From an uncultured Pseudomonadota bacterium (GTDB lineage Bacteria; Oederibacteriota; Muellerivitia; Muellerivitales; Muellerivitaceae): 64,000 bases of DNA. The position numbers were made by a program, and so were the translations under genes. This document shows, in pieces, positions 1 to 64,000 of the stretch; the stretch's first letter is position 1, and each line of letters opens with the position of its first letter. The stretch covers positions 160,001-224,000 of the forward strand of contig CAWIIP010000005.1 in NCBI GenBank assembly GCA_963836235.1, given 5' to 3'. The notes below the pieces were generated by a model. The model was not told where the DNA came from, searched no databases, and worked only from the letters and a program-made list of their open reading frames with translations.

Positions 1-1425
1 TTCCAATTTTTTGGCAATCTCGTCTGCCATCGGCTCCCTCCCCAATTCTTGAACCAGGTCGCGGGAAACTTTGATGGACTTGTTGATGGTCTCAATCATG
101 TGCACCGGAATACGTATGGTGCGGGCCTGGTCCGCGATGGCGCGGGTGATGGCCTGTCGTATCCACCAGGTGGCGTAAGTGGAGAATTTATAACCCCGGC
201 GGTACTCGAATTTCTCAACCGCGCGCATGAGTCCGATATTGCCTTCCTGGATCAGGTCCAAAAAGGGCAGTCCCCGATTAGTGTATTTTTTCGCGATCGA
301 AATGACCAACCGCAAATTGGCTTCCACCAATTCCATGCGGGCGTAATAGGCCTCCCTCTCGCCCACCCGAATGCTCTTCATGAGAACTTTCAGGTGATCT
401 CGGTCGGTCATGGCTTCTTTTTCCAGCTTTTTAATATTACGACGGGCTTCGTCCCAAAGGCGGGTACCCCGGACAAAATTTTCGCCCTTCAACACGCTTT
501 TCTTCTCCAGCGGCTTGAGGTCGGAATGGGCCCCATGTTTCAAAAGGCTAGGCAGCTTGATATAGGCCTCCGGGGTCAATTTCATCTGTTTTTCCTGCAG
601 GTGCATGACATGTTCCTGCTCTTCGATGGACTCCCCATGCTCGCGCAGGCCGCCGATGAGGCGCTCCTTGACCTTCTTTTGGAACTGGCAGTCTTTGACC
701 AGCCAAATGAGGTCGATCAATTTGACATCCAACTGCTCTGCCAGCGGCTTACGTTTGTCGGGATGAATGGATTTTAGGCCCACCTTATGTTGGAGGGCCT
801 TGATTTGACGTTCCAGAACCTTGAGTTTCGAATGGTTCTTCCGGAGCTTGGCATAAATCTGTTTTTCAGGAATGCTGGGCATCTCTGCGTAAGAATCCAG
901 GTCGATGGTTTCTTGGAGGATTTTTCTTTTTTTTAGGATGTTGGTGAAAAGGTCGTGGAGCTGTTGGAAACCCAAAGCGCTTCCCAGAACGGCTTTTTGT
1001 TCCTTGAACTCGCCAGCTTCAATACGTTTGGCGATAGAAATTTCTTCCTCGCGGGTGAGAAGAGGGATACGGCCCATCTCATGGAGGTACATCTTGACCG
1101 GGTCCCCCATACGGGTCTCAATGCCGGCCGTCTCGAAGGACTTCTCGAATTCCTCCTCTTCCTCGTCTTCATCCTTAACGATCGCTCCAAGAGCCTCGGC
1201 ACCGGCTTCCTTGTCGTCGTCGGGAATGGCGACGGCTTTTTCCTCCTGTTCGACGATCTTGATGTCGTTCTCACCCAGCATTAAAAGAATATCGTCGATT
1301 TCCTCAGAGGATACGACCTCCTCGGGAAGAATGTCATTTACCTGTTTGAAGGTGATATAACCCTTTTCTTTTCCCACCTCGAGGATCTTGCTGACGTGTT
1401 CTTTCGCCTTGGACGCCGGTTTCAT
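1..1425 (-). CDS. rpoD: RNA polymerase primary sigma factor RpoD (3' end runs off the window)
   Basis: Not in the ORF track; translated by hand from the ATG at 1425, which overlaps the dnaG stop (ATGA). Gives [26 protein letters not shown] (region 1.1) and [75 protein letters not shown] (region 2). Confidence 0.97.
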
Positions 1426-3221
1426 TTGGGTTCCGCCTCTTGTGTGTATTGCCGTTTTAAAACCATCATCTGCTGGGCCAACGACAGGGCCATTTCCACC
1501 TCGCCGGTTTTTTCGGCTTCCGCCTGCCGGCCCTTCAATTCCGCCAATTGACGCTTCAAGTGCCGCTTCTTCAAGGCCGTGGCCAAATCGACCAACATGG
1601 CTTCCCGGTGCTTCTTAGCCGTCTCGTTTTCGATGCGGATAAAGGAGGGTTCCAGATCCGATACCTGGTTCAATTCATCTGGTTTCATTTCACCCGAGCT
1701 GAGGCGTTCGAACAGTTGACGGAAGTCTTCCCGCTGGAAAATCTCCGGCGACAATTCGTTGACCGCCCAAGGGATGAAATCCCCCCGCTCTTCCGTTAAA
1801 AGCGCGAGAAAGTCGGCTTCGATTTGCGAATCATTTTTGCCGGTTTCTTTTTTAGAAGCCGATCCCCTTTCTTCCACCGTAGGTTTAAGGTCGAATCCCA
1901 TTCCCGCAGGGCGGCGGACTCCCTTTTTTCGCTCCGTATTCACGATGGTCAAGAGATCCCGGTTGTCCAATCCCAACTCGGACTCAATCGCCGAACAAGC
2001 GGCCTGAACCGAAACCTCGTCTGGAATCTGCAGGATCATGGGCACAAACCCCTGGAGAGCTCTCGTCCGATCCTCCACCGGCGCGCCCTCGAATTTCTTT
2101 TTCAAAAAAACCGCCCACCAACGGAAAAAATCGGGCGATTTTTGAATCAACGATTCGAGTTCATCCTTTGAATGCTTTGTTAAATATTCGTCGGGGTCCT
2201 TGGCGTCCGGCATCACTAACACACGGATATTGAGCCCCGCCTGAACCAGTGGCTCAAAACCTCTTAAAACCGCGGCCTGGCCCGCCTGGTCGGCGTCATA
2301 CGAAAAAATCACTTCCTTGGTATAGCGCTGCAATAACCGCCCATGTTGGGACGTCAAGGCCGTGCCTAAAGTAGCGACGGCGTTTTCAAAGCCAAAATGA
2401 TGGAGAGCCAAAGCATCAAAATAACCTTCCACCACGAGCACGTAGTTTTTATGCCGAATAGCCTCTCGGGCCATATCCAATAGGTATAAGCATTCGCTTT
2501 TCTTGAAAAGAAGGGTCTCGGGGGAATTCAGGTACTTAGGCCCTGATTCTTCGCTGAGCGTCCTACCCCCGAACGCGACGATTTTATCATAGTTGTTTTT
2601 AACGGGAAAGATCAGGCGGTGTCTGAACTTATCATAAAAGCTCTTCTTTTCCTCGTTGTGAACCACTAGTCCCGCGGCCAGCATTTCCTCTTGGGAAAAT
2701 CCCGCTTTTTGTCCAGCATTTTTCAGGGCATCCCAGCCTTCAGGCGCGTAACCGATTTGATATTTCAAAGCGTCTTCTTTTGTAAATCCTCGGGCCTTGA
2801 AATATTCCCGGGCCAACTGGCCTTCGGTGGAAAGCAGCCGATCATGAAAGAATTTTCCGGCGAACTCATTGATATCTTGCATCCGTTCCCGAACCCGGTC
2901 CGATTCCTGGTTTCTTTGATTTTCCTGAGGCTTGGGAAGGGTGATATTCGCCTTATCCGCGAGCAGACGCAAAGCCTCGGGAAAAGGCATTTTCTCCATT
3001 TCCATAATAAATGTAATTACGTTGCCGCCCTTGCCACAGCCGAAGCAATGGAAACCGTTGCGGGTGGGCGACACCGTAAAACTTGGGGATTTTTCGCTAT
3101 GGAAGGGACAAAGACCTTTGTAACTCGTACCTGATTTTTTCAAGGGTACATACTCGCCAATGACCGACACAATGTCGGTGGCTTCCTTGACCCGTTGAAT
3201 GATCTCGTCCGAGTACTTCAT
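1422..3221 (-). CDS. dnaG: DNA primase
   Basis: Zinc finger [11 protein letters not shown]...[14 protein letters not shown], Toprim VVEGYFD and YDADQAG; directly upstream of rpoD. Confidence 0.97.
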
Positions 3222-3291
3222 AGAACCTCAAAAGCTTATAAAACCGTCCAACCTTTCTCTACGGCTCGTAAGGTTGGGCGGCTCTAATTTC

Positions 3292-5685
3292 TTATTTCTT
3301 AAATTTTATCACCGTCGCGCCTGCCCCGCCCTGAGCCGGTTCGGCCAAGGCGAACTCCACGCCGGGATGGGCCGTAGGCAAGTGCTTGTGGATGGCTTCC
3401 TTCAGCGCCCCAGTTCCTTTTCCGTGGATGATACGAACAAAAGGCAGGTTCACCAAGACCGCGTCATCCAGAAACTTATCCAACTGGGCCAGGGCCTGAT
3501 CTACCAGCTTTCCGCGCAAATCTATTTCCAGTTTTCCCTTTTCTTCCAAGGATTTTGAGCTCATGACGCCACCGGCTTGTGGATGGACCGTCCGAGCCGG
3601 TTTGGGAGCTTGGGAGACTCGCCCAAGATCGGACCATTTGCAGGAAAGTTTCATTCCGTTCTCCATCAGGATGACCGCTTCATACTTTTCCTCATCGGCG
3701 CTCACGACTTTCACGTCGCAATTGCCCGGTTTGAAGAAAACCGAATCTCCTTCTTTGACTTCTCCAACTTCAATAATGGTTTTAATGGGAGCCGGTTTGA
3801 TATTCCGGAGTTTTTGATTCACTTCCTGGCGCGCCGTCTTGATCCTTTCCTTATTCACTTCACCCGCGGGAGATTGAACACCCTGGATGAGATGTTCCAT
3901 TTTTTTTCGGGTATTCTTCAATAAACCTTCCGCTTCGACTTGTGCTTCTTTTTTGATCCGGCGGGCTTCATCCTTCATCTGGCGCCGGGCCGTCAAGAGT
4001 TCTTGCTCGATCTTTTTGGCGTTCTCATGGATTTTTTCCGCGTCTTGTCTGGCTTTCTCGGCTCCTTGTTTTTCCTGGCCCAGCTTGGCCAACATTTCAG
4101 ACAAGTCCGCCTCACCCTGGGGCAAATGTGACTTGGCCTTTTCGAGTAATTCTTCACTAAATCCCAGTTGGCGGGCCAAGGTAAGGGCATAGGATTGTCC
4201 CGGAATGCCAGACACCAAGCGGAAAGAGGGTTTTCCCGTTGTTTCATCAAAGAGCATCGCCGCGTTGGCCATGCCCTTTTCTTCCTGTGTCAAAAGTTTC
4301 AAAAGAGGTTGGTGGGTATTGGCCAAAACCAAGGTCCCTTTCTCTCGAAAGGTTTCCAGACAGGCCAGGCCCAAGGCGCCTCCTTCCCGCGGGTCCGTAC
4401 CGGCCCCCAACTCATCCAAAAGAATGAGGGTTTCGGGACCGCAATGGTCGAGCATCCTTTTCAACGCCTTGAGTTTGGCCGCGTAAGTGCTCAAGTGATC
4501 GCCCAGATTTTGTTCATCCTCCAAATCGGTATCGAAATGCTTCAGGACCGGAACCGAACTCTGGTTGTTTGCCAAAACGGGGATTCCGGCTTGGGTCATG
4601 GCGCAAACCAATCCCATGGTTTTTAAAGCGACGGTTTTTCCACCGGCATTGGGGCCGGACACCAGGATAACCTGTACTCCTTCTTTGAATTCTATGTCCA
4701 GGGGGATAACAGCTTCCCGGAATCTTTCAATGGCCTCTAAAGCGAGCAATGGATGCCGGGCTTCTTTGATAGAAAGGTTGGAACCAGATTGGGGCTTCAG
4801 GTATTGCCCGTTGTAACGGGAGGCAAAAGTCGCCAGTACCCCATGGGCATCAACTTCCGCGCAAGCAATTAAGGTTTCTTCCAACTCGTTGGCATGGGTT
4901 AAAACCACCTGGGTAGCTTCCCTTAAAACCTTTCGTACCTCTTCATCTTCCCTTAACAAGGCTTCCTTGATTCGATTGTTGTTATCCGCAACTTCCCGGG
5001 GCTCCACAAAGAGGGTGGCTCCCGAAGCTGACATGCCATGAACAAACCCCGGAACCATATTCTGGTGATCACGCTTGATGGGAACCACCAAACGCCCCTC
5101 CCTTTCGGTCACGATCTTCTCTTGAAGGGCTTCCACCGTATCGGCCTTCTGGAGGAAGGTCTGGTAAAAATTCTGGACTTCGGCCTTCAGGGATCTCACC
5201 TGGTCCCGCACGCTTTTAAGGCCCGGGGAGGCCCCATCCAACACCTCGCCCCTGTCCGAAACTTTCGATTGCAATGTTTCCATCAATGTGGGAAGGGCAT
5301 GAAGCCTTCCCAACCATTCTTGGAAAGCGGCTTGGGTTTCACTCTCAAACCCGAGATATTGACGCAAACGGACAACCTCAGATAAGAAATTGACGATAGC
5401 GGCCAATTCTTCTCCCGAAAGGATATCCCCTTTGTTCCGGGCCTTTTCAAATGACTCGATAAAGAATTGGGAATCAGGTATGGCTGGAAATTTTTGTTTA
5501 GCCAGGTGCTTCTCGAGTTCCTGGGTTTTACCCAGACGATTTTCAATAAGTCCCAAATCCGAGGTTGGACTAAAAACCCGCAAGTAATCCCGGCCGGCCG
5601 GAGTTTGGCAATGGCTGGCGAGTTTTTCCAGTAATTTGGGATACTCGATGGCCTTCAAGAAGTTTTTAACGATTTCGCTTTTCAA
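3292..5685 (-). CDS. mutS2: MutS2 (Smr-domain endonuclease / ribosome collision factor)
   Basis: Walker A SGPNAGGKT, LLDELGAGTDPREG, coiled coil, C-terminal Smr domain (IDLRG...IIHGKGTGAL). Confidence 0.95.
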   Translation of the reverse strand: MKSEIVKNFLKAIEYPKLLEKLASHCQTPAGRDYLRVFSPTSDLGLIENRLGKTQELEKHLAKQKFPAIPDSQFFIESFEKARNKGDILSGEELAAIVNFLSEVVRLRQYLGFESETQAAFQEWLGRLHALPTLMETLQSKVSDRGEVLDGASPGLKSVRDQVRSLKAEVQNFYQTFLQKADTVEALQEKIVTEREGRLVVPIKRDHQNMVPGFVHGMSASGATLFVEPREVADNNNRIKEALLREDEEVRKVLREATQVVLTHANELEETLIACAEVDAHGVLATFASRYNGQYLKPQSGSNLSIKEARHPLLALEAIERFREAVIPLDIEFKEGVQVILVSGPNAGGKTVALKTMGLVCAMTQAGIPVLANNQSSVPVLKHFDTDLEDEQNLGDHLSTYAAKLKALKRMLDHCGPETLILLDELGAGTDPREGGALGLACLETFREKGTLVLANTHQPLLKLLTQEEKGMANAAMLFDETTGKPSFRLVSGIPGQSYALTLARQLGFSEELLEKAKSHLPQGEADLSEMLAKLGQEKQGAEKARQDAEKIHENAKKIEQELLTARRQMKDEARRIKKEAQVEAEGLLKNTRKKMEHLIQGVQSPAGEVNKERIKTARQEVNQKLRNIKPAPIKTIIEVGEVKEGDSVFFKPGNCDVKVVSADEEKYEAVILMENGMKLSCKWSDLGRVSQAPKPARTVHPQAGGVMSSKSLEEKGKLEIDLRGKLVDQALAQLDKFLDDAVLVNLPFVRIIHGKGTGALKEAIHKHLPTAHPGVEFALAEPAQGGAGATVIKFKK

Positions 5686-5734
5686 TGTTGATTCCTTTTC
5701 ACCACAAAGTCACTAAGTAACGAAGATTCGATTC

Positions 5735-6409
5735 TCAGACTGAAAGGCTGATAGTCTTTTTCTCTGCCTCGGTGCCCCCGCGATAAATATTTTTTAACTT
5801 CTTTTTCATCCCCGGTGAAGGCCGGTCCAAACCTGGTTTCACCGAAATAAACGGATTTCCTTTGAGATAGAACCGCAACGGAAGTTCCGAACCTTCCGTT
5901 ATGCCGATCCGGGTTGTTACCCCGATGGGTTCTTTCCTATTTGCCCGCTGTAAATAAAGGGGCTTTTTCCATAACGACATCTTATTGTGGCCCCGATGAA
6001 TGCCCAGGGCCTGGACCAGCTTTCCTGGTCCGTTCGTAAGACCTAAATCGGTTTCTTTAAAAGGTCCGCGGCGTTTCACCATTAAACTGGCTCCCTTCAC
6101 CGGTTCTAGAGCCCGCACCAATGCCGCGCCGGGAACACCTTCCCTTTCGGTGACGACATTAAACATAAAATGGTTTCCATAGCAAAAATAGATGTAGGCA
6201 TATCCGGCAGGGCCGAACATGACTTCGTTGCGGGGGGTCATCCCACGGGAGGCGTGGCACGCGGGATCGTTCTTGGGGAGGTAGGCTTCCACTTCCACGA
6301 CGCGTCCAGCGGTTGTGCCTTGAGGGGTTTCATGAACCAAAAACTGGCCCAAAAGATCTTTAGCCACTTGAATGGTAGGACGGGAGTAAAAGGACTTTGA
6401 AAGGATCAT
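5735..6409 (-). CDS. mpg: 3-methyladenine DNA glycosylase (MPG/AAG family)
   Basis: VEVEAY, DPACHA, MFGPAGYAYIYFCYG, LVRALEP, LTNGPGKL and RIGI motifs. Confidence 0.92.
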   Translation of the reverse strand: MILSKSFYSRPTIQVAKDLLGQFLVHETPQGTTAGRVVEVEAYLPKNDPACHASRGMTPRNEVMFGPAGYAYIYFCYGNHFMFNVVTEREGVPGAALVRALEPVKGASLMVKRRGPFKETDLGLTNGPGKLVQALGIHRGHNKMSLWKKPLYLQRANRKEPIGVTTRIGITEGSELPLRFYLKGNPFISVKPGLDRPSPGMKKKLKNIYRGGTEAEKKTISLSV

Positions 6410-6530
6410 CGGCTTCCTAGGGGGACGGTCTTATTCAGAACCAACCCAGTGTTATTCCACCCGCTTTAGGAGGGTGGCTGCGCGGATTAGTTTTAACTAA
6501 CCGCCAAAATCTAAAGATCATCTAATCATT

Positions 6531-6983
6531 TCATCCGAGTTTTGACTTCACCAGACCGGAGACCTTGCCCATATCGGCCCGTCCCTTGATCTTCGGAGTT
6601 AGGACGCCCATCACTTTACCCATATCTTTGGGGCCAGCGGCGCCAGAGGACTTGATCGCTTCCTCAATCAACTTGGCCAGTTCATCCTCCGAAAGCGATG
6701 CCGGCAAATATTTTTCAATTAAAGCCAACTCCATCTTTTCTTTCGCCGCCATATCAGCCCGGTTGCCTTTTTCAAAACCTTCGATGGATTCCTTGCGCTG
6801 CTTCGCCTGTTTGGAGAGAACCTCGATGACATCCTCGTCCTTCACCTCGCGCTTCAAATCCACTTCCTTATATTTAATGGCGGACTTCAGCATTCGCAGG
6901 GCGGAAGTAGACGCTTCATCCTTGGCCTTCATGGCCGTAATGATGTCTGCGTTGATCTTGTCGAAAAGGGGGGATGCGCTCAA
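6531..6983 (-). CDS. GatB/YqeY domain protein
   Basis: AMKAKD...LRMLKSAIK, KQRKESIEGF, KDMGKVMG, GRADMG; follows rpsU. TTG start at 6983 chosen from the GGAGG RBS. Confidence 0.9.
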   Translation of the reverse strand: MSASPLFDKINADIITAMKAKDEASTSALRMLKSAIKYKEVDLKREVKDEDVIEVLSKQAKQRKESIEGFEKGNRADMAAKEKMELALIEKYLPASLSEDELAKLIEEAIKSSGAAGPKDMGKVMGVLTPKIKGRADMGKVSGLVKSKLG

Positions 6984-7012
6984 GTCGGACCTCCAACAGG
7001 ATTTGGGTTTAG

Positions 7013-7050
7013 AAAAAAAGAGCCCATCCCTTTCCAAGGACGGGCTCTTC
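7013..7050 (-). terminator. Intrinsic terminator after rpsU
   Basis: Minus strand AAGAGCCCGTCC...GGATGGGCTCTT hairpin followed by a T run. Confidence 0.7.
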
Positions 7051-7064
7051 ACGTCGTTTCGCGG

Positions 7065-7274
7065 TTAATCGCGGCTGAACTTCATCTGGCGGCGGCGCGC
7101 TTTTTTACGGGCGGCTGCTTCGCGCTTCTTGCGGCGTTCGCTGGGCTTCTCGTAAAACTCACGTTTCTTCATTTCCGAGATCAGCCCCGAATTTTGAACG
7201 ACCTTTTTGAAACGCTTAAGGGCGTTTTCAATGGGCTCGTTTTCTTCCAATCGGACTTCGACCAAGGTGGTCAC
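7065..7274 (-). CDS. rpsU: 30S ribosomal protein S21
   Basis: ENEPIENALKRFKK...EMKKREFYEKPSERRKK. Confidence 0.95.
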   Translation of the reverse strand: MTTLVEVRLEENEPIENALKRFKKVVQNSGLISEMKKREFYEKPSERRKKREAAARKKARRRQMKFSRD

Positions 7275-7335
7275 GCTCCCCTCTATGGGTGGAATAAGAA
7301 AATCCCTTTCAACCAGTAGGCCTACAGGGAGGAGG

Positions 7336-7365
7336 AGTTTAATGCTTTAGAGAGGCCCCCGTCAA
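7336..7365 (-). promoter_or_regulatory. Putative sigma70 promoter for rpsU
   Basis: Minus strand TTGACG-18 nt-TAAACT upstream of rpsU. Confidence 0.45.
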
Positions 7366-7405
7366 GCAAGAGGAAAAGATGGTTTTTCATGGATATTTGG
7401 CGATT

Positions 7406-7747
7406 TTATCCCGGAGGCCAGGCCATGAAACGACCGCCCAAAAGATGAAGATGAAGGTGATAGACAGTCTGACCGCCGTTATCACCGTGGTTAATGACGA
7501 GTCGATAACCCTCCTGAAGATTCAACTGCCTGGCCACCTGAATGGCCCGTCCCGTCAAAAGGGAGACCATAGGATCATTCGCTGGAATGTCTTCGACGGT
7601 TTCAATGTGCGATTTCGGAATGACCAATACATGAACGGGGGCCGCTGGATGGATATCATGGAAAGCCAAGACTTGATCGTCCTCGTAAACCACATTTGAA
7701 GGTATTTCCTTGCGAATGATTTTACAGAAAACACAATGGTCGCCCAT
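7406..7747 (-). CDS. Histidine triad (HIT) nucleotide-binding protein
   Basis: CVFCKI N-terminus and HLHLH triad. Confidence 0.93.
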   Translation of the reverse strand: MGDHCVFCKIIRKEIPSNVVYEDDQVLAFHDIHPAAPVHVLVIPKSHIETVEDIPANDPMVSLLTGRAIQVARQLNLQEGYRLVINHGDNGGQTVYHLHLHLLGGRFMAWPPG

Positions 7748-7856
7748 GGTCCGCCCCCCATTTGGCTTGTTTGAGGCTCTAACAGCTTTTAATATACAAC
7801 GTTGTCTTTTGATTTTCCTTCTTTTCCTAACGAATCAAAGCGAAGGGCCTTATCGC

Positions 7857-8519
7857 ATGAAAATTCAGCGGTTGGTTTGGGTCGCCTTATTATTTTCACT
7901 GGTGCTTACGGGAGTCTCTTCTTCTCAGGCGCAGGTTTTTTCGTTGGAGCTCATGCCGGGGTCGGCCTATAACTTCCCCACTCCCCTGACCGTGCGGCAG
8001 TCGGGTTATCCCGACATCCATCTCACGGCCGACTATGCTACCGAGCCATTCGGACCCTATACCCCCTACTATGCCTGGCGGGTCTCCTTATGGGACAAAA
8101 ACCAAGCTTGGGAATTCGAGCAGGTTCATCATCGGCTTTTCCTCACCAACCCGCCGCCTGAGATTCAGGAGTTCTCGATCCACTTCGGCTATAATTTTTT
8201 TCTCCTGGGGCACGCTTGGAAACGCGGCGATTTTATCTTCCATGCGGACGCGGGAATCCTCATCACCAACCCAGAAAACACCGTTCGTGGCCAGGTCCTA
8301 CGCACCAAAGGAACCGGCCTTTTTGACGATGGTTATAATTTTTCAGGGATTGGCGCCCAAGTAGCCGTCAGCCGGAATATTTATTTCGCTAAAAATTTTT
8401 TCTTGCTCTTGGACGCTGGATTGATGACGGGATGGGCCGTCGTGCCAGTTGCCAATGGTTCGGCGGATGTGCCCAATCTATCTTTACATGGACACTTGGG
8501 ACCTGGGTTCAGTTTTTGA
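7857..8519 (+). CDS. Hypothetical exported protein, probable small outer-membrane beta-barrel
   Basis: Signal peptide MKIQRLVWVALLFSLVLTGVSSSQA, aromatic-rich strands, C-terminal GFSF. Confidence 0.65.
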   Translation: MKIQRLVWVALLFSLVLTGVSSSQAQVFSLELMPGSAYNFPTPLTVRQSGYPDIHLTADYATEPFGPYTPYYAWRVSLWDKNQAWEFEQVHHRLFLTNPPPEIQEFSIHFGYNFFLLGHAWKRGDFIFHADAGILITNPENTVRGQVLRTKGTGLFDDGYNFSGIGAQVAVSRNIYFAKNFFLLLDAGLMTGWAVVPVANGSADVPNLSLHGHLGPGFSF

Positions 8520-8579
8520 ATTCTAGCTTCCGCGAAAGGGACTTTGAAGTGTTCGATCAAGACATGATAAGAACTTCTC

Positions 8580-9239
8580 TTAATTTTTATAGAGATGGAC
8601 CGTCATGTCCTCCTGTAAATAACCTTTCAATATTTTAAAATGATCACCCGTCCATCGCTGGGCTCTTTTTTCCAATTCCTTTGGATCCGCATAGAAAAGG
8701 TCGGAATCAAACCAACCCGCCTCCTGGTTTAATAAGCTAAAGGCCATACCCCCTTTTGCCGATTCCAGGCTTTGTCTTACCATCTGTTCGATCCAGGCCC
8801 AGTTGTCCTTCACCTTGTGGTTGAAAACACCGTTGACGAAGACATAATCCCATTTTTCAGACGGCGGATTTTGAAGAATATCCCCTTTCTTGAATCGGGC
8901 TTCCGGGAATCGCTTTCGGGCTCCCCTGACCATGAGATCGAGAATATCGATTCCGGTGTATTCACCTTGCCAGCCTCGATCCTTCAAGAACCCGTAAAAA
9001 CATCCCAGACCGCAGCCCAAGTCCAAAATCTTTTTATTTTGAAGGTCCCCGATACCGGCTAAAGCGCGGAACCGGAGTTCCTGGTTCTCGCGGGTTCGCC
9101 AACCTACTTTATTTTCAGGTAGGTCGTAATTCCAAGATCGCATGAGATAAAAAAGCTGGATGTAAAGACGGTCGTAAAGATTGAAGGGTTTCGACAAGGG
9201 TTCAAATCCATTCCGCAAGGGCGGCTCCGGCTTGGACAC
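8580..9239 (-). CDS. Class I SAM-dependent methyltransferase
   Basis: ILDLGCGLG motif I, YTGIDI, DYVFVNGVFN. Confidence 0.85.
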   Translation of the reverse strand: MSKPEPPLRNGFEPLSKPFNLYDRLYIQLFYLMRSWNYDLPENKVGWRTRENQELRFRALAGIGDLQNKKILDLGCGLGCFYGFLKDRGWQGEYTGIDILDLMVRGARKRFPEARFKKGDILQNPPSEKWDYVFVNGVFNHKVKDNWAWIEQMVRQSLESAKGGMAFSLLNQEAGWFDSDLFYADPKELEKRAQRWTGDHFKILKGYLQEDMTVHLYKN

Positions 9240-10524
9240 CCGTCATTCGGATCCTGGTTTCTTTTCCTAACCATCCTTCTTTTCGAGGAAAATAGGCCCT
9301 TAACCCCTCATCCGTTAGTCCGGTTTGTTGCTCCCGGTTATGCCTTTCGACGATCACCCGGTATTCCCGTCCTTGGGCTTTCTGTGCCGAACGGGATAGG
9401 CATTCCTTTTTTAAATCCCACAAGAGATTCATCCGCCTACGGATGACGGCTGGATTCACCTTGGGCGTTATCTTTTCACCAGGTGTATCAGGCCGGTCCG
9501 AATAAGGGAAAGGATGAAAATCGGTGAAATCAAACTCACGAATTAGGTGAAGGGTATTGTCGAACGCCTCATCCGTCTCCCCTGGAAAGCCCGCAATGAT
9601 ATCGGAGGTCAACCCTACATGAAGCGCCGCCTTTTTCACCTTTTCAACCGTTTTTCGATAATGGTCAAGGGTATAAGGCCTCCGCATGGATTTCAGCACT
9701 CCTTCATCCCCGCTTTGAAGGGGTAAATGAAGATGGGCGCAAAGGCCATTGCCAGCCTGCCACAAAGGTAAAAGCGCGTCCTCAAAATCGGCTACTGCGT
9801 ATGAGGATAAGCGGACACGTTGAATTCCCGGTATCGCCAGTAATTTCTCAATGACGGGCGCCAATCGAGGTTCTTCGGCCCTCAATCCCCAATCCCTTCC
9901 ATAAGAGGACAACTGGATGCCCGCCAAGACCAATTCTTTGATACCATTTTGGGAGAGCCTTTTTCCTTCTTCCACGATTTCAAGACCGGGCCTCGAAACC
10001 ATCGTTCCCCGGACCCTCGGGATTAGGCAGAAGGAACAACCGAAATGACAGCCGTCTTGGACTTTGACCGTAGCTCGCTGATGCCCGTCGAAACGAGATA
10101 TGCCGCCACCCCAGGGGGATTCCTTTTCTAAAATTTCATCTGGCAGTGAATTAAAAGGTAAATATTGGCAAAGAATTTTTTTAAGCAGCCCTGATTTCCC
10201 GGTATTTCCCACGACCAGGTTGACACCTGAAAGGCCCGCGATCTCTTCCGGCCTGTCCTGCGCCAAACAACCGGCCACTACGACGAAGGATTCGGGATTC
10301 TTAGCCTTGGCTCGCCGAATCAACTGTTTGCCCTCGGCATCCGCCGCGGCCGTCACCGTGCAGGTATTAATGACATAGATATCCGCCAAATCTTCAAAAG
10401 GCACCGTTTGGAAATTTGCTTTTTCTACTTGTTCCTTCATGGCCTGGGTATCGTATTGGTTGACGCGACAGCCCAGGGTAGTGAAAGCGATTTTGGTTTG
10501 GGTCACTAAGGAAGAATCATTCAC
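9202..10524 (-). CDS. mtaB: tRNA t6A37 methylthiotransferase MtaB (radical SAM)
   Basis: TLGCRVNQYD, INTCTVT, VAGCLAQ, radical SAM CxxxCxxC (GCHFGCSFC). GTG start at 10524 inferred. Confidence 0.88.
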   Translation of the reverse strand: MNDSSLVTQTKIAFTTLGCRVNQYDTQAMKEQVEKANFQTVPFEDLADIYVINTCTVTAAADAEGKQLIRRAKAKNPESFVVVAGCLAQDRPEEIAGLSGVNLVVGNTGKSGLLKKILCQYLPFNSLPDEILEKESPWGGGISRFDGHQRATVKVQDGCHFGCSFCLIPRVRGTMVSRPGLEIVEEGKRLSQNGIKELVLAGIQLSSYGRDWGLRAEEPRLAPVIEKLLAIPGIQRVRLSSYAVADFEDALLPLWQAGNGLCAHLHLPLQSGDEGVLKSMRRPYTLDHYRKTVEKVKKAALHVGLTSDIIAGFPGETDEAFDNTLHLIREFDFTDFHPFPYSDRPDTPGEKITPKVNPAVIRRRMNLLWDLKKECLSRSAQKAQGREYRVIVERHNREQQTGLTDEGLRAYFPRKEGWLGKETRIRMTGVQAGAALAEWI

Positions 10525-10525
10525 A

Positions 10526-11638
10526 TCATCCCCCGTTGCTGTCTTTTTCTTTTTTATGGATGTCAATTTCAACATCAAATGGAACAAAAGCCTGTATCCG
10601 GAAGGAATTGGCCCAGACATCCTCGATCCAATGGGACCGCAGCTCAAAATCGAAAGTTACACCATTTTCAATTTCAACGAACCGGCGAACCCCTAACTCC
10701 TCGTAAGTCCGATTTGATTGGTAATAAACCCCGTCCACGCCTAAGGAATTATAGTTGGAGTCCCCCTCTTCCGACATATAGTCCTTCCCAAACCAGGAAA
10801 TACCAAAAAATTGCCACCGGTTATTGGGTGAGAAAATAGCCTTAGTGTAAAGTCCCTCGCCAAAAACGGGGCCAGGATAACCGAGCCGGTTGGTGTCCTT
10901 GCTACCCAAGCCGAATATTTCAAGGGAACTGGACCCTAGGATCGGAAGATATGGTTTAAATACAAACCCTAAGCCAGCCGCCAAATTGTTGCGTACCAGT
11001 CCATCCGTATTGGCCCCGCCCACATGGTAGCCATGGCATTGGCCTTCAACCAGGACGCCTTCCGTTAGGAGAAGCTGGCTTGAACCACCGTAATCGAAAA
11101 TCTCCCGCTCAACATCGGTCAGTAACTGCTGCCAATTAAGGAAAGAATCGAAATTGATGAAGCTGTCTTTTTGGACCCATTCAATCCCGTATTCAATAGG
11201 CCGGGTGAGTTCCAGGGTGGTGACCTCCATGGGTTCAATCAAACCATGCCGATAAACCGGCTGAAGTGTGCCAAAGATGAACTGGGATACGTCGGTATGG
11301 TAGACAAAAGAAAGGATCGGTTGGACATCGGTTTCCACTTCTTGGGCGCTGGGATGGTTGACGAAAAGGCCTCCCCAAATATCCGCGTGACTAGAGGTGG
11401 AAGCGTCCACATAGCTCTCAAACTGCTGTCCCAGGATCGTTTCTCTCACGCGAAAGGGCTCGAAAAACTCGGTATTATCGCCATAAAAAGTGAACTGGTT
11501 CTTCCAAACGACTTCTCCCTGTCCCGAGATGGGAGCCAGGACCGTGCGCTCCATCCACTCCGGGTCTTGAGCCCAGGCCGTTCCGGACATTGCCAGAACA
11601 CATAAAGCCACCAACCTTCCTACGGATTTAATTCCCAT
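10526..11638 (-). CDS. Hypothetical exported protein, probable outer-membrane protein (paralog of 11628..12698)
   Basis: Signal peptide ending AWA; shares TRPIEYG, DSFLNWQQL, EIFDYGG and QSNRTY motifs with its neighbour. Confidence 0.7.
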   Translation of the reverse strand: MGIKSVGRLVALCVLAMSGTAWAQDPEWMERTVLAPISGQGEVVWKNQFTFYGDNTEFFEPFRVRETILGQQFESYVDASTSSHADIWGGLFVNHPSAQEVETDVQPILSFVYHTDVSQFIFGTLQPVYRHGLIEPMEVTTLELTRPIEYGIEWVQKDSFINFDSFLNWQQLLTDVEREIFDYGGSSQLLLTEGVLVEGQCHGYHVGGANTDGLVRNNLAAGLGFVFKPYLPILGSSSLEIFGLGSKDTNRLGYPGPVFGEGLYTKAIFSPNNRWQFFGISWFGKDYMSEEGDSNYNSLGVDGVYYQSNRTYEELGVRRFVEIENGVTFDFELRSHWIEDVWANSFRIQAFVPFDVEIDIHKKEKDSNGG

Positions 11639-12698
11639 TAAAATTTCCTCTTTCTTTTACCGGAACGTCCAATCCAAAGGAAACCCGGGCCAATAACCGG
11701 CCCGAAAAGTCCCAAAGATTGTCGATACAACTGGACCAGACTTCAACTTCCAAGGATTCATCCCCTTGCCCCACAATGAATTTACGCAAACCCAATTCCC
11801 CATAGGTCCGATTGGACTGGTTAAAACCCGGATCCAACCCTTGGGAATTATAATTGGCGTCTCCTTCCCAAGAGAAAAAGTTCCAGCCCTTCCAGAGAAT
11901 TCCGTAAAGCTCGGCGACATTCCAAGGAGTAACAGAGCCCCTTATGTAATCTCCCCATCCCCATTGGGCATCGGTAATCTGGAGGAAGGGACCTTGTAAA
12001 TTTCCACTGAGGAGGCCGTAAGCCGAAAGCGAAGCCGTGCCCAGGAAACCCAGGTCGCCGTGAAGTTGGGCGCCCAAGGCAAAAGCGTAGTTATTCACTA
12101 CCCCAACATAAAAAAGCTTGCCGCCTTGGTGATAGCCATGGAATTGGATTTCGGTATTCAGGCTTCCGTTCAATGGAACTAAGGCCGTTCCGCCATAATC
12201 GAATATCTCGGGATTTCCCGGGGTATTCAGTTGTTGCCAATTGAGGAACGAGTCCGTATTGAACCAGCCATCCTTCTCTTTCCACTGCACACCGTATTCG
12301 ATCGGACGGGTGATCTCGAGGGTTTTCACCTCCAATGACTCCAAAAACCCATGCCGATTCTCGGTCTCTAAAGTTCCAAAAATCATCCTAGTTGTGGAAG
12401 TGAAGTAATCAAAGGAAAGAATGGGTTTTAAATCCAGTGAATCGTCCCACCCATTGGGATGGTCCATAAAAATCCCCGCGGCAATCCCCGTATGTTCACC
12501 TGTCAAAGCCACAAAAGAGCTTTTCCATTGCTGGCCAAAAAGGGTTTCTTCCGAACGAAAGGGGCCGTCAAAGCCCTCTTCGTCTCCATAAAAAGCTAAG
12601 CCATTTTGGAAGGTCACGGGATCTGCCAAGGCTAGGCCTAAGGATCCAAACCATCCAGCAACGGTTAAAATGAAAAATCGAAATATCTTTTTTTTCAT
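11628..12698 (-). CDS. Hypothetical exported protein, probable outer-membrane protein (paralog of 10526..11638)
   Basis: Signal peptide ending ALA; same shared motifs. Confidence 0.7.
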   Translation of the reverse strand: MKKKIFRFFILTVAGWFGSLGLALADPVTFQNGLAFYGDEEGFDGPFRSEETLFGQQWKSSFVALTGEHTGIAAGIFMDHPNGWDDSLDLKPILSFDYFTSTTRMIFGTLETENRHGFLESLEVKTLEITRPIEYGVQWKEKDGWFNTDSFLNWQQLNTPGNPEIFDYGGTALVPLNGSLNTEIQFHGYHQGGKLFYVGVVNNYAFALGAQLHGDLGFLGTASLSAYGLLSGNLQGPFLQITDAQWGWGDYIRGSVTPWNVAELYGILWKGWNFFSWEGDANYNSQGLDPGFNQSNRTYGELGLRKFIVGQGDESLEVEVWSSCIDNLWDFSGRLLARVSFGLDVPVKERGNFNGN

Positions 12699-12720
12699 GG
12701 GTATGTTTGGGGCATAAACA

Positions 12721-12745
12721 AAAACGGGCCCAATGGGCCCGTTTT
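12721..12745. terminator. Hairpin/terminator after the TPR-barrel gene
   Basis: AAAACGGGCCCA-A-TGGGCCCGTTTT inverted repeat with flanking A/T runs. Confidence 0.7.
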
Positions 12746-12768
12746 AAAAGTGATACCTAAGAAGTTAA

Positions 12769-14259
12769 TCAGAATGAGAAGGACAAATTCACTCCACCTT
12801 CGATGCCGCTGAAATCCAAAGTTAAAGGAGTTGTCGAATCCCCCTTAGGAATGTTGGAGTAACCATTGGTATTGCCGCTTGCTGTTCCAACAGCCCCGGT
12901 TTTGGTATCGACTACAAGCGTACTCCCCGCATTTTGGAAACTAGACGCGCTCAAATAACGGTAACCAATATAGGGACCCAAGGCTATTCCCTTGCCCAAA
13001 CTGAAATCCACGCCAAGAATAGCTTGGGCATTAAAAGCCGTAGTGCTATAAGTTCCGGTGCTGGTATCGGTACCGAGTTGTATGGTTCCAGTAGTGTCAA
13101 AAGATTGCTTAGTGAACGTGGTGCTGACGGGTGAAATGCCTCCACCCAATCCCAAGTAACCCTTCACCTTGTCGTCCCCGAAAAGAATCTTGAACCCTAA
13201 ATCAGCCGTGATGATCGACGTATTAAAAATGTATTTCCAGACATCTGCATTAGTTCCTAGCATGAACCCACTATTAGGATTGGTGGTATAACCCGGGTTA
13301 TAATCGAAAGTGGTATAAGACAAATTTCCCACCGGGAAATATCCGATCGCCAGGTTGATCTCGAAATTTTTCCCCAATTGGACATAAGGCTCGAATTCGG
13401 GAAGGGCAATGACGTTTGGAGTGATCCCATTGAGGGAAACGCTTTGGGCAGCCGTCACATACTGTTTGATCTGGGTTGGATCAGCGAAAATATATTCTAT
13501 ACCACCCATCAAATGAAAGCCGACACTCGTGTCGTTGCCTTTTTCACCGGTGGCGCTCCCTCCACTGGCCATAGCCGTTCCCGTATATTTGGCGACTTGG
13601 TCATCCACCCACTGCTGATCATCTGCGGAAAGGGTGGCCTTTACCCGGTCGGCGTAAGCCTTAATGGAAGCATTGGGCTGTTTGGCGTTGGCGATAGCAA
13701 AATAAAGGGCCGCATTCTTGGCGTTTCCGGTGTTGTAGTAAGCGTATCCGGCGTAATAGTAAGGCCGGTAATCGTTAGGATTCTGTTGGATAGCCGCGTT
13801 GAAATACTGGATAGCTTGGGCATATTGGCGTTGTTGAAATAAGGAGTAACCCGTATTTAAGTAATTCGGAGCGGCTTGCGCCTGTCCCATCCCAGCTCCA
13901 GGCGTTGCTCCAGTACCACCGACTTGGGCTTGGAGATTTTGCACAAATTGGGCTAATTGAGCGTTACCCGGCTGTAATGCCGAGGCCCTTTGGTAAAAAG
14001 TAAGCGCGTCCGCCTTGCGGCCCAGGGCGTAGTAACAATTTCCCAATCCTTGGTAAGCCTGGCCATTATTGGGGTTCATTTTTACGGCGGCATTATAGTA
14101 CTGGGCGGCCTGGACGTAATTTTTCGCGCTATAATACTGATTGCCGGCGGCATAATATTGATCCGACGAGGCTCCTTGGGCTCCTACTGAAGCTGGCATC
14201 CACGCATTCGAGAACCCCGCCAAAATGAAAATGAAACCCCAGGTCTTCATGCCTCGCAT
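12769..14259 (-). CDS. TPR-repeat protein with C-terminal outer-membrane beta-barrel-like domain
   Basis: Two TPR clusters (AYQGLGNCYYALG; YYYAGYAYY), then amphipathic strands ending GGVNLSFSF. Start placed after a GGAGG RBS. Confidence 0.75.
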   Translation of the reverse strand: MRGMKTWGFIFILAGFSNAWMPASVGAQGASSDQYYAAGNQYYSAKNYVQAAQYYNAAVKMNPNNGQAYQGLGNCYYALGRKADALTFYQRASALQPGNAQLAQFVQNLQAQVGGTGATPGAGMGQAQAAPNYLNTGYSLFQQRQYAQAIQYFNAAIQQNPNDYRPYYYAGYAYYNTGNAKNAALYFAIANAKQPNASIKAYADRVKATLSADDQQWVDDQVAKYTGTAMASGGSATGEKGNDTSVGFHLMGGIEYIFADPTQIKQYVTAAQSVSLNGITPNVIALPEFEPYVQLGKNFEINLAIGYFPVGNLSYTTFDYNPGYTTNPNSGFMLGTNADVWKYIFNTSIITADLGFKILFGDDKVKGYLGLGGGISPVSTTFTKQSFDTTGTIQLGTDTSTGTYSTTAFNAQAILGVDFSLGKGIALGPYIGYRYLSASSFQNAGSTLVVDTKTGAVGTASGNTNGYSNIPKGDSTTPLTLDFSGIEGGVNLSFSF

Positions 14260-14442
14260 TGCCGCCTCCGGTAAATGGGTTCTAAGTCGATTAAGATATG
14301 TTTTCAAGCTTTAAAGCATTGGACATTATAAAGTTTAAAAAAAACCCGTCTAGGAAAATGATTCCCTCTAAGCGGATTGAGTTTTAACGGTTTTTACCGG
14401 ATTTCCAGGGATTTAAACCATTCCGAATAAAGTTTGCGATTT

Positions 14443-15648
14443 TCAGGAAGAAGCCGGTGTCGCGACCGGAGCTTCCACTTCCCGGGCCCCTTCCTGAGGC
14501 TCATTCACATAAACTTGGGGAGAAATGTTGACTTGTTTTTTATACTCCCCACGAACCCGATCCACAAAGGCTTGGGAGTCGGCCGCCTTCACCAGGCAAA
14601 CCAACGCCCCTCCCCAACCGATACCCATCATGCGGGAACCGAGGCAACCGGGTTGATCGCGGACCACACGGGTCAGGATGTCCACTTCCTGGCAGGTCGC
14701 CTTCAATTTATCCGCCAGGGAATCGTGGGATTCGTTCAAAAGCTGTCCGAACCCGGCGTAATCGGCCTTGACCAGTAAGTCCTTTGCTTTTTTCACACGT
14801 TGATTTTCATAGACCACGTGGTCCAACCGCTTGCGCAGAATAATGTCGATGTTCTTGCGGGCCGTCTCATAAGCTTCCCCCCCGACATCTCTCAAGGAAA
14901 TAACTTTTGGAACGAATTTCCGGATTTCCACCAACAACTGGTTGAAAAGTTCGAGGCGCTTTTTGAACTCCTCTTCCCTTTCTTTTTTACGGACGCCGCT
15001 GTCAACCACCACCAACTTGTAGTTTTGGGAGTCAAAAGGTATGTATTCCGGCTTAAAGGTCCGGGCGTCGAATAAAACCAGTTGGTCTTTCTTGGCGAAT
15101 TTGATCGCATAAGGCGAAAAGTAATCTCCGCGCATGGACATAAATTGGCTTTCCACGCGATGGCAAAGTTTGGCCAGCGTGGCGTCGTCCAGGGGATGGG
15201 TACCCAGGTCATTACAGGCCACAGCAGTGGCAACCGTAATAGCTGCCGAAGTTCCCATGCCGATTCCTTCCGGCATGTCCGCGGCCACCACCATCTGGAT
15301 CCCATCTAACTTGCGCCCGGTCCGTTCGTAAAAATAAAGAACGCCTTTAGGAAAATTTGCCCATCCATCGGCCCGATCAAACTTCAAAGTGGTAAGGGAA
15401 ACCTTGATTTTTTCCTCATAATTCAAGGAATGGATAAAAGCCATCTTGTCTCCCCTTCGCTGGGCGGCCACCACCACCAAGTGATTGCCCGCCGCCAAAA
15501 GACTGAACCCATCCACAGCTTCTGTGTATTCCCCACCCAATAATGTCAAGCGGCTTGGGGCCACGACCATAGTAATCTTTCGTCCGGAATCACCATATTG
15601 GTGGATAAAAGTGGCTTGGGCTTTTTTAACGAGTTCTTCAAGTGGCAT
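14443..15648 (-). CDS. Galactokinase-like GHMP kinase with degenerate active-site motifs
   Basis: GalK-like layout (APSRLTLLG, WANFPKGV, HVVYENQRV, FGQLLNESHDSL, GSRMMGIGWGG); substrate and catalytic motifs altered. Confidence 0.8.
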   Translation of the reverse strand: MPLEELVKKAQATFIHQYGDSGRKITMVVAPSRLTLLGGEYTEAVDGFSLLAAGNHLVVVAAQRRGDKMAFIHSLNYEEKIKVSLTTLKFDRADGWANFPKGVLYFYERTGRKLDGIQMVVAADMPEGIGMGTSAAITVATAVACNDLGTHPLDDATLAKLCHRVESQFMSMRGDYFSPYAIKFAKKDQLVLFDARTFKPEYIPFDSQNYKLVVVDSGVRKKEREEEFKKRLELFNQLLVEIRKFVPKVISLRDVGGEAYETARKNIDIILRKRLDHVVYENQRVKKAKDLLVKADYAGFGQLLNESHDSLADKLKATCQEVDILTRVVRDQPGCLGSRMMGIGWGGALVCLVKAADSQAFVDRVRGEYKKQVNISPQVYVNEPQEGAREVEAPVATPASS

Positions 15649-15662
15649 AAATCCTCCGGGAA

Positions 15663-16484
15663 CTATTTGTGGAATAAAACCAAGTAAAAAAAAAGGACGG
15701 GGGCGTTAAAGAGTAAACTGTCGATCCGGTCAAAGACACCGCCGTGACCCGGAAGCAAAGAACCCGAATCCTTGGCGGAGAGACTGCGTTTGATAAGTGA
15801 TTCTACCAGATCGCCCAGTTGCCCAAACAAAGAAAGTAGGAGAGAAAGCGCCAAAACATCCAGGAGAGAAAAAGTTTGGGCAAAAATTGGCACAATTTTC
15901 CACAGAAGGAGTAATCCCGCCAAGACCAGTACAAGTCCACCTATGCAACCTTCTATGGATTTGTTAGGGGAAGCCAAGGGAGCGAAATGATGTTTTCCCC
16001 ATCGATTCCCCGCGAAATAGCCTCCAGTGTCATAGGCCCATGTAGCAACATAAAGCCAAAGAAGGAACCAAGCGCCTTGGGATAAATCTCTTAAAAGCAA
16101 AAAATAACGGCCTAAAATACCGAAGTAAATGGCACCAAAAAAAGTGACACTGACAGAAACTACCATTTCCTTTAAAGGCCGTTTGGACCAGAGGAAAGAA
16201 AGAGTTAAAACAAAAAGTCCCAGTGCGAAAACATCGCCCTCACCCAAAGACAAAAAAGGCATGGCGACGCAAGGTAAAAGAAGAAGGCCGAACACGGCCA
16301 AACCTTCTACCCGCAAGGTTCTTAATTTATGGGCATCCGCCAACTGAAAATATTCCATCAAGGCCAAACCCAAACCCATGGACACGATCACTTTAAAAGG
16401 TAATACCCAACCGCAAAAAGTAAGTGCCAGCAGAGCGGGAATTCCCACCATGGACACAAGGATCCGCTTGGTTAGGGTGCCCAC
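15663..16484 (-). CDS. cdsA: Phosphatidate cytidylyltransferase
   Basis: SPNKSIEG, GDLVESLIKR..SAKDSG.LLPGHGGVFDRIDS; polytopic membrane protein. Confidence 0.95.
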   Translation of the reverse strand: MGTLTKRILVSMVGIPALLALTFCGWVLPFKVIVSMGLGLALMEYFQLADAHKLRTLRVEGLAVFGLLLLPCVAMPFLSLGEGDVFALGLFVLTLSFLWSKRPLKEMVVSVSVTFFGAIYFGILGRYFLLLRDLSQGAWFLLWLYVATWAYDTGGYFAGNRWGKHHFAPLASPNKSIEGCIGGLVLVLAGLLLLWKIVPIFAQTFSLLDVLALSLLLSLFGQLGDLVESLIKRSLSAKDSGSLLPGHGGVFDRIDSLLFNAPVLFFYLVLFHK

Positions 16485-17254
16485 GAGGTTACACTCCCCA
16501 TAATGCTTTCAACCCCTCCAAACCGCCTTTGGCGGGTCTGAAAGTCGCGCAAGGCGGCGATAAAATGAGGTGTCCTGAAATCCGGCCAAAGGGTTTTGGT
16601 GACGTGGAATTCGGAGTAGGCCAATTCCCAAAGAAGAAAATTAGAAACCCTCATTTCCCCGCTGGTGCGGATTAATAGGTCCACCTCCGGTAATTGACTT
16701 GTGGAGAGAAACCCCGCGATTATTTTTTCGGAAATGGCAACCGGATTTAATTTCCCCGCCTTAACTTGTTGAGCGATCTTTTTAACCGCCCTTGTCAAAT
16801 CATTTCGGCCGCTATAGGACAAGGCCAATACCAGCTTTAAACCCGTGCAATGGGACGTCGCCTGAATGGATTTTTTAAGTTCTTCTCGAATTTCAATGGG
16901 AAGGTCCTCGGCATGTCCAATGGTTTGAAGCTGAACGTTATTTTGTAAAAGTTCTTCCACTTCATTGCGCAAGTATTGTTTTAAAAGTTGCATTAGAAGA
17001 CTGACTTCCCGGCGGGGCCTTTTCCAGTTTTCGGTGGAAAAAGCGTAAAGAGTCAGGGTTTCCAATCCAAATTCACCTGATAATCTTACGATTTCTCGGA
17101 TGGAATGGGCTCCGGCTCGGTGGCCGGCAATGCGAGGTAAATGACGCTTTTTCGCCCACCGACCATTGCCATCCATGATGATGGCAACGTGGCGGGGCAA
17201 ATGCGATTTCAAGCGGTAACGTTTAAGAAGGGCGGCCTTTTTGGGGGTTTCCAC
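16472..17254 (-). CDS. uppS: Undecaprenyl diphosphate synthase
   Basis: HVAIIMDGNGRWA, YAFSTENWKR, DLLIRTSGEMRVSNFLLW. Confidence 0.97.
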   Translation of the reverse strand: METPKKAALLKRYRLKSHLPRHVAIIMDGNGRWAKKRHLPRIAGHRAGAHSIREIVRLSGEFGLETLTLYAFSTENWKRPRREVSLLMQLLKQYLRNEVEELLQNNVQLQTIGHAEDLPIEIREELKKSIQATSHCTGLKLVLALSYSGRNDLTRAVKKIAQQVKAGKLNPVAISEKIIAGFLSTSQLPEVDLLIRTSGEMRVSNFLLWELAYSEFHVTKTLWPDFRTPHFIAALRDFQTRQRRFGGVESIMGSVTSWAP

Positions 17255-17262
17255 AGCCTTGG

Positions 17263-17829
17263 TTAGAACTCCATGATTTCTTTTTCTTTGTGCTCACTGA
17301 GTTTCCCAATTTCCTGCGTATAAAGATCCGTCGTTTTCTGGATTCGCTCGTGAAATTTCTTGAAGTCGTCTTCGGGAATTTCTTTTTTCATGTGATCCAA
17401 ATCCTTGTTGGCATCCTGCCGGATACTTCGAATAGCCACCCTTCCACCTTCGGCGTGCTTGTGAACCAACTTCACGAATTCCTTCCGCCGTTCTTCGGTC
17501 AGGGGGGGCATCGAAAGCCGGATGACTTTCCCATCGTTGTTGGGGGAGATTCCCAAATCGCTTTTTTGAAGGGCCTTTTCGATTTCCATCAAAGCCTGGG
17601 GGTCCCAGGGTTTCATTTCCAGGGTTCGGGAATCGGGCACCGAAATATTGGCCACCTGGTTTAAGGGAACAAACGAGCCGTAATACTCGACTTTAATATT
17701 TTCCACCAGGGCTGCGGAGGCCCTGCCCGTCCGAACAGTGGAAAACTCCCGTTTGGTGGCGTCGACGGCTTTCTTCATTTTGGATTCAGCATCATTTAAG
17801 ACTTGGTTCGCGTCTGCCATGGTTTCCAC
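17263..17829 (-). CDS. frr: Ribosome recycling factor
   Basis: VRTGRAS, PPLTEERRKE; conserved pyrH-frr-uppS order. Confidence 0.97.
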   Translation of the reverse strand: METMADANQVLNDAESKMKKAVDATKREFSTVRTGRASAALVENIKVEYYGSFVPLNQVANISVPDSRTLEMKPWDPQALMEIEKALQKSDLGISPNNDGKVIRLSMPPLTEERRKEFVKLVHKHAEGGRVAIRSIRQDANKDLDHMKKEIPEDDFKKFHERIQKTTDLYTQEIGKLSEHKEKEIMEF

Positions 17830-17945
17830 CTCAAAAATCAGAATCCCATCCGATAACTGCGCTTCAAAAAGGGGGTGAGTTATTTTTCATTTATAAAAAA
17901 TTTCTTCCCTATCTTTCGGCGTCTTCGTTCTGGACTTTTGTTTTA

Positions 17946-18710
17946 TCAGTTTTTAACAACCGTTCCAATCGGTTCACCGCAAACCGCGCGTTGGATGTTA
18001 CCGGGTTGATGAAGATCGAAAACAACGATGGGAAGCTTGTTTTCCATGCAAAGGGTAAGGGCGGTCGTATCCATGACCCGTAGTTGGCGATTGATCGCGT
18101 CGATATAAGTGAGGTTCTTGAACTTCTTGGCCTGGGGGTCCTTCTTGGGGTCCGCGCTATAAATGCCGTCCACGTTGGTGGCTTTGAGGATAGCGTCCGC
18201 CCCGATCTCGATGGCTCTTAGCGCCGCAGCCGTATCGGTAGTGAAGTAGGGATTTCCCGTTCCGCCTGCGAAGATAACGATGCGGCCCTTTTCCATGTGC
18301 CGTAACGCCCGGCGCCGAATATAGGGCTCGGCGACTTTGGACATTTCAATGGCGCTTTGGACTCTGGTGTGAGCCCCTTGTTGCTCGAGAGCGTTTTGAA
18401 GCGCGAGCGCATTGATCAAAGTGGCCAGCATACCCATGTAATCCGAGGAAACCCGGTCCATTCCCATGCGTTCACCATCGGCGCCCCGGTAGATATTGCC
18501 GCCGCCGATGACAAGGGCGATTTCCACCCCGGATTTTTGGACATCATAGACCGCTCCAGCAATGGCCCGGACGACCTTTTCATCGATACGGTGTTCATTG
18601 TCTCCTGCCAAAGCCTCACCTGAGAGCTTTAGCAACACCCGGCGGTAAACCGGCTTCGACTTTGAACTTTTAGGAACCTTTGGAGCCATTTTCTTTTCCA
18701 TGAAAGACAT
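17946..18710 (-). CDS. pyrH: UMP kinase
   Basis: [37 protein letters not shown]. Confidence 0.97.
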
Positions 18711-18729
18711 TTCAAAAGGCAGTCAAGTG

Positions 18730-18750
18730 GCCGCCAGCTTAACTGGCGGC
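18730..18750. terminator. Hairpin after tsf
   Basis: GCCGCCAG-cttaa-CTGGCGGC inverted repeat; weak U tract. Confidence 0.45.
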
Positions 18751-18758
18751 GGTGATAA

Positions 18759-19349
18759 TTACTCGCCTAATTGCAGCCTTGAGAACCGGCGGACCACCAC
18801 GTTTTCACCCAGTTTAGCTGCCACTTCGGTAACATATTGCTTGACGCTTTTTTTAGGCTCACGAATGTAGGGCTGGTCCATCAGGCACACCTGTTTATAG
18901 TAGCTTTCGATCTTGCCTTCGGCGATTTTCGCTTGGACAGCTTCCGGTTTGCCCGATTGTTTTGCTTCGTTCATATAAATTTCGCGTTCTTTATCTAATT
19001 CGGTCGCTGGAACTTCTTCCCGGTTGACATACTTGGGAGCTGACGCAGCCACTTGCATGGCTAATTCCTTGGCTAGGTTCTGGAAATCATCCGTTTTGGC
19101 CACGAAATCCGTCTCGCAATTGACCTCGACTAAAACTCCCACTTTGCCACTATGGACGTAGTTCCCAATGATTCCTTGGTTGGCGCTGCGCCCGGAGCGC
19201 TTAGCCACTTGGGACATCCCCTTTTCCCGTAGCCAAACCACCGCCTTCTCGAAGTCACCCATTGTTTCTGACAAGGCTTTCTTACAATCCATCATTCCTG
19301 CGCCGGTTTTTTCGCGCAAGTCTTTTACGGCTGTTGCTGTAATTTCCAT
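18759..19349 (-). CDS. tsf: Elongation factor Ts (short form); the frame stays open upstream to 19535
   Basis: [36 protein letters not shown]; GGAGG RBS before the ATG at 19349. Confidence 0.96.
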
Positions 19350-19541
19350 TCCATTTTCCTCCAGATCATTGCCGCACTCGGGACATTTTCCAGGCGTGTT
19401 GCTTATGATGCCGTCCTTTTTACATATATACATGGATTTGCTATCTTCTGGGACACCCGACGTTGCCCTCATTTCTAAAAATCCTTTTAGGGCACAAAAA
19501 AACTGAGTGGCACCATACCCTCCCGCTTCCTTCAAGCCATA

Positions 19542-20519
19542 TCAGGGTTTGTCGTCCCTCACACGCTTGGTGCGGATACGTTCGACCTTTTCACTGGCCA
19601 ATTCGTCGGCAATGACTGCAACCGTTTCAGCGTCACCTGCCAGGGTTTCCACGCCGCCCACTAGGAGTTCAGCCACTTCTTTTTGCTCGGGGATTTCCTC
19701 AATTTGGATTTCGGCTTCAACCACTGCGACTTCACCTTCGGCTGGAACAGATTTTTCCTGCTCGGCCGCGGCCAGCATTTCCGCGCCCACTTCGCTGGGC
19801 CCAACCGCTCCTTCAGCGGAAATTTCTTTGCCTTCCAATTCTTTGGAACGACCTTCCAAAATAGCGCTGGCCATGACAGAAGTCATGAGCTTTACAGCGC
19901 GGATGGCGTCGTCGTTTCCAGGAATGACCACGTCTACTTCGCCAGGGTCACAATTAGTATCCACCACCGCAATCACGGGAATCCCCAATTTACGAGCTTC
20001 CTGAACCGCTATATGTTCTTTCTTGGTGTCGATTACAAAAATAGCCCCGGGCAGTTTTCCGACATTTTTAATTCCACCCAAAGACCTTTGAAGCTTACTT
20101 TTATCTTTGTTCAATCCTGCCTGTTCTTTTTTAGAACGGTCATTCATTTCCTGTTCGGAAATACTCTCCAATTCTTTCAAATAGCCGATAGATTTTTTGA
20201 TGGTGGTAAAGTTGGTGAGCATTCCGCCCAGCCATCGGTAGTTGACATAAGGCATTCCACAGCGATCCGCCTCTTCCTTGATGGCGTCCTGGGCCTGTTT
20301 TTTGGTACCAACAAACACGATGGTCTCACCCGAGGCCGCCAGGTCTTTCACGAATTGGTAGGCTTCCTTGAGCTTTTTGACGGTTTTTTGAAGGTCGATA
20401 ATGTGAATCCCATTACGCTCCCCGAATATATAGAGGGCCATCTTGGGATTCCAACGGCGGGTCTGGTGACCGAAATGCACACCAGCTTCTAACAACTGCT
20501 TCATTGAAACAGACATCAT
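19542..20519 (-). CDS. rpsB: 30S ribosomal protein S2 with long acidic C-terminal tail
   Basis: [37 protein letters not shown]. Confidence 0.98.
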
Positions 20520-20793
20520 GGTACGGCTCCTTTAAGTTTTTCCACCGCTTCTTCTTACCACCGAGAGTGGATTCCTTTCCAACCAAGAGGCCACTGAAAG
20601 GAACGTTGAAAGAGCGTGAGAGATGGGCCGCATTTACTGCCGGGCCCGCTTCAACTGGGCCGAAGCCTGTTGAAGCGGTATGGTTATAACATGCGCCACC
20701 GACGGCAACAAGGGGTAATCAAAGGGAAAAACGATCTTTTAGAGGCTTTGGGCCACCCAAGGTAGCTCGGTAAGAAGTTTCAACAAGGGATTG

Positions 20794-23040
20794 TTAGGGA
20801 TGGGCTTCCTTGCCCATCCGAAAGATAATATCTTTACCATAAACCAAGGTGTCGTGGTCGAAAAACTTTTTTTTATACTCGATTCCATCGACTAAAAGCG
20901 ATTGAACGTAAAGGTTATCGACCGAGTTATCGATGCTTTTCAACGTCAATAAACCGCTGGGATAAACCATCTTGTCTAGATAAACATCCACCTGTTGGAA
21001 AAGCGGGCTTCCCAATTGGTACGTGTTGCTTCCGGGGCAAACCGGATAAAATCCGATGGCCGAGAAAAGATACCAAACTGACATGACGCCACAATCGTCG
21101 TTTCCTGGAATCCCGTCTGGCGTGGCTTTATAATATTTTCCCATCAATTCCCTAGTTTCTTTTTGTGTGCGCCAGGCTTCCTTCGGTACATAATCGAAAA
21201 GATAAGGCCAAGCCAAATCTGGCTCGTTGGTGGCGTCATAATGGCCGCCTTCAAAACACTGTCGCAGACGCTTCACAAAGGCCTCGTCACCACCCAACAG
21301 CATCTTGAGGCCGTCCATATCTTGGGGCGCGAAAAAAAGATATTGCCAAGCCGTGCCTTCCACATAGCCCGGCCCTCCATTGTCCGGCCAGCTTTGGTCG
21401 CAACAGTTGGTAACAGGATTAAATGGCGTCATCCAGGTTCCATCGCGGTTTTTTGCCCGTAGAAATCCGGTATTTGAATCATAAAAATTCCGGTAGACAC
21501 CGGACATATGAATGTACTTTTCATAATCCTTGGGCTTCTGGAGGTCTTTGGCCATTTGGGCCAGGCACCAGAAATCATAGGAATATTCCAAGCTGGTCGA
21601 AACCGATCCCCAAAGCAGATCCCCACTATCGTCATCTTTGGGTATGAACTCGTATTGGAGAAGGGACTTCAAGCCGCCGTAGATTTTATTGTCCTTGGGG
21701 TCCAGGCTTTTCACCATAGAATCATAGGCTGAACCAACGTCAAAATCTTTGAGTCCCTGCCGGTAAGCATCCAGCAAAACCGGAACCGCCGGGCAACCCA
21801 CCATCACTCGGGTTTCATTCCCCGCCAGTTCCCACTTGGGAAGCCAGCCACTTTCCTTAGACATCTCGACTAGACTTTTCACCATGTCCAAATCCCTTTC
21901 AGGATAAAAGAGGCCCAAAAAAGGATGAAGGTTACGATAAGTATCCCAAAGTGAAAAAACATGGTAGCGGGTATAACTGTCGGCCGTTTTCACGCCCTGA
22001 TGGTTCATGCTTTGGTATTGGCCGTTCACATCGGAAAAAACGCTGGGGTGGATTAACGCGTGGTAAAGGGCCGTATAAAAAATTTTCAACTGGTCGTTAG
22101 AAGCTCCCGTAATCTTAATCCGGGAAAGCACCCCCTCCCAAGCCACCTGGGCCTCAGACCGGATAGCTTGAAAATCCCACCCCGAAACCTCCGTTTTCAA
22201 ATTAAGCCGGGCGTTCTCAACGCTCACGTAGGATATTCCCACTTTTACCATAATGGATTCCTGTCCCGTTGTCGAAAACCTGAAAAAAGCTCCAACGTCT
22301 TTCCCCTCTTGCTCCCTGTTTTCCGAAGACACACCGTCTTTCCAAGTTCCCGCCTGAATGGCCTTTTTGCTGAATTGGGCCACGAAATAAACAGTTTGCT
22401 TGTTACCCGCATAAGGCGTGCAAAAATCCCCGCTTTGAGAAAAGCCTTCCACTTCCATATTAGAGATGATCTTGACGCTGGATTTAAACGAAGGAGATTT
22501 CAAAGTCACCGGATCAGTCGTTAACCGGTGATTGGCGTCTAAAAGGATATTGGCGTCTCCTTTGCAAGCCGGAAAAGAATATTGGCTGACCCCCACGCGA
22601 GTGGTGGCCGTCATTTCCGCCAGGATGTCATAGGTTTTAAGATGGACAGAATAATAACCGGGTGCGGAGGTTTCGGAATCATAAGCGGACTTCCATTGTT
22701 CGAGAGAAGTCTGGATTTTTCCGGTGGTCGGCATTAAAAGAACATTCCCCAAGTCGGGACAACCCGTACCGCTCAAATGGACATGGCCGAATCCATAGAG
22801 AGGGGGTTCACCATAAATATATCCCGAAGGTGCTTGGGGAGCGTTATGAGGACTCACTGAAACCATGCCCCAAGGCACCAAAGCTCCTGGAAAAGTATTT
22901 CCACCATTGGCCGTTCCCACAAAGGGGTTCACCCAATCCGTCAGCCCCGCTCCACTCACATGAGAGAAAGCGAAAGAATAAAAGGTTAACGCTAATCCCA
23001 ACCAAAACCGGAACATGTTTTCTCGCTTTTCCTTTTCCAA
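20794..23040 (-). CDS. GH92 family alpha-mannosidase, exported
   Basis: VNPFVGT..GNTFPGA..PWGMV, HLSGTGC, FSLWDTYR, YVEGTAWQY, NEP, PGNDDCG.MS.WY. Confidence 0.92.
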   Translation of the reverse strand: MEKEKRENMFRFWLGLALTFYSFAFSHVSGAGLTDWVNPFVGTANGGNTFPGALVPWGMVSVSPHNAPQAPSGYIYGEPPLYGFGHVHLSGTGCPDLGNVLLMPTTGKIQTSLEQWKSAYDSETSAPGYYSVHLKTYDILAEMTATTRVGVSQYSFPACKGDANILLDANHRLTTDPVTLKSPSFKSSVKIISNMEVEGFSQSGDFCTPYAGNKQTVYFVAQFSKKAIQAGTWKDGVSSENREQEGKDVGAFFRFSTTGQESIMVKVGISYVSVENARLNLKTEVSGWDFQAIRSEAQVAWEGVLSRIKITGASNDQLKIFYTALYHALIHPSVFSDVNGQYQSMNHQGVKTADSYTRYHVFSLWDTYRNLHPFLGLFYPERDLDMVKSLVEMSKESGWLPKWELAGNETRVMVGCPAVPVLLDAYRQGLKDFDVGSAYDSMVKSLDPKDNKIYGGLKSLLQYEFIPKDDDSGDLLWGSVSTSLEYSYDFWCLAQMAKDLQKPKDYEKYIHMSGVYRNFYDSNTGFLRAKNRDGTWMTPFNPVTNCCDQSWPDNGGPGYVEGTAWQYLFFAPQDMDGLKMLLGGDEAFVKRLRQCFEGGHYDATNEPDLAWPYLFDYVPKEAWRTQKETRELMGKYYKATPDGIPGNDDCGVMSVWYLFSAIGFYPVCPGSNTYQLGSPLFQQVDVYLDKMVYPSGLLTLKSIDNSVDNLYVQSLLVDGIEYKKKFFDHDTLVYGKDIIFRMGKEAHP

Positions 23041-23165
23041 AAAACGGTGAAAGCCTTAAAATGCTTTGTCGCGCGGAATTCCACATAAACGGGAGTCTGA
23101 CCTTGCACTTGCGGCCCCAATTATCCTCCATCCGTGCCCGTTTCGGATACCCCTATCACCAATGG

Positions 23166-24116
23166 ATGACCCAGGAATTCAACGAAGCCGGTTGGAACCT
23201 CGTCCAAAAAAGCCTGTCCCAAAAACGAACTCACGACGTAACCATGTTAATTGAGGGCCCTGATGGCCGTTTCGCCCTCATGAGCAAGCACAGTTACCCG
23301 CCTGGCATCTTCCGGTCACCTTCCGGCGGAGTCCATCCAGGCGAGGATATTGCGGCGGGCGCCCTTCGCGAAGCCAAGGAAGAGACCGGCTTGAACATCG
23401 AATTAAAACGTTTCCTGCTCCATATCACCCTCGACATCAGTTACAAGGATGAAATCGCCACCTGGGACTCATACGTTTTTTATGCCACTACCCGCGATAC
23501 CCAATTGAAACCTACGGACTTAAAGGAAGTCAAAGACACCCGCTGGGCGGGCAGGGAGCATTTGATATCAATGGTGACCATGCTCAAGGAAACCGGGAAT
23601 GGAGGGCTTATTTATCGAGGCGAACTTACCGCCGCTTCCCTCTGGGCGTTAGATAACCCCTTGGCATTCCGGGAAGCCACGTCCCGCGACATGCCCGGCA
23701 TCGCCCATTCGCTGATCGCCAATAAGCTGGCGGTTTCCCAAGCCGAGCAAACCTATTGGTGGATCGCCGAGATACAGGGCCTGACCTCCGGCACGGTCGG
23801 CATCACTCCCCACGCCGATTGTACGGAACTGACAGGTCTGACCGTCGATCCCCTTTTCCGAGGCCGTGGCCTTGGCCACGCCATGGTGGAATATGCCTGC
23901 GACCAATGGCACAGCCCGCTGAAACGAAAGAAACTGACCGAAGGCAAGGTGGTTTTGAACGACAAGCTCTGGTTGACGACCGCCACGCCCGGTTATTTCC
24001 TGCCGGTCAATTTCATCCTGACTGACCCGGGCCTTATGCCCAAAAGCCTGAAGGAACAGCTCACCGGCTTCCGCTCCAAGTGGCAGGGCATGCGGTACCA
24101 GATGTACAAACTCTAA
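23166..24116 (+). CDS. NUDIX hydrolase-GNAT acetyltransferase fusion
   Basis: Nudix box GGVHPGEDIAAGALREAKEETGL; GNAT motif A VDPLFRGRGLG. Start reset to the ATG at 23166 to avoid overlapping GH92. Confidence 0.8.
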   Translation: MTQEFNEAGWNLVQKSLSQKRTHDVTMLIEGPDGRFALMSKHSYPPGIFRSPSGGVHPGEDIAAGALREAKEETGLNIELKRFLLHITLDISYKDEIATWDSYVFYATTRDTQLKPTDLKEVKDTRWAGREHLISMVTMLKETGNGGLIYRGELTAASLWALDNPLAFREATSRDMPGIAHSLIANKLAVSQAEQTYWWIAEIQGLTSGTVGITPHADCTELTGLTVDPLFRGRGLGHAMVEYACDQWHSPLKRKKLTEGKVVLNDKLWLTTATPGYFLPVNFILTDPGLMPKSLKEQLTGFRSKWQGMRYQMYKL

Positions 24117-24153
24117 CCTTAACAACCCCCACAAATTTCGGGAGAAAACCGGG

Positions 24154-24525
24154 ATGAATCCAATCCTTAAAAAATTGTTTTTAAAGGGTCAAAATCCCCT
24201 ATTACTCAAACACTCCCAACGAATTCGGGAAAACCGCGGATGCTTTTGGTGTAACGGTCGATACCAGTCCTAAAGGCCAATATGGATTTATCCTGGCTTT
24301 CACCCATTCTCAAAATGACGCAAAAAAATCGCCAAGAGGGTTTCCAAGGCCCTGGCCAAAGGTGGAATCTTCTGGATGGCTTATCCAAAGGGCGCTTCCA
24401 AGAAATACAAATCGGACATCAATCGTGACACAGGAAATGCCCTCATGCAAAAGCTTGGTTTTAAGGGCGTGTCATTGATAGCAACTGATGAAAATTGGTT
24501 GGCAATGCGGTTTAAAAGAAGTTAA
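24154..24525 (+). pseudogene. DUF3052-like small protein broken by two compensating frameshifts
   Basis: Reads MNPILKKLFLK, then in the +1 frame NTPNEF...YGFILAF, then back in frame GIFWMAYPKGASKKYKSDINRD...DENWLAMRF*. The starting frame has two in-frame stops. Confidence 0.7.
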
Positions 24526-24537
24526 AACGAAAAAGTT

Positions 24538-27500
24538 TTAATGAGTCACTAAAACCTTTGTCGTGTGGGTTCCACTGGCGTCACTAAACACCAAAATATA
24601 AATTCCACTCGCGACTTTTCGGCCCGTGGCATTGGTTCCATTCCAAATGTACCTATGCGTGAATCCCGTTATCTGTCGCCCAACAGTGGCGGCCAAAGCC
24701 GAGGAAACAGGGTTCAAAGTGCCCACCAATTCACCCGTAATACTGTAAACGTTTAAGGTTGAACCCGTAACCTGAACGTCCGTAATGGTAATAGTCGAAC
24801 TGGATTGGCTTGAACTAAGGATATTGGGGGCCGCCACAAGGGAAGTCGTCGGGGCTACATCCTGGGAGCTCACAAGCGCACCCGCGACGCCAGGAGTCGC
24901 CACACCCGGAGTAATCGTCCCGGAAGGAGTAGTGGTTGGGGTTCCAGTAACCGTAGGAGTCGAAGTGATAGTTAATGTGTTTGTCGCCGTCACGGTATTT
25001 GTAGGCGTATTGCTGGCCGTCACCGTCGGCGTGTTCGTAATGGTGCGAGTGTCAGTGGGGGTCAAAGTAACTGTCGGAGTATGAGTATCCGTCGCGGTGT
25101 GCGTGGGTGTCCTGCTATCGGTCACAGTTGGCGTATTCGTAATGGTACGAGTGGCGGTGGGAGTTGAAGTGACCGTCGGAGTATGGGTGTTTGTCGCGGT
25201 GTTCGTGGGCGTCCGAGTATCCGTTATCGTTGGTGTGTTTGTAATCGTACGTGTATCAGTAGGTGTTGAAGTAACTGTAGAAGTATGTGTGTTCGTCGCT
25301 GTGCTCGAAGGTGTCCTGCTATCCGTCACCGTTGGCGTGTTCGTAATGGTATGAGTGTTAGTCGGAGTCGGCGTCACCGTCGGAGTATGTGTATCCGTCG
25401 TGGTTCCCGTGGGCGTCCGGGTATCCGTCACCGTCGGCGTATTCGTAATGGTGCGGGTGTCGGTGGGTGTAGAAGTGACTGTCGGTGTATGTGTATCTGT
25501 CGCGGTATTCGTGGGCGTCCTGCTATTCGTTACCGTCGGCGTATTTGTAATGGTGCGCGAGTCAGTTGGAGTCGAAGTGACCGTCGGCGTATGAGTGTCA
25601 GTTGCGGTGTTTGTAGGTGTCCTGCTGTTGGTCATCGTCGGCGTGTTCGTAATAGTGCGGGTGTTGGTGGGTGTCGAAGTAACCGTCGGTGTATGCGTGT
25701 CCGTCGCGGTATTCGTGGGCGTCCGGGTATTCGTCACCGTCGGGGTGTTTGTCACGGTATGAGTCGACGTCGGAGTATGTGTGTTCGTCGCGGTGCTCGT
25801 AGGTGTCCTGCTATCCGTCACCGTCGGCGTGTTCGTAACGGTGTGGGTAGCGGTCGCAGTATGGGTATTCGTCGGAGTTGATGTCGGGGTATGGGTATGA
25901 GTATTCGTCGCTGTGTTCGTAGGGGTACGGGTGTCCGTTACTGTCGGGGTGTTCGTCACGGTATGAGTCGACGTCGGAGTATGTGTGTTCGTCGCGGTGC
26001 TCGTAGGTGTCCTGCTATCCGTCACCGTCGGCGTGTTCGTAACGGTGTGGGTAGCGGTCGCAGTATGGGTATTCGTCGGAGTTGATGTCGGCGTTCGGGT
26101 ATGAGTATTCGTCGCTGTGTTCGTAGGGGTACGGGTGTCCGTTACTGTCGGGGTGTTCGTCACGGTATGAGTCGCCGTCGGAGTATGTGTGTTCGTCGCG
26201 GTGTTTGTGGGCGTCCGGGTATCCGTCACAGTCGGGGTGTTCGTGACGGTGTGGGTAGCGGTCGCAGTATGGGTATTCGTCGGAGTTGATGTCGGCGTTC
26301 GGGTATCCGTCACCGTAGCCGTATTAGTAGGGGTCCTGGTGTCGGTCACCGTTGCGGTGTTCGTCGCCGTGTGTGTAGGCGTGTGGGTATTAGTGATCGT
26401 CGCTGTGTTCGTCGGTGTCCGGGTGTCTGTTACTGTCGGGGTGTTCGTCACGGTATGAGTCGCCGTCGGAGTATGCGTGTTCGTCGCGGTGTTTGTGGGT
26501 GTCCGGGTATCTGTCACAGTCGGGGTGTTCGTGACGGTGTGGGTAGCGGTCGCAGTATGGGTATTCGTCGGAGTTGATGTCGGCGTTCGGGTATCCGTCA
26601 CCGTAGCCGTATTAGTAGGGGTCCTGGTATCGGTCACCGTTGCGGTGTTCGTCGCCGTGTGTGTAGGCGTGTGGGTATTAGTGATCGTCGCTGTGTTCGT
26701 CGGCGTCCGGGTGTCTGTTACTGTCGGGGTGTTCGTCACGGTATGAGTCGCCGTCGGAGTATGCGTGTTCGTCGCGGTGTTTGTGGGCGTCCGGGTATCC
26801 GTCACCGTCGCCGTATTCGTTGGAGTCCGCGTGTCGGTTACCGTCGGGGTTTTTGTCGCCGTGCGCGTAGCCGTGTGGGTATCAGTGACCGTCGCCGTGT
26901 TCGTCGGGGTCCGGGTATCCGTCACCGTTGCCGTATTCGTCGGGGTCCTGGTGGCGGTCACGGTATCCGTATTCGTCGGTGTATTCGTTATCGTGTGAGT
27001 ATCGGTCACCGTCGCTGTATTCGTCGGAGTCCGGGTATCCGTCACCGTCGCGGTGTTCGTCGCCGTATGTGTAGGTGTGTGGGTGTCGGTCACTGTCGGC
27101 GTGTTCGTTGTCGTATGGGTATCCGTTACTGTCGCCGTATTCGTCGGAGTCCTAGTGGCGGTTACCGTATCCGTGTTCGTCGGTGTGTTCGTTATCGTGT
27201 GGGTATCCGTCACCGTCGCCGTGTTCGTCGGAGTCCTGGTGTCGGTCACCGTCGCCGTGTTCGTCGCCGTGTGTGTAGGCGTATGAGTATCGGTCATCGT
27301 CGGTGTGTTTGTTATCGTATGGGTGTCGGTTACTGTCGCCGTATTCGTTGGAGTCTTAGTGGCGGTTAACGTATCCGTGTTAGTCGGCGTATTCGTTATC
27401 GTGTGAGTGTCCGTCACCGTCGCCGTATTCGTCGAAGTCCTGGTGTCGGTCACCGTTGCGGTGTTTGTCGCCGTATGTGTAGGTGTGTGGGTGTCGGTCA

Positions 27501-28668
27501 CCGTCGGTGTGTTTGTTATCGTATGGGTATCCGTTACTGTCGCCGTATTCGTCGGAGTTCTGGTGTCGGTCACCGTCGCGGTGTTCGTCGCCGTGTGTGT
27601 AGGCGTATGAGTGTCGGTCATCGTCGGTGTGTTTGTTATCGTATGGGTATCCGTTACTGTCGCCGTATTCGTCGGGGTCCTAGTCGCGGTTAACGTATCC
27701 GTGTTAGTCGGCGTATTCGTTATCGTGTGAGTGTCCGTCGCCGTCGCCGTATTTGTCGGGGTCCGGGTATCAGTCACCGTCGGCGTATTTGTAACGGTAT
27801 GTGTGTCTGTCGGAGTACCAGTGGGTGTTCGAGTATCCGTTACCGTTGGCGTATTCGTTATCGTATGGGTATCAGTTGGGGTTGAAGTCACTGTTGGGGT
27901 ATGCGTATCCGTCGGTGTACCGGTAGGCGTCCTGGTATCCGTCACTGTCGGGGTATTCGTGATCGTATGCGTATTAGTGGGTGTCGGAGTTACTGTCGGA
28001 GTATGTGTATCCGTCGGAGTACCGGTAGGCGTCTTAGTATCCGTCACCGTAGGCGTATTCGTAATCGTATGCGTATTTGTTGGTGTCATAGTGATCGTGG
28101 ATGTATGCGTGTCTGTCGGAGTTCCCGTAGGCGTCCTGGTATCCGTCACTGTCGGGGTATTCGTGATCGTATGCGTATTAGTGGGTGTCGGAGTTACTGT
28201 CGGAGTATGTGTATCCGTCGGAGTACCGGTAGGTGTCTTAGTATCCGTCACCGTAGGCGTATTCGTTGGTGTCATAGTGATCGTGGGTGTATGCGTATCT
28301 GTCGGAGTTCCCGTAGGCGTCCTGGTATCCGTCACTGTCGGGGTATTCGTGATCGTATGCGTATTAGTAGGAGTTGAAGTCACCGTCCGTGTACGGGTAT
28401 TCGTCACGGTGTTCGTGGGGGTCTTGGTATCCGTCACTGTCGGTGTGTTAGTAATCGTACGCGTGTTCGTAGGAGTTCTGGTGGCCGTCGGTGTAGGGGA
28501 GTCCGTTGGGGTACCAGTAATAGTGGGAGTTGAAGTGTCTGTTCCACTTGAACCAGTCGCAGCGAGGATATAGCCGGAAGGAGCGAGAACAAAAGCCAAA
28601 CTGAAAACGAAAATAAGGGGAAAAGCAGTTGGGAAAACATCCGACGTTTTTAATTTTAAATTTCGCAT
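24538..28668 (-). CDS. Giant Thr-repeat surface protein with C-terminal FlgD-Ig/sorting-like domain
   Basis: N-terminal hydrophobic segment, ~1200 aa of T-x-T-x repeats, C-terminal [34 protein letters not shown]. Start uncertain (ORF open to 28740). Confidence 0.85.
24930..28545 (-). repeat. Coding low-complexity tandem repeat (ACN codon at every second position) with nested 204- and 288-nt duplications
   Basis: Near-identical blocks at 25751/25955 and 27931/28135 (204 nt apart) and at 26189/26477 (288 nt apart). Confidence 0.9.
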
Positions 28669-28870
28669 CAATAAAGCTTTCAGGCTTTTTGAGAAAAGCA
28701 AAAATATAGCTGGTTGAATAACTAACGCCGAATTGTACACCTACTTGAGCCAGAAAAGGCTCTGACAGAAAATAAATTTATGAGTGAAAAAACTAACTTT
28801 ATAAGAATTTCCCTGGAAAACTTGGTGTTAACTACCAAAACTTATTAATTAAGGTCAGAAAATTATTCAA

Positions 28871-29581
28871 TTATGAAGACGGAGGCAAAGGCCTTCGTTT
28901 CCAAGCGGAAACCCACCGCATACCCAGCCAACCCACCAGCCAAGAATAGAGAAGAACAGGCAGAAAGTGCTCCAAACACACATGGTACAGGTTATGGCTG
29001 TCACAATGGAGGGTAATTAGGCCCAAGCCCAAAAGAAAAGAGGAAACACCCGACCACAAACCCACCCGTCTGGCGTTCAAGGGGGCGTTCTTTCTTACAA
29101 GTATCCCTAATCCAACCCAAAAAACCGACCCTAGGAGAAAAACCACCACGAAACAGGGCATAGGGGTGATATGGTCCAGGTAATTCTCAGCCTTCCAGGG
29201 AAGAAAAAGCACGAACAAAAGTCCTGCCCCCACCCCCAACAAGGCGGACAATCGAAATTCCCATTTCCCCAATTGTTCCCCACCCGGAAAGCTAGCCTCA
29301 ATTGCCCCCCAAGCCGCCAGGGCGGCGCCCAGGAAAATAAAAAGCATCATTAAGTCAAAGGGGAAGGACTTTAAATTGAGCGAAAGGTCCGTCCGAAGAG
29401 GCATGAAGAAAGAAAAGAGGGAAATAACAACCACGATGATCACCAGCCAAGACAACCATTGGCTGAGGGGTGCCGCGGCGGGTTTAACCGGTCTCAATCC
29501 ATGCGCAAGGCGCTCCATCGCCTTTTGATGGATGGCTGGCATCCCCTTTTCCGCCTTAAGTTTAGAGATCGGCTTTTTCAT
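28871..29581 (-). CDS. NrsF/DUF1109-family membrane anti-sigma factor
   Basis: LAHGLRPVKP N-terminus, about six TM segments, ..APL..RRVG and LHC motifs; overlaps the ECF sigma stop. Confidence 0.75.
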   Translation of the reverse strand: MKKPISKLKAEKGMPAIHQKAMERLAHGLRPVKPAAAPLSQWLSWLVIIVVVISLFSFFMPLRTDLSLNLKSFPFDLMMLFIFLGAALAAWGAIEASFPGGEQLGKWEFRLSALLGVGAGLLFVLFLPWKAENYLDHITPMPCFVVVFLLGSVFWVGLGILVRKNAPLNARRVGLWSGVSSFLLGLGLITLHCDSHNLYHVCLEHFLPVLLYSWLVGWLGMRWVSAWKRRPLPPSS

Positions 29582-30141
29582 GGCTTTACGCGCTTCTCCA
29601 ACAATATTTTTTTCAACCGGGCGTAGCCACGGTGGGCCCGGACTTTGAGGGCGCTTATCGAAAGATTCAACGACTTTGCGGCTTCCTCAACCGTGAGTCC
29701 CTCGATCTTTAGCATTTCCACCGGCTTGCGCAAACTTTCTGGCAATTGTGCCAGCGCCTGGTGCAATTCATCCCCCAAACTTCCGTCCAACTCTTCCCTG
29801 TTGCCTGTTTCCGGCAGGATTTCCACCGGCACTTCCTTCTCAGCGAATTTTCGGTTTCGGCCGATCGCGTCCAGGAAAGCGTTGTGGGCGAGAGTGAAAA
29901 GCCAGGGAGCAAAGGGCCGGTCGGTCAGGTAACTATGGCGGGCCCGGTGCAAAGTGAAAAGCACCTCCTGGTACACGTCATCTACCATCGACTTGTTGAA
30001 AACCCTGCGACGGACATAGGAATAGAGAAGGGGCCCGATTTCATTGAGAAGCATCCGGTAGGTTTCCTCATCGCCTTCCTGGACCCGTTTCATCATTTGG
30101 GACCAGGATTGCCATTGGGTCGGACTGGCTTTCAAAAGCAC
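29578..30141 (-). CDS. ECF RNA polymerase sigma factor (SigF/ECF16-like)
   Basis: DDVYQEVLFTLHRARHSY..DRPFAPWL and EEAA..LNLSISALKVRAHRG. Confidence 0.9.
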   Translation of the reverse strand: MLLKASPTQWQSWSQMMKRVQEGDEETYRMLLNEIGPLLYSYVRRRVFNKSMVDDVYQEVLFTLHRARHSYLTDRPFAPWLFTLAHNAFLDAIGRNRKFAEKEVPVEILPETGNREELDGSLGDELHQALAQLPESLRKPVEMLKIEGLTVEEAAKSLNLSISALKVRAHRGYARLKKILLEKRVKP

Positions 30142-30181
30142 TCCTTGAGGATTACGGTTTGAACTAGGGAGAGGTTACGGA

Positions 30182-30880
30182 TTATCCGATTAAATCCAAT
30201 GTTTCCTTCAACTCGGTGAGTCGGCAGGTGTAAATAGGCGTATCACGAACGGTGTATTTGGAACCCTCGGTTTCCCGCAAGGCCATGACCAAATCCAGGA
30301 AATCCCCGGGGGTATCGGTCTCAAAAGCCACCACGAAATCCTGGTCGTCCAAACCGAAAGAATAAGTAGTGTTCAATTTAACCGAGGGATAAAGGTTCCC
30401 TACCCGGATATGCTCGTCCATTACTTTTTGGCGTGCTTCCTTGGAAAGCAGATACCATTCGCGGCTTTTCACAAAAGGATAGATAAAGATGTATTTGAAC
30501 CGACCCGGATAAATATTGGTTCTGGATTCTTCCGAACCGCCCACATGCTGGTGCTTATCAATATAGGTGCTTCTTTTGGTCATGGCCAGATAGGAAGCGG
30601 GCGTCTTGAGGTAAGGCCCCATGGCCGACTTCATCAAAGCCGAGCTTTGTTTTTGGATGGCGTCCAGGTCGTAACTGATGCGCCAAAGCATTAAGTCCAC
30701 ATCCGACCGAAAACCGACCGTTGAATAAGAAAGCAAAATACCGTCTTTCTTAAAGGTCTCGGCAGCCTCCAGAAAAGACTTCTTGGCCGACTCCTTTTCG
30801 GCGGTCGGAAGCTTGTGAAACTCCTCGGATATCTTATAGAAGGCAAAGCTGACAAATTGGCGTTTAGTCGGATCGGCCAT
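30182..30880 (-). CDS. Chlorite dismutase superfamily protein, probably coproheme decarboxylase (ChdC/HemQ-like)
   Basis: YPFVKSREWYLL, MDEH (proximal His), YSFGLDDQDFVVAFE; no distal Arg at the chlorite dismutase position. Confidence 0.8.
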   Translation of the reverse strand: MADPTKRQFVSFAFYKISEEFHKLPTAEKESAKKSFLEAAETFKKDGILLSYSTVGFRSDVDLMLWRISYDLDAIQKQSSALMKSAMGPYLKTPASYLAMTKRSTYIDKHQHVGGSEESRTNIYPGRFKYIFIYPFVKSREWYLLSKEARQKVMDEHIRVGNLYPSVKLNTTYSFGLDDQDFVVAFETDTPGDFLDLVMALRETEGSKYTVRDTPIYTCRLTELKETLDLIG

Positions 30881-30959
30881 GATTTACCCCTGACGAGAAT
30901 GAATTGAGAGGCGGTATTTTAGGCCGTAAGCCGCCAAAAAGCAAAAGGCTTGGCGTTTA

Positions 30960-33047
30960 TCATTGTTCCCGGATTTGAAGCTCGGCCACCGGCACGAAAC
31001 GCGGATCGGCGATGGGATAAAGGCTGTGGGTCACGGGCCAAAGGCCCTCCTTCCACGAATCCGACGCGGTCGTCGAGAACTGAACCACCGCGTCGCTCTC
31101 CCCCCGGCCCAGGAACTTATCCAAGTTCTGGTAACCGTTGCGCTCATAGAATTCGCGGTTGAAGGATTCTTTCCCGACTTCTCTTGGCGGCAGCCTTTTT
31201 TGGAGGCCTATCGTTAAGGCATAGTTTCCCGGTGGGAAATCCGACGGGATAAACAAAATCCGCTTATCTTCCAAAAGTGTTCCCGATTTGAGTTGGGCCA
31301 AGTAACCCGCCGGCGCCTCATGGATATCATGAAGCCAGAAAACCCCGTTTTTCATCCAGTAGTCCCCTTTCGGATCGATGAAAATTCCCACTACCATGTC
31401 CGACGAATCCTGAGGACCAGCCTTACGGCGAACCCAACGGTAATTCAGTTCCACGATATCCCCTGGCTTCACCTGACGCGGCCATATGTCAACGCCCTGC
31501 AATTCGATGCCGCCCCAAGCCACTAAAGGCTTTTCGTCCGGGGCCTTCTTTTTAAGGGCCGCCTCGATCCCATTGGGAACAACCGTCATCAAGGGCCCCC
31601 AGCTCCGGTAAGACCAATTCGGCGGCAAAGCCCATTGCCGGGTCACGTAAAGAGGCCGATCCTGGCTGAGACACTCATGGATTTGGGGGGCTATTCGGGA
31701 AGGATCCGTGCCGGGTTCAAGAATTCCAATATCTTTCCGGAATCCGAAGGACTGTTGGTAACCCACCACGGGGAAGTACTCATTTTCTTCTGAAGGAACA
31801 TAAAGGGCGTTCGGCTTCATGATCGTGAGGAGGTTATGGGCGTAATCCTCCGCACCTTTTTCTTTTTTCCGGTCCCAAAAATGTCCCACTTGAGAGAACT
31901 GGGCTAATAAAAAAGCAGCCAAAAGCGCGTCCACGAATACCAGGCGCAAATATCCTTTTTCAAAAAATCTTTCCACCAGGACAAGGGGAAAGACCGCCAA
32001 CAAGCCGCTGAAAACCCAGCCCAACAAAACCTGGTGAGACTCAAAGGTCGGGAACGGAATGGTAAAAACGAAAAGAGCCTCAACGGTTCCCCACCCCAAT
32101 GCCACCCAAAAGAAGAGAGGAATTTTTTCTCTCTTCCAATAAGCCAACCCTGCCCCCCAGAACAACAAAACCACGCCCAAAGGAGTCAAATCATTCCAGA
32201 AATGGGAACCCATTTGCCTTGAGGTTTCAAGAATGGTGGAGGTTGATACCGTTCCGACATATTGTGAAAATTTCATGGCCAAAACATGGCGGACAAAGGC
32301 CATCGGATGGGTCAAGTCGGCATAGGCTATGGCCGGATGCAAGGCGGACCGTAGCGGCAGATAGAGGGCCGTACTACGGCCCAACGCGAAAAAAGGAATC
32401 AGTATTAGCAAACTTTTTACTGAAAGTTTTCGATAACGAAGCTTTTCCCAAATAAAGGCCAACCCTACAAAGGGCAAACCGAAAAATTGGGTTGGCCTGA
32501 AAACTGTAGCCATCCCAAGGACAAAGAAAGCCAAGAGCCACTTACCTGATTTTTCCAAACTTAAGGCCCAAAGAAGAAACAGGCCTAACAAAAGGTGCAG
32601 TGCATAAACCAAGGGGGTTAAGGAATAGCGCCACCAAGGCTGGCTTAGGCTCCAGGCAGCGGTGAGTAGGGTCAGCCACATTTTCAACTTAGGTGAAATC
32701 TTATGATCAGCTGTTTCGATGACCCGCTCGGCTAACCGGCAGCTTAAAACCCAAAATAAAACCGCAGCCAAGGCTGAACAAACGGTAGACAAAAAACCCA
32801 GCCGGTAGGCCGGCGTTCCGAAAGGAAGTAAAAGAAAAATCTTGCCCAGAAGGTGGAACAACACCTGGCCCGAGGGATGGGAAATGCCCAGGCAAACCGT
32901 CGCGCCCACCATTTCACCGGAATCGTACCAACCGATATAAGGGGAGATCAAAAAAGAATTGAGAAGGACCAGCACGCAAAAAAAAACCGACACCCAAACC
33001 CAATCCATCCTTAAGCCGTTCTGGATATTCGTTTTCTTCGCCCTCAA
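30960..33047 (-). CDS. DUF2723 (TMEM260-like) GT-C membrane glycosyltransferase
   Basis: DSGEM...LGISHPSG motif, YLPLRS, many TM helices and a C-terminal soluble domain. Confidence 0.75.
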   Translation of the reverse strand: MRAKKTNIQNGLRMDWVWVSVFFCVLVLLNSFLISPYIGWYDSGEMVGATVCLGISHPSGQVLFHLLGKIFLLLPFGTPAYRLGFLSTVCSALAAVLFWVLSCRLAERVIETADHKISPKLKMWLTLLTAAWSLSQPWWRYSLTPLVYALHLLLGLFLLWALSLEKSGKWLLAFFVLGMATVFRPTQFFGLPFVGLAFIWEKLRYRKLSVKSLLILIPFFALGRSTALYLPLRSALHPAIAYADLTHPMAFVRHVLAMKFSQYVGTVSTSTILETSRQMGSHFWNDLTPLGVVLLFWGAGLAYWKREKIPLFFWVALGWGTVEALFVFTIPFPTFESHQVLLGWVFSGLLAVFPLVLVERFFEKGYLRLVFVDALLAAFLLAQFSQVGHFWDRKKEKGAEDYAHNLLTIMKPNALYVPSEENEYFPVVGYQQSFGFRKDIGILEPGTDPSRIAPQIHECLSQDRPLYVTRQWALPPNWSYRSWGPLMTVVPNGIEAALKKKAPDEKPLVAWGGIELQGVDIWPRQVKPGDIVELNYRWVRRKAGPQDSSDMVVGIFIDPKGDYWMKNGVFWLHDIHEAPAGYLAQLKSGTLLEDKRILFIPSDFPPGNYALTIGLQKRLPPREVGKESFNREFYERNGYQNLDKFLGRGESDAVVQFSTTASDSWKEGLWPVTHSLYPIADPRFVPVAELQIREQ

Positions 33048-35032
33048 GGACGACCCTGAAGCCGGTCAATATTGGGCTGGACTTGCCCCGAGGGATCGGG
33101 CAAGTTGAGGTCTTTCAACATGTCTCGGGCGTCCTCGAAGGCTTTCAGGGCGTTTTTCTTTCGGCCCAACGTCTCCAAAGCCTCGGCTTTGAGAAAATAT
33201 CCTGGGAGAAAATAAGGATATTGGTCGATCATTTTTTGGGCGGGCGCGATAGCTTCCTTGGCCCGCCCCATTTTCAAGAGGATGCGGGCTAGGTCGGCAT
33301 AACTGGTGGGCATTTCGGGACCTTTGGCCACCAATTGACTTTGTAAATCCAAGGCCTGTGACAATCGGCCCCGCTTGATAAGGCTTTGCACTTGATTAAC
33401 TTGGGGGTCAATGGCATAAGGAGAACATTGAATGGCCTTCTGGAAATAACTGTCCGCCAAACCAAAATGCTTTTCCCTTTCCTCTGGATTTTTAATCATC
33501 GAAGCTCTGGCGTCTTCAACGGCGCCTAAAGAATTCCAAGGGTCCATATCATTGGGCCGGAATATCAGGCTTTTACGGGCAAAAGTCTCGGCTCCATCCA
33601 AGTCCCCCGATTCTTGGTGACGGTTACTGTTGAAATCATAAATGCGGGCCATGTAATCCCGAAAGCCACCTATTCCCAATGTCCAGCCGATGAAAAAAAT
33701 GATCACAACCACAGAAACCATCAATGCTCTTCCTGAAAATTGGAAATTCACCCTTAAATCATCCTGCGCCCTCTTTTCGCGGTAAGCAAATGTCACAAAT
33801 CCCAACAATATCAAGCGGTGGGACCATTCATGAAAGGTGAAGTCCACCGTGTTGTGCAGGGTCTCGATTAAGACGAGATAAAAAGCCAGCTCCGCCGATT
33901 GAAGAGAGGACGTTGCATTTTGAAAGCTCGATGTTTTCCATGCGGCCACCGAAAACTCCCTTACGAAAGCCCAAATAAGTAAAAGAACGAGAAAAAGCGC
34001 CGGCAAACCGCATTCCGCTGCCACTTGCAAAAACTCATTATGGGCAAAGGGATTAAAGGTATTCCAAAGACCTGGCGGCCGGTAATAGGGATAAACAACG
34101 GGGTAGGTTCCGGGCCCGAATCCAAAAAGCGGCTGGGCCACCACCATCTTGAAACTACTGATCCAAACATCGATTCGGAAATAGGCCCGCGGATCACCTG
34201 TCTCAGCGCTGAGGATTCTGTTGACCATCATGGAAATGGAGGCCACCAGGAATAAAACAAATCCCCCAAAAACGAACCATTGTTTTCTCGTCCATTGGAA
34301 AATACGTTTTTCTACTTCACCCATATGAAGCAGCAAGTAAAGCACCACCACCAAAATCATGGAAGCCAAGGAACCCCGGCTCTCGGTCATTCCCCAGGCC
34401 AATAACAGAAAACCCAAACTGATCCAAGAGACGTTTTTACGGTTCAGTTTTTGGTGCGCGCCCCAAATCAAGGCTATGCCTAAAAATCCGGCGGCGATAT
34501 TCTGGTTGGGAAAAGAACCTTGGCGGGGAATGGTGACATCCACGAAATAAGGGATTCCCACCGCGTGTCCCACCGTCGTGAGAATCAACCAGCCGGCAGC
34601 CACCAAAGCCGTAAAATAAAAGACTTTCTCAAACCATGGATAAAGCCCAGGCCATTGTTTCCAAATCCATTGCAGGGAAAACCACCATAAAACAAGGGCC
34701 AAGAAACTCCGGTAGGCATAAAAGCTGTCGAAGGCTTCCTCGGAATTGATAACCGAGAGTAAAACCCATCCCGTCAAAAGCAAGAAAAGCAAATTAGAAA
34801 AATCCAGTGAAAAGGAGGAGGGGAATTCTCGATTAAAAAGGATTCGGCCCAGACATAGAAAAAAGACCGTGGTTGCGGCCAATCGCAAAACCAGATCTTG
34901 GGTTAACCAACTAGGCATGGAAGTGTTGTAAGGATAAGGAACCAGTGTCACCAGGGGAATAAGGGCTAAGAAAAGAAACCCCACCATGCGGCCGGTGGCA
35001 TCGGAAGGGAATTTCATCTGGTTTGGTCTCAT
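33044..35032 (-). CDS. O-antigen ligase/O-oligosaccharyltransferase-family membrane protein with C-terminal TPRs
   Basis: GSFPNQN..AGFL, TESRG, R..VW...QPLFGFGPGTY, AHNEFLQVAAECG; TPR tail. Confidence 0.85.
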   Translation of the reverse strand: MRPNQMKFPSDATGRMVGFLFLALIPLVTLVPYPYNTSMPSWLTQDLVLRLAATTVFFLCLGRILFNREFPSSFSLDFSNLLFLLLTGWVLLSVINSEEAFDSFYAYRSFLALVLWWFSLQWIWKQWPGLYPWFEKVFYFTALVAAGWLILTTVGHAVGIPYFVDVTIPRQGSFPNQNIAAGFLGIALIWGAHQKLNRKNVSWISLGFLLLAWGMTESRGSLASMILVVVLYLLLHMGEVEKRIFQWTRKQWFVFGGFVLFLVASISMMVNRILSAETGDPRAYFRIDVWISSFKMVVAQPLFGFGPGTYPVVYPYYRPPGLWNTFNPFAHNEFLQVAAECGLPALFLVLLLIWAFVREFSVAAWKTSSFQNATSSLQSAELAFYLVLIETLHNTVDFTFHEWSHRLILLGFVTFAYREKRAQDDLRVNFQFSGRALMVSVVVIIFFIGWTLGIGGFRDYMARIYDFNSNRHQESGDLDGAETFARKSLIFRPNDMDPWNSLGAVEDARASMIKNPEEREKHFGLADSYFQKAIQCSPYAIDPQVNQVQSLIKRGRLSQALDLQSQLVAKGPEMPTSYADLARILLKMGRAKEAIAPAQKMIDQYPYFLPGYFLKAEALETLGRKKNALKAFEDARDMLKDLNLPDPSGQVQPNIDRLQGRP

Positions 35033-35088
35033 GCCGGTATTCTACTTCTTTTGAAAGCTCAATTCACCGGCAACCGAGCACTTTTGAT

Positions 35089-38000
35089 TTAAAATCCGAT
35101 CTGTGCCCCACCACCAAACTGGTTAGAGACAAGGTTGGCTCGTCCGAGTTCACCTTGATAATTCAGCGTCACGCTGAATTCCTTGGAGAAGGCAACTCCC
35201 AAGCCGGCTCCGGCTAGAACTCCATCCTGCCCTATGGGGGGACCCGCAACAGTAAAGCTGTCGCCCGCCCCAAACCCTGCCTGGAGAGTTCCGCCTTGAT
35301 AGTTGTATTCATGCTCCCAAGTCAGGGTGATCATCGGACTCAAATTCGTTGTCCCCCATTTCCATCGCCCATCCGCCCGGACCCCCAGTTGGCTCACCAG
35401 CGAATTCTCTTCTTGATTGGGAAAAGTTAAAGGTGTAAAAGACCCCTGTTCCGAAAAACCGTTGATGTTCACTTGAGTAAATTGGAGTGAGCCCAGCGGG
35501 CCTACCGACACTTTGCCTTGCTTCCATCCGTAACCCAGTTCCATTGCACCGCTTATTTCCTGACCCTGGGTCGTACCAGATGCCGTTCCAACATAGGCTG
35601 TCCGAAGGGTGTTGTATTGGTTCAAACCGCCTTCCACCAGGGCGTCGGCGTAAAAACCACCTGCGGAATAAAGGCCGTAAAGTCCTAATTGGCCTCCGTC
35701 CGCCGATAACGTTCCACCGCTATTCAAGGTGACACTGGTATGACCATAACCCGCCAACAGGCCAATGGCCGCGTGTTTGGACAAACGATAGTCGGCCCCC
35801 GCGCCAGTGAGTCCATAGGTGGCCACTTGATAGCCAGCGGCGTTGGAATTCCCCGCCACATTGAAGAAACCACCATTGCCGGAAACAAAACCACTCCAGT
35901 CGTCCCCACCTTTCGGTTGACCCATGGAGAATTCTGCGAACGGCGTCAAGTTACCTGCAAAAAGAGGCGATCCCGATTGGGAAAATCCAGGCAGGTTAAT
36001 CATCTGGTCTACATCCGCTTTCAATTGATACAACCTCTCATTCACCAAAGTCTCTTGAAAGCGGGCGCTCTCGAACCCTGCCTGGAAGAAGGATGAAAGT
36101 CCCTCGGGCGAGACCTGGTTTTCCGCCGTTTGAAGGGCTCCCCCGGACAACGCTCCTAATTGGGACATCATGCCCATCAGTTTGGGATTAAAAACATTGG
36201 AATCCAAATCCGCCCCAATGGCCTTTTGGTTAGGCGTGGAGCTCAAGGCTAAGAACGAAGGAACAATGGATTCTAGCTCAACCCCATTGTTGTAATAGAG
36301 GGGCAAGAGACGAATATCACCCAAATTTTCTTCAATCTGTTGAAAAGTCCCCATCAGGGTTCCGGAGGAAGAAAGCACGTAGATCAAATTTCCAAGCGGG
36401 GGCATAGTCAAGCCGCCGTAAGAATAAAGGTTTAAAGTGCCGTTTAAGCTGACATTCCCCTTCACACTTATTGTGTCGTAATAGGCTGCTTGTGAACCTC
36501 CCAACCCGAGACTCAAGGTTGCCCCCGGGCCTTGTCTGTAATTGTCCCAAATCAAAAGTGCAATAGGGGAACCTGCGCTTTCCAACGTGCCGCCGTTGAC
36601 TACCACTCCTCCTAATCCCAGCGCTTGTGCGTTGCCGAAAGCTAGTGCACCCGCTTCTAAAAGAGTGCCGCCCGTGTAACTATTGGCGCCCGATAGGGTT
36701 AAGGTACCTATCCCGATCTTCGACAAGGAACCACTGGTCCCGCCATCATTTCCCCCGTCCGCAATGATCCCCAAAAGGGAAGTGTTCAGGTTATTGGATC
36801 CTACCGTCAGGTTGTTCTCGCCCAAACTGACACTGCCCGAACCCTCAACGGAACCTACCGTAACCGAAGACTCGGTTTCACCGCTGATATCCAACGAACC
36901 CGTTCCGTTTAAGATGAACCTGGCCGTACCGCCGGAAGCGGAGGTGTAAAAGTCAATTTCTCCTCCATTATTAGTCGTGATCGTGGCGCTTCCAGCGGTG
37001 GAAATATCCATGAAATTAAGATGGCTATTATTGATAATAGAGGCTTCACCCGCCATTGAACTATTATAGAAATCGAGGCCAGAGTTATTAACGATAACGG
37101 CGTTGCCCGCCGTGGCGCTGTCGATGTAATTCAGGAGAGCGTTGTTAGTGACCGATCCCGAACCTAGGGAGCCCCCGGTGTCCACCCGCAAAAGGCCGAC
37201 GTTAATCAAAGTACCACCGACATAGGTGTTATTTCCTGATAGGGTGAGGGTCCCAACTCCTGTCTTTTGCAGGGTCTCGTCACCAAAAATATTACCAGAA
37301 AAATTCCCCGAAGAAATTTGTAACAAGGCCGTGCTTCCATTCACATTGAGATTCCCAAGACCTTCTAAATCTCCAATGGAGGCAAAGGCTTGGCCTTGTA
37401 CACCAGCAGCTCCATTAACGTCTCCCGCCCCCCCACTGCCTCCAGAACCCCCTACTATCACCAACGAAGTGGAGGAAGTCCCGATGAGGCTGACCGATCC
37501 TGCGTTAAAAGAAACATTTCCGCCATTGCCGCCCGTCCCTCCATTACCGCCGGAGTCTGCGTTGCCGCCGCTACCACCATTGCCCGCGTTAAGTTGTAAA
37601 TCCGCGCCGGAATTTAGGGTCAGGTTTCCCATCGTAACGGAAAGGCCCCCGCCCACCCCACCGGAACCACCTGTCGACCCGGTGGTGGAGTCACCCCCTG
37701 AACCACCTGAACCGCTTGAGAATTGAGTCGGACCACTGATGGAATAGGTTCCAATCGTCAGGGAAGTATTCCCTCCCTGTCCGCCCGCTCCGGGAGCACT
37801 TCCCGATCCCCCACTACCGCCATTTCCACTGATCAAATTAAAATTGGAACCCGATGCCATAGACAAGGAAACTAAAGACACTCCGGCGTTCCCGCCATTG
37901 CCGCCATTAGCCAACCCACCCAAGGCCGGTCCGGAACTGTTCCCTCCTTGGCCGCCTTTGACATTAAAAACGGTGGAACTGGAAAAAGTCAGGCCTCCCC

Positions 38001-39066
38001 CGGCCACGAAAGCACCTCCGCCATTTCCACCGGATAACCCGGAGTACGCGCCCGCACCGCCTTCCACGCCAAACAGCCCCGAATAAACCGTCAAAGACCC
38101 AACGGAAACGGAAGCATCGCCACCCGAACCGCCGAACGAAACACCATTTCCACCTAAGCCCCCCTGAGCGTCAAAATGTGAACCTCCTGAAATGTAGAGG
38201 GATCCCAAGACGGCGCCGGACTGGCCACCGGCCCCACCCGTAACGCCTGAGCCGCCCGCGCCTCCATTGAGGCCAAAATTACCGAATCCCAGCGAAATGG
38301 AACCATAAGATACGGAAGCTGAACCTCCATTACCGCCCGCGGGGGCGCCCGAACCTAGGTCGGTCGCGCTTCCCCCACTGCCCGCATTTAAAATCATTTG
38401 GGCCCCGGAAAAAGTCAGGGAGGTTCCCACGATTCCTACCGAACCACCGGTGCCACCGACATCCCCCATTCCATTGGTGTCAGTCACACTGCCACCCGTC
38501 CCCGCCGTGAGGATGGCGGAATCTTGGGCGGTCCAAAACCCAACCGTCACAAAAGCACTGCCGCCATTTTGACCAATAATCCCAAGGCCACCCGTGGCAA
38601 CCGTACTTCCGGCGTTTCCGCCATTAATATTAGTGTAAACGGTGGAGGCCATGTTCCAAGCCAGGGCCGTAACGGAAGCATCCAACCCCGCGCCAAAGCC
38701 GCCGTTGTTCTGGAAATTCAAATTATTCTGCTGGGTAAAACTGTTTTGAAATAAAAGTTGGGAGCCGGGATCATCTTGTCCGGCGAGATTAAGATCCGCG
38801 CCTTGAAAAGTTACATTAGGAGAAATCATGGATAAAGGCTGGGTCAGTGTAATGGGACCAACCGAGGGATCAAAGGAAATGGCGCCATCGCCCGAAGCGT
38901 TCAAAGTGGTAACGGCCCATCCCAACGAATTACTACTCTCATCACCCGCATTACTAGTAACATCGACCAAGGTTTGGGAGAAAAGGGGCGCGGCCAGCGA
39001 GCAAGGCCCTAACAGCATTGCCAAAAAAAGAAAAACCAGGCCATACTTCGAAAAACGTTTTTTCAC
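35089..39066 (-). CDS. Autotransporter with Gly-rich passenger domain
   Basis: Signal peptide, GGxGG repeats, passenger-associated repeats (KTGVGTLTLSGNNTYVGGT; KIGIGTLTLSGANSYTGGT), C-terminal barrel ending QIGF. Confidence 0.9.
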   Translation of the reverse strand: MKKRFSKYGLVFLFLAMLLGPCSLAAPLFSQTLVDVTSNAGDESSNSLGWAVTTLNASGDGAISFDPSVGPITLTQPLSMISPNVTFQGADLNLAGQDDPGSQLLFQNSFTQQNNLNFQNNGGFGAGLDASVTALAWNMASTVYTNINGGNAGSTVATGGLGIIGQNGGSAFVTVGFWTAQDSAILTAGTGGSVTDTNGMGDVGGTGGSVGIVGTSLTFSGAQMILNAGSGGSATDLGSGAPAGGNGGSASVSYGSISLGFGNFGLNGGAGGSGVTGGAGGQSGAVLGSLYISGGSHFDAQGGLGGNGVSFGGSGGDASVSVGSLTVYSGLFGVEGGAGAYSGLSGGNGGGAFVAGGGLTFSSSTVFNVKGGQGGNSSGPALGGLANGGNGGNAGVSLVSLSMASGSNFNLISGNGGSGGSGSAPGAGGQGGNTSLTIGTYSISGPTQFSSGSGGSGGDSTTGSTGGSGGVGGGLSVTMGNLTLNSGADLQLNAGNGGSGGNADSGGNGGTGGNGGNVSFNAGSVSLIGTSSTSLVIVGGSGGSGGAGDVNGAAGVQGQAFASIGDLEGLGNLNVNGSTALLQISSGNFSGNIFGDETLQKTGVGTLTLSGNNTYVGGTLINVGLLRVDTGGSLGSGSVTNNALLNYIDSATAGNAVIVNNSGLDFYNSSMAGEASIINNSHLNFMDISTAGSATITTNNGGEIDFYTSASGGTARFILNGTGSLDISGETESSVTVGSVEGSGSVSLGENNLTVGSNNLNTSLLGIIADGGNDGGTSGSLSKIGIGTLTLSGANSYTGGTLLEAGALAFGNAQALGLGGVVVNGGTLESAGSPIALLIWDNYRQGPGATLSLGLGGSQAAYYDTISVKGNVSLNGTLNLYSYGGLTMPPLGNLIYVLSSSGTLMGTFQQIEENLGDIRLLPLYYNNGVELESIVPSFLALSSTPNQKAIGADLDSNVFNPKLMGMMSQLGALSGGALQTAENQVSPEGLSSFFQAGFESARFQETLVNERLYQLKADVDQMINLPGFSQSGSPLFAGNLTPFAEFSMGQPKGGDDWSGFVSGNGGFFNVAGNSNAAGYQVATYGLTGAGADYRLSKHAAIGLLAGYGHTSVTLNSGGTLSADGGQLGLYGLYSAGGFYADALVEGGLNQYNTLRTAYVGTASGTTQGQEISGAMELGYGWKQGKVSVGPLGSLQFTQVNINGFSEQGSFTPLTFPNQEENSLVSQLGVRADGRWKWGTTNLSPMITLTWEHEYNYQGGTLQAGFGAGDSFTVAGPPIGQDGVLAGAGLGVAFSKEFSVTLNYQGELGRANLVSNQFGGGAQIGF

Positions 39067-39152
39067 GAGAGGGCCTTTCGGTAGCGGATGTTCTAAGACC
39101 TTGCTATTTTACCCTTTCTTTTATCATTAGGAGAATCCGAAGGCATTTTTAT

Positions 39153-40316
39153 TTAGGTAGTTTTTAAGCGCTTAGTCGAGGTATTTTCATAAACCTTTTC
39201 GATTTCTTTCATCATTTCTTGGATCAAAAAAGTGCCCTTGAGGGCCCGGCGGCCCGCCTGGCCCATTTTCTTTGCCTGGTTAGGTTGGGAGAGAATTTTA
39301 AAGAGGCTTTCCGCCAACCCTTGATTGTCATGGGGTCGGTTTAAATAACCCGTAATTCCCTCTTGGACCGCCTCAGGTGTGCCGGAAACGGCCGTGGCAA
39401 CTACGGGTTTTCCGGCGGCCATGGCCTGTAAAACCACCCGGGGCAAGCCCTCATAGATAGAAGTCAAAAGAAGCGCGTCACTGGCCGCCAAAAGTTTGGC
39501 CACATCGTCCCGCCAGCCCAACATTTCAAAGTTCGGTTCCAAGTCCTTTTGCCCGATCAACCGCTGTGTTTTGGGGAGAAGTGGCCCGTCTCCGGCCCAT
39601 AAAAAAAGAACTTTTGGCAGTTTCATAGCTAAATAGCCCGCTACCTCCACCACGTCTAGGGGAGATTTCTGTTTTTTCAAATTGGAAAGCACCAACACCG
39701 TTGGCCGTCCCTGGGTTTTTAACAATTTGCGCTCTTTACGAGCTGCGGACGGAGCTAAGGAATATTCCTTGGGATTTATCCCGCTATGGATTACCTGATA
39801 TTGGTCTTTTTCGCCGATACGGGCGGCCAATCCGGCCTGCCGGTTTTCCTCGCTGACGGTGATCATCACGTTTGTAAATCGGACTGCCCAACGTTCCAGG
39901 GTTTGGTAAAGCCAGCGAATCAGGAAAAATTGCCCAGAATAGAATCCCCAACCATGGACCGTGTGGACAATATGGGGCACCCCCACTTTCTTCGCGGCCC
40001 AACGGCCCAGGATACCCGCCTTGGAACTATGGGTATGGACCAAATCGACTTTTTCGGACCAAAGAATACCGGTGATCCGGTGAAGCGCCTTCAGGTCCCA
40101 TAAAGGCCTTATGGGATGTTTCAATTCGGGGAGAAAATAGGTTTTGCAGTCCCTGATCTTCCGGGCTTCGCCATCCAAATAACCGCCGATTCCAGTAATT
40201 AGAATCACTTCATATTTTCGTCGGTCATGATGGGCACAGCAATAAAGGGTGTTCTGCTGGGCTCCCCCCAATTCCAGGCGTGTAATGATGTGGGCGACTT
40301 TCAAGTGCTTAGGCAT
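39153..40316 (-). CDS. GT4 family glycosyltransferase
   Basis: HIITRLELGGAQ, HTHSSKAG, HTVHG, EGLPRVVLQAMAAGKPVVAT. Confidence 0.92.
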   Translation of the reverse strand: MPKHLKVAHIITRLELGGAQQNTLYCCAHHDRRKYEVILITGIGGYLDGEARKIRDCKTYFLPELKHPIRPLWDLKALHRITGILWSEKVDLVHTHSSKAGILGRWAAKKVGVPHIVHTVHGWGFYSGQFFLIRWLYQTLERWAVRFTNVMITVSEENRQAGLAARIGEKDQYQVIHSGINPKEYSLAPSAARKERKLLKTQGRPTVLVLSNLKKQKSPLDVVEVAGYLAMKLPKVLFLWAGDGPLLPKTQRLIGQKDLEPNFEMLGWRDDVAKLLAASDALLLTSIYEGLPRVVLQAMAAGKPVVATAVSGTPEAVQEGITGYLNRPHDNQGLAESLFKILSQPNQAKKMGQAGRRALKGTFLIQEMMKEIEKVYENTSTKRLKTT

Positions 40317-40434
40317 TAGAAACTCCCGACTCTTTTAGCCGCAAGACAACAAGAGACTAAAGAAAGCTTGAACCCAAAAAAGCTTTTCTTTTTTGTACCT
40401 CGAGGTGACCTTGATGGTGAATATTTTTATGAGT

Positions 40435-41559
40435 TTATGCTTCTGGCGCCTCTGGAGAATGAGCGGTTTTCCCCGCCTTAGCCTTGCGGGCCGCTTTCTT
40501 CGCGGCTTTCTCATCGGCCTTAACTTCCGCTATGGCCGCCTCATCCACATCGGTGATGGGCTGCACCTGAGCCTTGATGGCCTGTTCATCATCCTCATTT
40601 TGGACGAATTTTTGCATCCATTCCCATTGACGCCCAAGCCCTTCCCTGAGGGTGGTCTTAGGTTTGCTCCCGAATATTTTTTCCAACTTGGTGGTGTCCG
40701 CCCGGGTTGAAAAAACATCGCCTTTCTGGCGCTCCAGGAAGGTCTTGGCGCAAGTCTTCCCACTGATTTCCTCCAGTATCGTCACCGCTTCCATCAATGT
40801 CGCGGGTGATCCTCCACCCACGTTCACGATTTGTCCCACGGCCGCTTCGGAAGTAACCGCCGCGGTAATGATCTCGGCCACGTCATCCACAAAAGTGAAA
40901 TCCCTCACCTGCTTGCCGTCACCATAAATGGTAAGGGCGGCATCATGCAGGATACTGTGAGAGAACCGGTTGAAAGCCATGTCGGGCCGCTGGCCGGGGC
41001 CATAAACCGAAAAGAAACGCAAGGATACGGTTGGCATCTTGTATTCCTGATGGTAAAGCTGGCATAAGTTTTCAGCCGCTAGTTTGGTGACTCCATAAGG
41101 ACTGCGGGGTTTGCACATCATTTCCTCGTGGAGAACCGCGATTTCCTCCCCCGGTTGGGGTTGGATGTCGCCGTAAACCGAGGATGAGGAGGCGTAAACA
41201 AAACGCTTCAGTTTATTGGACTTGGACTCCTCCAAAAGCTTCTGGGTCGTTTGGATATTGTTGGTGATATAGCGATGGAAAGAGGAACCCCAGGAGCCCC
41301 TCACTCCCGCTTGGGCCGCCAAATGGACGACTACTTCGGTCCCTTTGAGGACCTTGATCAAAGCCATAGTGGATAGGTTGTCCTCCACCAGTTTGAACTT
41401 GGGGTGCAAGAGAACGGGCATCAGGTTTTTCTCTTTTTGACTGCGCGAATAATAGACGTCAAAACTATCAACGCCCATGACTTCATGGCCTTCTTTTAAG
41501 AGCCTTTCCACCACATGGGAACCTATGAAACCGGCGGCGCCGGTGACAAGAATTTTCAT
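40435..41559 (-). CDS. NAD-dependent nucleotide-sugar epimerase (UDP-glucuronate 4-epimerase-like)
   Basis: GAAGFIG, HLAAQAGVR, ASSSSVYG, YGVTK, VYGPGQRPDMA. Confidence 0.92.
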   Translation of the reverse strand: MKILVTGAAGFIGSHVVERLLKEGHEVMGVDSFDVYYSRSQKEKNLMPVLLHPKFKLVEDNLSTMALIKVLKGTEVVVHLAAQAGVRGSWGSSFHRYITNNIQTTQKLLEESKSNKLKRFVYASSSSVYGDIQPQPGEEIAVLHEEMMCKPRSPYGVTKLAAENLCQLYHQEYKMPTVSLRFFSVYGPGQRPDMAFNRFSHSILHDAALTIYGDGKQVRDFTFVDDVAEIITAAVTSEAAVGQIVNVGGGSPATLMEAVTILEEISGKTCAKTFLERQKGDVFSTRADTTKLEKIFGSKPKTTLREGLGRQWEWMQKFVQNEDDEQAIKAQVQPITDVDEAAIAEVKADEKAAKKAARKAKAGKTAHSPEAPEA

Positions 41560-41607
41560 GAAAAAAATTCTCCTTTTTTATTCGGGATTATTTTAACCAC
41601 GGATGGG

Positions 41608-42804
41608 TCAATAAGAAACTTCCGACAAGATGATTGTTCTTAAGTACTCCGTTTCCGGTATAGATACATTAATGGGATGGTCCTGGGGTTGGGTCAGGCG
41701 TTCCACGAGACGGAAGGATCTTCCCGATTCTTCCACCGCGTCCCGGGTCACTCCTTCCAAAAGTGTCCATGAAAAATGATGGGAACAAGTACCGACCACC
41801 ACAAATCCACCGGGATTCAACATATCCAATGAATGGCCCAAAAGGCTCTTGAGGGCGGTTCGGGCCGTCGGTAAATCATGGACGCTTTTGGCCATGGGCG
41901 GCGGATCCAAAATGATGCCGTCGAACACATGGCCGCCTTTTTTGAACTCCTTGAAAGCCCGGAAGCTGTCGCCCTTCTCGAATCGGATTTTATTTTCCAC
42001 GCCGTTTCGTTTGGCGTTTTCAGCCGCCTCGTCCAATGCCCCCTGGGACGAGTCCATCGCCAGGACATCCTTAGCACCGCCCAAAGCCGCTTGGATGGAA
42101 ACCGCGCCCGTGTAGCTAAAAGCATCCAGTAGGGTCTTGCCCGCGCTCAACTCTTGAATCCGGCGTCGCGCCTCTCGGAAATCCAGGTAGAACCCGGTCT
42201 TCTGTCCTTGGTCGGGCCTCGCCTGGAATTGGGCTCGTCCTTCGGTAAAAGGCATCGGCAGTTTTCCCGGTTCGGTCAGCCAACCTTGGAATTCCGGCAT
42301 CCCTTCCTTTTGGCAAATCTCTCCTACGCTCTTTTCATACACGTGCTTGTAGCCGTTTTCTTGAAGAGTCTTGGAAATTATCGGCATAAAAGGTTTAAGC
42401 CCCCCGCTGAAACAGGACAACACCACCTGATTCTCCCCAAAAGCGTCCGCGATAATTCCGGGAAGACCGTCACCCTCGCCAAACAACAACCGCAAACCGT
42501 TGGTCTGATATTTTTCCTGAAAACCCTTACGAACCGTCAGGGCTTTTTGAACCCGGCCCGCGATAAAAGCCTCATCCAGTTCCTGGTCAAAATCGCGTGT
42601 CAAGAGACGGATAAGTATTTTGGATGTGGGGCTGGCCACCCCGCGCCCAATCGGCTGGCTTTTTGAGGTCATCACTTCCACTAAGGTTCCCGGCGCGAGG
42701 GATTTGGGGGCCTTGTCCACTTCGTTGGCGAATACCCAAGGATGTCCGGCCAGAAGCCGGTCTTCCTCTTTTGGTTTAAGTTTTACTCTGATATAGGATA
42801 GCAA
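41608..42804 (-). CDS. RlmI-like class I SAM-dependent rRNA methyltransferase
   Basis: PUA-like GHPWVFANE, GEGDGLPGIIAD, GQKTGFYLD, FSYTG, ILDPP. Start approximate. Confidence 0.88.
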   Translation of the reverse strand: MLSYIRVKLKPKEEDRLLAGHPWVFANEVDKAPKSLAPGTLVEVMTSKSQPIGRGVASPTSKILIRLLTRDFDQELDEAFIAGRVQKALTVRKGFQEKYQTNGLRLLFGEGDGLPGIIADAFGENQVVLSCFSGGLKPFMPIISKTLQENGYKHVYEKSVGEICQKEGMPEFQGWLTEPGKLPMPFTEGRAQFQARPDQGQKTGFYLDFREARRRIQELSAGKTLLDAFSYTGAVSIQAALGGAKDVLAMDSSQGALDEAAENAKRNGVENKIRFEKGDSFRAFKEFKKGGHVFDGIILDPPPMAKSVHDLPTARTALKSLLGHSLDMLNPGGFVVVGTCSHHFSWTLLEGVTRDAVEESGRSFRLVERLTQPQDHPINVSIPETEYLRTIILSEVSY

Positions 42805-42900
42805 TGACAACCCCTTTGATCCGCCTATTAACGCCGATTTTCGCCGGCGAAAATAACCTTGCGAATATTCCGTCAAATTTGCGGTTTATTTTTTTGGAAA

Positions 42901-43542
42901 TCAGAAATTGAAAGAAACGGCCACCGGCGAAGGATGAAAAGCCTGCGCGATTTGAAGTTTAATCGGGTCCTGTAACCAAGCCTCACGTTGTTTCGAGAAA
43001 TCACTTTGCGCCCTCTGGTCCACCTCAAAATCCCGCGGCATGATGAGGGCTCCCACCGCGATACCCACACCCAGTCCCACTGCCCCTCCGATAAACATAT
43101 TGGGAGTCAAATTGTTATTGTTCCCACTGAACTCGTAAGTAAGAAAAAGCCCCAACCCCAACCCGGTGATGCCGGAAACAATAAGTACTTGGGCCTTCGC
43201 CCCGCTATTGACTCCTGGACCTTTGTCTTGATTGTCCTTGTCCTGATAATCCCTTCTCTTGGAATCCTTAGCTAGATCGTCCGCCCAATCAAATAGGCCG
43301 AAATGGTCGGGGCGGCGCTTGACCTCATCGGGATTATTGCCGTTGTCGCTATCATCCTCCCAATAAAGGGCGTGAGCTTTGGGGATAAAAAGCGGACAGG
43401 TAAAACCAGCCAATTGCAAAGCCAGGGCGAAAAGGAAAATTTTTCTGAGAAAAGAACGGTTTAAGAGCATGGGCCAAATTATACCTTTAAACATTATGAA
43501 TAAAAGCGCAAAACAACCGGTAAAAAGGATGCCTAACTCCAT
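42901..43542 (-). CDS. Hypothetical exported/membrane protein with glycine-zipper-like helices
   Basis: Signal-like segment ending AHA; GLGLGL and GGAVGLGVGIAVGA segments. True start probably downstream. Confidence 0.6.
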   Translation of the reverse strand: MELGILFTGCFALLFIMFKGIIWPMLLNRSFLRKIFLFALALQLAGFTCPLFIPKAHALYWEDDSDNGNNPDEVKRRPDHFGLFDWADDLAKDSKRRDYQDKDNQDKGPGVNSGAKAQVLIVSGITGLGLGLFLTYEFSGNNNNLTPNMFIGGAVGLGVGIAVGALIMPRDFEVDQRAQSDFSKQREAWLQDPIKLQIAQAFHPSPVAVSFNF

Positions 43543-43597
43543 TCCAAATTACCTAAATATATCAGGAGGATTTGAAATGGCATCGGATGGATGGCGA

Positions 43598-44626
43598 TTA
43601 ATAACTATTGGGTCCGAATATCTGGAAATTACCAGCGCCACTGTCATAATCGGCCACGTAAATATTGCCGCTAAATAAAAGTACCGCGAGCGGCCCGGCG
43701 AAAGGCGTGGAACCCGTCTGCTGGCCGTTCATTTCGCCGATGAGGGTCCCGCTGTTGCTGTAAACCTCAACAAGGTTGTTAGTGTAATCGGCGACAAAGA
43801 CATTATTGTTCGAATCGATGGCCAATCCATAAAAAGGCGAAGTAAGATTGTCCGAAGGAATAATCGGCCAACTGATGGGGGTGCCAGTTATGGATGAAAG
43901 TTTCCAAACTAAGAAATTGCCCGCATCGACGACATAAATGTTGTTACTGGCATCCAATGCCACCGCGGCAGGATAGAAATAATTGTTATTATTATCGCTC
44001 CACTCACCCGTCGTTACTCCGCCGGAACCAAATTCCTCAACTTCAAAATTGCCAGAGTCCGCCACATAAACATTCCCGTTGGAATCCAGCGCGATTCCCG
44101 AAGGAAATTCAAAAGGTCTGCCCCCATATCCAGACCACGCGGTTGTCCCGGTAGGCGCTGCCGTAGAACCGAACTCATAAACCGCAGAGCCGCTGGTTGC
44201 GGTGTCCTGGATGTTGGGAATACCCTCATCGAGCACATAAACTGATCCTGTCGTTTGATTGACGGTAACCCCCACAGGCACCTTGAAAGAAGTGCTTGCA
44301 TATCCCGTCCATTGGGTCACAGCCAAGTTGGTGCTATTGTTAAGAAGTTGTACTTGACTGACGGACGCTCCATCCCCTTCGGCCACATAAATAAATCCAT
44401 TTCCTTGAGCCAATCCGTTCGGCGCGTCACTACCCCACTCGGATATAAAAGCCGGCGTAGGGGATAAAGTTGCGGCCACCGTGGGATAAGTCGTAGGGGT
44501 GGCGGTCGGAACCTCGGCTCCTCGTCCACTCGTTCCATTGGGGCTGGAAGGCGTGGAACTGTTATTACAAGACCAGGAAAGAAAACCGCCTAAAACCAAA
44601 AAAATGGAAAATAATATTTTTTTCAT
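43598..44626 (-). CDS. NHL-repeat beta-propeller lipoprotein
   Basis: Lipobox-like LSWSC; repeats PSGIALDSNGNVYVAD, PAAVALDASNNIYVVD, GLAIDSNNNVFVAD. Confidence 0.85.
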   Translation of the reverse strand: MKKILFSIFLVLGGFLSWSCNNSSTPSSPNGTSGRGAEVPTATPTTYPTVAATLSPTPAFISEWGSDAPNGLAQGNGFIYVAEGDGASVSQVQLLNNSTNLAVTQWTGYASTSFKVPVGVTVNQTTGSVYVLDEGIPNIQDTATSGSAVYEFGSTAAPTGTTAWSGYGGRPFEFPSGIALDSNGNVYVADSGNFEVEEFGSGGVTTGEWSDNNNNYFYPAAVALDASNNIYVVDAGNFLVWKLSSITGTPISWPIIPSDNLTSPFYGLAIDSNNNVFVADYTNNLVEVYSNSGTLIGEMNGQQTGSTPFAGPLAVLLFSGNIYVADYDSGAGNFQIFGPNSY

Positions 44627-44808
44627 CACAAGCCCTCCAAAAAAAATTAGCAATAAAAAAGGTGTCCTATTTAGACGATACTGAGGGTTCGAATGTTACG
44701 CCCAAGAAAAAACGAATGGAACTAAGCCAATCCGAGAAGAATTTGGTTTCTTAGCAATGTTTTTGAAACATATTAATTACGTTTTTTACCACTTTGATGC
44801 CGAAAGTT

Positions 44809-45834
44809 TTATTTCCCCATCTCAAACAATTCGAATGTACCGGCAACAATCTTGCGGTGGGCTTTAGGATGATCCGGTGGGGGCGTGGAGGAAGGCTCAA
44901 ATTGGGCTGCGGGCAGAAAGACATGTCCCGTCTGGCTGTCCACCGCCAAATTCCGTGAGCCGGGTTGGGTGTTGACACTTTCCACAAGGCGATAGTGGTC
45001 AGGGGAATCCTCCTGAAATACGGTCATGGTACCGTCGGCGCAGGAGTTATATATTGTTTGCGATTCATGGTTGAAAGCAGTGGTGTCTACCCCCTTTCCA
45101 ATGGAAAAAGTTTGGATCACCTTTCCGTTTTGGGCGTCCATGACGACCATATTCCCATTACGGCATCCGATAAAGAGCCGGCCGTTTTCCCGGTCCATCG
45201 CCAAACTGGAGGGGGATTCCCCCGGCGACACTGGCCAGCGCTTTAGAATCTTCGCATTTTTGGCGTCAATTTCGACCACTTCACTCTTATCCACTAAGTT
45301 GTCGTAAACATGGCCCAGTCCATCGGCTACCGCGAATTCGGGTTTTCCCCCCAGGTTCAAGGTAGCTAATATATCCCCAGTGGCGGCATCCACCACGGTA
45401 GCCGTTCTGTCCTCGCCGTTAAAAGCGAAAACCCGGTCTGAGGTACGGTCAAAAACAATGGCATCCGGATTCTGCCCCGCTTTGATTTCACCTATTTTTT
45501 TGAAAGTCTTCAGGTCAAACACCAGGATGGAGTTAGTGGCTCCGCTGGAAACAAATCCCCTTTCCAATTCATCGTCCCATGCCACCCCGTGGGCCTTTTG
45601 GGTTCCCTCGACGGTTCCCACCAGTTTCAAGGTGTCCATGTCCAGGACTTGAACCATAGTGTCATGGGTAACAAAAAGGCGCCTTTCATGGGTGTCGGAC
45701 TTCAGGTAGTCCCAGCCACCGTCGCCTTTGAGGTGGATCTTTTTCAGGATTTTATAACCCGAATCCTCGGCCCAGGTAAGGGTGGTGAAGCCAGCCAAAA
45801 GGAAAAAAAGCCAAGACTTTCCTTGAAACCTCAT
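44809..45834 (-). CDS. YncE-family beta-propeller protein, exported
   Basis: Signal peptide, GGWDYL, NPDAIVFD, GKPEFAVADG. Confidence 0.8.
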   Translation of the reverse strand: MRFQGKSWLFFLLAGFTTLTWAEDSGYKILKKIHLKGDGGWDYLKSDTHERRLFVTHDTMVQVLDMDTLKLVGTVEGTQKAHGVAWDDELERGFVSSGATNSILVFDLKTFKKIGEIKAGQNPDAIVFDRTSDRVFAFNGEDRTATVVDAATGDILATLNLGGKPEFAVADGLGHVYDNLVDKSEVVEIDAKNAKILKRWPVSPGESPSSLAMDRENGRLFIGCRNGNMVVMDAQNGKVIQTFSIGKGVDTTAFNHESQTIYNSCADGTMTVFQEDSPDHYRLVESVNTQPGSRNLAVDSQTGHVFLPAAQFEPSSTPPPDHPKAHRKIVAGTFELFEMGK

Positions 45835-45907
45835 GCTTTACTCCCCCCAAAAAAGATTTGCTCAATGAATTATAGACGTTTTTTGATTCTAAAGAGTGCC
45901 GGTGATT

Positions 45908-47014
45908 TCAGGAAGGCTTTTGAATGACCCCCCCACCCACCACTACATCCCCCTCGTAAAATACCGTGGATTGACCGGGAGTCACTGCCCGTGCCGGGTC
46001 CTTCAAGACAACTCGAACATGCTTAGGGCCTTCGGGATAGAGCACCGCTGGCTGTTCCAATGAACGGTAGCGGATTTTCGCCAGAACTTCCCTGGGTTCG
46101 GTGAGAGGCTCCCAGGCCACCCAATTCATTTCGGCCACGTCAAATTCTTTCACGAAGGTATCTTCTTCCCGGCCTACGATGACTTTGGCGCTATCGGGCT
46201 GTAATTCCACCACAAAATAAGGTCCACCGGAGAGGCCCAAACCCTTGCGCTGGCCGATGGTGTAGCCGGCGATTCCCTCGTGCCGGCCCAGAACCTCGCC
46301 CCCCACCGTGACAATATCGCCGGGAACGAAGGCCCGAGGCCGGTGAATCTTCACGAAATCCCGGTAGCTATGCTGGGTGACGAAACAAATTTCCATGCTT
46401 TCGGGTTTTTCGGCGGTATTCAACCCCATCGCCCGGGCCTTTTGGCGTACCTGGGGCTTGGTGATTTCCCCCAACGGGAAAAGCAAATGCGACAGTAGCT
46501 TTTGGGTGAGTTTATAAAGAACGTAGCTTTGGTCCTTATCCGGGTCGGCGGCCTTTCGGAGGCGAAAACGGCCCGTTGTCGGATCCTGATCCACCTTGGC
46601 GTAATGGCCGGTGGCCATCTTTTCGCAACCCAGGGTTAAGGCTTGTTGGAGCAAAAGGGGGAGCTTGGCGAAACGGTTGCATTCCACGCAAGGATTGGGG
46701 GTCAAACCTTGCTCATACTCATCCAGGAATCGGTCCACGACGTTAGCTTTGAAAACATCCAATCCTTCATTGACGTAATGGGGCACGCCCAGTTTCAAGG
46801 CCACGTCCCGCGCGTCCTGGATATCCTCAATTGAACAACAACGTTGGCCCTTGGGCTCAACGGTCTTCACGCTCACGGCTCCATTTTCACCAGGGGTAAT
46901 CTCACAGGGTAAAATTTTAAGGGTCAGCCCCACCACCTCATGGCCCTGCTCTTTCAACAGGCCCAAAACAGTGGAGGAATCTACCCCTCCGCTCATCGCG
47001 ACGCCAATCTTCAT
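45908..47014 (-). CDS. mnmA: tRNA 2-thiouridine(34) synthase
   Basis: AMSGGVDSS, TPNPCVECN, ATGHYA, KDQSYVL, ESMEICF, TIGQRKGLG, VTPGQ. Confidence 0.97.
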   Translation of the reverse strand: MKIGVAMSGGVDSSTVLGLLKEQGHEVVGLTLKILPCEITPGENGAVSVKTVEPKGQRCCSIEDIQDARDVALKLGVPHYVNEGLDVFKANVVDRFLDEYEQGLTPNPCVECNRFAKLPLLLQQALTLGCEKMATGHYAKVDQDPTTGRFRLRKAADPDKDQSYVLYKLTQKLLSHLLFPLGEITKPQVRQKARAMGLNTAEKPESMEICFVTQHSYRDFVKIHRPRAFVPGDIVTVGGEVLGRHEGIAGYTIGQRKGLGLSGGPYFVVELQPDSAKVIVGREEDTFVKEFDVAEMNWVAWEPLTEPREVLAKIRYRSLEQPAVLYPEGPKHVRVVLKDPARAVTPGQSTVFYEGDVVVGGGVIQKPS

Positions 47015-48183
47015 GACTTTACCATTTCCCTTAAAGCCTTCACGGCCTTCTCGATTTCTATTTCGGTGTTGTAATATCCAAAGCTAAACCGTACCGTTCC
47101 GATCGGATAGGTTCCGATGGTCCGGTGGGCCAAGGGGGCGCAGTGTAATCCCACCCGGGTCATGATTCCATACTTCTCGTCCAATTCATAACCCACTTCG
47201 GAAGGATCTTTACCCTCGATATTCAAGGAAACGACTGCCACTCTTTCTTTTTCGGCGCCGGAGGGAAGGCCATAAAGCTTGATTCCCTTTATCTTTTCAA
47301 TTTCCTTTAAGAACAGGGCGGTTAGTGCTTCTTCTTTTTTTCGAACCGCTTGGACGCTCGTTTTAAGCAAAAAATCCACCGATGCCTTAAGACCCGCCAA
47401 ACCCCAATAGTTCTGAGTTCCGCTTTCAAACTTGTCAGGCCATTGGGCGGGTTGTTCTTCCTTATCACTATTGGAACCCGTGCCCCCTTCGATAAAAGAA
47501 TCCAGGTTCCATTTGGATGAAACGGCTAAACCACCCGTACCTGGGGGCCCCATCAATCCTTTGTGGCCGGTGAAACAAAGAAAGTCGATATTCATGGCCT
47601 GCATATCGATAGGAACGACTCCCGCGGTTTGGGCCGCGTCCACCAGGAAAGCCACCCCCTTCTTAGCGCAAAGCGCCCCCACTTCCTCCACCGGGCTCAG
47701 ATTACCGCTGACGTTGGAAGCATGGACCAAACAAACCATCTTGGTGTTGAGTTTAAAGGCTTGTTCAAAATCATAAGGATTCAGGCGTCCCAGGCTATTC
47801 GCGGGAACGACCGTATATTCAATGCCCCGGGAGGCCTTGAGCTTGTTCAAGGGCCGGATGACTGCGTTGTGCTCCATGCCGGACAAAACCACATGGTCCC
47901 CACTCTTCAGGAAGCCCTTTAAAGCCGTGTTAATGGCTTCCGTCACGTTCTTCATATAAAGAATGCGATCGGATCGCTGAATGTGGAAGAGCTTGGCTAA
48001 TGACGCGCGCGTTCCATATATCAACTCATTGGCCGCGATACCCGGGCGGTAAGTTCCGCGTCCGTGGGAAACCCCCACTTCGGTGGCGAACTGAACCAGT
48101 GCCTTCAGCACCTGCGGCGGCTTTTGCCGGGTCGTCGCCGCGCAATCAAGATAGATTTCTTTTCGCTTGGTCTTCTTTTTCAT
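47011..48183 (-). CDS. Cysteine desulfurase (class V PLP aminotransferase)
   Basis: YLDCAATT, MEHNAV, VDAAQTAG, FTGHKGL, RVGLHCAP; overlaps the mnmA start. Confidence 0.92.
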   Translation of the reverse strand: MKKKTKRKEIYLDCAATTRQKPPQVLKALVQFATEVGVSHGRGTYRPGIAANELIYGTRASLAKLFHIQRSDRILYMKNVTEAINTALKGFLKSGDHVVLSGMEHNAVIRPLNKLKASRGIEYTVVPANSLGRLNPYDFEQAFKLNTKMVCLVHASNVSGNLSPVEEVGALCAKKGVAFLVDAAQTAGVVPIDMQAMNIDFLCFTGHKGLMGPPGTGGLAVSSKWNLDSFIEGGTGSNSDKEEQPAQWPDKFESGTQNYWGLAGLKASVDFLLKTSVQAVRKKEEALTALFLKEIEKIKGIKLYGLPSGAEKERVAVVSLNIEGKDPSEVGYELDEKYGIMTRVGLHCAPLAHRTIGTYPIGTVRFSFGYYNTEIEIEKAVKALREMVKS

Positions 48184-48230
48184 GAGGCCTGATTCTAACA
48201 TCAAAGGAAAGCTTTTACAGGACGGGCCTT

Positions 48231-48261
48231 AAAAACAAAAAAGGCGGACCAAAGGCCGCCT
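48231..48261 (-). terminator. Probable intrinsic terminator after the bactofilin gene
   Basis: Minus strand AGGCGG...CCGCCT hairpin followed by a T-rich run. Confidence 0.55.
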
Positions 48262-48309
48262 GCCGCCATTTAAAACCAAGAGTTGAAAACTCGAAATCAC
48301 CTTTAAGAT

Positions 48310-48702
48310 TTAGTTCTCTTTTGCTTTCTGGATATCCACCACTTTACTCGTTTCTTCCATCTGACAATTCCCGTCAAACGTCGCCCCGTCCTCAATGACG
48401 ATGACAGGTGCCGAAATATCACCTTCTACCTCGGCGGAGCTTTGGATTTCCAAACGTTGGGAGGCGCGGATATTGCCTTTCACCTTGCCGCTGATCAGGA
48501 TGGACTTGCCCATCAGGTTACCCCGGACCATGCCTTTGTCACCCACAATCACGCCATCCTCGCTGGTAACGTTGCCATAGATTTCACCATCCACACGGAT
48601 ACTGTGCTTGGAGTTATAACTTCCCCGCAAGGAAGCCTCTTGGCCGATTACGGTATCGACACGGCCCATGGGTTTCGAATCCCCGAACCCGAACAAACCC
48701 AT
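48310..48702 (-). CDS. Bactofilin (polymer-forming cytoskeletal protein)
   Basis: TVIG...IRVDGEIYGNV...ISGKVKGNI...VEGDI...IEDGATFDGNC. Confidence 0.9.
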   Translation of the reverse strand: MGLFGFGDSKPMGRVDTVIGQEASLRGSYNSKHSIRVDGEIYGNVTSEDGVIVGDKGMVRGNLMGKSILISGKVKGNIRASQRLEIQSSAEVEGDISAPVIVIEDGATFDGNCQMEETSKVVDIQKAKEN

Positions 48703-48734
48703 ATCGACCTCCGGACAATTGTAAATTCTCTAAT

Positions 48735-49786
48735 CCCCAGTTCAATAGCGAAGTGCAACACTTAGCCCCGGCAGAATCCGGGGGTTATCCTAAGTTTTAT
48801 GAAACAATCCTACAAGCACCTGTCGTTGGCCGAACGTGAAGAAATCGCAGTTTGGAAGGCAGAAGGCCTCTCCATACGAGAAATCGCCCGACGCCTCGAA
48901 CGTGATGTGTCCAGTGTTTCCCGAGAGTTGAAGCGTAACGCACCACCTTTACGTCCTGGCCGTTATCTACCAGCTCGGGCTCACCTGCGATCTACCCAGC
49001 GTAACCAACTCTCTCGGACCCATCTGCGTCTCAAAAAACCAGGGATCCGACAACATGTTTTGCGTAAGCTTCATCAGGGGTTTTCTCCCGAACAAATTGC
49101 TGGTCAGCTTCGCCTTGAGAACTCCAAACTATTCATTTCCCACGAGGCCGTCTACCAGTTCATTTATTCCGAAGCCCGAAACCTCATCCCTCTCTTGGCT
49201 CGTTCCCATCGAAAGCGGCTTCGCCGATGGCATTCGCACAAACATCGAAAAAGCCATATTCCAGAACGAACTCCGATCACTCAACGACCCGCCATCGTGC
49301 AGACGCGGCGTCAATTTGGTCACTGGGAAGCGGACACCATCATCTCCAGAAAAAGTAAAGCCTCCCTTTTGGTGATGGTCGAACGAAAAAGCCGCCTCGT
49401 GAAACTCGCCTGGTTGCCTCAAAAGTCCGCTTCGAAAACACGAGCAGCTATCAATCGACGGCTCACCCTCTTTCCGAAGGGGTTGCGCCGGACCATTACT
49501 TACGACAACGGCTCTGAAAACATCGAGCATCTTCAAGTTAACAATCTCTTAGGAACCCGTTCCTTTTTCTGTCTTCCTTTCCACAGTTGGGAAAAGGGAA
49601 CCGTCGAAAACACTAATGGTTTGGTGCGGCGCTTCTATCCAAAGAAAACCGATTTTGCTACCATAACTCCAGCGAACGTGCGACGTGTGGAGCGGGCTCT
49701 CAACAGCCGTCCACGCAAGTGCCTTCGCTTCAAAACGCCGGAGCAGGTCTTTCGTCTAGGTGTTGCACTTACTGGTTGAATTCAGC
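48735..49786 (+). mobile_element. IS30-family insertion sequence with imperfect terminal inverted repeats and a 3-bp AAT direct repeat
   Basis: Left end CCCCAGTTCAATAGCGAAGTGCAACAC versus reverse-complemented right end GCTGAATTCAACCAGTAAGTGCAACAC; AAT at 48732-48734 and 49787-49789. Confidence 0.88.
48799..49779 (+). CDS. IS30-family transposase
   Basis: N-terminal HTH (YKHLSLAEREEI...SVSRELKRN), DDE residues in GHWEADT, TYDNGSE and WEKGTVENTNG, RPRKCL tail. Confidence 0.96.
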   Translation: MKQSYKHLSLAEREEIAVWKAEGLSIREIARRLERDVSSVSRELKRNAPPLRPGRYLPARAHLRSTQRNQLSRTHLRLKKPGIRQHVLRKLHQGFSPEQIAGQLRLENSKLFISHEAVYQFIYSEARNLIPLLARSHRKRLRRWHSHKHRKSHIPERTPITQRPAIVQTRRQFGHWEADTIISRKSKASLLVMVERKSRLVKLAWLPQKSASKTRAAINRRLTLFPKGLRRTITYDNGSENIEHLQVNNLLGTRSFFCLPFHSWEKGTVENTNGLVRRFYPKKTDFATITPANVRRVERALNSRPRKCLRFKTPEQVFRLGVALTG

Positions 49787-49846
49787 AATTTAAATTTTGA
49801 ATGGTTGTTATTGCTGCTTCGTGGAAATTTCCACAATAAAAAATTA

Positions 49847-50767
49847 CTAATCGACCTTCGGCAGGTACTTTTCCGGGTCCACCGGCATCCCGTGAATACG
49901 GACTTCATAATGAACGTGGCTTCCCGTGCTGCGGCCGGTCGATCCGACATAACCGATGATCTTCCCCCGTTCAACTTCGTCCCCCACCTTCACGTCGATG
50001 CGGGCGCAATGGCCGTAACGGGTGCTGTAGCCGTAACCATGCTCAATCGCGATCAAACGGCCGTAACCCGACTCCCAACCGGCATAAGTCACAATACCGT
50101 CCGCCGTGGCGCGGATCGGGGTATTGACCTCATTGGCGATATCAACCCCCATGTGCCGGCCCGGTTCCCCGGTTAAAGGCGAGGCCCGCTTACCGAAACC
50201 GGAAGTAATCCATCCCTTGACGGGCCAGATGGAAGGCGTGGCCGCCAGGATGGAACGTTGTTTGTCGAGGAAGACGCTGATTTCCTTGAAACTGGCTTCC
50301 TGCTGGGTGGCCTGCTGGTTGGTCAGTTTTAAATTGGAGTTTACTTTGTGCATCAACTGGTCGTTTTTTTCCTGAAGCAATTGGGAAAAGCGGGCGGAAT
50401 CTTCTTCGGTGGGGCCGCCCATTCCATCGAATTGGGAAACAACTTCCTTGCGGTCTCCCAGCTTTAAGAGCTTCCGAAACTGGGAATCCACAGCCGACAT
50501 CCGGGTCAGAAGAGTGCGGTTGGTTTCCAACTCGTCCATAATTTCCCGCATGTTGTCCTTGAACCGCTGTTGGGTCAACTCCGCCAATTGGTAATTCACA
50601 TCCTTGGCCACGACCATTGCCGCCCAAGTTAACAAACCGCCAAGCACCAAAACCATTGTATGCAGCATGAAGAGATTGGTCTTAATTTGAACGGGTTTGC
50701 CGCCATCATGGGGAACAATCATGAAGGTCATCTTTTTCTTAAAGTAGGAGCGAAACCGATGGGACAT
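49847..50767 (-). CDS. M23 family metallopeptidase (TM, coiled coil, LytM domain)
   Basis: TPSIWPVKG, HMGVD (HxxxD), TRYGH, GRSTGSHVHYEV (HxH). Confidence 0.93.
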   Translation of the reverse strand: MSHRFRSYFKKKMTFMIVPHDGGKPVQIKTNLFMLHTMVLVLGGLLTWAAMVVAKDVNYQLAELTQQRFKDNMREIMDELETNRTLLTRMSAVDSQFRKLLKLGDRKEVVSQFDGMGGPTEEDSARFSQLLQEKNDQLMHKVNSNLKLTNQQATQQEASFKEISVFLDKQRSILAATPSIWPVKGWITSGFGKRASPLTGEPGRHMGVDIANEVNTPIRATADGIVTYAGWESGYGRLIAIEHGYGYSTRYGHCARIDVKVGDEVERGKIIGYVGSTGRSTGSHVHYEVRIHGMPVDPEKYLPKVD

Positions 50768-50978
50768 GCGATGAACCTTTTTAAAATTGTTTTTATGTCA
50801 GAGCAAGTAAACCTAACTTGCCTTGTTTAAAAGGGCCAGTCGATGGGCCGCTTTCCTTATAACGATCAAACACCTTATTTCCTGATGCTTTTAAAATAAG
50901 GGCGCTACGGAACCCTGTCAATTATTAATGGGGGGGTGCGGGGTTAAAAGGTTTACTCAATTTGGAACTAATCGGGTC

Positions 50979-51716
50979 TCAATCCACCCGCAAACCGTCG
51001 GATTGAATGAAGTTGAAAACCTTTTCAAATACAGTCTGCTTATCGTAGTCCATGGTGACTACATGGTCGGACCGGTCTAGATATAGGAGGTGTTTAACCG
51101 GGGACCCCAAGGCTTGATAGACCAAATCCCCATTCGGGGGAGGAACCATCGAGTCTTTTCGACCCTGAATGACCAAGGCTGGGACCGTGATTTGAGGCAA
51201 TTCGGCCCGAACCAAGTCCATAAACTTTTTGAGTTCATAAAGGCTCTTCGTCGCCACGTAAGGATAGGTGAGATGGGGGGGGGACTGGGGGTCCAAAATC
51301 CCGCCCGTCAGGTTGGAAGTCCGCCACTGGAGGAACCGGAAAAAAGCGATGCCGTTAAAACGGAAATCGAAAATCCGCACCGGAGCCGCCATGGAAATAA
51401 CACCCGCCACGGGTACCTGGGTGGCCAGGTGAAGGGCTTGGTCGGCTCCCATGGAAAGCCCACCCACAAAAATCTTGGAACAGCTTTGCTTCAAGTGATC
51501 GTAGGCTTCTCTCGCGCTTTGCGCCCAGTCTTGCCATGTGGTCTTTGCCAGGTCATTTGGATTGGTATCATGGCCTTTCAACCAGGGCCCCAGCACCGAA
51601 TAGCCCTTTTCAGCTAAATAGTTCCCCAAGGGCTGAACCTCGGAGGGGGTCCCGGAAAGTCCATGAAGAAGCAATATGCCCGTTTCGCTTTTTTGGGACT
51701 CAAACCCAATCTTCAT
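50979..51716 (-). CDS. Alpha/beta-hydrolase carboxylesterase
   Basis: LLLHGLSG, GLSMG nucleophile elbow, DSMV, SDH. Confidence 0.88.
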   Translation of the reverse strand: MKIGFESQKSETGILLLHGLSGTPSEVQPLGNYLAEKGYSVLGPWLKGHDTNPNDLAKTTWQDWAQSAREAYDHLKQSCSKIFVGGLSMGADQALHLATQVPVAGVISMAAPVRIFDFRFNGIAFFRFLQWRTSNLTGGILDPQSPPHLTYPYVATKSLYELKKFMDLVRAELPQITVPALVIQGRKDSMVPPPNGDLVYQALGSPVKHLLYLDRSDHVVTMDYDKQTVFEKVFNFIQSDGLRVD

Positions 51717-51807
51717 TTAACCCAACTCCTTAACAACAAATACACGGCACTACCAAAACTCTTGATATTCGCTTCTCTGTGTCTTCGCGACTCCGTGGTG
51801 AAATTGT

Positions 51808-52425
51808 TTATGAAGGTTTTACCCCGTCCTGTTTTTGAATTTGCTGGAGGGTGAAAATGATTTCATTGTCCGTCGGGCGGTCCGTCGGGTCCTTACCTAT
51901 ATATTTATAACGAACGACCCGATTGGGATCGATAATAATGGCCGTCGGACGTGCGATATCTTTGCCCCCGTGCCCCTGAGGATGGCGGGCTCCATAGGCG
52001 TCTATCACGTGAAGTTGGGTGTCGGATAGCAGGGGGAAAGGAAAACGCCATTGCCCGTTGAATTGCGCCGAATCCTCCAAGCTATCCACGCTAACGGCAA
52101 CAATACTAGAATGCAGCGCGGTAAACCTGGAATAATCGTCCTTCAAACCCGCCAACTGCCCCTGGCAGGCGCCGCACCATTGGCCTCGGTAAAGAATCAG
52201 TACCAGGTACCACCCCGGCTTCAAGTCGGACATCTTTACCAACTGGCCTGTACTGCTCACCAAGGAAAAATCATAAGCTTTATCCCCAACCTGCAACCCG
52301 CCCGGCTTCAGCGGAACTGGGGGTTCCTGGGGACCACAGCCCTGGAATGACAGAACCGAAAAAGTCACTAGCCCTAATACAATAAACCATTTCGGAAAGC
52401 TCATCAGATTTTTCGTCCTTTTCAA
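51808..52425 (-). CDS. Peroxiredoxin-like (AhpC/TSA) thioredoxin-fold lipoprotein
   Basis: Lipobox-like FQGC, YRGQWCGAC (CxxC), FPLLSD, ARPTAIIID. Confidence 0.82.
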   Translation of the reverse strand: MKRTKNLMSFPKWFIVLGLVTFSVLSFQGCGPQEPPVPLKPGGLQVGDKAYDFSLVSSTGQLVKMSDLKPGWYLVLILYRGQWCGACQGQLAGLKDDYSRFTALHSSIVAVSVDSLEDSAQFNGQWRFPFPLLSDTQLHVIDAYGARHPQGHGGKDIARPTAIIIDPNRVVRYKYIGKDPTDRPTDNEIIFTLQQIQKQDGVKPS

Positions 52426-52491
52426 CTCCGAATTTAAATAGTCACTTTGGCTCGATTTTTTTCAGTAGCGAATTCATCATTTTACAGACAC

Positions 52492-52522
52492 GTTGACATT
52501 GTCAACCGCCCTTTTCAATAAT
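52492..52522 (+). promoter_or_regulatory. Putative promoter of leader 1 with an overlapping perfect palindrome
   Basis: TTGACA (52493-98)-18 nt-AATAAT; palindrome GTTGACA-T-TGTCAAC at 52492-52506. Confidence 0.55.
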
Positions 52523-52547
52523 ACCTCATTGAGGAGATGCCCTGCGT

Positions 52548-52838
52548 ATGAAGTTTTTTCGAAAATATCTTTTTTCATTCGCGACGGTTTCCTTCCTGTT
52601 CTTCGTGTCAGTCTTGGCTATTGAGGATGCTCACCACCACGACAATTTGGAAAGTCACAACGATTGTTCCCTTTGCGCCTGGCAATTAACCGGCTCCAGT
52701 GCACCTTCCACTCCGACTTCCCCGCTTTTATTTGGGACCTTTCTCTTCATTTTGCTTTTCACTTTCACGCCGCCCTTTTTGTCTTTCTTCAAATCTCATC
52801 CTTCTCTTGGCCGGGCTCCCCCACAAAACCTCCTCTAA
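52548..52838 (+). CDS. DUF2946/CruR-like leader peptide, copy 1 (His/CxxC plus RAPP arrest motif)
   Basis: GAGGAG RBS; hydrophobic N-terminus, HHHDNLESHNDCSLC, second hydrophobic stretch, GRAPP four residues before the stop. Confidence 0.85.
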   Translation: MKFFRKYLFSFATVSFLFFVSVLAIEDAHHHDNLESHNDCSLCAWQLTGSSAPSTPTSPLLFGTFLFILLFTFTPPFLSFFKSHPSLGRAPPQNLL

Positions 52839-52883
52839 TTATCTGTCATAAACGGCTTTCAGGCCGATTACACAGGAGGACTT

Positions 52884-53045
52884 ATGTCTTTTCATTTTAA
52901 TTTATTTTTTTGGATTGCTTCCATTTCATCTGCCTCGTCCAATTTCCCAGCCCACTTCAACATTTTCAACCCTGCTATCGGCACTAACACACTTTTTCAC
53001 TTTCAATCCGCTGACTTAAAAACAAAATGCGGAGGGAAAATATGA
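52884..53045 (+). CDS. Putative 53-aa small ORF coupled to the downstream gene
   Basis: AGGAGGA RBS, ATG at 52884, MSFHFNLFFWIASISS...KCGGKI*; the stop overlaps the next ATG (ATGA). Below the ORF-track length cutoff. Confidence 0.45.
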   Translation: MSFHFNLFFWIASISSASSNFPAHFNIFNPAIGTNTLFHFQSADLKTKCGGKI

Positions 53046-54241
53046 AAAAAAACGCTTTCGCTTTTTTAATTGCGGGGATGATTTGGGTTGCCGTGAATGA
53101 CGCTTGGAGTGATACCCGCATTGACTCCTTAAGTTCCGATCCTCGTTTCACGGAAGACCTGGACCTGATTTGGATGTATCCCCAAAAGGTGATCCAATAC
53201 CAAGACACGGCGGATTTCCGTTTGAACAATCCGGCCGTGGTGAGTTTGGGCGATCAATATGGCTTCGGAAGCCTTGGCGCCGGTGCTTCCGGATCCCACC
53301 AATACGAATGGGGTGGCGTTATCGACGGCAAGCAAAAGGATGTCGGGGTCCTAGGAGCCTACGTGAATCGGCCCTTTGTTCCCCTTTATTACACGGTTTA
53401 CGGGGAATACTGGCGCCCGGTGGGCGGCACAACCGCTTGGGGTTCCAGCGCCTTGCCCGCCAATAAGTTGGACCTTTTCTGGGCCCAGTCTTTTGGCACG
53501 ACGGATTTCGGTATCCGGCTGAACTACGGCGGCATGCAAAACAGCGGCACCGACTACTCTCGCACCTTGGGTGTGGATACAGGAATAGGATTCAAAGGTG
53601 GCGGTGCCTTCAGTGAGGCCAACTTTCACGCCGGTTATACCTTCGGAACTTTCCAAAACGGGGCTACTGGCATCAGGAGCAACGGCATCTTCTCCCTCAG
53701 CCTAGGCTCCCTGTTACAACATGACATGGGCCCGGACGACAACTTGAGGCTGTTCGGCGATCTCGGGTTGGACCAATACCAGGACACGTCCGGTTTCGAC
53801 ACCACTCAAACCCTGGCAACCTTGGGCGTTGCCATAAACCACGCGGTCCACAGTGGGAGAGGGCTTGTTTCGACGGGCCTAGTGACCAGTGGCGGCGGCG
53901 GTAACAACAAAACCAATTGGAGCGTCGGCTGGAACGGAAGTGTGGAGGATTCCTTGATCGATTGGCTGGTCCTGCGGGCGGGGCTTTTTAAGTCTATTTT
54001 CGACCAACAGTCCTCCGGCGGCGTTGTTTCCGACCTTACTGTTCCGAACACGGTGGTTTTCAGCGTCGGCGCGGGCCTCCACTTGGAGAATTGGGCCTTG
54101 GATACTAGGCTGTTAGTCAATTCCTTGGAAAGCAATTTAATCACCCCGGCGCCGGGGGAAGGCATTCTCTTTGCGCAAAGCAATCCGAGCAAAACATTCA
54201 TTGTCACTTTGATCGAAGCGGATTTGCGTTACTCCTTTTAG
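53042..54241 (+). CDS. Putative outer-membrane beta-barrel (porin-like) protein
   Basis: Signal peptide MKKNAFAFLIAGMIWVAVNDAWS, Gly/aromatic amphipathic strands, C-terminal DLRYSF. Confidence 0.75.
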   Translation: MKKNAFAFLIAGMIWVAVNDAWSDTRIDSLSSDPRFTEDLDLIWMYPQKVIQYQDTADFRLNNPAVVSLGDQYGFGSLGAGASGSHQYEWGGVIDGKQKDVGVLGAYVNRPFVPLYYTVYGEYWRPVGGTTAWGSSALPANKLDLFWAQSFGTTDFGIRLNYGGMQNSGTDYSRTLGVDTGIGFKGGGAFSEANFHAGYTFGTFQNGATGIRSNGIFSLSLGSLLQHDMGPDDNLRLFGDLGLDQYQDTSGFDTTQTLATLGVAINHAVHSGRGLVSTGLVTSGGGGNNKTNWSVGWNGSVEDSLIDWLVLRAGLFKSIFDQQSSGGVVSDLTVPNTVVFSVGAGLHLENWALDTRLLVNSLESNLITPAPGEGILFAQSNPSKTFIVTLIEADLRYSF

Positions 54242-54297
54242 GGCCGCCTTGTACTAAGGCTTGAATGAGTGATCATAAAGGTTGGGGAGAAACAGAC

Positions 54298-55302
54298 ATG
54301 CTGAAAAGTCCTTTTGTTTATTTTAGATTCCTGATTTTTGGGTTTATTTTCGCGCCCGCCTTTTCCCAAATCGCTTCCCAATTCCTAATCGAGGGAAATA
54401 AGGCCTATGAAGCGAAAGACTATGTCCAGGCCGCGGCCAATTACCAGAACGCCATCAAGGCGGATCAAAGTTCCGCGGGGGCCTATCAGGGCCTGGGAAA
54501 TTGTGACATTCAGCTTGGAAAAAAAGACGAAGCTTTGGCTCAGTATGAGAAAGCCCTAGCCTTAAATCCGGATAGCCGTCCGCTTAGTCAAGTAATCGGA
54601 TACTTGAAGGAAAGAGCCCCCAGTGTCACGGGGACAGGGAACTTTTCATCCACACCCACTGCTTCCCCCAATTTGAATTCTCAACTGGAAAAGCAGGAAT
54701 TGGACATTGAGACCTTGCGCCTCCAGGTGGACCAATTGAGGAAAGACGACACCGAGACGAACGGAAAGGCCCAGCGTTTCCAGTCCGCTAAAAAGTCCGA
54801 AGAACTGGCTAAAGCCGGAGAAAACAAGGAAAATCTTCTGGTTCTGGACTGGATAAATGGTGAAATTTGGAACAAGGGTGCCCGGTTCTCCATGACAAAA
54901 CTTTACGATTTGGCCCAAGCCCGGGGTTGGCCGGTCCAAAAAACACTGAAAAAAAGGTCTCCCGACGGCCGAGCGCGCTGGCATTATCAAATCCGTAATA
55001 TGTCCCTCACCCGTTATCAAGACCGGAGCCGGGGCATTTTTGAAATCCAAATCCCTTCCAAACCCGATGACTTCGAAATAGTCACAACCGAGGGAATAAA
55101 CTTTCAATCCTCCGCCGGCGACACAAGGGCCGACCTAGAAAACATTTATTTCGACTTTGAGGGCCAAGAGGATATTGGAACGGAGCGAATCCTTAAGTTC
55201 AAACGCAGCCAGGACCTGGATTTCGATGACAAGCTGGAAATTTCTTTCAGCGCTTCTGGGAGAATAACCAGTCTTCGGTATGGCGTTCTAGACGAGCATT
55301 GA
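54298..55302 (+). CDS. Exported TPR protein with coiled coil and an unrecognised C-terminal domain
   Basis: Signal peptide, TPRs (AYQGLGNCDIQLG...YEKALALNP), LEKQELDIETLRLQVDQL coil. Confidence 0.75.
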   Translation: MLKSPFVYFRFLIFGFIFAPAFSQIASQFLIEGNKAYEAKDYVQAAANYQNAIKADQSSAGAYQGLGNCDIQLGKKDEALAQYEKALALNPDSRPLSQVIGYLKERAPSVTGTGNFSSTPTASPNLNSQLEKQELDIETLRLQVDQLRKDDTETNGKAQRFQSAKKSEELAKAGENKENLLVLDWINGEIWNKGARFSMTKLYDLAQARGWPVQKTLKKRSPDGRARWHYQIRNMSLTRYQDRSRGIFEIQIPSKPDDFEIVTTEGINFQSSAGDTRADLENIYFDFEGQEDIGTERILKFKRSQDLDFDDKLEISFSASGRITSLRYGVLDEH

Positions 55303-55328
55303 AATTAAAAGAGCCGTGAGGTTAGAAT
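55299..55328 (+). promoter_or_regulatory. Putative promoter of leader 2
   Basis: TTGAAA-18 nt-TAGAAT. Confidence 0.45.
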
Positions 55329-55371
55329 GACGCTTCTTCAAATTGGAACAGTTTAGAGGGGCAAGGGACAA

Positions 55372-55662
55372 ATGAAGTTTTTCCGCAAATACCTTTTCCC
55401 GTTCGCCACGGTCGCCTTCCTGGCTTTCGTGTCGGTCCTCGCCATTGAGGGCGCCCATCACCACGACAACCTGGAAAGCCATAACGATTGTTCCCTTTGC
55501 GCCTGGCAATTAACCGGCTCCAGCGCCCCTTCTACGCCTACTCCCCCACTCCTCTTTCATTCTCTGATCTTCGTCTCACTTTTCATCTTCACGCCTCTTT
55601 TTGTTTCTTCACTTAAGTCTTTTCCGTCTCTCGGAAGGGCACCTCCTTCCATCCTCCTGTAA
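55372..55662 (+). CDS. DUF2946/CruR-like leader peptide, copy 2 (His/CxxC plus RAPP arrest motif)
   Basis: 77 of 96 residues identical to copy 1 by manual alignment; same HHHDNLESHNDCSLC and GRAPP; precedes a TonB-dependent receptor. Confidence 0.87.
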   Translation: MKFFRKYLFPFATVAFLAFVSVLAIEGAHHHDNLESHNDCSLCAWQLTGSSAPSTPTPPLLFHSLIFVSLFIFTPLFVSSLKSFPSLGRAPPSILL

Positions 55663-55669
55663 CGATAGC

Positions 55670-55705
55670 TTCAGCCTTGTTGGATTGAGGCTGAATTTCG
55701 ATTTT
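55670..55705 (+). terminator. Candidate attenuator hairpin just after the leader 2 stop
   Basis: TTCAGCCT...AGGCTGAA inverted repeat followed by TTTCGATTTT. Confidence 0.5.
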
Positions 55706-55845
55706 CAGGGGGATTTTCCCTTGGGCTTCGCCCAATCGTAAAGTCCCATCACAATTAAAATTTTCAATCATGGTTTTGGCGCTATCCATCCCCCGCGGGA
55801 TGAATGGTTCTAAAACCGCGAATTCCATTCATACAGGGGACAAAA

Positions 55846-58272
55846 ATGACCATTTATAAAAAGTTGATTTTACTGCTGTTCATGCTTTTTAGTTTTTGCG
55901 CTAGTCGAGCCTTGGCCACAGTAGATGGAGCCCTTTCCGGAACCGTCTTGGACGATAAAGGTGTTGCTGTACCCAATGCCAAAGTAACCATTACGGGCAA
56001 TGGCATTGAAAAAGATTTAACCTCTTCGACCACGGGGACTTTCCAGGTCTTTCCCTTGACGATCGGGGATTACCAGGTAAGCGTCCAAGCTGACGGGTTC
56101 AGCCTTTATCAAGGAACCGTTGCGGTTTCGGGTAACTCCTCATCGCTGGAAGTCCGCCTTTCACCGGGAGGTGAAATGCAAATGACGGTGAAGGCCAAGC
56201 GGCATCTCGTCACGCCCGCTTCCAATAGTAGCCGGGACCTAAATTCCGACGAAATCGCCCAACTCCCGGAAGGGGCGACTACCAGCCTTCCTAAACTGCT
56301 TTACACCACGACCGCCGGGTTCGTGGAGGGTGATTTTGGCCAAGTCTTCACCCGGGGCAACCACGCCAATTTGCAGTACCAGATTGATGGCATCCAACTT
56401 CCCGATTCGGTCGGAGGCTCCTTTGGGGAAGCCTTCACACCGGTCAATATCGACCACATGGAAATCCTGACCGGCGGTTTGGCGCCCGAGTTCGGGAGCC
56501 GTATGGCCGGCGTGGTTAATATCGTGACCAAGTCCGGAACGACCCAACCGGGAGGGGAAATCGGCGTGGATTACGGGTCTTATAACCAATCGTCATCCTA
56601 CGCCAATTACGGAGGCTCGGACGGCTCGGGTACCTTCCACTATTTCCTCTCGGCCAATGCTTTCTCGACCGACCGGGGTTTGGATACCCCCGCGCCCGCC
56701 GACATCAATAACGACCAAAACGGTGGCAGCGAACAAGCCATCCACGACAAAAGCTACGGTTCGGATGGCTTTGTCAAATTTGATTGGGTCGCCGACAACC
56801 TGAATAAGTTCGTCTTGGTGGCCTTCAGCGAAAACAAATTTTTCCAGATTCCCAATTACGACAGTTCTTTCGATCCTGGAGGCCCCAACTTCGCCTACTT
56901 CGGAGGCTTAACGGATGCCTATGGGAACGGCCCCTTTAATTATGTGCCTTCGACGACCAACGACACCCAATCGGAGTCGAATAAATACGTGGAGTTGGCC
57001 TGGAAGCACACCTTTGACGACAACTCCTTCATCCAGATAGCCCCCTATTGGAAAGAGTCCAATCTCACCTTCACCAATGATCCGGCCAACGACCTGGCTT
57101 ACGCCCAAAGCCAGTACGATTCCGTGGCCGCCGCGTTGGGAAGCATCACCGAGTCTTCTTTTTCACAAGACCGCACCAGTGACAACTTCGGAACCCAGGT
57201 GGATTACACTTGGCACGCCGATGACAACAACCTGATCAAAGCGGGAGGCCAAGTTCTCTTGACCCAATCCTCGGGTCCCGTTTCGGTCATCGAGGCCGCC
57301 AATACCGGAACCGGCCCTGTGACGACGGCCAGCGGCGATGATTCCGCCGACACCGGTTATCAGGAAGGGGTCTATGTTCAGGATGACCTGATCTTGGCCA
57401 AATGGCTGGTCTTGAACAGCGGTATCCGATTCGACGCCACCCAATACGTGTTTCCGGACACTACGACGACCGACAGCAATTGGGGTCCACGTTTAGGTTT
57501 GAGTATCCTCCCCAGCGAATCCACCAAGTTCCACGTCTTTTACGGCAAGCTTTTCATGCCGGCGCCACCCGAGGATTTGAGGGACACCTTCGTCAACCTG
57601 GGCGCGGGGAACCAATTGGCCCCCTACGACATCAAGGCAGAGAAGGACGATTATTTTGAGGCCGGGGTGGCCCAGCAGGCGGGGGATCAACTGTTTACCC
57701 TCAACACTTATTACAAAAGCGCGGTCAACATGCTGGACGAGACCCAGCTGTTGAACACCGCCATCGCCCAACCTTATAACTTCGCGACAGGCTACGCTTA
57801 TGGGGTGGAGTTTTCTATGCGCGGCACGGTCGCCAAGGATTGGTCGGATTTCGCCAACTATTCTTACGAAATTGCCAAGGGCCAGGGAATCAGCGGGGGG
57901 CTCTTCGCCTTCCCCGCCGGAACGAACTTTGAGCCTGGTGACTACCAGTTCCTGGACCACTGCCAGATCCATACGGCCAACGGGGGTTTGACCTACAACC
58001 CCGGTGATATCTGGATCACCGCGGAAGGGCTCTTCGGCGGGGGCTTAAGTACGGGCCCCGACAACAGCCTGAGACTGCCGTCTCACTTTACGTCGGACCT
58101 CACCTTAGGCTACGCCTTCAAGAAAGACAGCGGCCTTTCAGGGCTCAAGGCCAGTCTGGATGTGTTGAATGTCCTCAACAACCCCTACGTCATCTTCATC
58201 GACAACGGCTACAACGGAAACCATTACGAGAACGGCCGGGAATTCATTTTCCACTTGGCCAAGACGATTTAA
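55846..58272 (+). CDS. TonB-dependent receptor with N-terminal carboxypeptidase-regulatory-like domain
   Basis: Signal peptide, LSGTVLDDKGVAVPNAKVTI, plug motifs YQIDGI and IDHMEILTGGLAPEFG..AGVVNIVTKSG, barrel ending NVLN...GREFIFHL. Confidence 0.93.
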   Translation: MTIYKKLILLLFMLFSFCASRALATVDGALSGTVLDDKGVAVPNAKVTITGNGIEKDLTSSTTGTFQVFPLTIGDYQVSVQADGFSLYQGTVAVSGNSSSLEVRLSPGGEMQMTVKAKRHLVTPASNSSRDLNSDEIAQLPEGATTSLPKLLYTTTAGFVEGDFGQVFTRGNHANLQYQIDGIQLPDSVGGSFGEAFTPVNIDHMEILTGGLAPEFGSRMAGVVNIVTKSGTTQPGGEIGVDYGSYNQSSSYANYGGSDGSGTFHYFLSANAFSTDRGLDTPAPADINNDQNGGSEQAIHDKSYGSDGFVKFDWVADNLNKFVLVAFSENKFFQIPNYDSSFDPGGPNFAYFGGLTDAYGNGPFNYVPSTTNDTQSESNKYVELAWKHTFDDNSFIQIAPYWKESNLTFTNDPANDLAYAQSQYDSVAAALGSITESSFSQDRTSDNFGTQVDYTWHADDNNLIKAGGQVLLTQSSGPVSVIEAANTGTGPVTTASGDDSADTGYQEGVYVQDDLILAKWLVLNSGIRFDATQYVFPDTTTTDSNWGPRLGLSILPSESTKFHVFYGKLFMPAPPEDLRDTFVNLGAGNQLAPYDIKAEKDDYFEAGVAQQAGDQLFTLNTYYKSAVNMLDETQLLNTAIAQPYNFATGYAYGVEFSMRGTVAKDWSDFANYSYEIAKGQGISGGLFAFPAGTNFEPGDYQFLDHCQIHTANGGLTYNPGDIWITAEGLFGGGLSTGPDNSLRLPSHFTSDLTLGYAFKKDSGLSGLKASLDVLNVLNNPYVIFIDNGYNGNHYENGREFIFHLAKTI

Positions 58273-58281
58273 TTAGTTGTA

Positions 58282-58318
58282 GGAACCGCCGGTTGCATCC
58301 GGCGGTTCCATTATTTTG
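58282..58318 (+). terminator. Hairpin between the receptor and exbB (terminator or mRNA stabiliser)
   Basis: GGAACCGCCGG-ttgcat-CCGGCGGTTCC followed by ATTATTTT. Confidence 0.6.
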
Positions 58319-58337
58319 ACGTGATAAAGGAGAAGAC

Positions 58338-58973
58338 ATGAACGGTTTTTTTGAAGGGTTTAAATTCATCTTCCGGGGCGGTTTCATGATGGTTCCACTC
58401 CTAGCCTCTTCTTTGCTGGCCTTGACGGTGATCATCGAACGCTGGAAGGCGCTTCACAAGCAATTCGTAACCCCTGCTGATTTCGCCCAAGGGGTCTTGG
58501 CTAAAGTCCAGGAAGGAAAAATGGCCGAGGCTCTCAAGCTTTGCGAAGGCAAGTTCATTCCCGTGGCGGCGGTGCTGAAGGCGGGCCTTGAACATTTCAA
58601 GAACCCGACGGCGGAAATGGAAATCGCCATGAAGAACGAGGGCGAAAGCTGGGTGCCCGTCCTGGAAAAAAGGGTCCACGTTTTGGATACCACCATCACC
58701 ATCGCTCCCCTGATGGGACTCCTGGGAACGATCATCGGCATGATGGGTTCCTTTAAAGTCCTGACTCAAAGCGGGGTGGATGACCCCTATTCCATCACGG
58801 GTGGGATTGCCGAGGCCCTCATCGCTACTGCCACCGGGCTGGTGATCGCCTTGGTTTGCGTCATTGCCAACAATTACTTCAACACCGACATCAAGAATTT
58901 CATTTACGAAATGGAATCGGCGGCATCCCGCCTCTTGGAAACCCGCATGGCTTCCGAAAGGAAGAAAAGCTGA
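58338..58973 (+). CDS. exbB: ExbB/TolQ/MotA proton channel
   Basis: GGFMMVPL, IAPLMGLLGTIIGM, GIAEALIATATGL. Confidence 0.92.
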   Translation: MNGFFEGFKFIFRGGFMMVPLLASSLLALTVIIERWKALHKQFVTPADFAQGVLAKVQEGKMAEALKLCEGKFIPVAAVLKAGLEHFKNPTAEMEIAMKNEGESWVPVLEKRVHVLDTTITIAPLMGLLGTIIGMMGSFKVLTQSGVDDPYSITGGIAEALIATATGLVIALVCVIANNYFNTDIKNFIYEMESAASRLLETRMASERKKS

Positions 58974-59383
58974 TGCAAATCCGACAAAGGCCGGTTAAAC
59001 GCGTCCGCATCGAGATCATTCCCATGATCGATGTCATCTTCTTCCTATTGGTGTTCTTTATGGTCACTTCCCTGGCCATGACCCGCATCAACAGCGTCAA
59101 GGTGCTCCTTCCAAAGATGTCCGGGAAGGCGGAAAACATGAGGCAAAACATCATCCTCACGGTGAAAAAAGACGGAACTCTTCTGGTCAATAAAACCCAG
59201 GTGACTCTGGACACTCTGGGATCTCAATTGACCTACCAAATGCAGGCCAATCCCCAGGATGTCGTCATCGTGAACGCCGACGAGGCCGCCGGTTACGGCT
59301 TGGTTGTCCAGGCCATGGACAAGGCCAAGCAGGTGGGCGTGCGCAAGTTCGCCCTGGTGGCCGAGGCGGACAAGGACCAATGA
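58973..59383 (+). CDS. exbD: ExbD/TolR biopolymer transport protein
   Basis: IEIIPMIDVIFFLLVFFMVT, VIVNAD..A.YG.VV.AMD. Confidence 0.92.
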   Translation: MQIRQRPVKRVRIEIIPMIDVIFFLLVFFMVTSLAMTRINSVKVLLPKMSGKAENMRQNIILTVKKDGTLLVNKTQVTLDTLGSQLTYQMQANPQDVVIVNADEAAGYGLVVQAMDKAKQVGVRKFALVAEADKDQ

Positions 59384-59982
59384 CGCTCGCGGACAGCCTT
59401 TTAAAATCCGGTGAAGACGAAAAAAGATTGCGCCAAGCCGCCGGGATCGCCCTGGGTCTGGAAATTCTTTTTTTCCTCGCCCTGGGCATCAGCCATCTTC
59501 CCTTCCTGCGGAACCCCTTTGATTCGGCCAACTACGTTGAAGCCCAGATCGTCCAACTGCCCGCCGACGCCCACTTGACCGGAGCCGCAACCGCCCCAGA
59601 CGAGGATGAGGTGGTCTTCAGCCGGAAACAAAGCCACAAAAAAAAAGCTGAGAAGAAAGAACTTCCGAAAGCCCCAGAGCAAAACCAGGTAAATGCCGGT
59701 CCCGATTTGGGGCCCACCCATGGGCCGGTGGCCTTTTACGCCCCGGCCCCGGTCATTCCCGCTTACTTGCGGGACCAGAACTTAAAGACCAGCGTGGTCA
59801 TCGAGTTCCTCATCACGGCCCAGGGAGCGGTGACTCCCCGGCTTTTGGAATCCAGCGGGAATGACGAGCTGGACGCCATTGCCTTAAGGACCGCCTCGAA
59901 ATGGCAGTTCAAACCGGCGGCCCAGAACAATATTCCGATCGATTCAAAGACGCGCTTAAGGATCATTTTCGAGGTTTCTTGA
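59380..59982 (+). CDS. tonB: TonB family energy transducer
   Basis: N-terminal TM anchor, short charged linker, TonB C-terminal domain (ESSGNDELD.IAL...KWQFKPA). Confidence 0.85.
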   Translation: MTLADSLLKSGEDEKRLRQAAGIALGLEILFFLALGISHLPFLRNPFDSANYVEAQIVQLPADAHLTGAATAPDEDEVVFSRKQSHKKKAEKKELPKAPEQNQVNAGPDLGPTHGPVAFYAPAPVIPAYLRDQNLKTSVVIEFLITAQGAVTPRLLESSGNDELDAIALRTASKWQFKPAAQNNIPIDSKTRLRIIFEVS

Positions 59983-60007
59983 TAACGAGTTGAAAAAGGA
60001 GACAAAA

Positions 60008-60697
60008 ATGAAAGTTCTTGAAGTCATCAATTTGAAAAAGTCTTACCTGTTGCCCGAAGGCGACAGGCACATGGTCGTCAACATCGACCATTTTTACATG
60101 ACCTCTGGCGCTGAAATGGCGCTGGCCGGCGAGAGCGGATCGGGCAAAACCACTTTTTTACATCTCATCTCGGGCGTATTGAAACCCGATAGCGGGGAAA
60201 TCCATCTGGATGGAAAAAGGATGGATATCCTTCCCGAAGCCGGAAGGGACAGCCTGCGCTCCAACCTGCTGGGATATGTCTTCCAAAACTTTAATCTCTT
60301 GCAGGGCATGACCGCCCTCGAAAATGTCGAATTGGCCATGCGGTTCGGCAAGGGAGTCAATCAAGAAAGGGCCGTTTCGCTTTTAAAGCGGATGGGTCTT
60401 TCGGAAAGGCTTCACCACTATCCCCGACAGCTATCCATGGGCCAGCAACAAAGGGTGGCCGTAGCACGGGCCCTTGCCAACCGCCCACGGCTGGTGATGG
60501 CGGACGAACCCACGGCCCACTTGGACCATATCCGGGGAAAGGAAGCCGTCAATCTGATGCGCGAAGTTTGCCGGGAATTCGAAGCGGCTTTACTGGTTGT
60601 GAGCCATGACCGGGAAGTATTGTCCAACTTCAAACATGTCCAGCATTTTGACCGATTGAACCGTGTGCTTCATGTGAGCCAGGGGGTGAAGCCATGA
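60008..60697 (+). CDS. ABC transporter ATP-binding protein (LolD/MacB-like)
   Basis: GESGSGKT, LSMGQQQRVAVARAL, MADEPT, VSHD. Confidence 0.93.
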   Translation: MKVLEVINLKKSYLLPEGDRHMVVNIDHFYMTSGAEMALAGESGSGKTTFLHLISGVLKPDSGEIHLDGKRMDILPEAGRDSLRSNLLGYVFQNFNLLQGMTALENVELAMRFGKGVNQERAVSLLKRMGLSERLHHYPRQLSMGQQQRVAVARALANRPRLVMADEPTAHLDHIRGKEAVNLMREVCREFEAALLVVSHDREVLSNFKHVQHFDRLNRVLHVSQGVKP

Positions 60698-61950
60698 ATA
60701 CATTGATTTTCCTGGCCGGGCATAGTTTACGGCGGCATGCCATGTCAACCCTTGTCACCGCCTTTTCGGCGGCCTTGGCGGTCGGCCTGACTTTATCCGT
60801 CTTTGGTTTGGCCGCCCAGACCCGCGCGGCCTTTATGGGTGGAGCCGGGGGTTTTGACGCTGTTCTGGGTGCCCGTGGAAGCCAGCTCCAGTTGGTCTTG
60901 AACGCCGTGTTCCAGTTGGAAACCTCACCCGGCAATATCCCTTGGAGCCTTTATGAAACGATCAAGGCGGACCCACGGGTTTCGGAAGCGGTGCCTTACG
61001 CGGTCGGGGACAATTATTTCGGTTACCGGATATTGGGAACGACTCTGACCGTACGGGATGAACTGCGCAATTCCTCGGGTAAGCCCCTGGAGTTGGAGGA
61101 AGGCGGAAAATGGTTCAATGAAGAGAACCGGGAAGCGGTGGTAGGCTCGGTTGTAGCCCAAAAATGCGGGCTTCAGGTCGGCAGTACCTTCCGGCCCTAT
61201 CACGGCTTAGCTTTTGATCCTGCCATGCAACATGAAGAGACCTATCAGGTGATGGGCGTCCTGAAACCTTCCAATACGCCGATTGACCGGGTCATCTTCA
61301 TTCCCCTGGAAGGCTTCTACCGGATCAAGGGCCACATCTTGCGAGGATCGGGCAAAGATTATGTCCCCCAAGCGGGCCAGCCCATTCCAGATGAGGACAA
61401 AGAGCTCAGCTCTGTCCTGCTGAAGTTGAGGGACCCCCAGGCGGGCTTCAATCTGGATTACACCATCAACAAACAAGGCAAAGTGGCAACCCTGGCTTGG
61501 CCCATCGGGCGCGTCATGGCCGACCTCTTCAACCGGCTGGGCTGGATGAGCCGCATTCTCGCCCTCGTGGCCTACTTGGTCATGGTAGTAGCGGCTTGCT
61601 CAATTCTGGCCGCGCTTCATAACACCATGAGGGAGAGACGCAGGGAGTTCGCCATCCTGCGGGCTTTGGGAGCCAAGCGACGCACCGTGTTCGCCTCGGT
61701 GGTGACCGAAGCCGCCTCCATCGCCGCCTTGGGGGCCTTGGGCGGATACCTGGTTTATGGCCTTTTGTTTTTCCTGGCCGCCGGGTTGGTTCGGGCCCAA
61801 ACGGGAGTCGTCGTGGACCCCTTCTTTTTCCACCCGGCCCTCATTGCCGTGCCCATCGGTATGACGATTTTAGGCGCTTTGGCGGGGGTCGTACCGGCCT
61901 ACCAAGCCTATTCCACCGATGTGGCCGGAAACTTAGAACCCCATTCATGA
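60694..61950 (+). CDS. ABC transporter permease (FtsX/MacB type)
   Basis: LGARGSQLQLVLNAVF, GDNYFGYRILGT, ERRREFAILRALGA; one TM, a periplasmic domain, then three TMs. Confidence 0.9.
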   Translation: MNTLIFLAGHSLRRHAMSTLVTAFSAALAVGLTLSVFGLAAQTRAAFMGGAGGFDAVLGARGSQLQLVLNAVFQLETSPGNIPWSLYETIKADPRVSEAVPYAVGDNYFGYRILGTTLTVRDELRNSSGKPLELEEGGKWFNEENREAVVGSVVAQKCGLQVGSTFRPYHGLAFDPAMQHEETYQVMGVLKPSNTPIDRVIFIPLEGFYRIKGHILRGSGKDYVPQAGQPIPDEDKELSSVLLKLRDPQAGFNLDYTINKQGKVATLAWPIGRVMADLFNRLGWMSRILALVAYLVMVVAACSILAALHNTMRERRREFAILRALGAKRRTVFASVVTEAASIAALGALGGYLVYGLLFFLAAGLVRAQTGVVVDPFFFHPALIAVPIGMTILGALAGVVPAYQAYSTDVAGNLEPHS

Positions 61951-61960
61951 GGAGGAAAGC

Positions 61961-62452
61961 ATGAAACATTCACATTGGATTCCTTTGGCTTTAATGCTTT
62001 TATCCACCGGCCTCGTGGCTGAAGTCTACGGCGGCCCTTCCCCGGACGGAACAACACCCGTCACAGAATCCGTCAAACCCGGTTTTGAACCCAAAGCCCC
62101 CCATGGGGGTGTTCTGGTGGATGCGGGTGATGACTTTGCCCATGTGGAAATAGTCTTCGATCCCGCCGTTGGAAACCTTTCGGCCTATATTTTAGATGGG
62201 GAGGCCGAAGAAGTAGTCCCGCTAAAACAACCGGAAATCCTGGTGCGTTTAATGAAGCCGACCCGAACCCTGAAACTCAAGGCGTTGGTCAATCCATTAA
62301 ACGGTGAAAAACTCGGAGCAACTTCCTCTTACGGCCTGACGGACCCTTCTTTAAAAGGCCTTTCCCATTTGCGGGGTGTCTTGTTATCAGTGGATTTCAA
62401 CGGCCAGGTCTTCAAAAACCTGGCCTTTCAATTCCCGTCGAAAAAGGAATAG
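61961..62452 (+). CDS. Exported hypothetical protein with PHGG...HVE motif (possible metal binding)
   Basis: Signal peptide; KAPHGGVLVDAGDDFAHVEIV..LSAYILD. Confidence 0.7.
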   Translation: MKHSHWIPLALMLLSTGLVAEVYGGPSPDGTTPVTESVKPGFEPKAPHGGVLVDAGDDFAHVEIVFDPAVGNLSAYILDGEAEEVVPLKQPEILVRLMKPTRTLKLKALVNPLNGEKLGATSSYGLTDPSLKGLSHLRGVLLSVDFNGQVFKNLAFQFPSKKE

Positions 62453-62460
62453 CAGGGCGG

Positions 62461-63129
62461 ATGGAAAAGCACTTAGAAAAAGGAATGGTTTATATGGCCA
62501 CTTTCGGAGTTTTTCTTTTGTTTTCCGCTAGCCCTATTTTAAGCCAGGACATGCGCAAATATTCGTCCGGAGACGATGGAGCACCCACCGTCGAAGGGTC
62601 GGGATCGGCCAACGACGCCAGGATCCAAGCCCTCAGCCAACTTAAGGACCCCATCATCCATATCAAGCCTGAGGACCTGGAGGGAAAGCCCTTGGTCGAT
62701 TTCAGTCGTCTGGCTTGTTTCAATTACGACTATCCGGATGAGGACGGCGGCATGGAGGCCTCCAAAAACCCCAAAAGGAAAAAGCCGGGTATTCCCGATT
62801 CGGTTTTGAGTTTGAACGGAACCAAGGTCGCCATTCCCGGTTTCATGATTCCCATGGACCAGGATGAGGGCGGGGATAAGTGCACCTACTTTATTTTGGC
62901 CCGCAACCAGATGACCTGCTGCTTCGGCGTGGCGCCGGGCTTGAACGAGTGGGTGAGCGTGCGGATGGAAAAGGGAAAAACCGCCGACCTGGAAATGGAC
63001 CGCCCGGTCGTGGTGGTGGGAACCCTGGAAGTCGGAGAGGTTTATAGCCCCGATTCGGGCTGGAGTTTTTACCGGATGAAGGCCGAGAAGGTCATTGTCG
63101 CCGGGAAGAAAAAGATTTGGTTCCAATAA
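62461..63129 (+). CDS. DUF3299-like protein, copy 1
   Basis: LNGTKVAIPGFMIP, FILARNQMTCCFG..P..NEWV.V, PVVVVGTL. Confidence 0.78.
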   Translation: MEKHLEKGMVYMATFGVFLLFSASPILSQDMRKYSSGDDGAPTVEGSGSANDARIQALSQLKDPIIHIKPEDLEGKPLVDFSRLACFNYDYPDEDGGMEASKNPKRKKPGIPDSVLSLNGTKVAIPGFMIPMDQDEGGDKCTYFILARNQMTCCFGVAPGLNEWVSVRMEKGKTADLEMDRPVVVVGTLEVGEVYSPDSGWSFYRMKAEKVIVAGKKKIWFQ

Positions 63130-63139
63130 GGGGGGCGCC

Positions 63140-63862
63140 ATGAACAGGAAAGAAAGACGGATGTATGAAAAACCGGCCGACCCGGCCAAAACAGCGATGG
63201 TCTCGAAGGCCCATTGGCCCTGGTCGCTGATCGTTATTACTATATTTTGGCTTGGCCTAACCGTGTTTCTCATTAAAACCAACGGCCTGAAAAAGGGGGC
63301 GGGTTGGGGCAAGCTTTTCCTTTCCAAGGCCGCGCCCCAGAACTTGTCGGGCTTCAACGGGTCTTCCCCCGGCCTTTCCGCTTCTCCCACCATTTATGTG
63401 CCGGGGGCGCCCCAAGCCACGGGCGATTACGAAGCTCTTTCATTCAATCTTTTATCGGGTTTTTATTTTTGGGACCCATTGGATGACACTGAAAACGGCA
63501 CAGCGGAGCAAAACAAAAAAAAGAGCAAAGTTCCGGAAAATGTACTGGCTTATAACGGCCATAAGATAGCGGTGACCGGGTTCATGATTCCCATCGACGA
63601 GGACGAGAAGTTCATCGTGTCCAGCTTTGTTTTGGCCAAAAACCAGATGACCTGTTGCTATGGGGCTTCTCCCAAGCCCAATGACTGGATTTACGCGACC
63701 GTCCCCGCAACGGCTAAAAAAGTAGAAGACCAAATGGATATTCCCCTGACAGTTTATGGAACCTTGACGATCGACAGCTCCCTCAGCGATCCGAGCATGC
63801 CCACACTTTACCGCCTCGTCGTGGACAAGGTAGAAGGTCCCAAAAAGAAAGGGTGGTTTTAA
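63140..63862 (+). CDS. DUF3299-like protein, copy 2 (membrane anchored)
   Basis: YNGHKIAVTGFMIP, FVLAKNQMTCCYG..P.PNDWI, PLTVYGTL. Confidence 0.78.
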   Translation: MNRKERRMYEKPADPAKTAMVSKAHWPWSLIVITIFWLGLTVFLIKTNGLKKGAGWGKLFLSKAAPQNLSGFNGSSPGLSASPTIYVPGAPQATGDYEALSFNLLSGFYFWDPLDDTENGTAEQNKKKSKVPENVLAYNGHKIAVTGFMIPIDEDEKFIVSSFVLAKNQMTCCYGASPKPNDWIYATVPATAKKVEDQMDIPLTVYGTLTIDSSLSDPSMPTLYRLVVDKVEGPKKKGWF

Positions 63863-63868
63863 GTTACC

Positions 63869-64000
63869 GTGAATTTCAATCTACTAAAGAATCCTCAGGA
63901 CAGGCCTATAAAGCAAACTGACATCGGCTCTCCACGGTGTCGAAACTGGATTCTTTTTTTATTGTCCTTGGCGGCCCTTTCACTCCTCCCTATTATCCCC
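63869..64000 (+). CDS. Possible start of a further exported protein (truncated by the window end)
   Basis: Frame open from a GTG at 63869 to the end, finishing RNWILFLLSLAALSLLPIIP (signal-like). Confidence 0.3.
   Translation, partial: MNFNLLKNPQDRPIKQTDIGSPRCRNWILFLLSLAALSLLPIIP

Follow-up and report, generated by a model that had tools for sequence, protein, structure and literature searches.

The leaders and their locus

The window analysed here is a 64,000-nucleotide stretch of DNA from an uncultured soil bacterium. It holds two open reading frames (ORFs) that probably encode regulatory peptides, on which the ribosome would stall depending on the supply of metal. Leader 1 spans 52548-52838 and leader 2 spans 55372-55662, both on the plus strand and each 96 amino acids long.

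The two proteins align without gaps and are identical at 77 of 96 residues. Each begins with MKFFRK and a hydrophobic, signal-like N-terminus, followed by the shared stretch HHHDNLESHNDCSLC (H29-31, H37, C40, C43), which has the pattern HHH...H..CSLC. After this His/Cys site come a Ser/Thr/Pro stretch and a second hydrophobic stretch, the spacer before GRAPP (residues 88-92); four residues then remain before the stop. There are 45 residues between C43 and R89, and the distance from C40 to R89 is 49. The RAPP codons lie at 52812-52823 in leader 1 and 55636-55647 in leader 2, and the tails behind them read QNLL and SILL, respectively. The ORFs, their coordinates, the 77/96 identity, the motifs and the 45-residue gap between CxxC and RAPP had all been given in the original prediction, and all were found again.

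At the DNA level the two leaders agree at 216 of 288 nucleotides. Thirty-three codons differ synonymously only and 19 non-synonymously, and the Nei-Gojobori estimates are dS 1.49, dN 0.135 and dN/dS 0.09. Coding selection on the leader ORFs, which had also been claimed, is borne out by this ratio and by the synonymous-only codons. Across 18 close homologs, H29-31, E35, C40, C43, Q46, R89, P91, P92, L95 and L96 are invariant. The locus had been thought to contain two leaders. There are three, since a third paralog, leader 3, lies 669 nt beyond the window end. CSLC occupies residues 40-43 in all three copies.

Leader 1 is divergent from an AhpC/TSA-redoxin gene (51808-52425, minus strand) with a lipoprotein-like signal and a Pfam AhpC-TSA match at 2.3e-27. 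This gene is a conserved neighbour of the leader-1 type: in 5 of 7 related loci it lies next to the leader and is read away from it. The promoter-like site of leader 1 (TTGACA-18-AATAAT, 52493-52522, plus strand) has its -35 hexamer back to back with that of a minus-strand promoter-like site (52505-52476), and together the hexamers form TTGACATTGTCAA. The leader 1 promoter sequence is conserved ahead of the AhpC-adjacent leaders in L006, L009, L010 and L011.

The DNA downstream of leader 1 is homologous to that after leader 3. A small conserved hairpin, CGGC-loop-GCCG (52853-52866, plus strand), has 96% of its cells paired and both-side changes in 2 of 5 pairs. It lies between leader 1 and the Shine-Dalgarno sequence CAGGAGG (52873-52879, plus strand) of a 53-codon ORF (52884-53045, plus strand). 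This ORF is a porin remnant that corresponds to the N-terminal part of a porin gene of the 378-aa type, and it matches the 378-aa porin across NPAIG..LF (BLASTP E 4e-04). Its stop codon (TGA) and the start codon (ATG) of the next gene overlap as ATGA, the usual arrangement for translational coupling.

The next gene is bar404 (53042-54241, plus strand), which encodes a protein of 399 amino acids (399/404). It has no Pfam or NCBIfam match, and its AF2 model folds as an outer-membrane beta-barrel (pLDDT 62, pTM 0.67; best PDB match 9gf0, E 8e-11). A TPR protein follows (54265-55302, plus strand; Pfam TPR_2 7.6e-10). It is the conserved partner of bar404, adjoining its homologs in 9 of 11 loci. 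The expectation that leader 1 precedes a porin-like barrel stands in part. A barrel does follow, but it is not the usual partner: none of the 11 related bar404-TPR loci has a leader, and the porin remnant stands between.

Leader 2 is of the TonB-receptor type. Its promoter-like site (TTGAAA-18-TAGAAT, 55299-55328, plus strand) resembles sequence ahead of the leaders in L007 and L008. A gap of 183 nt separates it from a TonB-dependent receptor gene (55846-58272, plus strand; Pfam), which has a likely start at 55846, a Shine-Dalgarno GGGGA at 55836-55840 and an N-terminal CarboxypepD_reg domain. No solved transporter matches the receptor in sequence. Genes for ExbB, ExbD and TonB come next (58338-59982, plus strand; Pfam and synteny). 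They are followed by a MacB/LolD-type ABC ATPase, an FtsX permease, a 163-aa protein and two DUF3299 proteins (59990-63862, plus strand; Pfam and NCBIfam), and a third DUF3299 gene sits past the window end. Leader 2 thus stands ahead of a TonB-dependent receptor operon, as had been predicted.

The leader family and its targets

A search with DUF2946 (PF11162) had been suggested as a check, and its outcome is divided. Leader 2 scores 25.3 bits, above the Pfam gathering cut-off of 23.7, but leader 1 (19.5 bits) falls under it. Leader 3 has no Pfam match at E 0.01 and scores 14.3 bits in the genome search.

Among the best 150 profile matches, CxxC is found in 149 and both CxxC and RxPP in 139, with a spacing of 46-52 in all 139. 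RxPP always stands 0-16 residues from the stop, mostly 1-7. The stretch from CxxC to RxPP is fixed in length and variable in sequence, a pattern more in keeping with a ruler than with a fold. A metagenome set of 80 loci was chosen by the His/Cys motif HHHxDxxxHxDCxxC alone. In 75 of its 78 complete ORFs, RxPP occurs 47-50 residues after the first Cys and 1-10 residues ahead of the stop. Because selection used only the His/Cys motif, this is an independent link between the metal site and the arrest motif, and the RAPP-type motif is retained in homologs, as the original prediction would have it. The same is true of gene order: 30 of 31 related leaders stand first ahead of transporter genes, the next gene being a porin (19), a TonB receptor (10) or a DUF3299 gene (1), with one leader lacking a scorable gene.

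With their CxxC, RAPP and the spacing between them, the leaders belong to a kind of RAPP arrest leader already described, that of DUF2946/CruR/CutF. The kind itself is not new, since RAPP uORFs before TonB receptors across Gram-negatives have been published, as has the idea of a metal other than copper. What is new for DUF2946-type leaders is the predicted metal site HHHxDxxxHxDCxxC. Also new in this leader family are the target genes (porin-ZnuA-ZnuB, ZrgBCE-like) and the proposed RNA read-out.

Besides TonB receptors, the commonest target is an OprP-like porin, behind which lie ZnuA-ZnuB and ZrgBCE-like genes. The order leader-porin-ZnuA-ZnuB is found in 14 of 14 loci, two of which run on into genes for ABC, FtsX, the 163-aa protein and DUF3299. 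ZnuA has a Pfam match at 2e-48 and ZnuB, as ABC-3, at 4e-31; no ZnuC gene adjoins ZnuB. The best NCBIfam match of ZnuA is AztC, below the AztC cut-off. Among solved structures, the closest relatives of ZnuA bind zinc (5e-20), with manganese binders at 6e-10. The Vibrio Zur regulon table (PMC9817125) lists zrgE as a DUF3299 gene next to zrgB and zrgC (ABC permease and ATP-binding protein) and gives it as 76-fold up under zinc deficiency. The predicted ABC ATPase, FtsX, 163-aa and DUF3299 set of the present locus, where DUF3299 occurs three times, resembles ZrgB/C/E.

These ZnuA/ZnuB and ZrgBCE-like target genes point to zinc and not copper, and zinc is probably the metal sensed. The earlier guess of a non-copper metal fits this conserved context. 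The same mechanism might instead sense copper or several thiophilic metals, as CruR and CutF do, and in its favour both studied family members are reported to be copper-responsive, CxxC has been called a recognised motif for copper binding, and AhpC_TSA, which adjoins leader 1, is among the listed DUF2946 operon partners in copper contexts. Yet the conserved partners here are ZnuA, ZnuB and ZrgBCE-like proteins, with ZnuA closest to zinc binders, and the copper families that Roy et al. list (PCuAC, YcnI, CopC, PepSY, Sco) are all absent from the 64 first downstream ORFs of this subfamily. The site also adds four conserved His and one Asp to the two Cys, and Ozturk et al. have already argued that the family is not all copper-specific. 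Copper sensing is accordingly unlikely.

Proposed RNA read-outs

In porin-type leaders the codons after RAPP form a tail, CCUCCUG, that is complementary to the Shine-Dalgarno sequence of the gene behind it, CAGGAGG. Across 15 sequences, 92.8% of cells in this helix are paired, compared with 35-55% when the partners are slid, and 0 of 500 shuffles reached this level. The amino acids of the tail differ (LL, PL), and its nucleotides remain rich in C. At the junction pair, G-C becomes U-A in three sequences; these are related, and the compensatory change may be a single event. Any Shine-Dalgarno, moreover, is conserved in its own right.

An mRNA stem that shields the Shine-Dalgarno, a CutF-type feature, is predicted in porin-type leaders and weakened in leader 1. 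In the porin read-out proposed for leader 3, and in degraded form for leader 1, CCUCCUG would pair with CAGGAGG. Stalling at RAPP would place the ribosome over the tail codons, freeing the Shine-Dalgarno and switching porin translation on.

To judge from its sequence, leader 1 is a recombinant that combines a promoter and body of the TonB-receptor type with a porin-type tail and downstream region. It would have arisen by recombination of two leader types. The barrel-TPR module that it now precedes is unregulated in other loci, and here the remnant ORF may couple the module to the leader. Its last codons hold CCUCCUC (52829-52835, plus strand), one mismatch from the family CCUCCUG.

Leader 1 could also be a relic of rearrangement that no longer regulates, with the barrel-TPR genes expressed independently. 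This is a serious possibility, somewhat short of even odds. Besides the leaderless bar404-TPR pairs elsewhere and the 53-codon remnant directly after the leader, it is favoured by the C-C mismatch at the covarying pair of the tail helix, by the loss of that helix from the minimum-energy fold, and by the weaker resemblance of leader 1 to the orthologs (73% to L006, versus 84% for leader 2). Against it, the leader 1 ORF is intact and keeps every motif and a conserved promoter. No terminator-like site was called on the plus strand between 52838 and 53042, and the remnant retains a strong Shine-Dalgarno as well as the overlap of its stop with the barrel ATG.

Leader 2 has a different arrangement. 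Its tail arm AUCCUCCUG (codons 94-96, 55651-55659, plus strand) is predicted to pair with a G-box, CAGGGGGAU followed by UUUU (55706-55714, plus strand). Between them lies a terminator-like hairpin (55670-55695) followed by UUUCGAUUUU, the whole spanning 55670-55705 on the plus strand. A second conserved intergenic hairpin, UUGGGC-UUC-GCCCAA (55721-55735, plus strand), has 94% of cells paired and two pairs changed on both sides.

In eight sequences of this type, 91.5% of cells in the structure are paired, as counted on the same alignments from which the structures were derived. The terminator-like hairpin has 7 of 8 pairs changed on both sides. The helix of tail arm and G-box has 94% of cells paired and zero compensatory changes, which is compatible with pairing but no proof of it. 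The G-box is unchanged in 7 of 8 sequences.

The tail would pair with the G-box 45 nt downstream and close a structure around the covarying hairpin. Counted from the P-site codon (55642-55644), the tail arm covers +9 to +17. The toeprint position of a stalled ribosome is about +16. The inner hairpin begins 28 nt after the P-site codon, too far away for direct melting by such a ribosome. The ribosome would rather block closure by tail and G-box, which would favour read-through into the TonB receptor gene. That the read-out is such an intrinsic attenuator is a tentative proposal, with chances a little below even.

Rho-dependent termination exactly as in CruR, with the RNA helices secondary, is a possible though rather doubtful alternative. 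The rho gene is present in the genome (719 bits), the intergenic region of 183 nt compares with 162 nt in cruR, and C outnumbers G along the 3' half of leader 2, as in cruR, with G down to 5%. The second half of leader 2 is 39% C and 11% G; this C-richness may simply reflect Pro/Ser/Thr/Leu/Phe codons. On the other side, the hairpin and U-tract are conserved and covarying, and the tail and G-box are kept at the nucleotide level, synonymous sites included; Rho would still be compatible with both.

Proposed mechanism and known systems

The main reading is that the leaders are cis-acting regulatory peptides of the DUF2946/CruR/CutF kind, with arrest and read-outs as proposed. We give it a probability of roughly 0.7. 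Each leader would be translated from its own or a shared promoter. Arrest would occur at R-A-P-P, with the ribosomal P and A sites occupied by the two Pro codons, as suggested by ApdA/ApdP structures and by the CruR toeprint, which places two Pro codons there (EMBO J 2025, PMC12992588). At this point HHHxDxxxHxDCxxC, at a distance of 48-62 residues from the peptidyl-transferase centre, would already be beyond the exit tunnel. Arrest would persist when metal is absent and be released when metal binds. This polarity is preferred because it is that of CruR and because all controlled genes are uptake genes.

Leader 3 and many relatives have RSPP instead of RAPP, which counts against the arrest reading. 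RSPP is reported to be only partially permissive in ApdA/ApdP (EMBO J 2025, PMC12992588).

The leaders might instead be stable small membrane or periplasmic metal-binding proteins, such as chaperones or transporter accessories, that act in trans and carry RAPP by chance. Their signal-like N-terminus and second hydrophobic stretch, the conserved residues after RAPP and purifying selection across the whole ORF would suit such proteins. RNA-level pairing, however, accounts for the conservation of the tail, and a CxxC-RxPP segment of fixed length and free sequence, with RxPP always close to the stop, suits a ruler. RAPP-like tetrapeptides are also among the most avoided in bacterial proteomes (EMBO J 2025, PMC12992588), and CutF was reported to be undetectable in vivo and to act only in cis (Ozturk et al.). 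Action in trans is thus very improbable.

Cis-acting arrest peptides of several kinds are known. The Sec/YidC monitoring substrates SecM, MifM, VemP, ApdA and ApdP share the R-A-P/G-P arrest core, but they precede secA, secDF or yidC and are released by translocation force. The present leaders precede metal transporters and carry a conserved metal site; the genes downstream encode barrels, a TonB receptor and metal ABC transporters, and secA, secDF and yidC are not leader targets here.

Among transport systems, Vibrio ZrgABCDE/ZnuABC (PMC9817125) offers matches to DUF3299 (ZrgE), to the ABC permease and ATPase (ZrgB/C), and to ZnuA and ZnuB. Those genes are under the repressor Zur, and the available part of that report does not mention a leader peptide.

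The RAPP/RGPP small ORFs (EMBO J 2025, PMC12992588) are close in type. They encode small secreted or membrane proteins with a RAPP-like motif near the C-terminus, before Gram-negative TonB-dependent receptors, and they stand upstream of TonB-related and copper-related genes. In the main text of that paper the words porin, zinc, ZnuA, Shine-Dalgarno and stem-loop do not occur. The same work demonstrated CruR arrest in vitro.

CruR itself (Bp2923, Bordetella pertussis; Roy et al. 2022, PMC9426467) is likewise a uORF that comes first, ahead of the gene for a TonB-dependent transporter. In common with the present leaders it has CxxC, a C-terminal RAPP, the spacing of 49 (C90 to R139), a long intergenic region, a C-rich and G-poor 3' half as in leader 2, and the likely polarity, in which metal relieves arrest and shuts off uptake. 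CruR has 145 amino acids, however, and the leaders here have 96, with a hydrophobic spacer and HHHxDxxxH as an extra cluster. Here the gene context points to zinc, three copies share one locus, and further target classes are the porin with ZnuAB, the ABC transporter and DUF3299. RNA pairing by post-RAPP codons is proposed here, and none is described for CruR in the available part of PMC9426467.

CutF (Rhodobacter capsulatus; Ozturk et al. 2023, PMC9973294; 2025 preprint 10.1101/2025.02.05.636593) is another DUF2946-like leader. Its stalling undoes an mRNA stem and unmasks the Shine-Dalgarno of the next gene, and the same logic is proposed for the porin-type leaders. CutF has CxxxC and PPP and needs EF-P, whereas the present leaders lack these motifs and have CxxC and RAPP instead. 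Copper induces stalling in CutF and turns on a detoxifying oxidase, while the targets here are uptake genes. Finally, unlike in CutF, the anti-Shine-Dalgarno arm here lies within the last codons of the leader itself.

The locus and its three leaders

The host genome is 3.97 Mb in size and 99% complete, and the window lies on its contig 5. Sequence searches find as its relatives metagenome-assembled genomes that carry the label candidate division FCPU426 or "uncultured proteobacterium". Within the window, an AhpC/TSA gene on the minus strand is followed by a promoter-like site, the putative arrest leader 1 (52548-52838), a 53-codon ORF, the gene for a 399-aa outer-membrane barrel (bar404) and a TPR protein gene. 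Next come a promoter-like site, leader 2 (55372-55662) and a TonB-dependent receptor gene (likely start 55846), followed by genes for ExbB, ExbD, TonB, an ABC ATPase, an FtsX permease, a 163-aa protein and two DUF3299 proteins. A third DUF3299 gene lies past the window end, and behind it come leader 3, the gene for a 378-aa porin (bar378), ZnuA, ZnuB and a strong hairpin, the genes reaching position 5924 of L013, the stretch that holds them. A protein search against solved structures gave no match for the TonB-dependent receptor or the 163-aa protein, and an Rfam scan of 51500-64000 gave none at E up to 1. A 326-aa ORF at 48799-49779 resembles an IS30-type transposase, by eye only.

Leaders 1 and 2 are identical at 77 of 96 residues in a gap-free pairwise alignment. 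Both begin with MKFFRK and a hydrophobic stretch, followed by the putative metal-site segment HHHDNLESHNDCSLC, a Ser/Thr/Pro stretch, a second hydrophobic stretch, GRAPP, four residues and the stop; the signal peptide and transmembrane calls are read from sequence only. Their DNA agrees at 216 of 288 bases, with 33 codons differing only synonymously and 19 non-synonymously. A dS of 1.49 (dN 0.135, dN/dS 0.09) points to an old duplication and to selection on the peptide sequence. The original prediction of two 96-aa paralogous ORFs with RAPP under coding selection is thus confirmed. Around CSLC, codons 37-48 of both leaders (52656-52691 and 55480-55515) are identical at 35 of 36 bases despite a whole-ORF dS of about 1.5; gene conversion or a nucleotide-level constraint may be the cause.

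The affinity to Pfam DUF2946 that had been raised for both ORFs shows in leader 2, which scores 25.3 bits against a gathering score of 23.7; leader 1 falls below this score at 19.5. Run against the whole genome, the model finds both ORFs and a third copy, 669 nt past the window end. This leader 3 (G000:C5:224669-224965, corresponding to L013 2669-2965 and window-equivalent 64669-64965) is 98 aa long and contains HHH, CSLC and RSPP. It has its own TTGACA/AATAAT-like promoter, and the porin gene begins 36 nt downstream. Further weak matches in the genome are L003, which has an internal TGA, and L005, inside a 533-aa frame.

The HHH-CxxC subfamily and its downstream genes

A profile for the subfamily, built from 18 close homologs, matches 177 cluster representatives at E up to 0.001. 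Among the best 150 of these 177, CxxC is found in 149, RxPP in 139, HHH in 121 and all three in 113; the arrest motif is RAPP in 98, RSPP in 27 and RGPP in 9. In the same 150, the first Cys and the Arg are 46-52 residues apart (48 or 49 in 94 of 139), HHH lies 11 residues before the Cys in 91 of 120, and the commonest tail after RxPP is four residues long.

An independent test is provided by metagenome contigs, which were scanned with a DNA pattern for HHHDDxxxHxDCxxC alone and gave at least 120 matching stretches. Of these, 80 loci were fetched, and 78 hold a complete ORF. Among the matches listed, 75 of the 78 complete ORFs have RxPP 47-50 residues past the first Cys and 1-10 before the stop. 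Such constancy in ORFs selected by His and Cys indicates that the predicted metal site and the arrest motif are tied together at a fixed distance; the sequence between them is variable across homologs.

The leader profile has matches in 32 of the 99 genomes of the phylum searched, the window's genome included, and in 26 of 30 genomes of the window's own family, with up to three per genome. A survey of leaders in related genomes, which leaves out the host genome's own copies, covers 31: 10 precede a TonB receptor gene, 19 a bar378-type porin gene and one a DUF3299 gene, with one not scorable. The porin-like barrel behind leader 1 had been proposed as a non-TonB target of the leader pair; the usual one of the family is instead the bar378-type porin (19 of 31).

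The porin itself (L013 3002-4135) is predicted to fold with 16 strands (pLDDT 81.6), and its best structural match is the phosphate porin OprP (E 1.5e-12), in agreement with weak Pfam matches to Porin_O_P and BBP2. When 14 porin-type loci from 14 genomes were compared over 6 kb each, all had the order leader, porin, ZnuA, with a ZnuB match next in 13. Two of the 14, from other families, continue with an ABC ATPase, FtsX, a 163-aa protein and DUF3299. Behind ZnuA and ZnuB here (L013 4180-5924) no ZnuC ATPase gene follows; in two distant relatives, ZnuB is directly followed by a MacB/LolD-type ATPase and an FtsX permease.

Relatives also hold further leader copies (L009 10793-11020 and L008 3773-4135), one between TonB and ABC ATPase genes and the other 440 nt ahead of a DUF3299 gene, so one gene set employs the cassette in several places. 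In another relative (G048, L031 1498-2385), a leader lacks a stop codon, and its reading frame runs on across the linker and the porin gene as a single ORF.

Among the metagenome matches listed, 64 leaders have a scorable downstream ORF. These ORFs include 20 bar378-like proteins, 10 TonB receptors, four ABC ATPases, one ZnuB-like protein and two TonB_C/Plug proteins, the latter behind the two leaders without RxPP. Twelve of the 64 are related to one another and form a cluster without a Pfam match, their called lengths being 90-233 residues; their leaders (loci L068, L073, L075, L081, L084, L088, L095, L097, L100, L111, L119 and L133) have tails such as RGPP-ITMT and RAPP-ALSA.

Predicted RNA read-outs and a recombinant leader

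In 15 porin-type sequences, RxPP is followed by final sense codons with the sequence CCUCCUG or CCCCCUU. This tail is complementary to CAGGAGG, or to AAGGAGG after UUUA, in the Shine-Dalgarno (SD) region of the porin gene, which lies 35-50 nt further on, and a small hairpin sits between the two. In the alignment of these sequences, 92.8% of cells are paired, compared with 35-55% after a shift of the partners by 1-3 columns, and 0 of 500 shuffles do as well in pairing or in covariation score. At the junction, eight sequences have a G-C pair, three a U-A pair and four no pair; since the three U-A sequences are mutually related, the change is possibly one event. The tail residues vary (LL, PL), but the RNA stays C-rich.

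When the first Pro codon occupies the P site, the tail falls at about +9 to +17, within the mRNA channel of the stalled ribosome; the toeprint distance is +16. A ribosome stalled at RxPP would cover the anti-SD tail in this position, and the SD of the porin gene would be freed. The four-codon tail is proposed to be fixed because the stalled ribosome must cover the anti-SD. If true, this would account for the short, constant distance of a few codons from the arrest motif to the stop.

The receptor-type leader 2 has a different predicted structure. From the RAPP codons through the stop, its DNA is nearly invariant in eight sequences, synonymous sites included. RNAalifold and single-sequence folding pair AUCCUCCUG in the tail (55651-55659) with a G-box, CAGGGGGAU (55706-55714). 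This helix encloses a 3-bp helix and a hairpin at 55670-55695, which a consensus scan finds terminator-like, then UUUCGAUUUU; a further hairpin is predicted at 55721-55735. The single fold has -40 kcal/mol (z -2.7). In the alignment 91.5% of cells are paired; the inner hairpin has two-sided changes in seven of eight pairs, and the tail:G-box helix is 94% paired with 0 compensatory changes. These counts favour the structure, as it was derived from that same alignment. Rather than through this structure, leader 2 may act by Rho-dependent termination like CruR, the copper-responsive leader of Bordetella pertussis. This stays a serious alternative because the 3' half of the leader is rich in C (39%) and poor in G (11%), and a rho gene is present in the genome.

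RNAalifold also pairs the Pro-Pro codons with the receptor SD across 200 nt, a modelled pairing that deserves little weight. A four-segment relay, with the G-box pairing with a C-box GUCCC (92.5% of cells paired) and the C-box with the receptor SD (85%), is not distinguishable from chance, as 340 and 173 of 500 shuffles do equally well. Seven bases past the G-box, a TTG is followed by five codons and a TAA (55721-55741), and by eye four of the eight aligned relatives have the same mini-frame; it may be accidental, given its overlap with the conserved hairpin.

Leader 1 combines both types. Its promoter-like site (TTGACA-18-AATAAT, 52493-52522) and upstream DNA match the AhpC-adjacent receptor-type leaders of relatives, and its body is 80% identical to leader 2. 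In its tail (QNLL), hairpin and SD, and in the opening codons of the ORF that follows, it matches the porin-type leader 3. That ORF (52884-53045) is a remnant of 53 codons of a porin gene with a strong SD. The bar404 protein behind it is predicted to fold as a beta-barrel (pLDDT 62, pTM 0.67), and among solved structures it is closest to a Bdellovibrio outer-membrane protein (E 8e-11). Of 31 family genomes, the window's genome included, 19 have a homolog, and a TPR gene adjoins it in nine of 11 loci checked. None of the 11, a same-genus relative at 74% identity included, has a CxxC...RxPP ORF within 1.5 kb. Leader 1 is thus a recombinant leader placed before a module that has none elsewhere. 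The insertion borders of the module were not found, since the upstream DNA of bar404 orthologs has no clear similarity to the region after leader 1. The TGA stop of the remnant ORF overlaps the bar404 start (ATGA), as in translational coupling, and we lean towards leader 1 now controlling the module via this ORF; it could quite possibly be a relic without such control, the module having no leader in the other loci.

The promoter-like site also contains a perfect palindrome, TTGACATTGTCAA (52493-52505), which is kept in relatives. An operator need not be invoked for it, since two back-to-back -35 hexamers of divergent promoters explain it most simply, though it may be a repressor site. A genome-wide search with up to two mismatches gave 131 matches, compared with 61 for the reversed control, and no regulon emerged.

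The probable metal and the known leader family

The ZnuA homolog has the zinc protein AztC as its best NCBIfam match, below cut-off. Its best solved relatives are zinc binders (Lbp/Lmb at 5e-20, then the ZnuA of Synechocystis and E. coli), and manganese binders rank behind them (6e-10). One of its His residues aligns with the His of 3gi1 in "vtqHtaF", a position which we take to separate zinc from manganese binders. In the bar378 family alignment His127, His129, Glu63, Glu98 and Glu267 are invariant and His373 nearly so, and these residues may form a metal-selective constriction. To our knowledge, the DUF2946-type leader family is large and has two studied members, CruR and CutF of Rhodobacter capsulatus, both of which sense copper.

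The DUF3299 genes have a counterpart in the Vibrio Zur regulon table, where zrgE is a DUF3299 gene adjoined by zrgB and zrgC, an ABC permease and ATPase, and where zinc deficiency raises the expression of these zrg genes 76- to 148-fold (PMC9817125). In Caulobacter, a table of a Zur study (PMC4176598) places a DUF2946 gene at the head of the czrCBA efflux genes. None of the copper families named by Roy et al. (PMC9426467) occurs among the 64 metagenome downstream ORFs of the matches listed. The sensed metal is probably zinc; copper, as in the two studied members, is unlikely.

At a probability of roughly 0.4, the leaders would represent the first zinc arrest peptide, with HHHxDxxxHxDCxxC, a ruler of 47-50 residues, R[AS]PP and a four-codon anti-SD tail: a portable zinc-responsive switch that would wire a zinc-uptake regulon after transcription. 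The cassette would be placed before a TonB receptor, a His-bearing OprP-like porin with ZnuAB, an ABC/FtsX/DUF3299 set or DUF3299 alone, and such wiring would extend through an uncultured phylum and many metagenomic lineages. If true, nascent-peptide regulation would be widened to another essential metal, and a porin family with conserved histidines would become a candidate outer-membrane metal channel. The parts are compact, a leader of about 300 nt and a linker of 40 nt, and are directly testable in cell-free translation.

Elements of this kind are already known. The cruR gene is the first of its operon and lies 162 nt ahead of a TonB-dependent transporter gene, and copper sensing via CxxC relieves the RAPP arrest of CruR, permitting Rho-dependent termination (Roy et al. 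2022, PMC9426467). [quoted passage not shown] In Ozturk et al. 2023 (PMC9973294) the sequences fall into 29 clusters whose sites are of Cys, His or both, and the authors make the case that other metals (nickel, cobalt) are sensed by some members. There is an enrichment of RAPP or RGPP small ORFs ahead of TonB-dependent receptor genes and copper genes; in vitro, CruR stalls with its two Pro codons occupying the P and A sites, and RSPP and RDPP are partially permissive (EMBO J 2025, PMC12992588).

The general principle is therefore in print, and the present leaders are an extension rather than a new kind of system. The original prediction of metal-sensing stalling peptides was right in kind, a kind already published as CruR, CutF and RAPP uORFs, and probably right in pointing to a metal other than copper. 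The words "porin" and "zinc" have 0 occurrences in the main texts of PMC9426467, PMC9973294 and PMC12992588. In the literature searched no paper joins an arrest peptide with ZnuA, and among the papers listed on ribosome stalling and leader peptides none speaks of zinc uptake. Judged by the main texts searched, the HHH-CxxC subfamily, its porin-ZnuAB and Zrg-like targets, the modular multi-copy use and the anti-SD tail appear to be new.

The spacing of 49 residues between C40 and R89 in leaders 1 and 2 exactly matches that between C90 and R139 in CruR (PMC9426467). The porin-type read-out would share the logic of SecM and CutF, with the difference that the inhibitory arm lies inside the leader itself.
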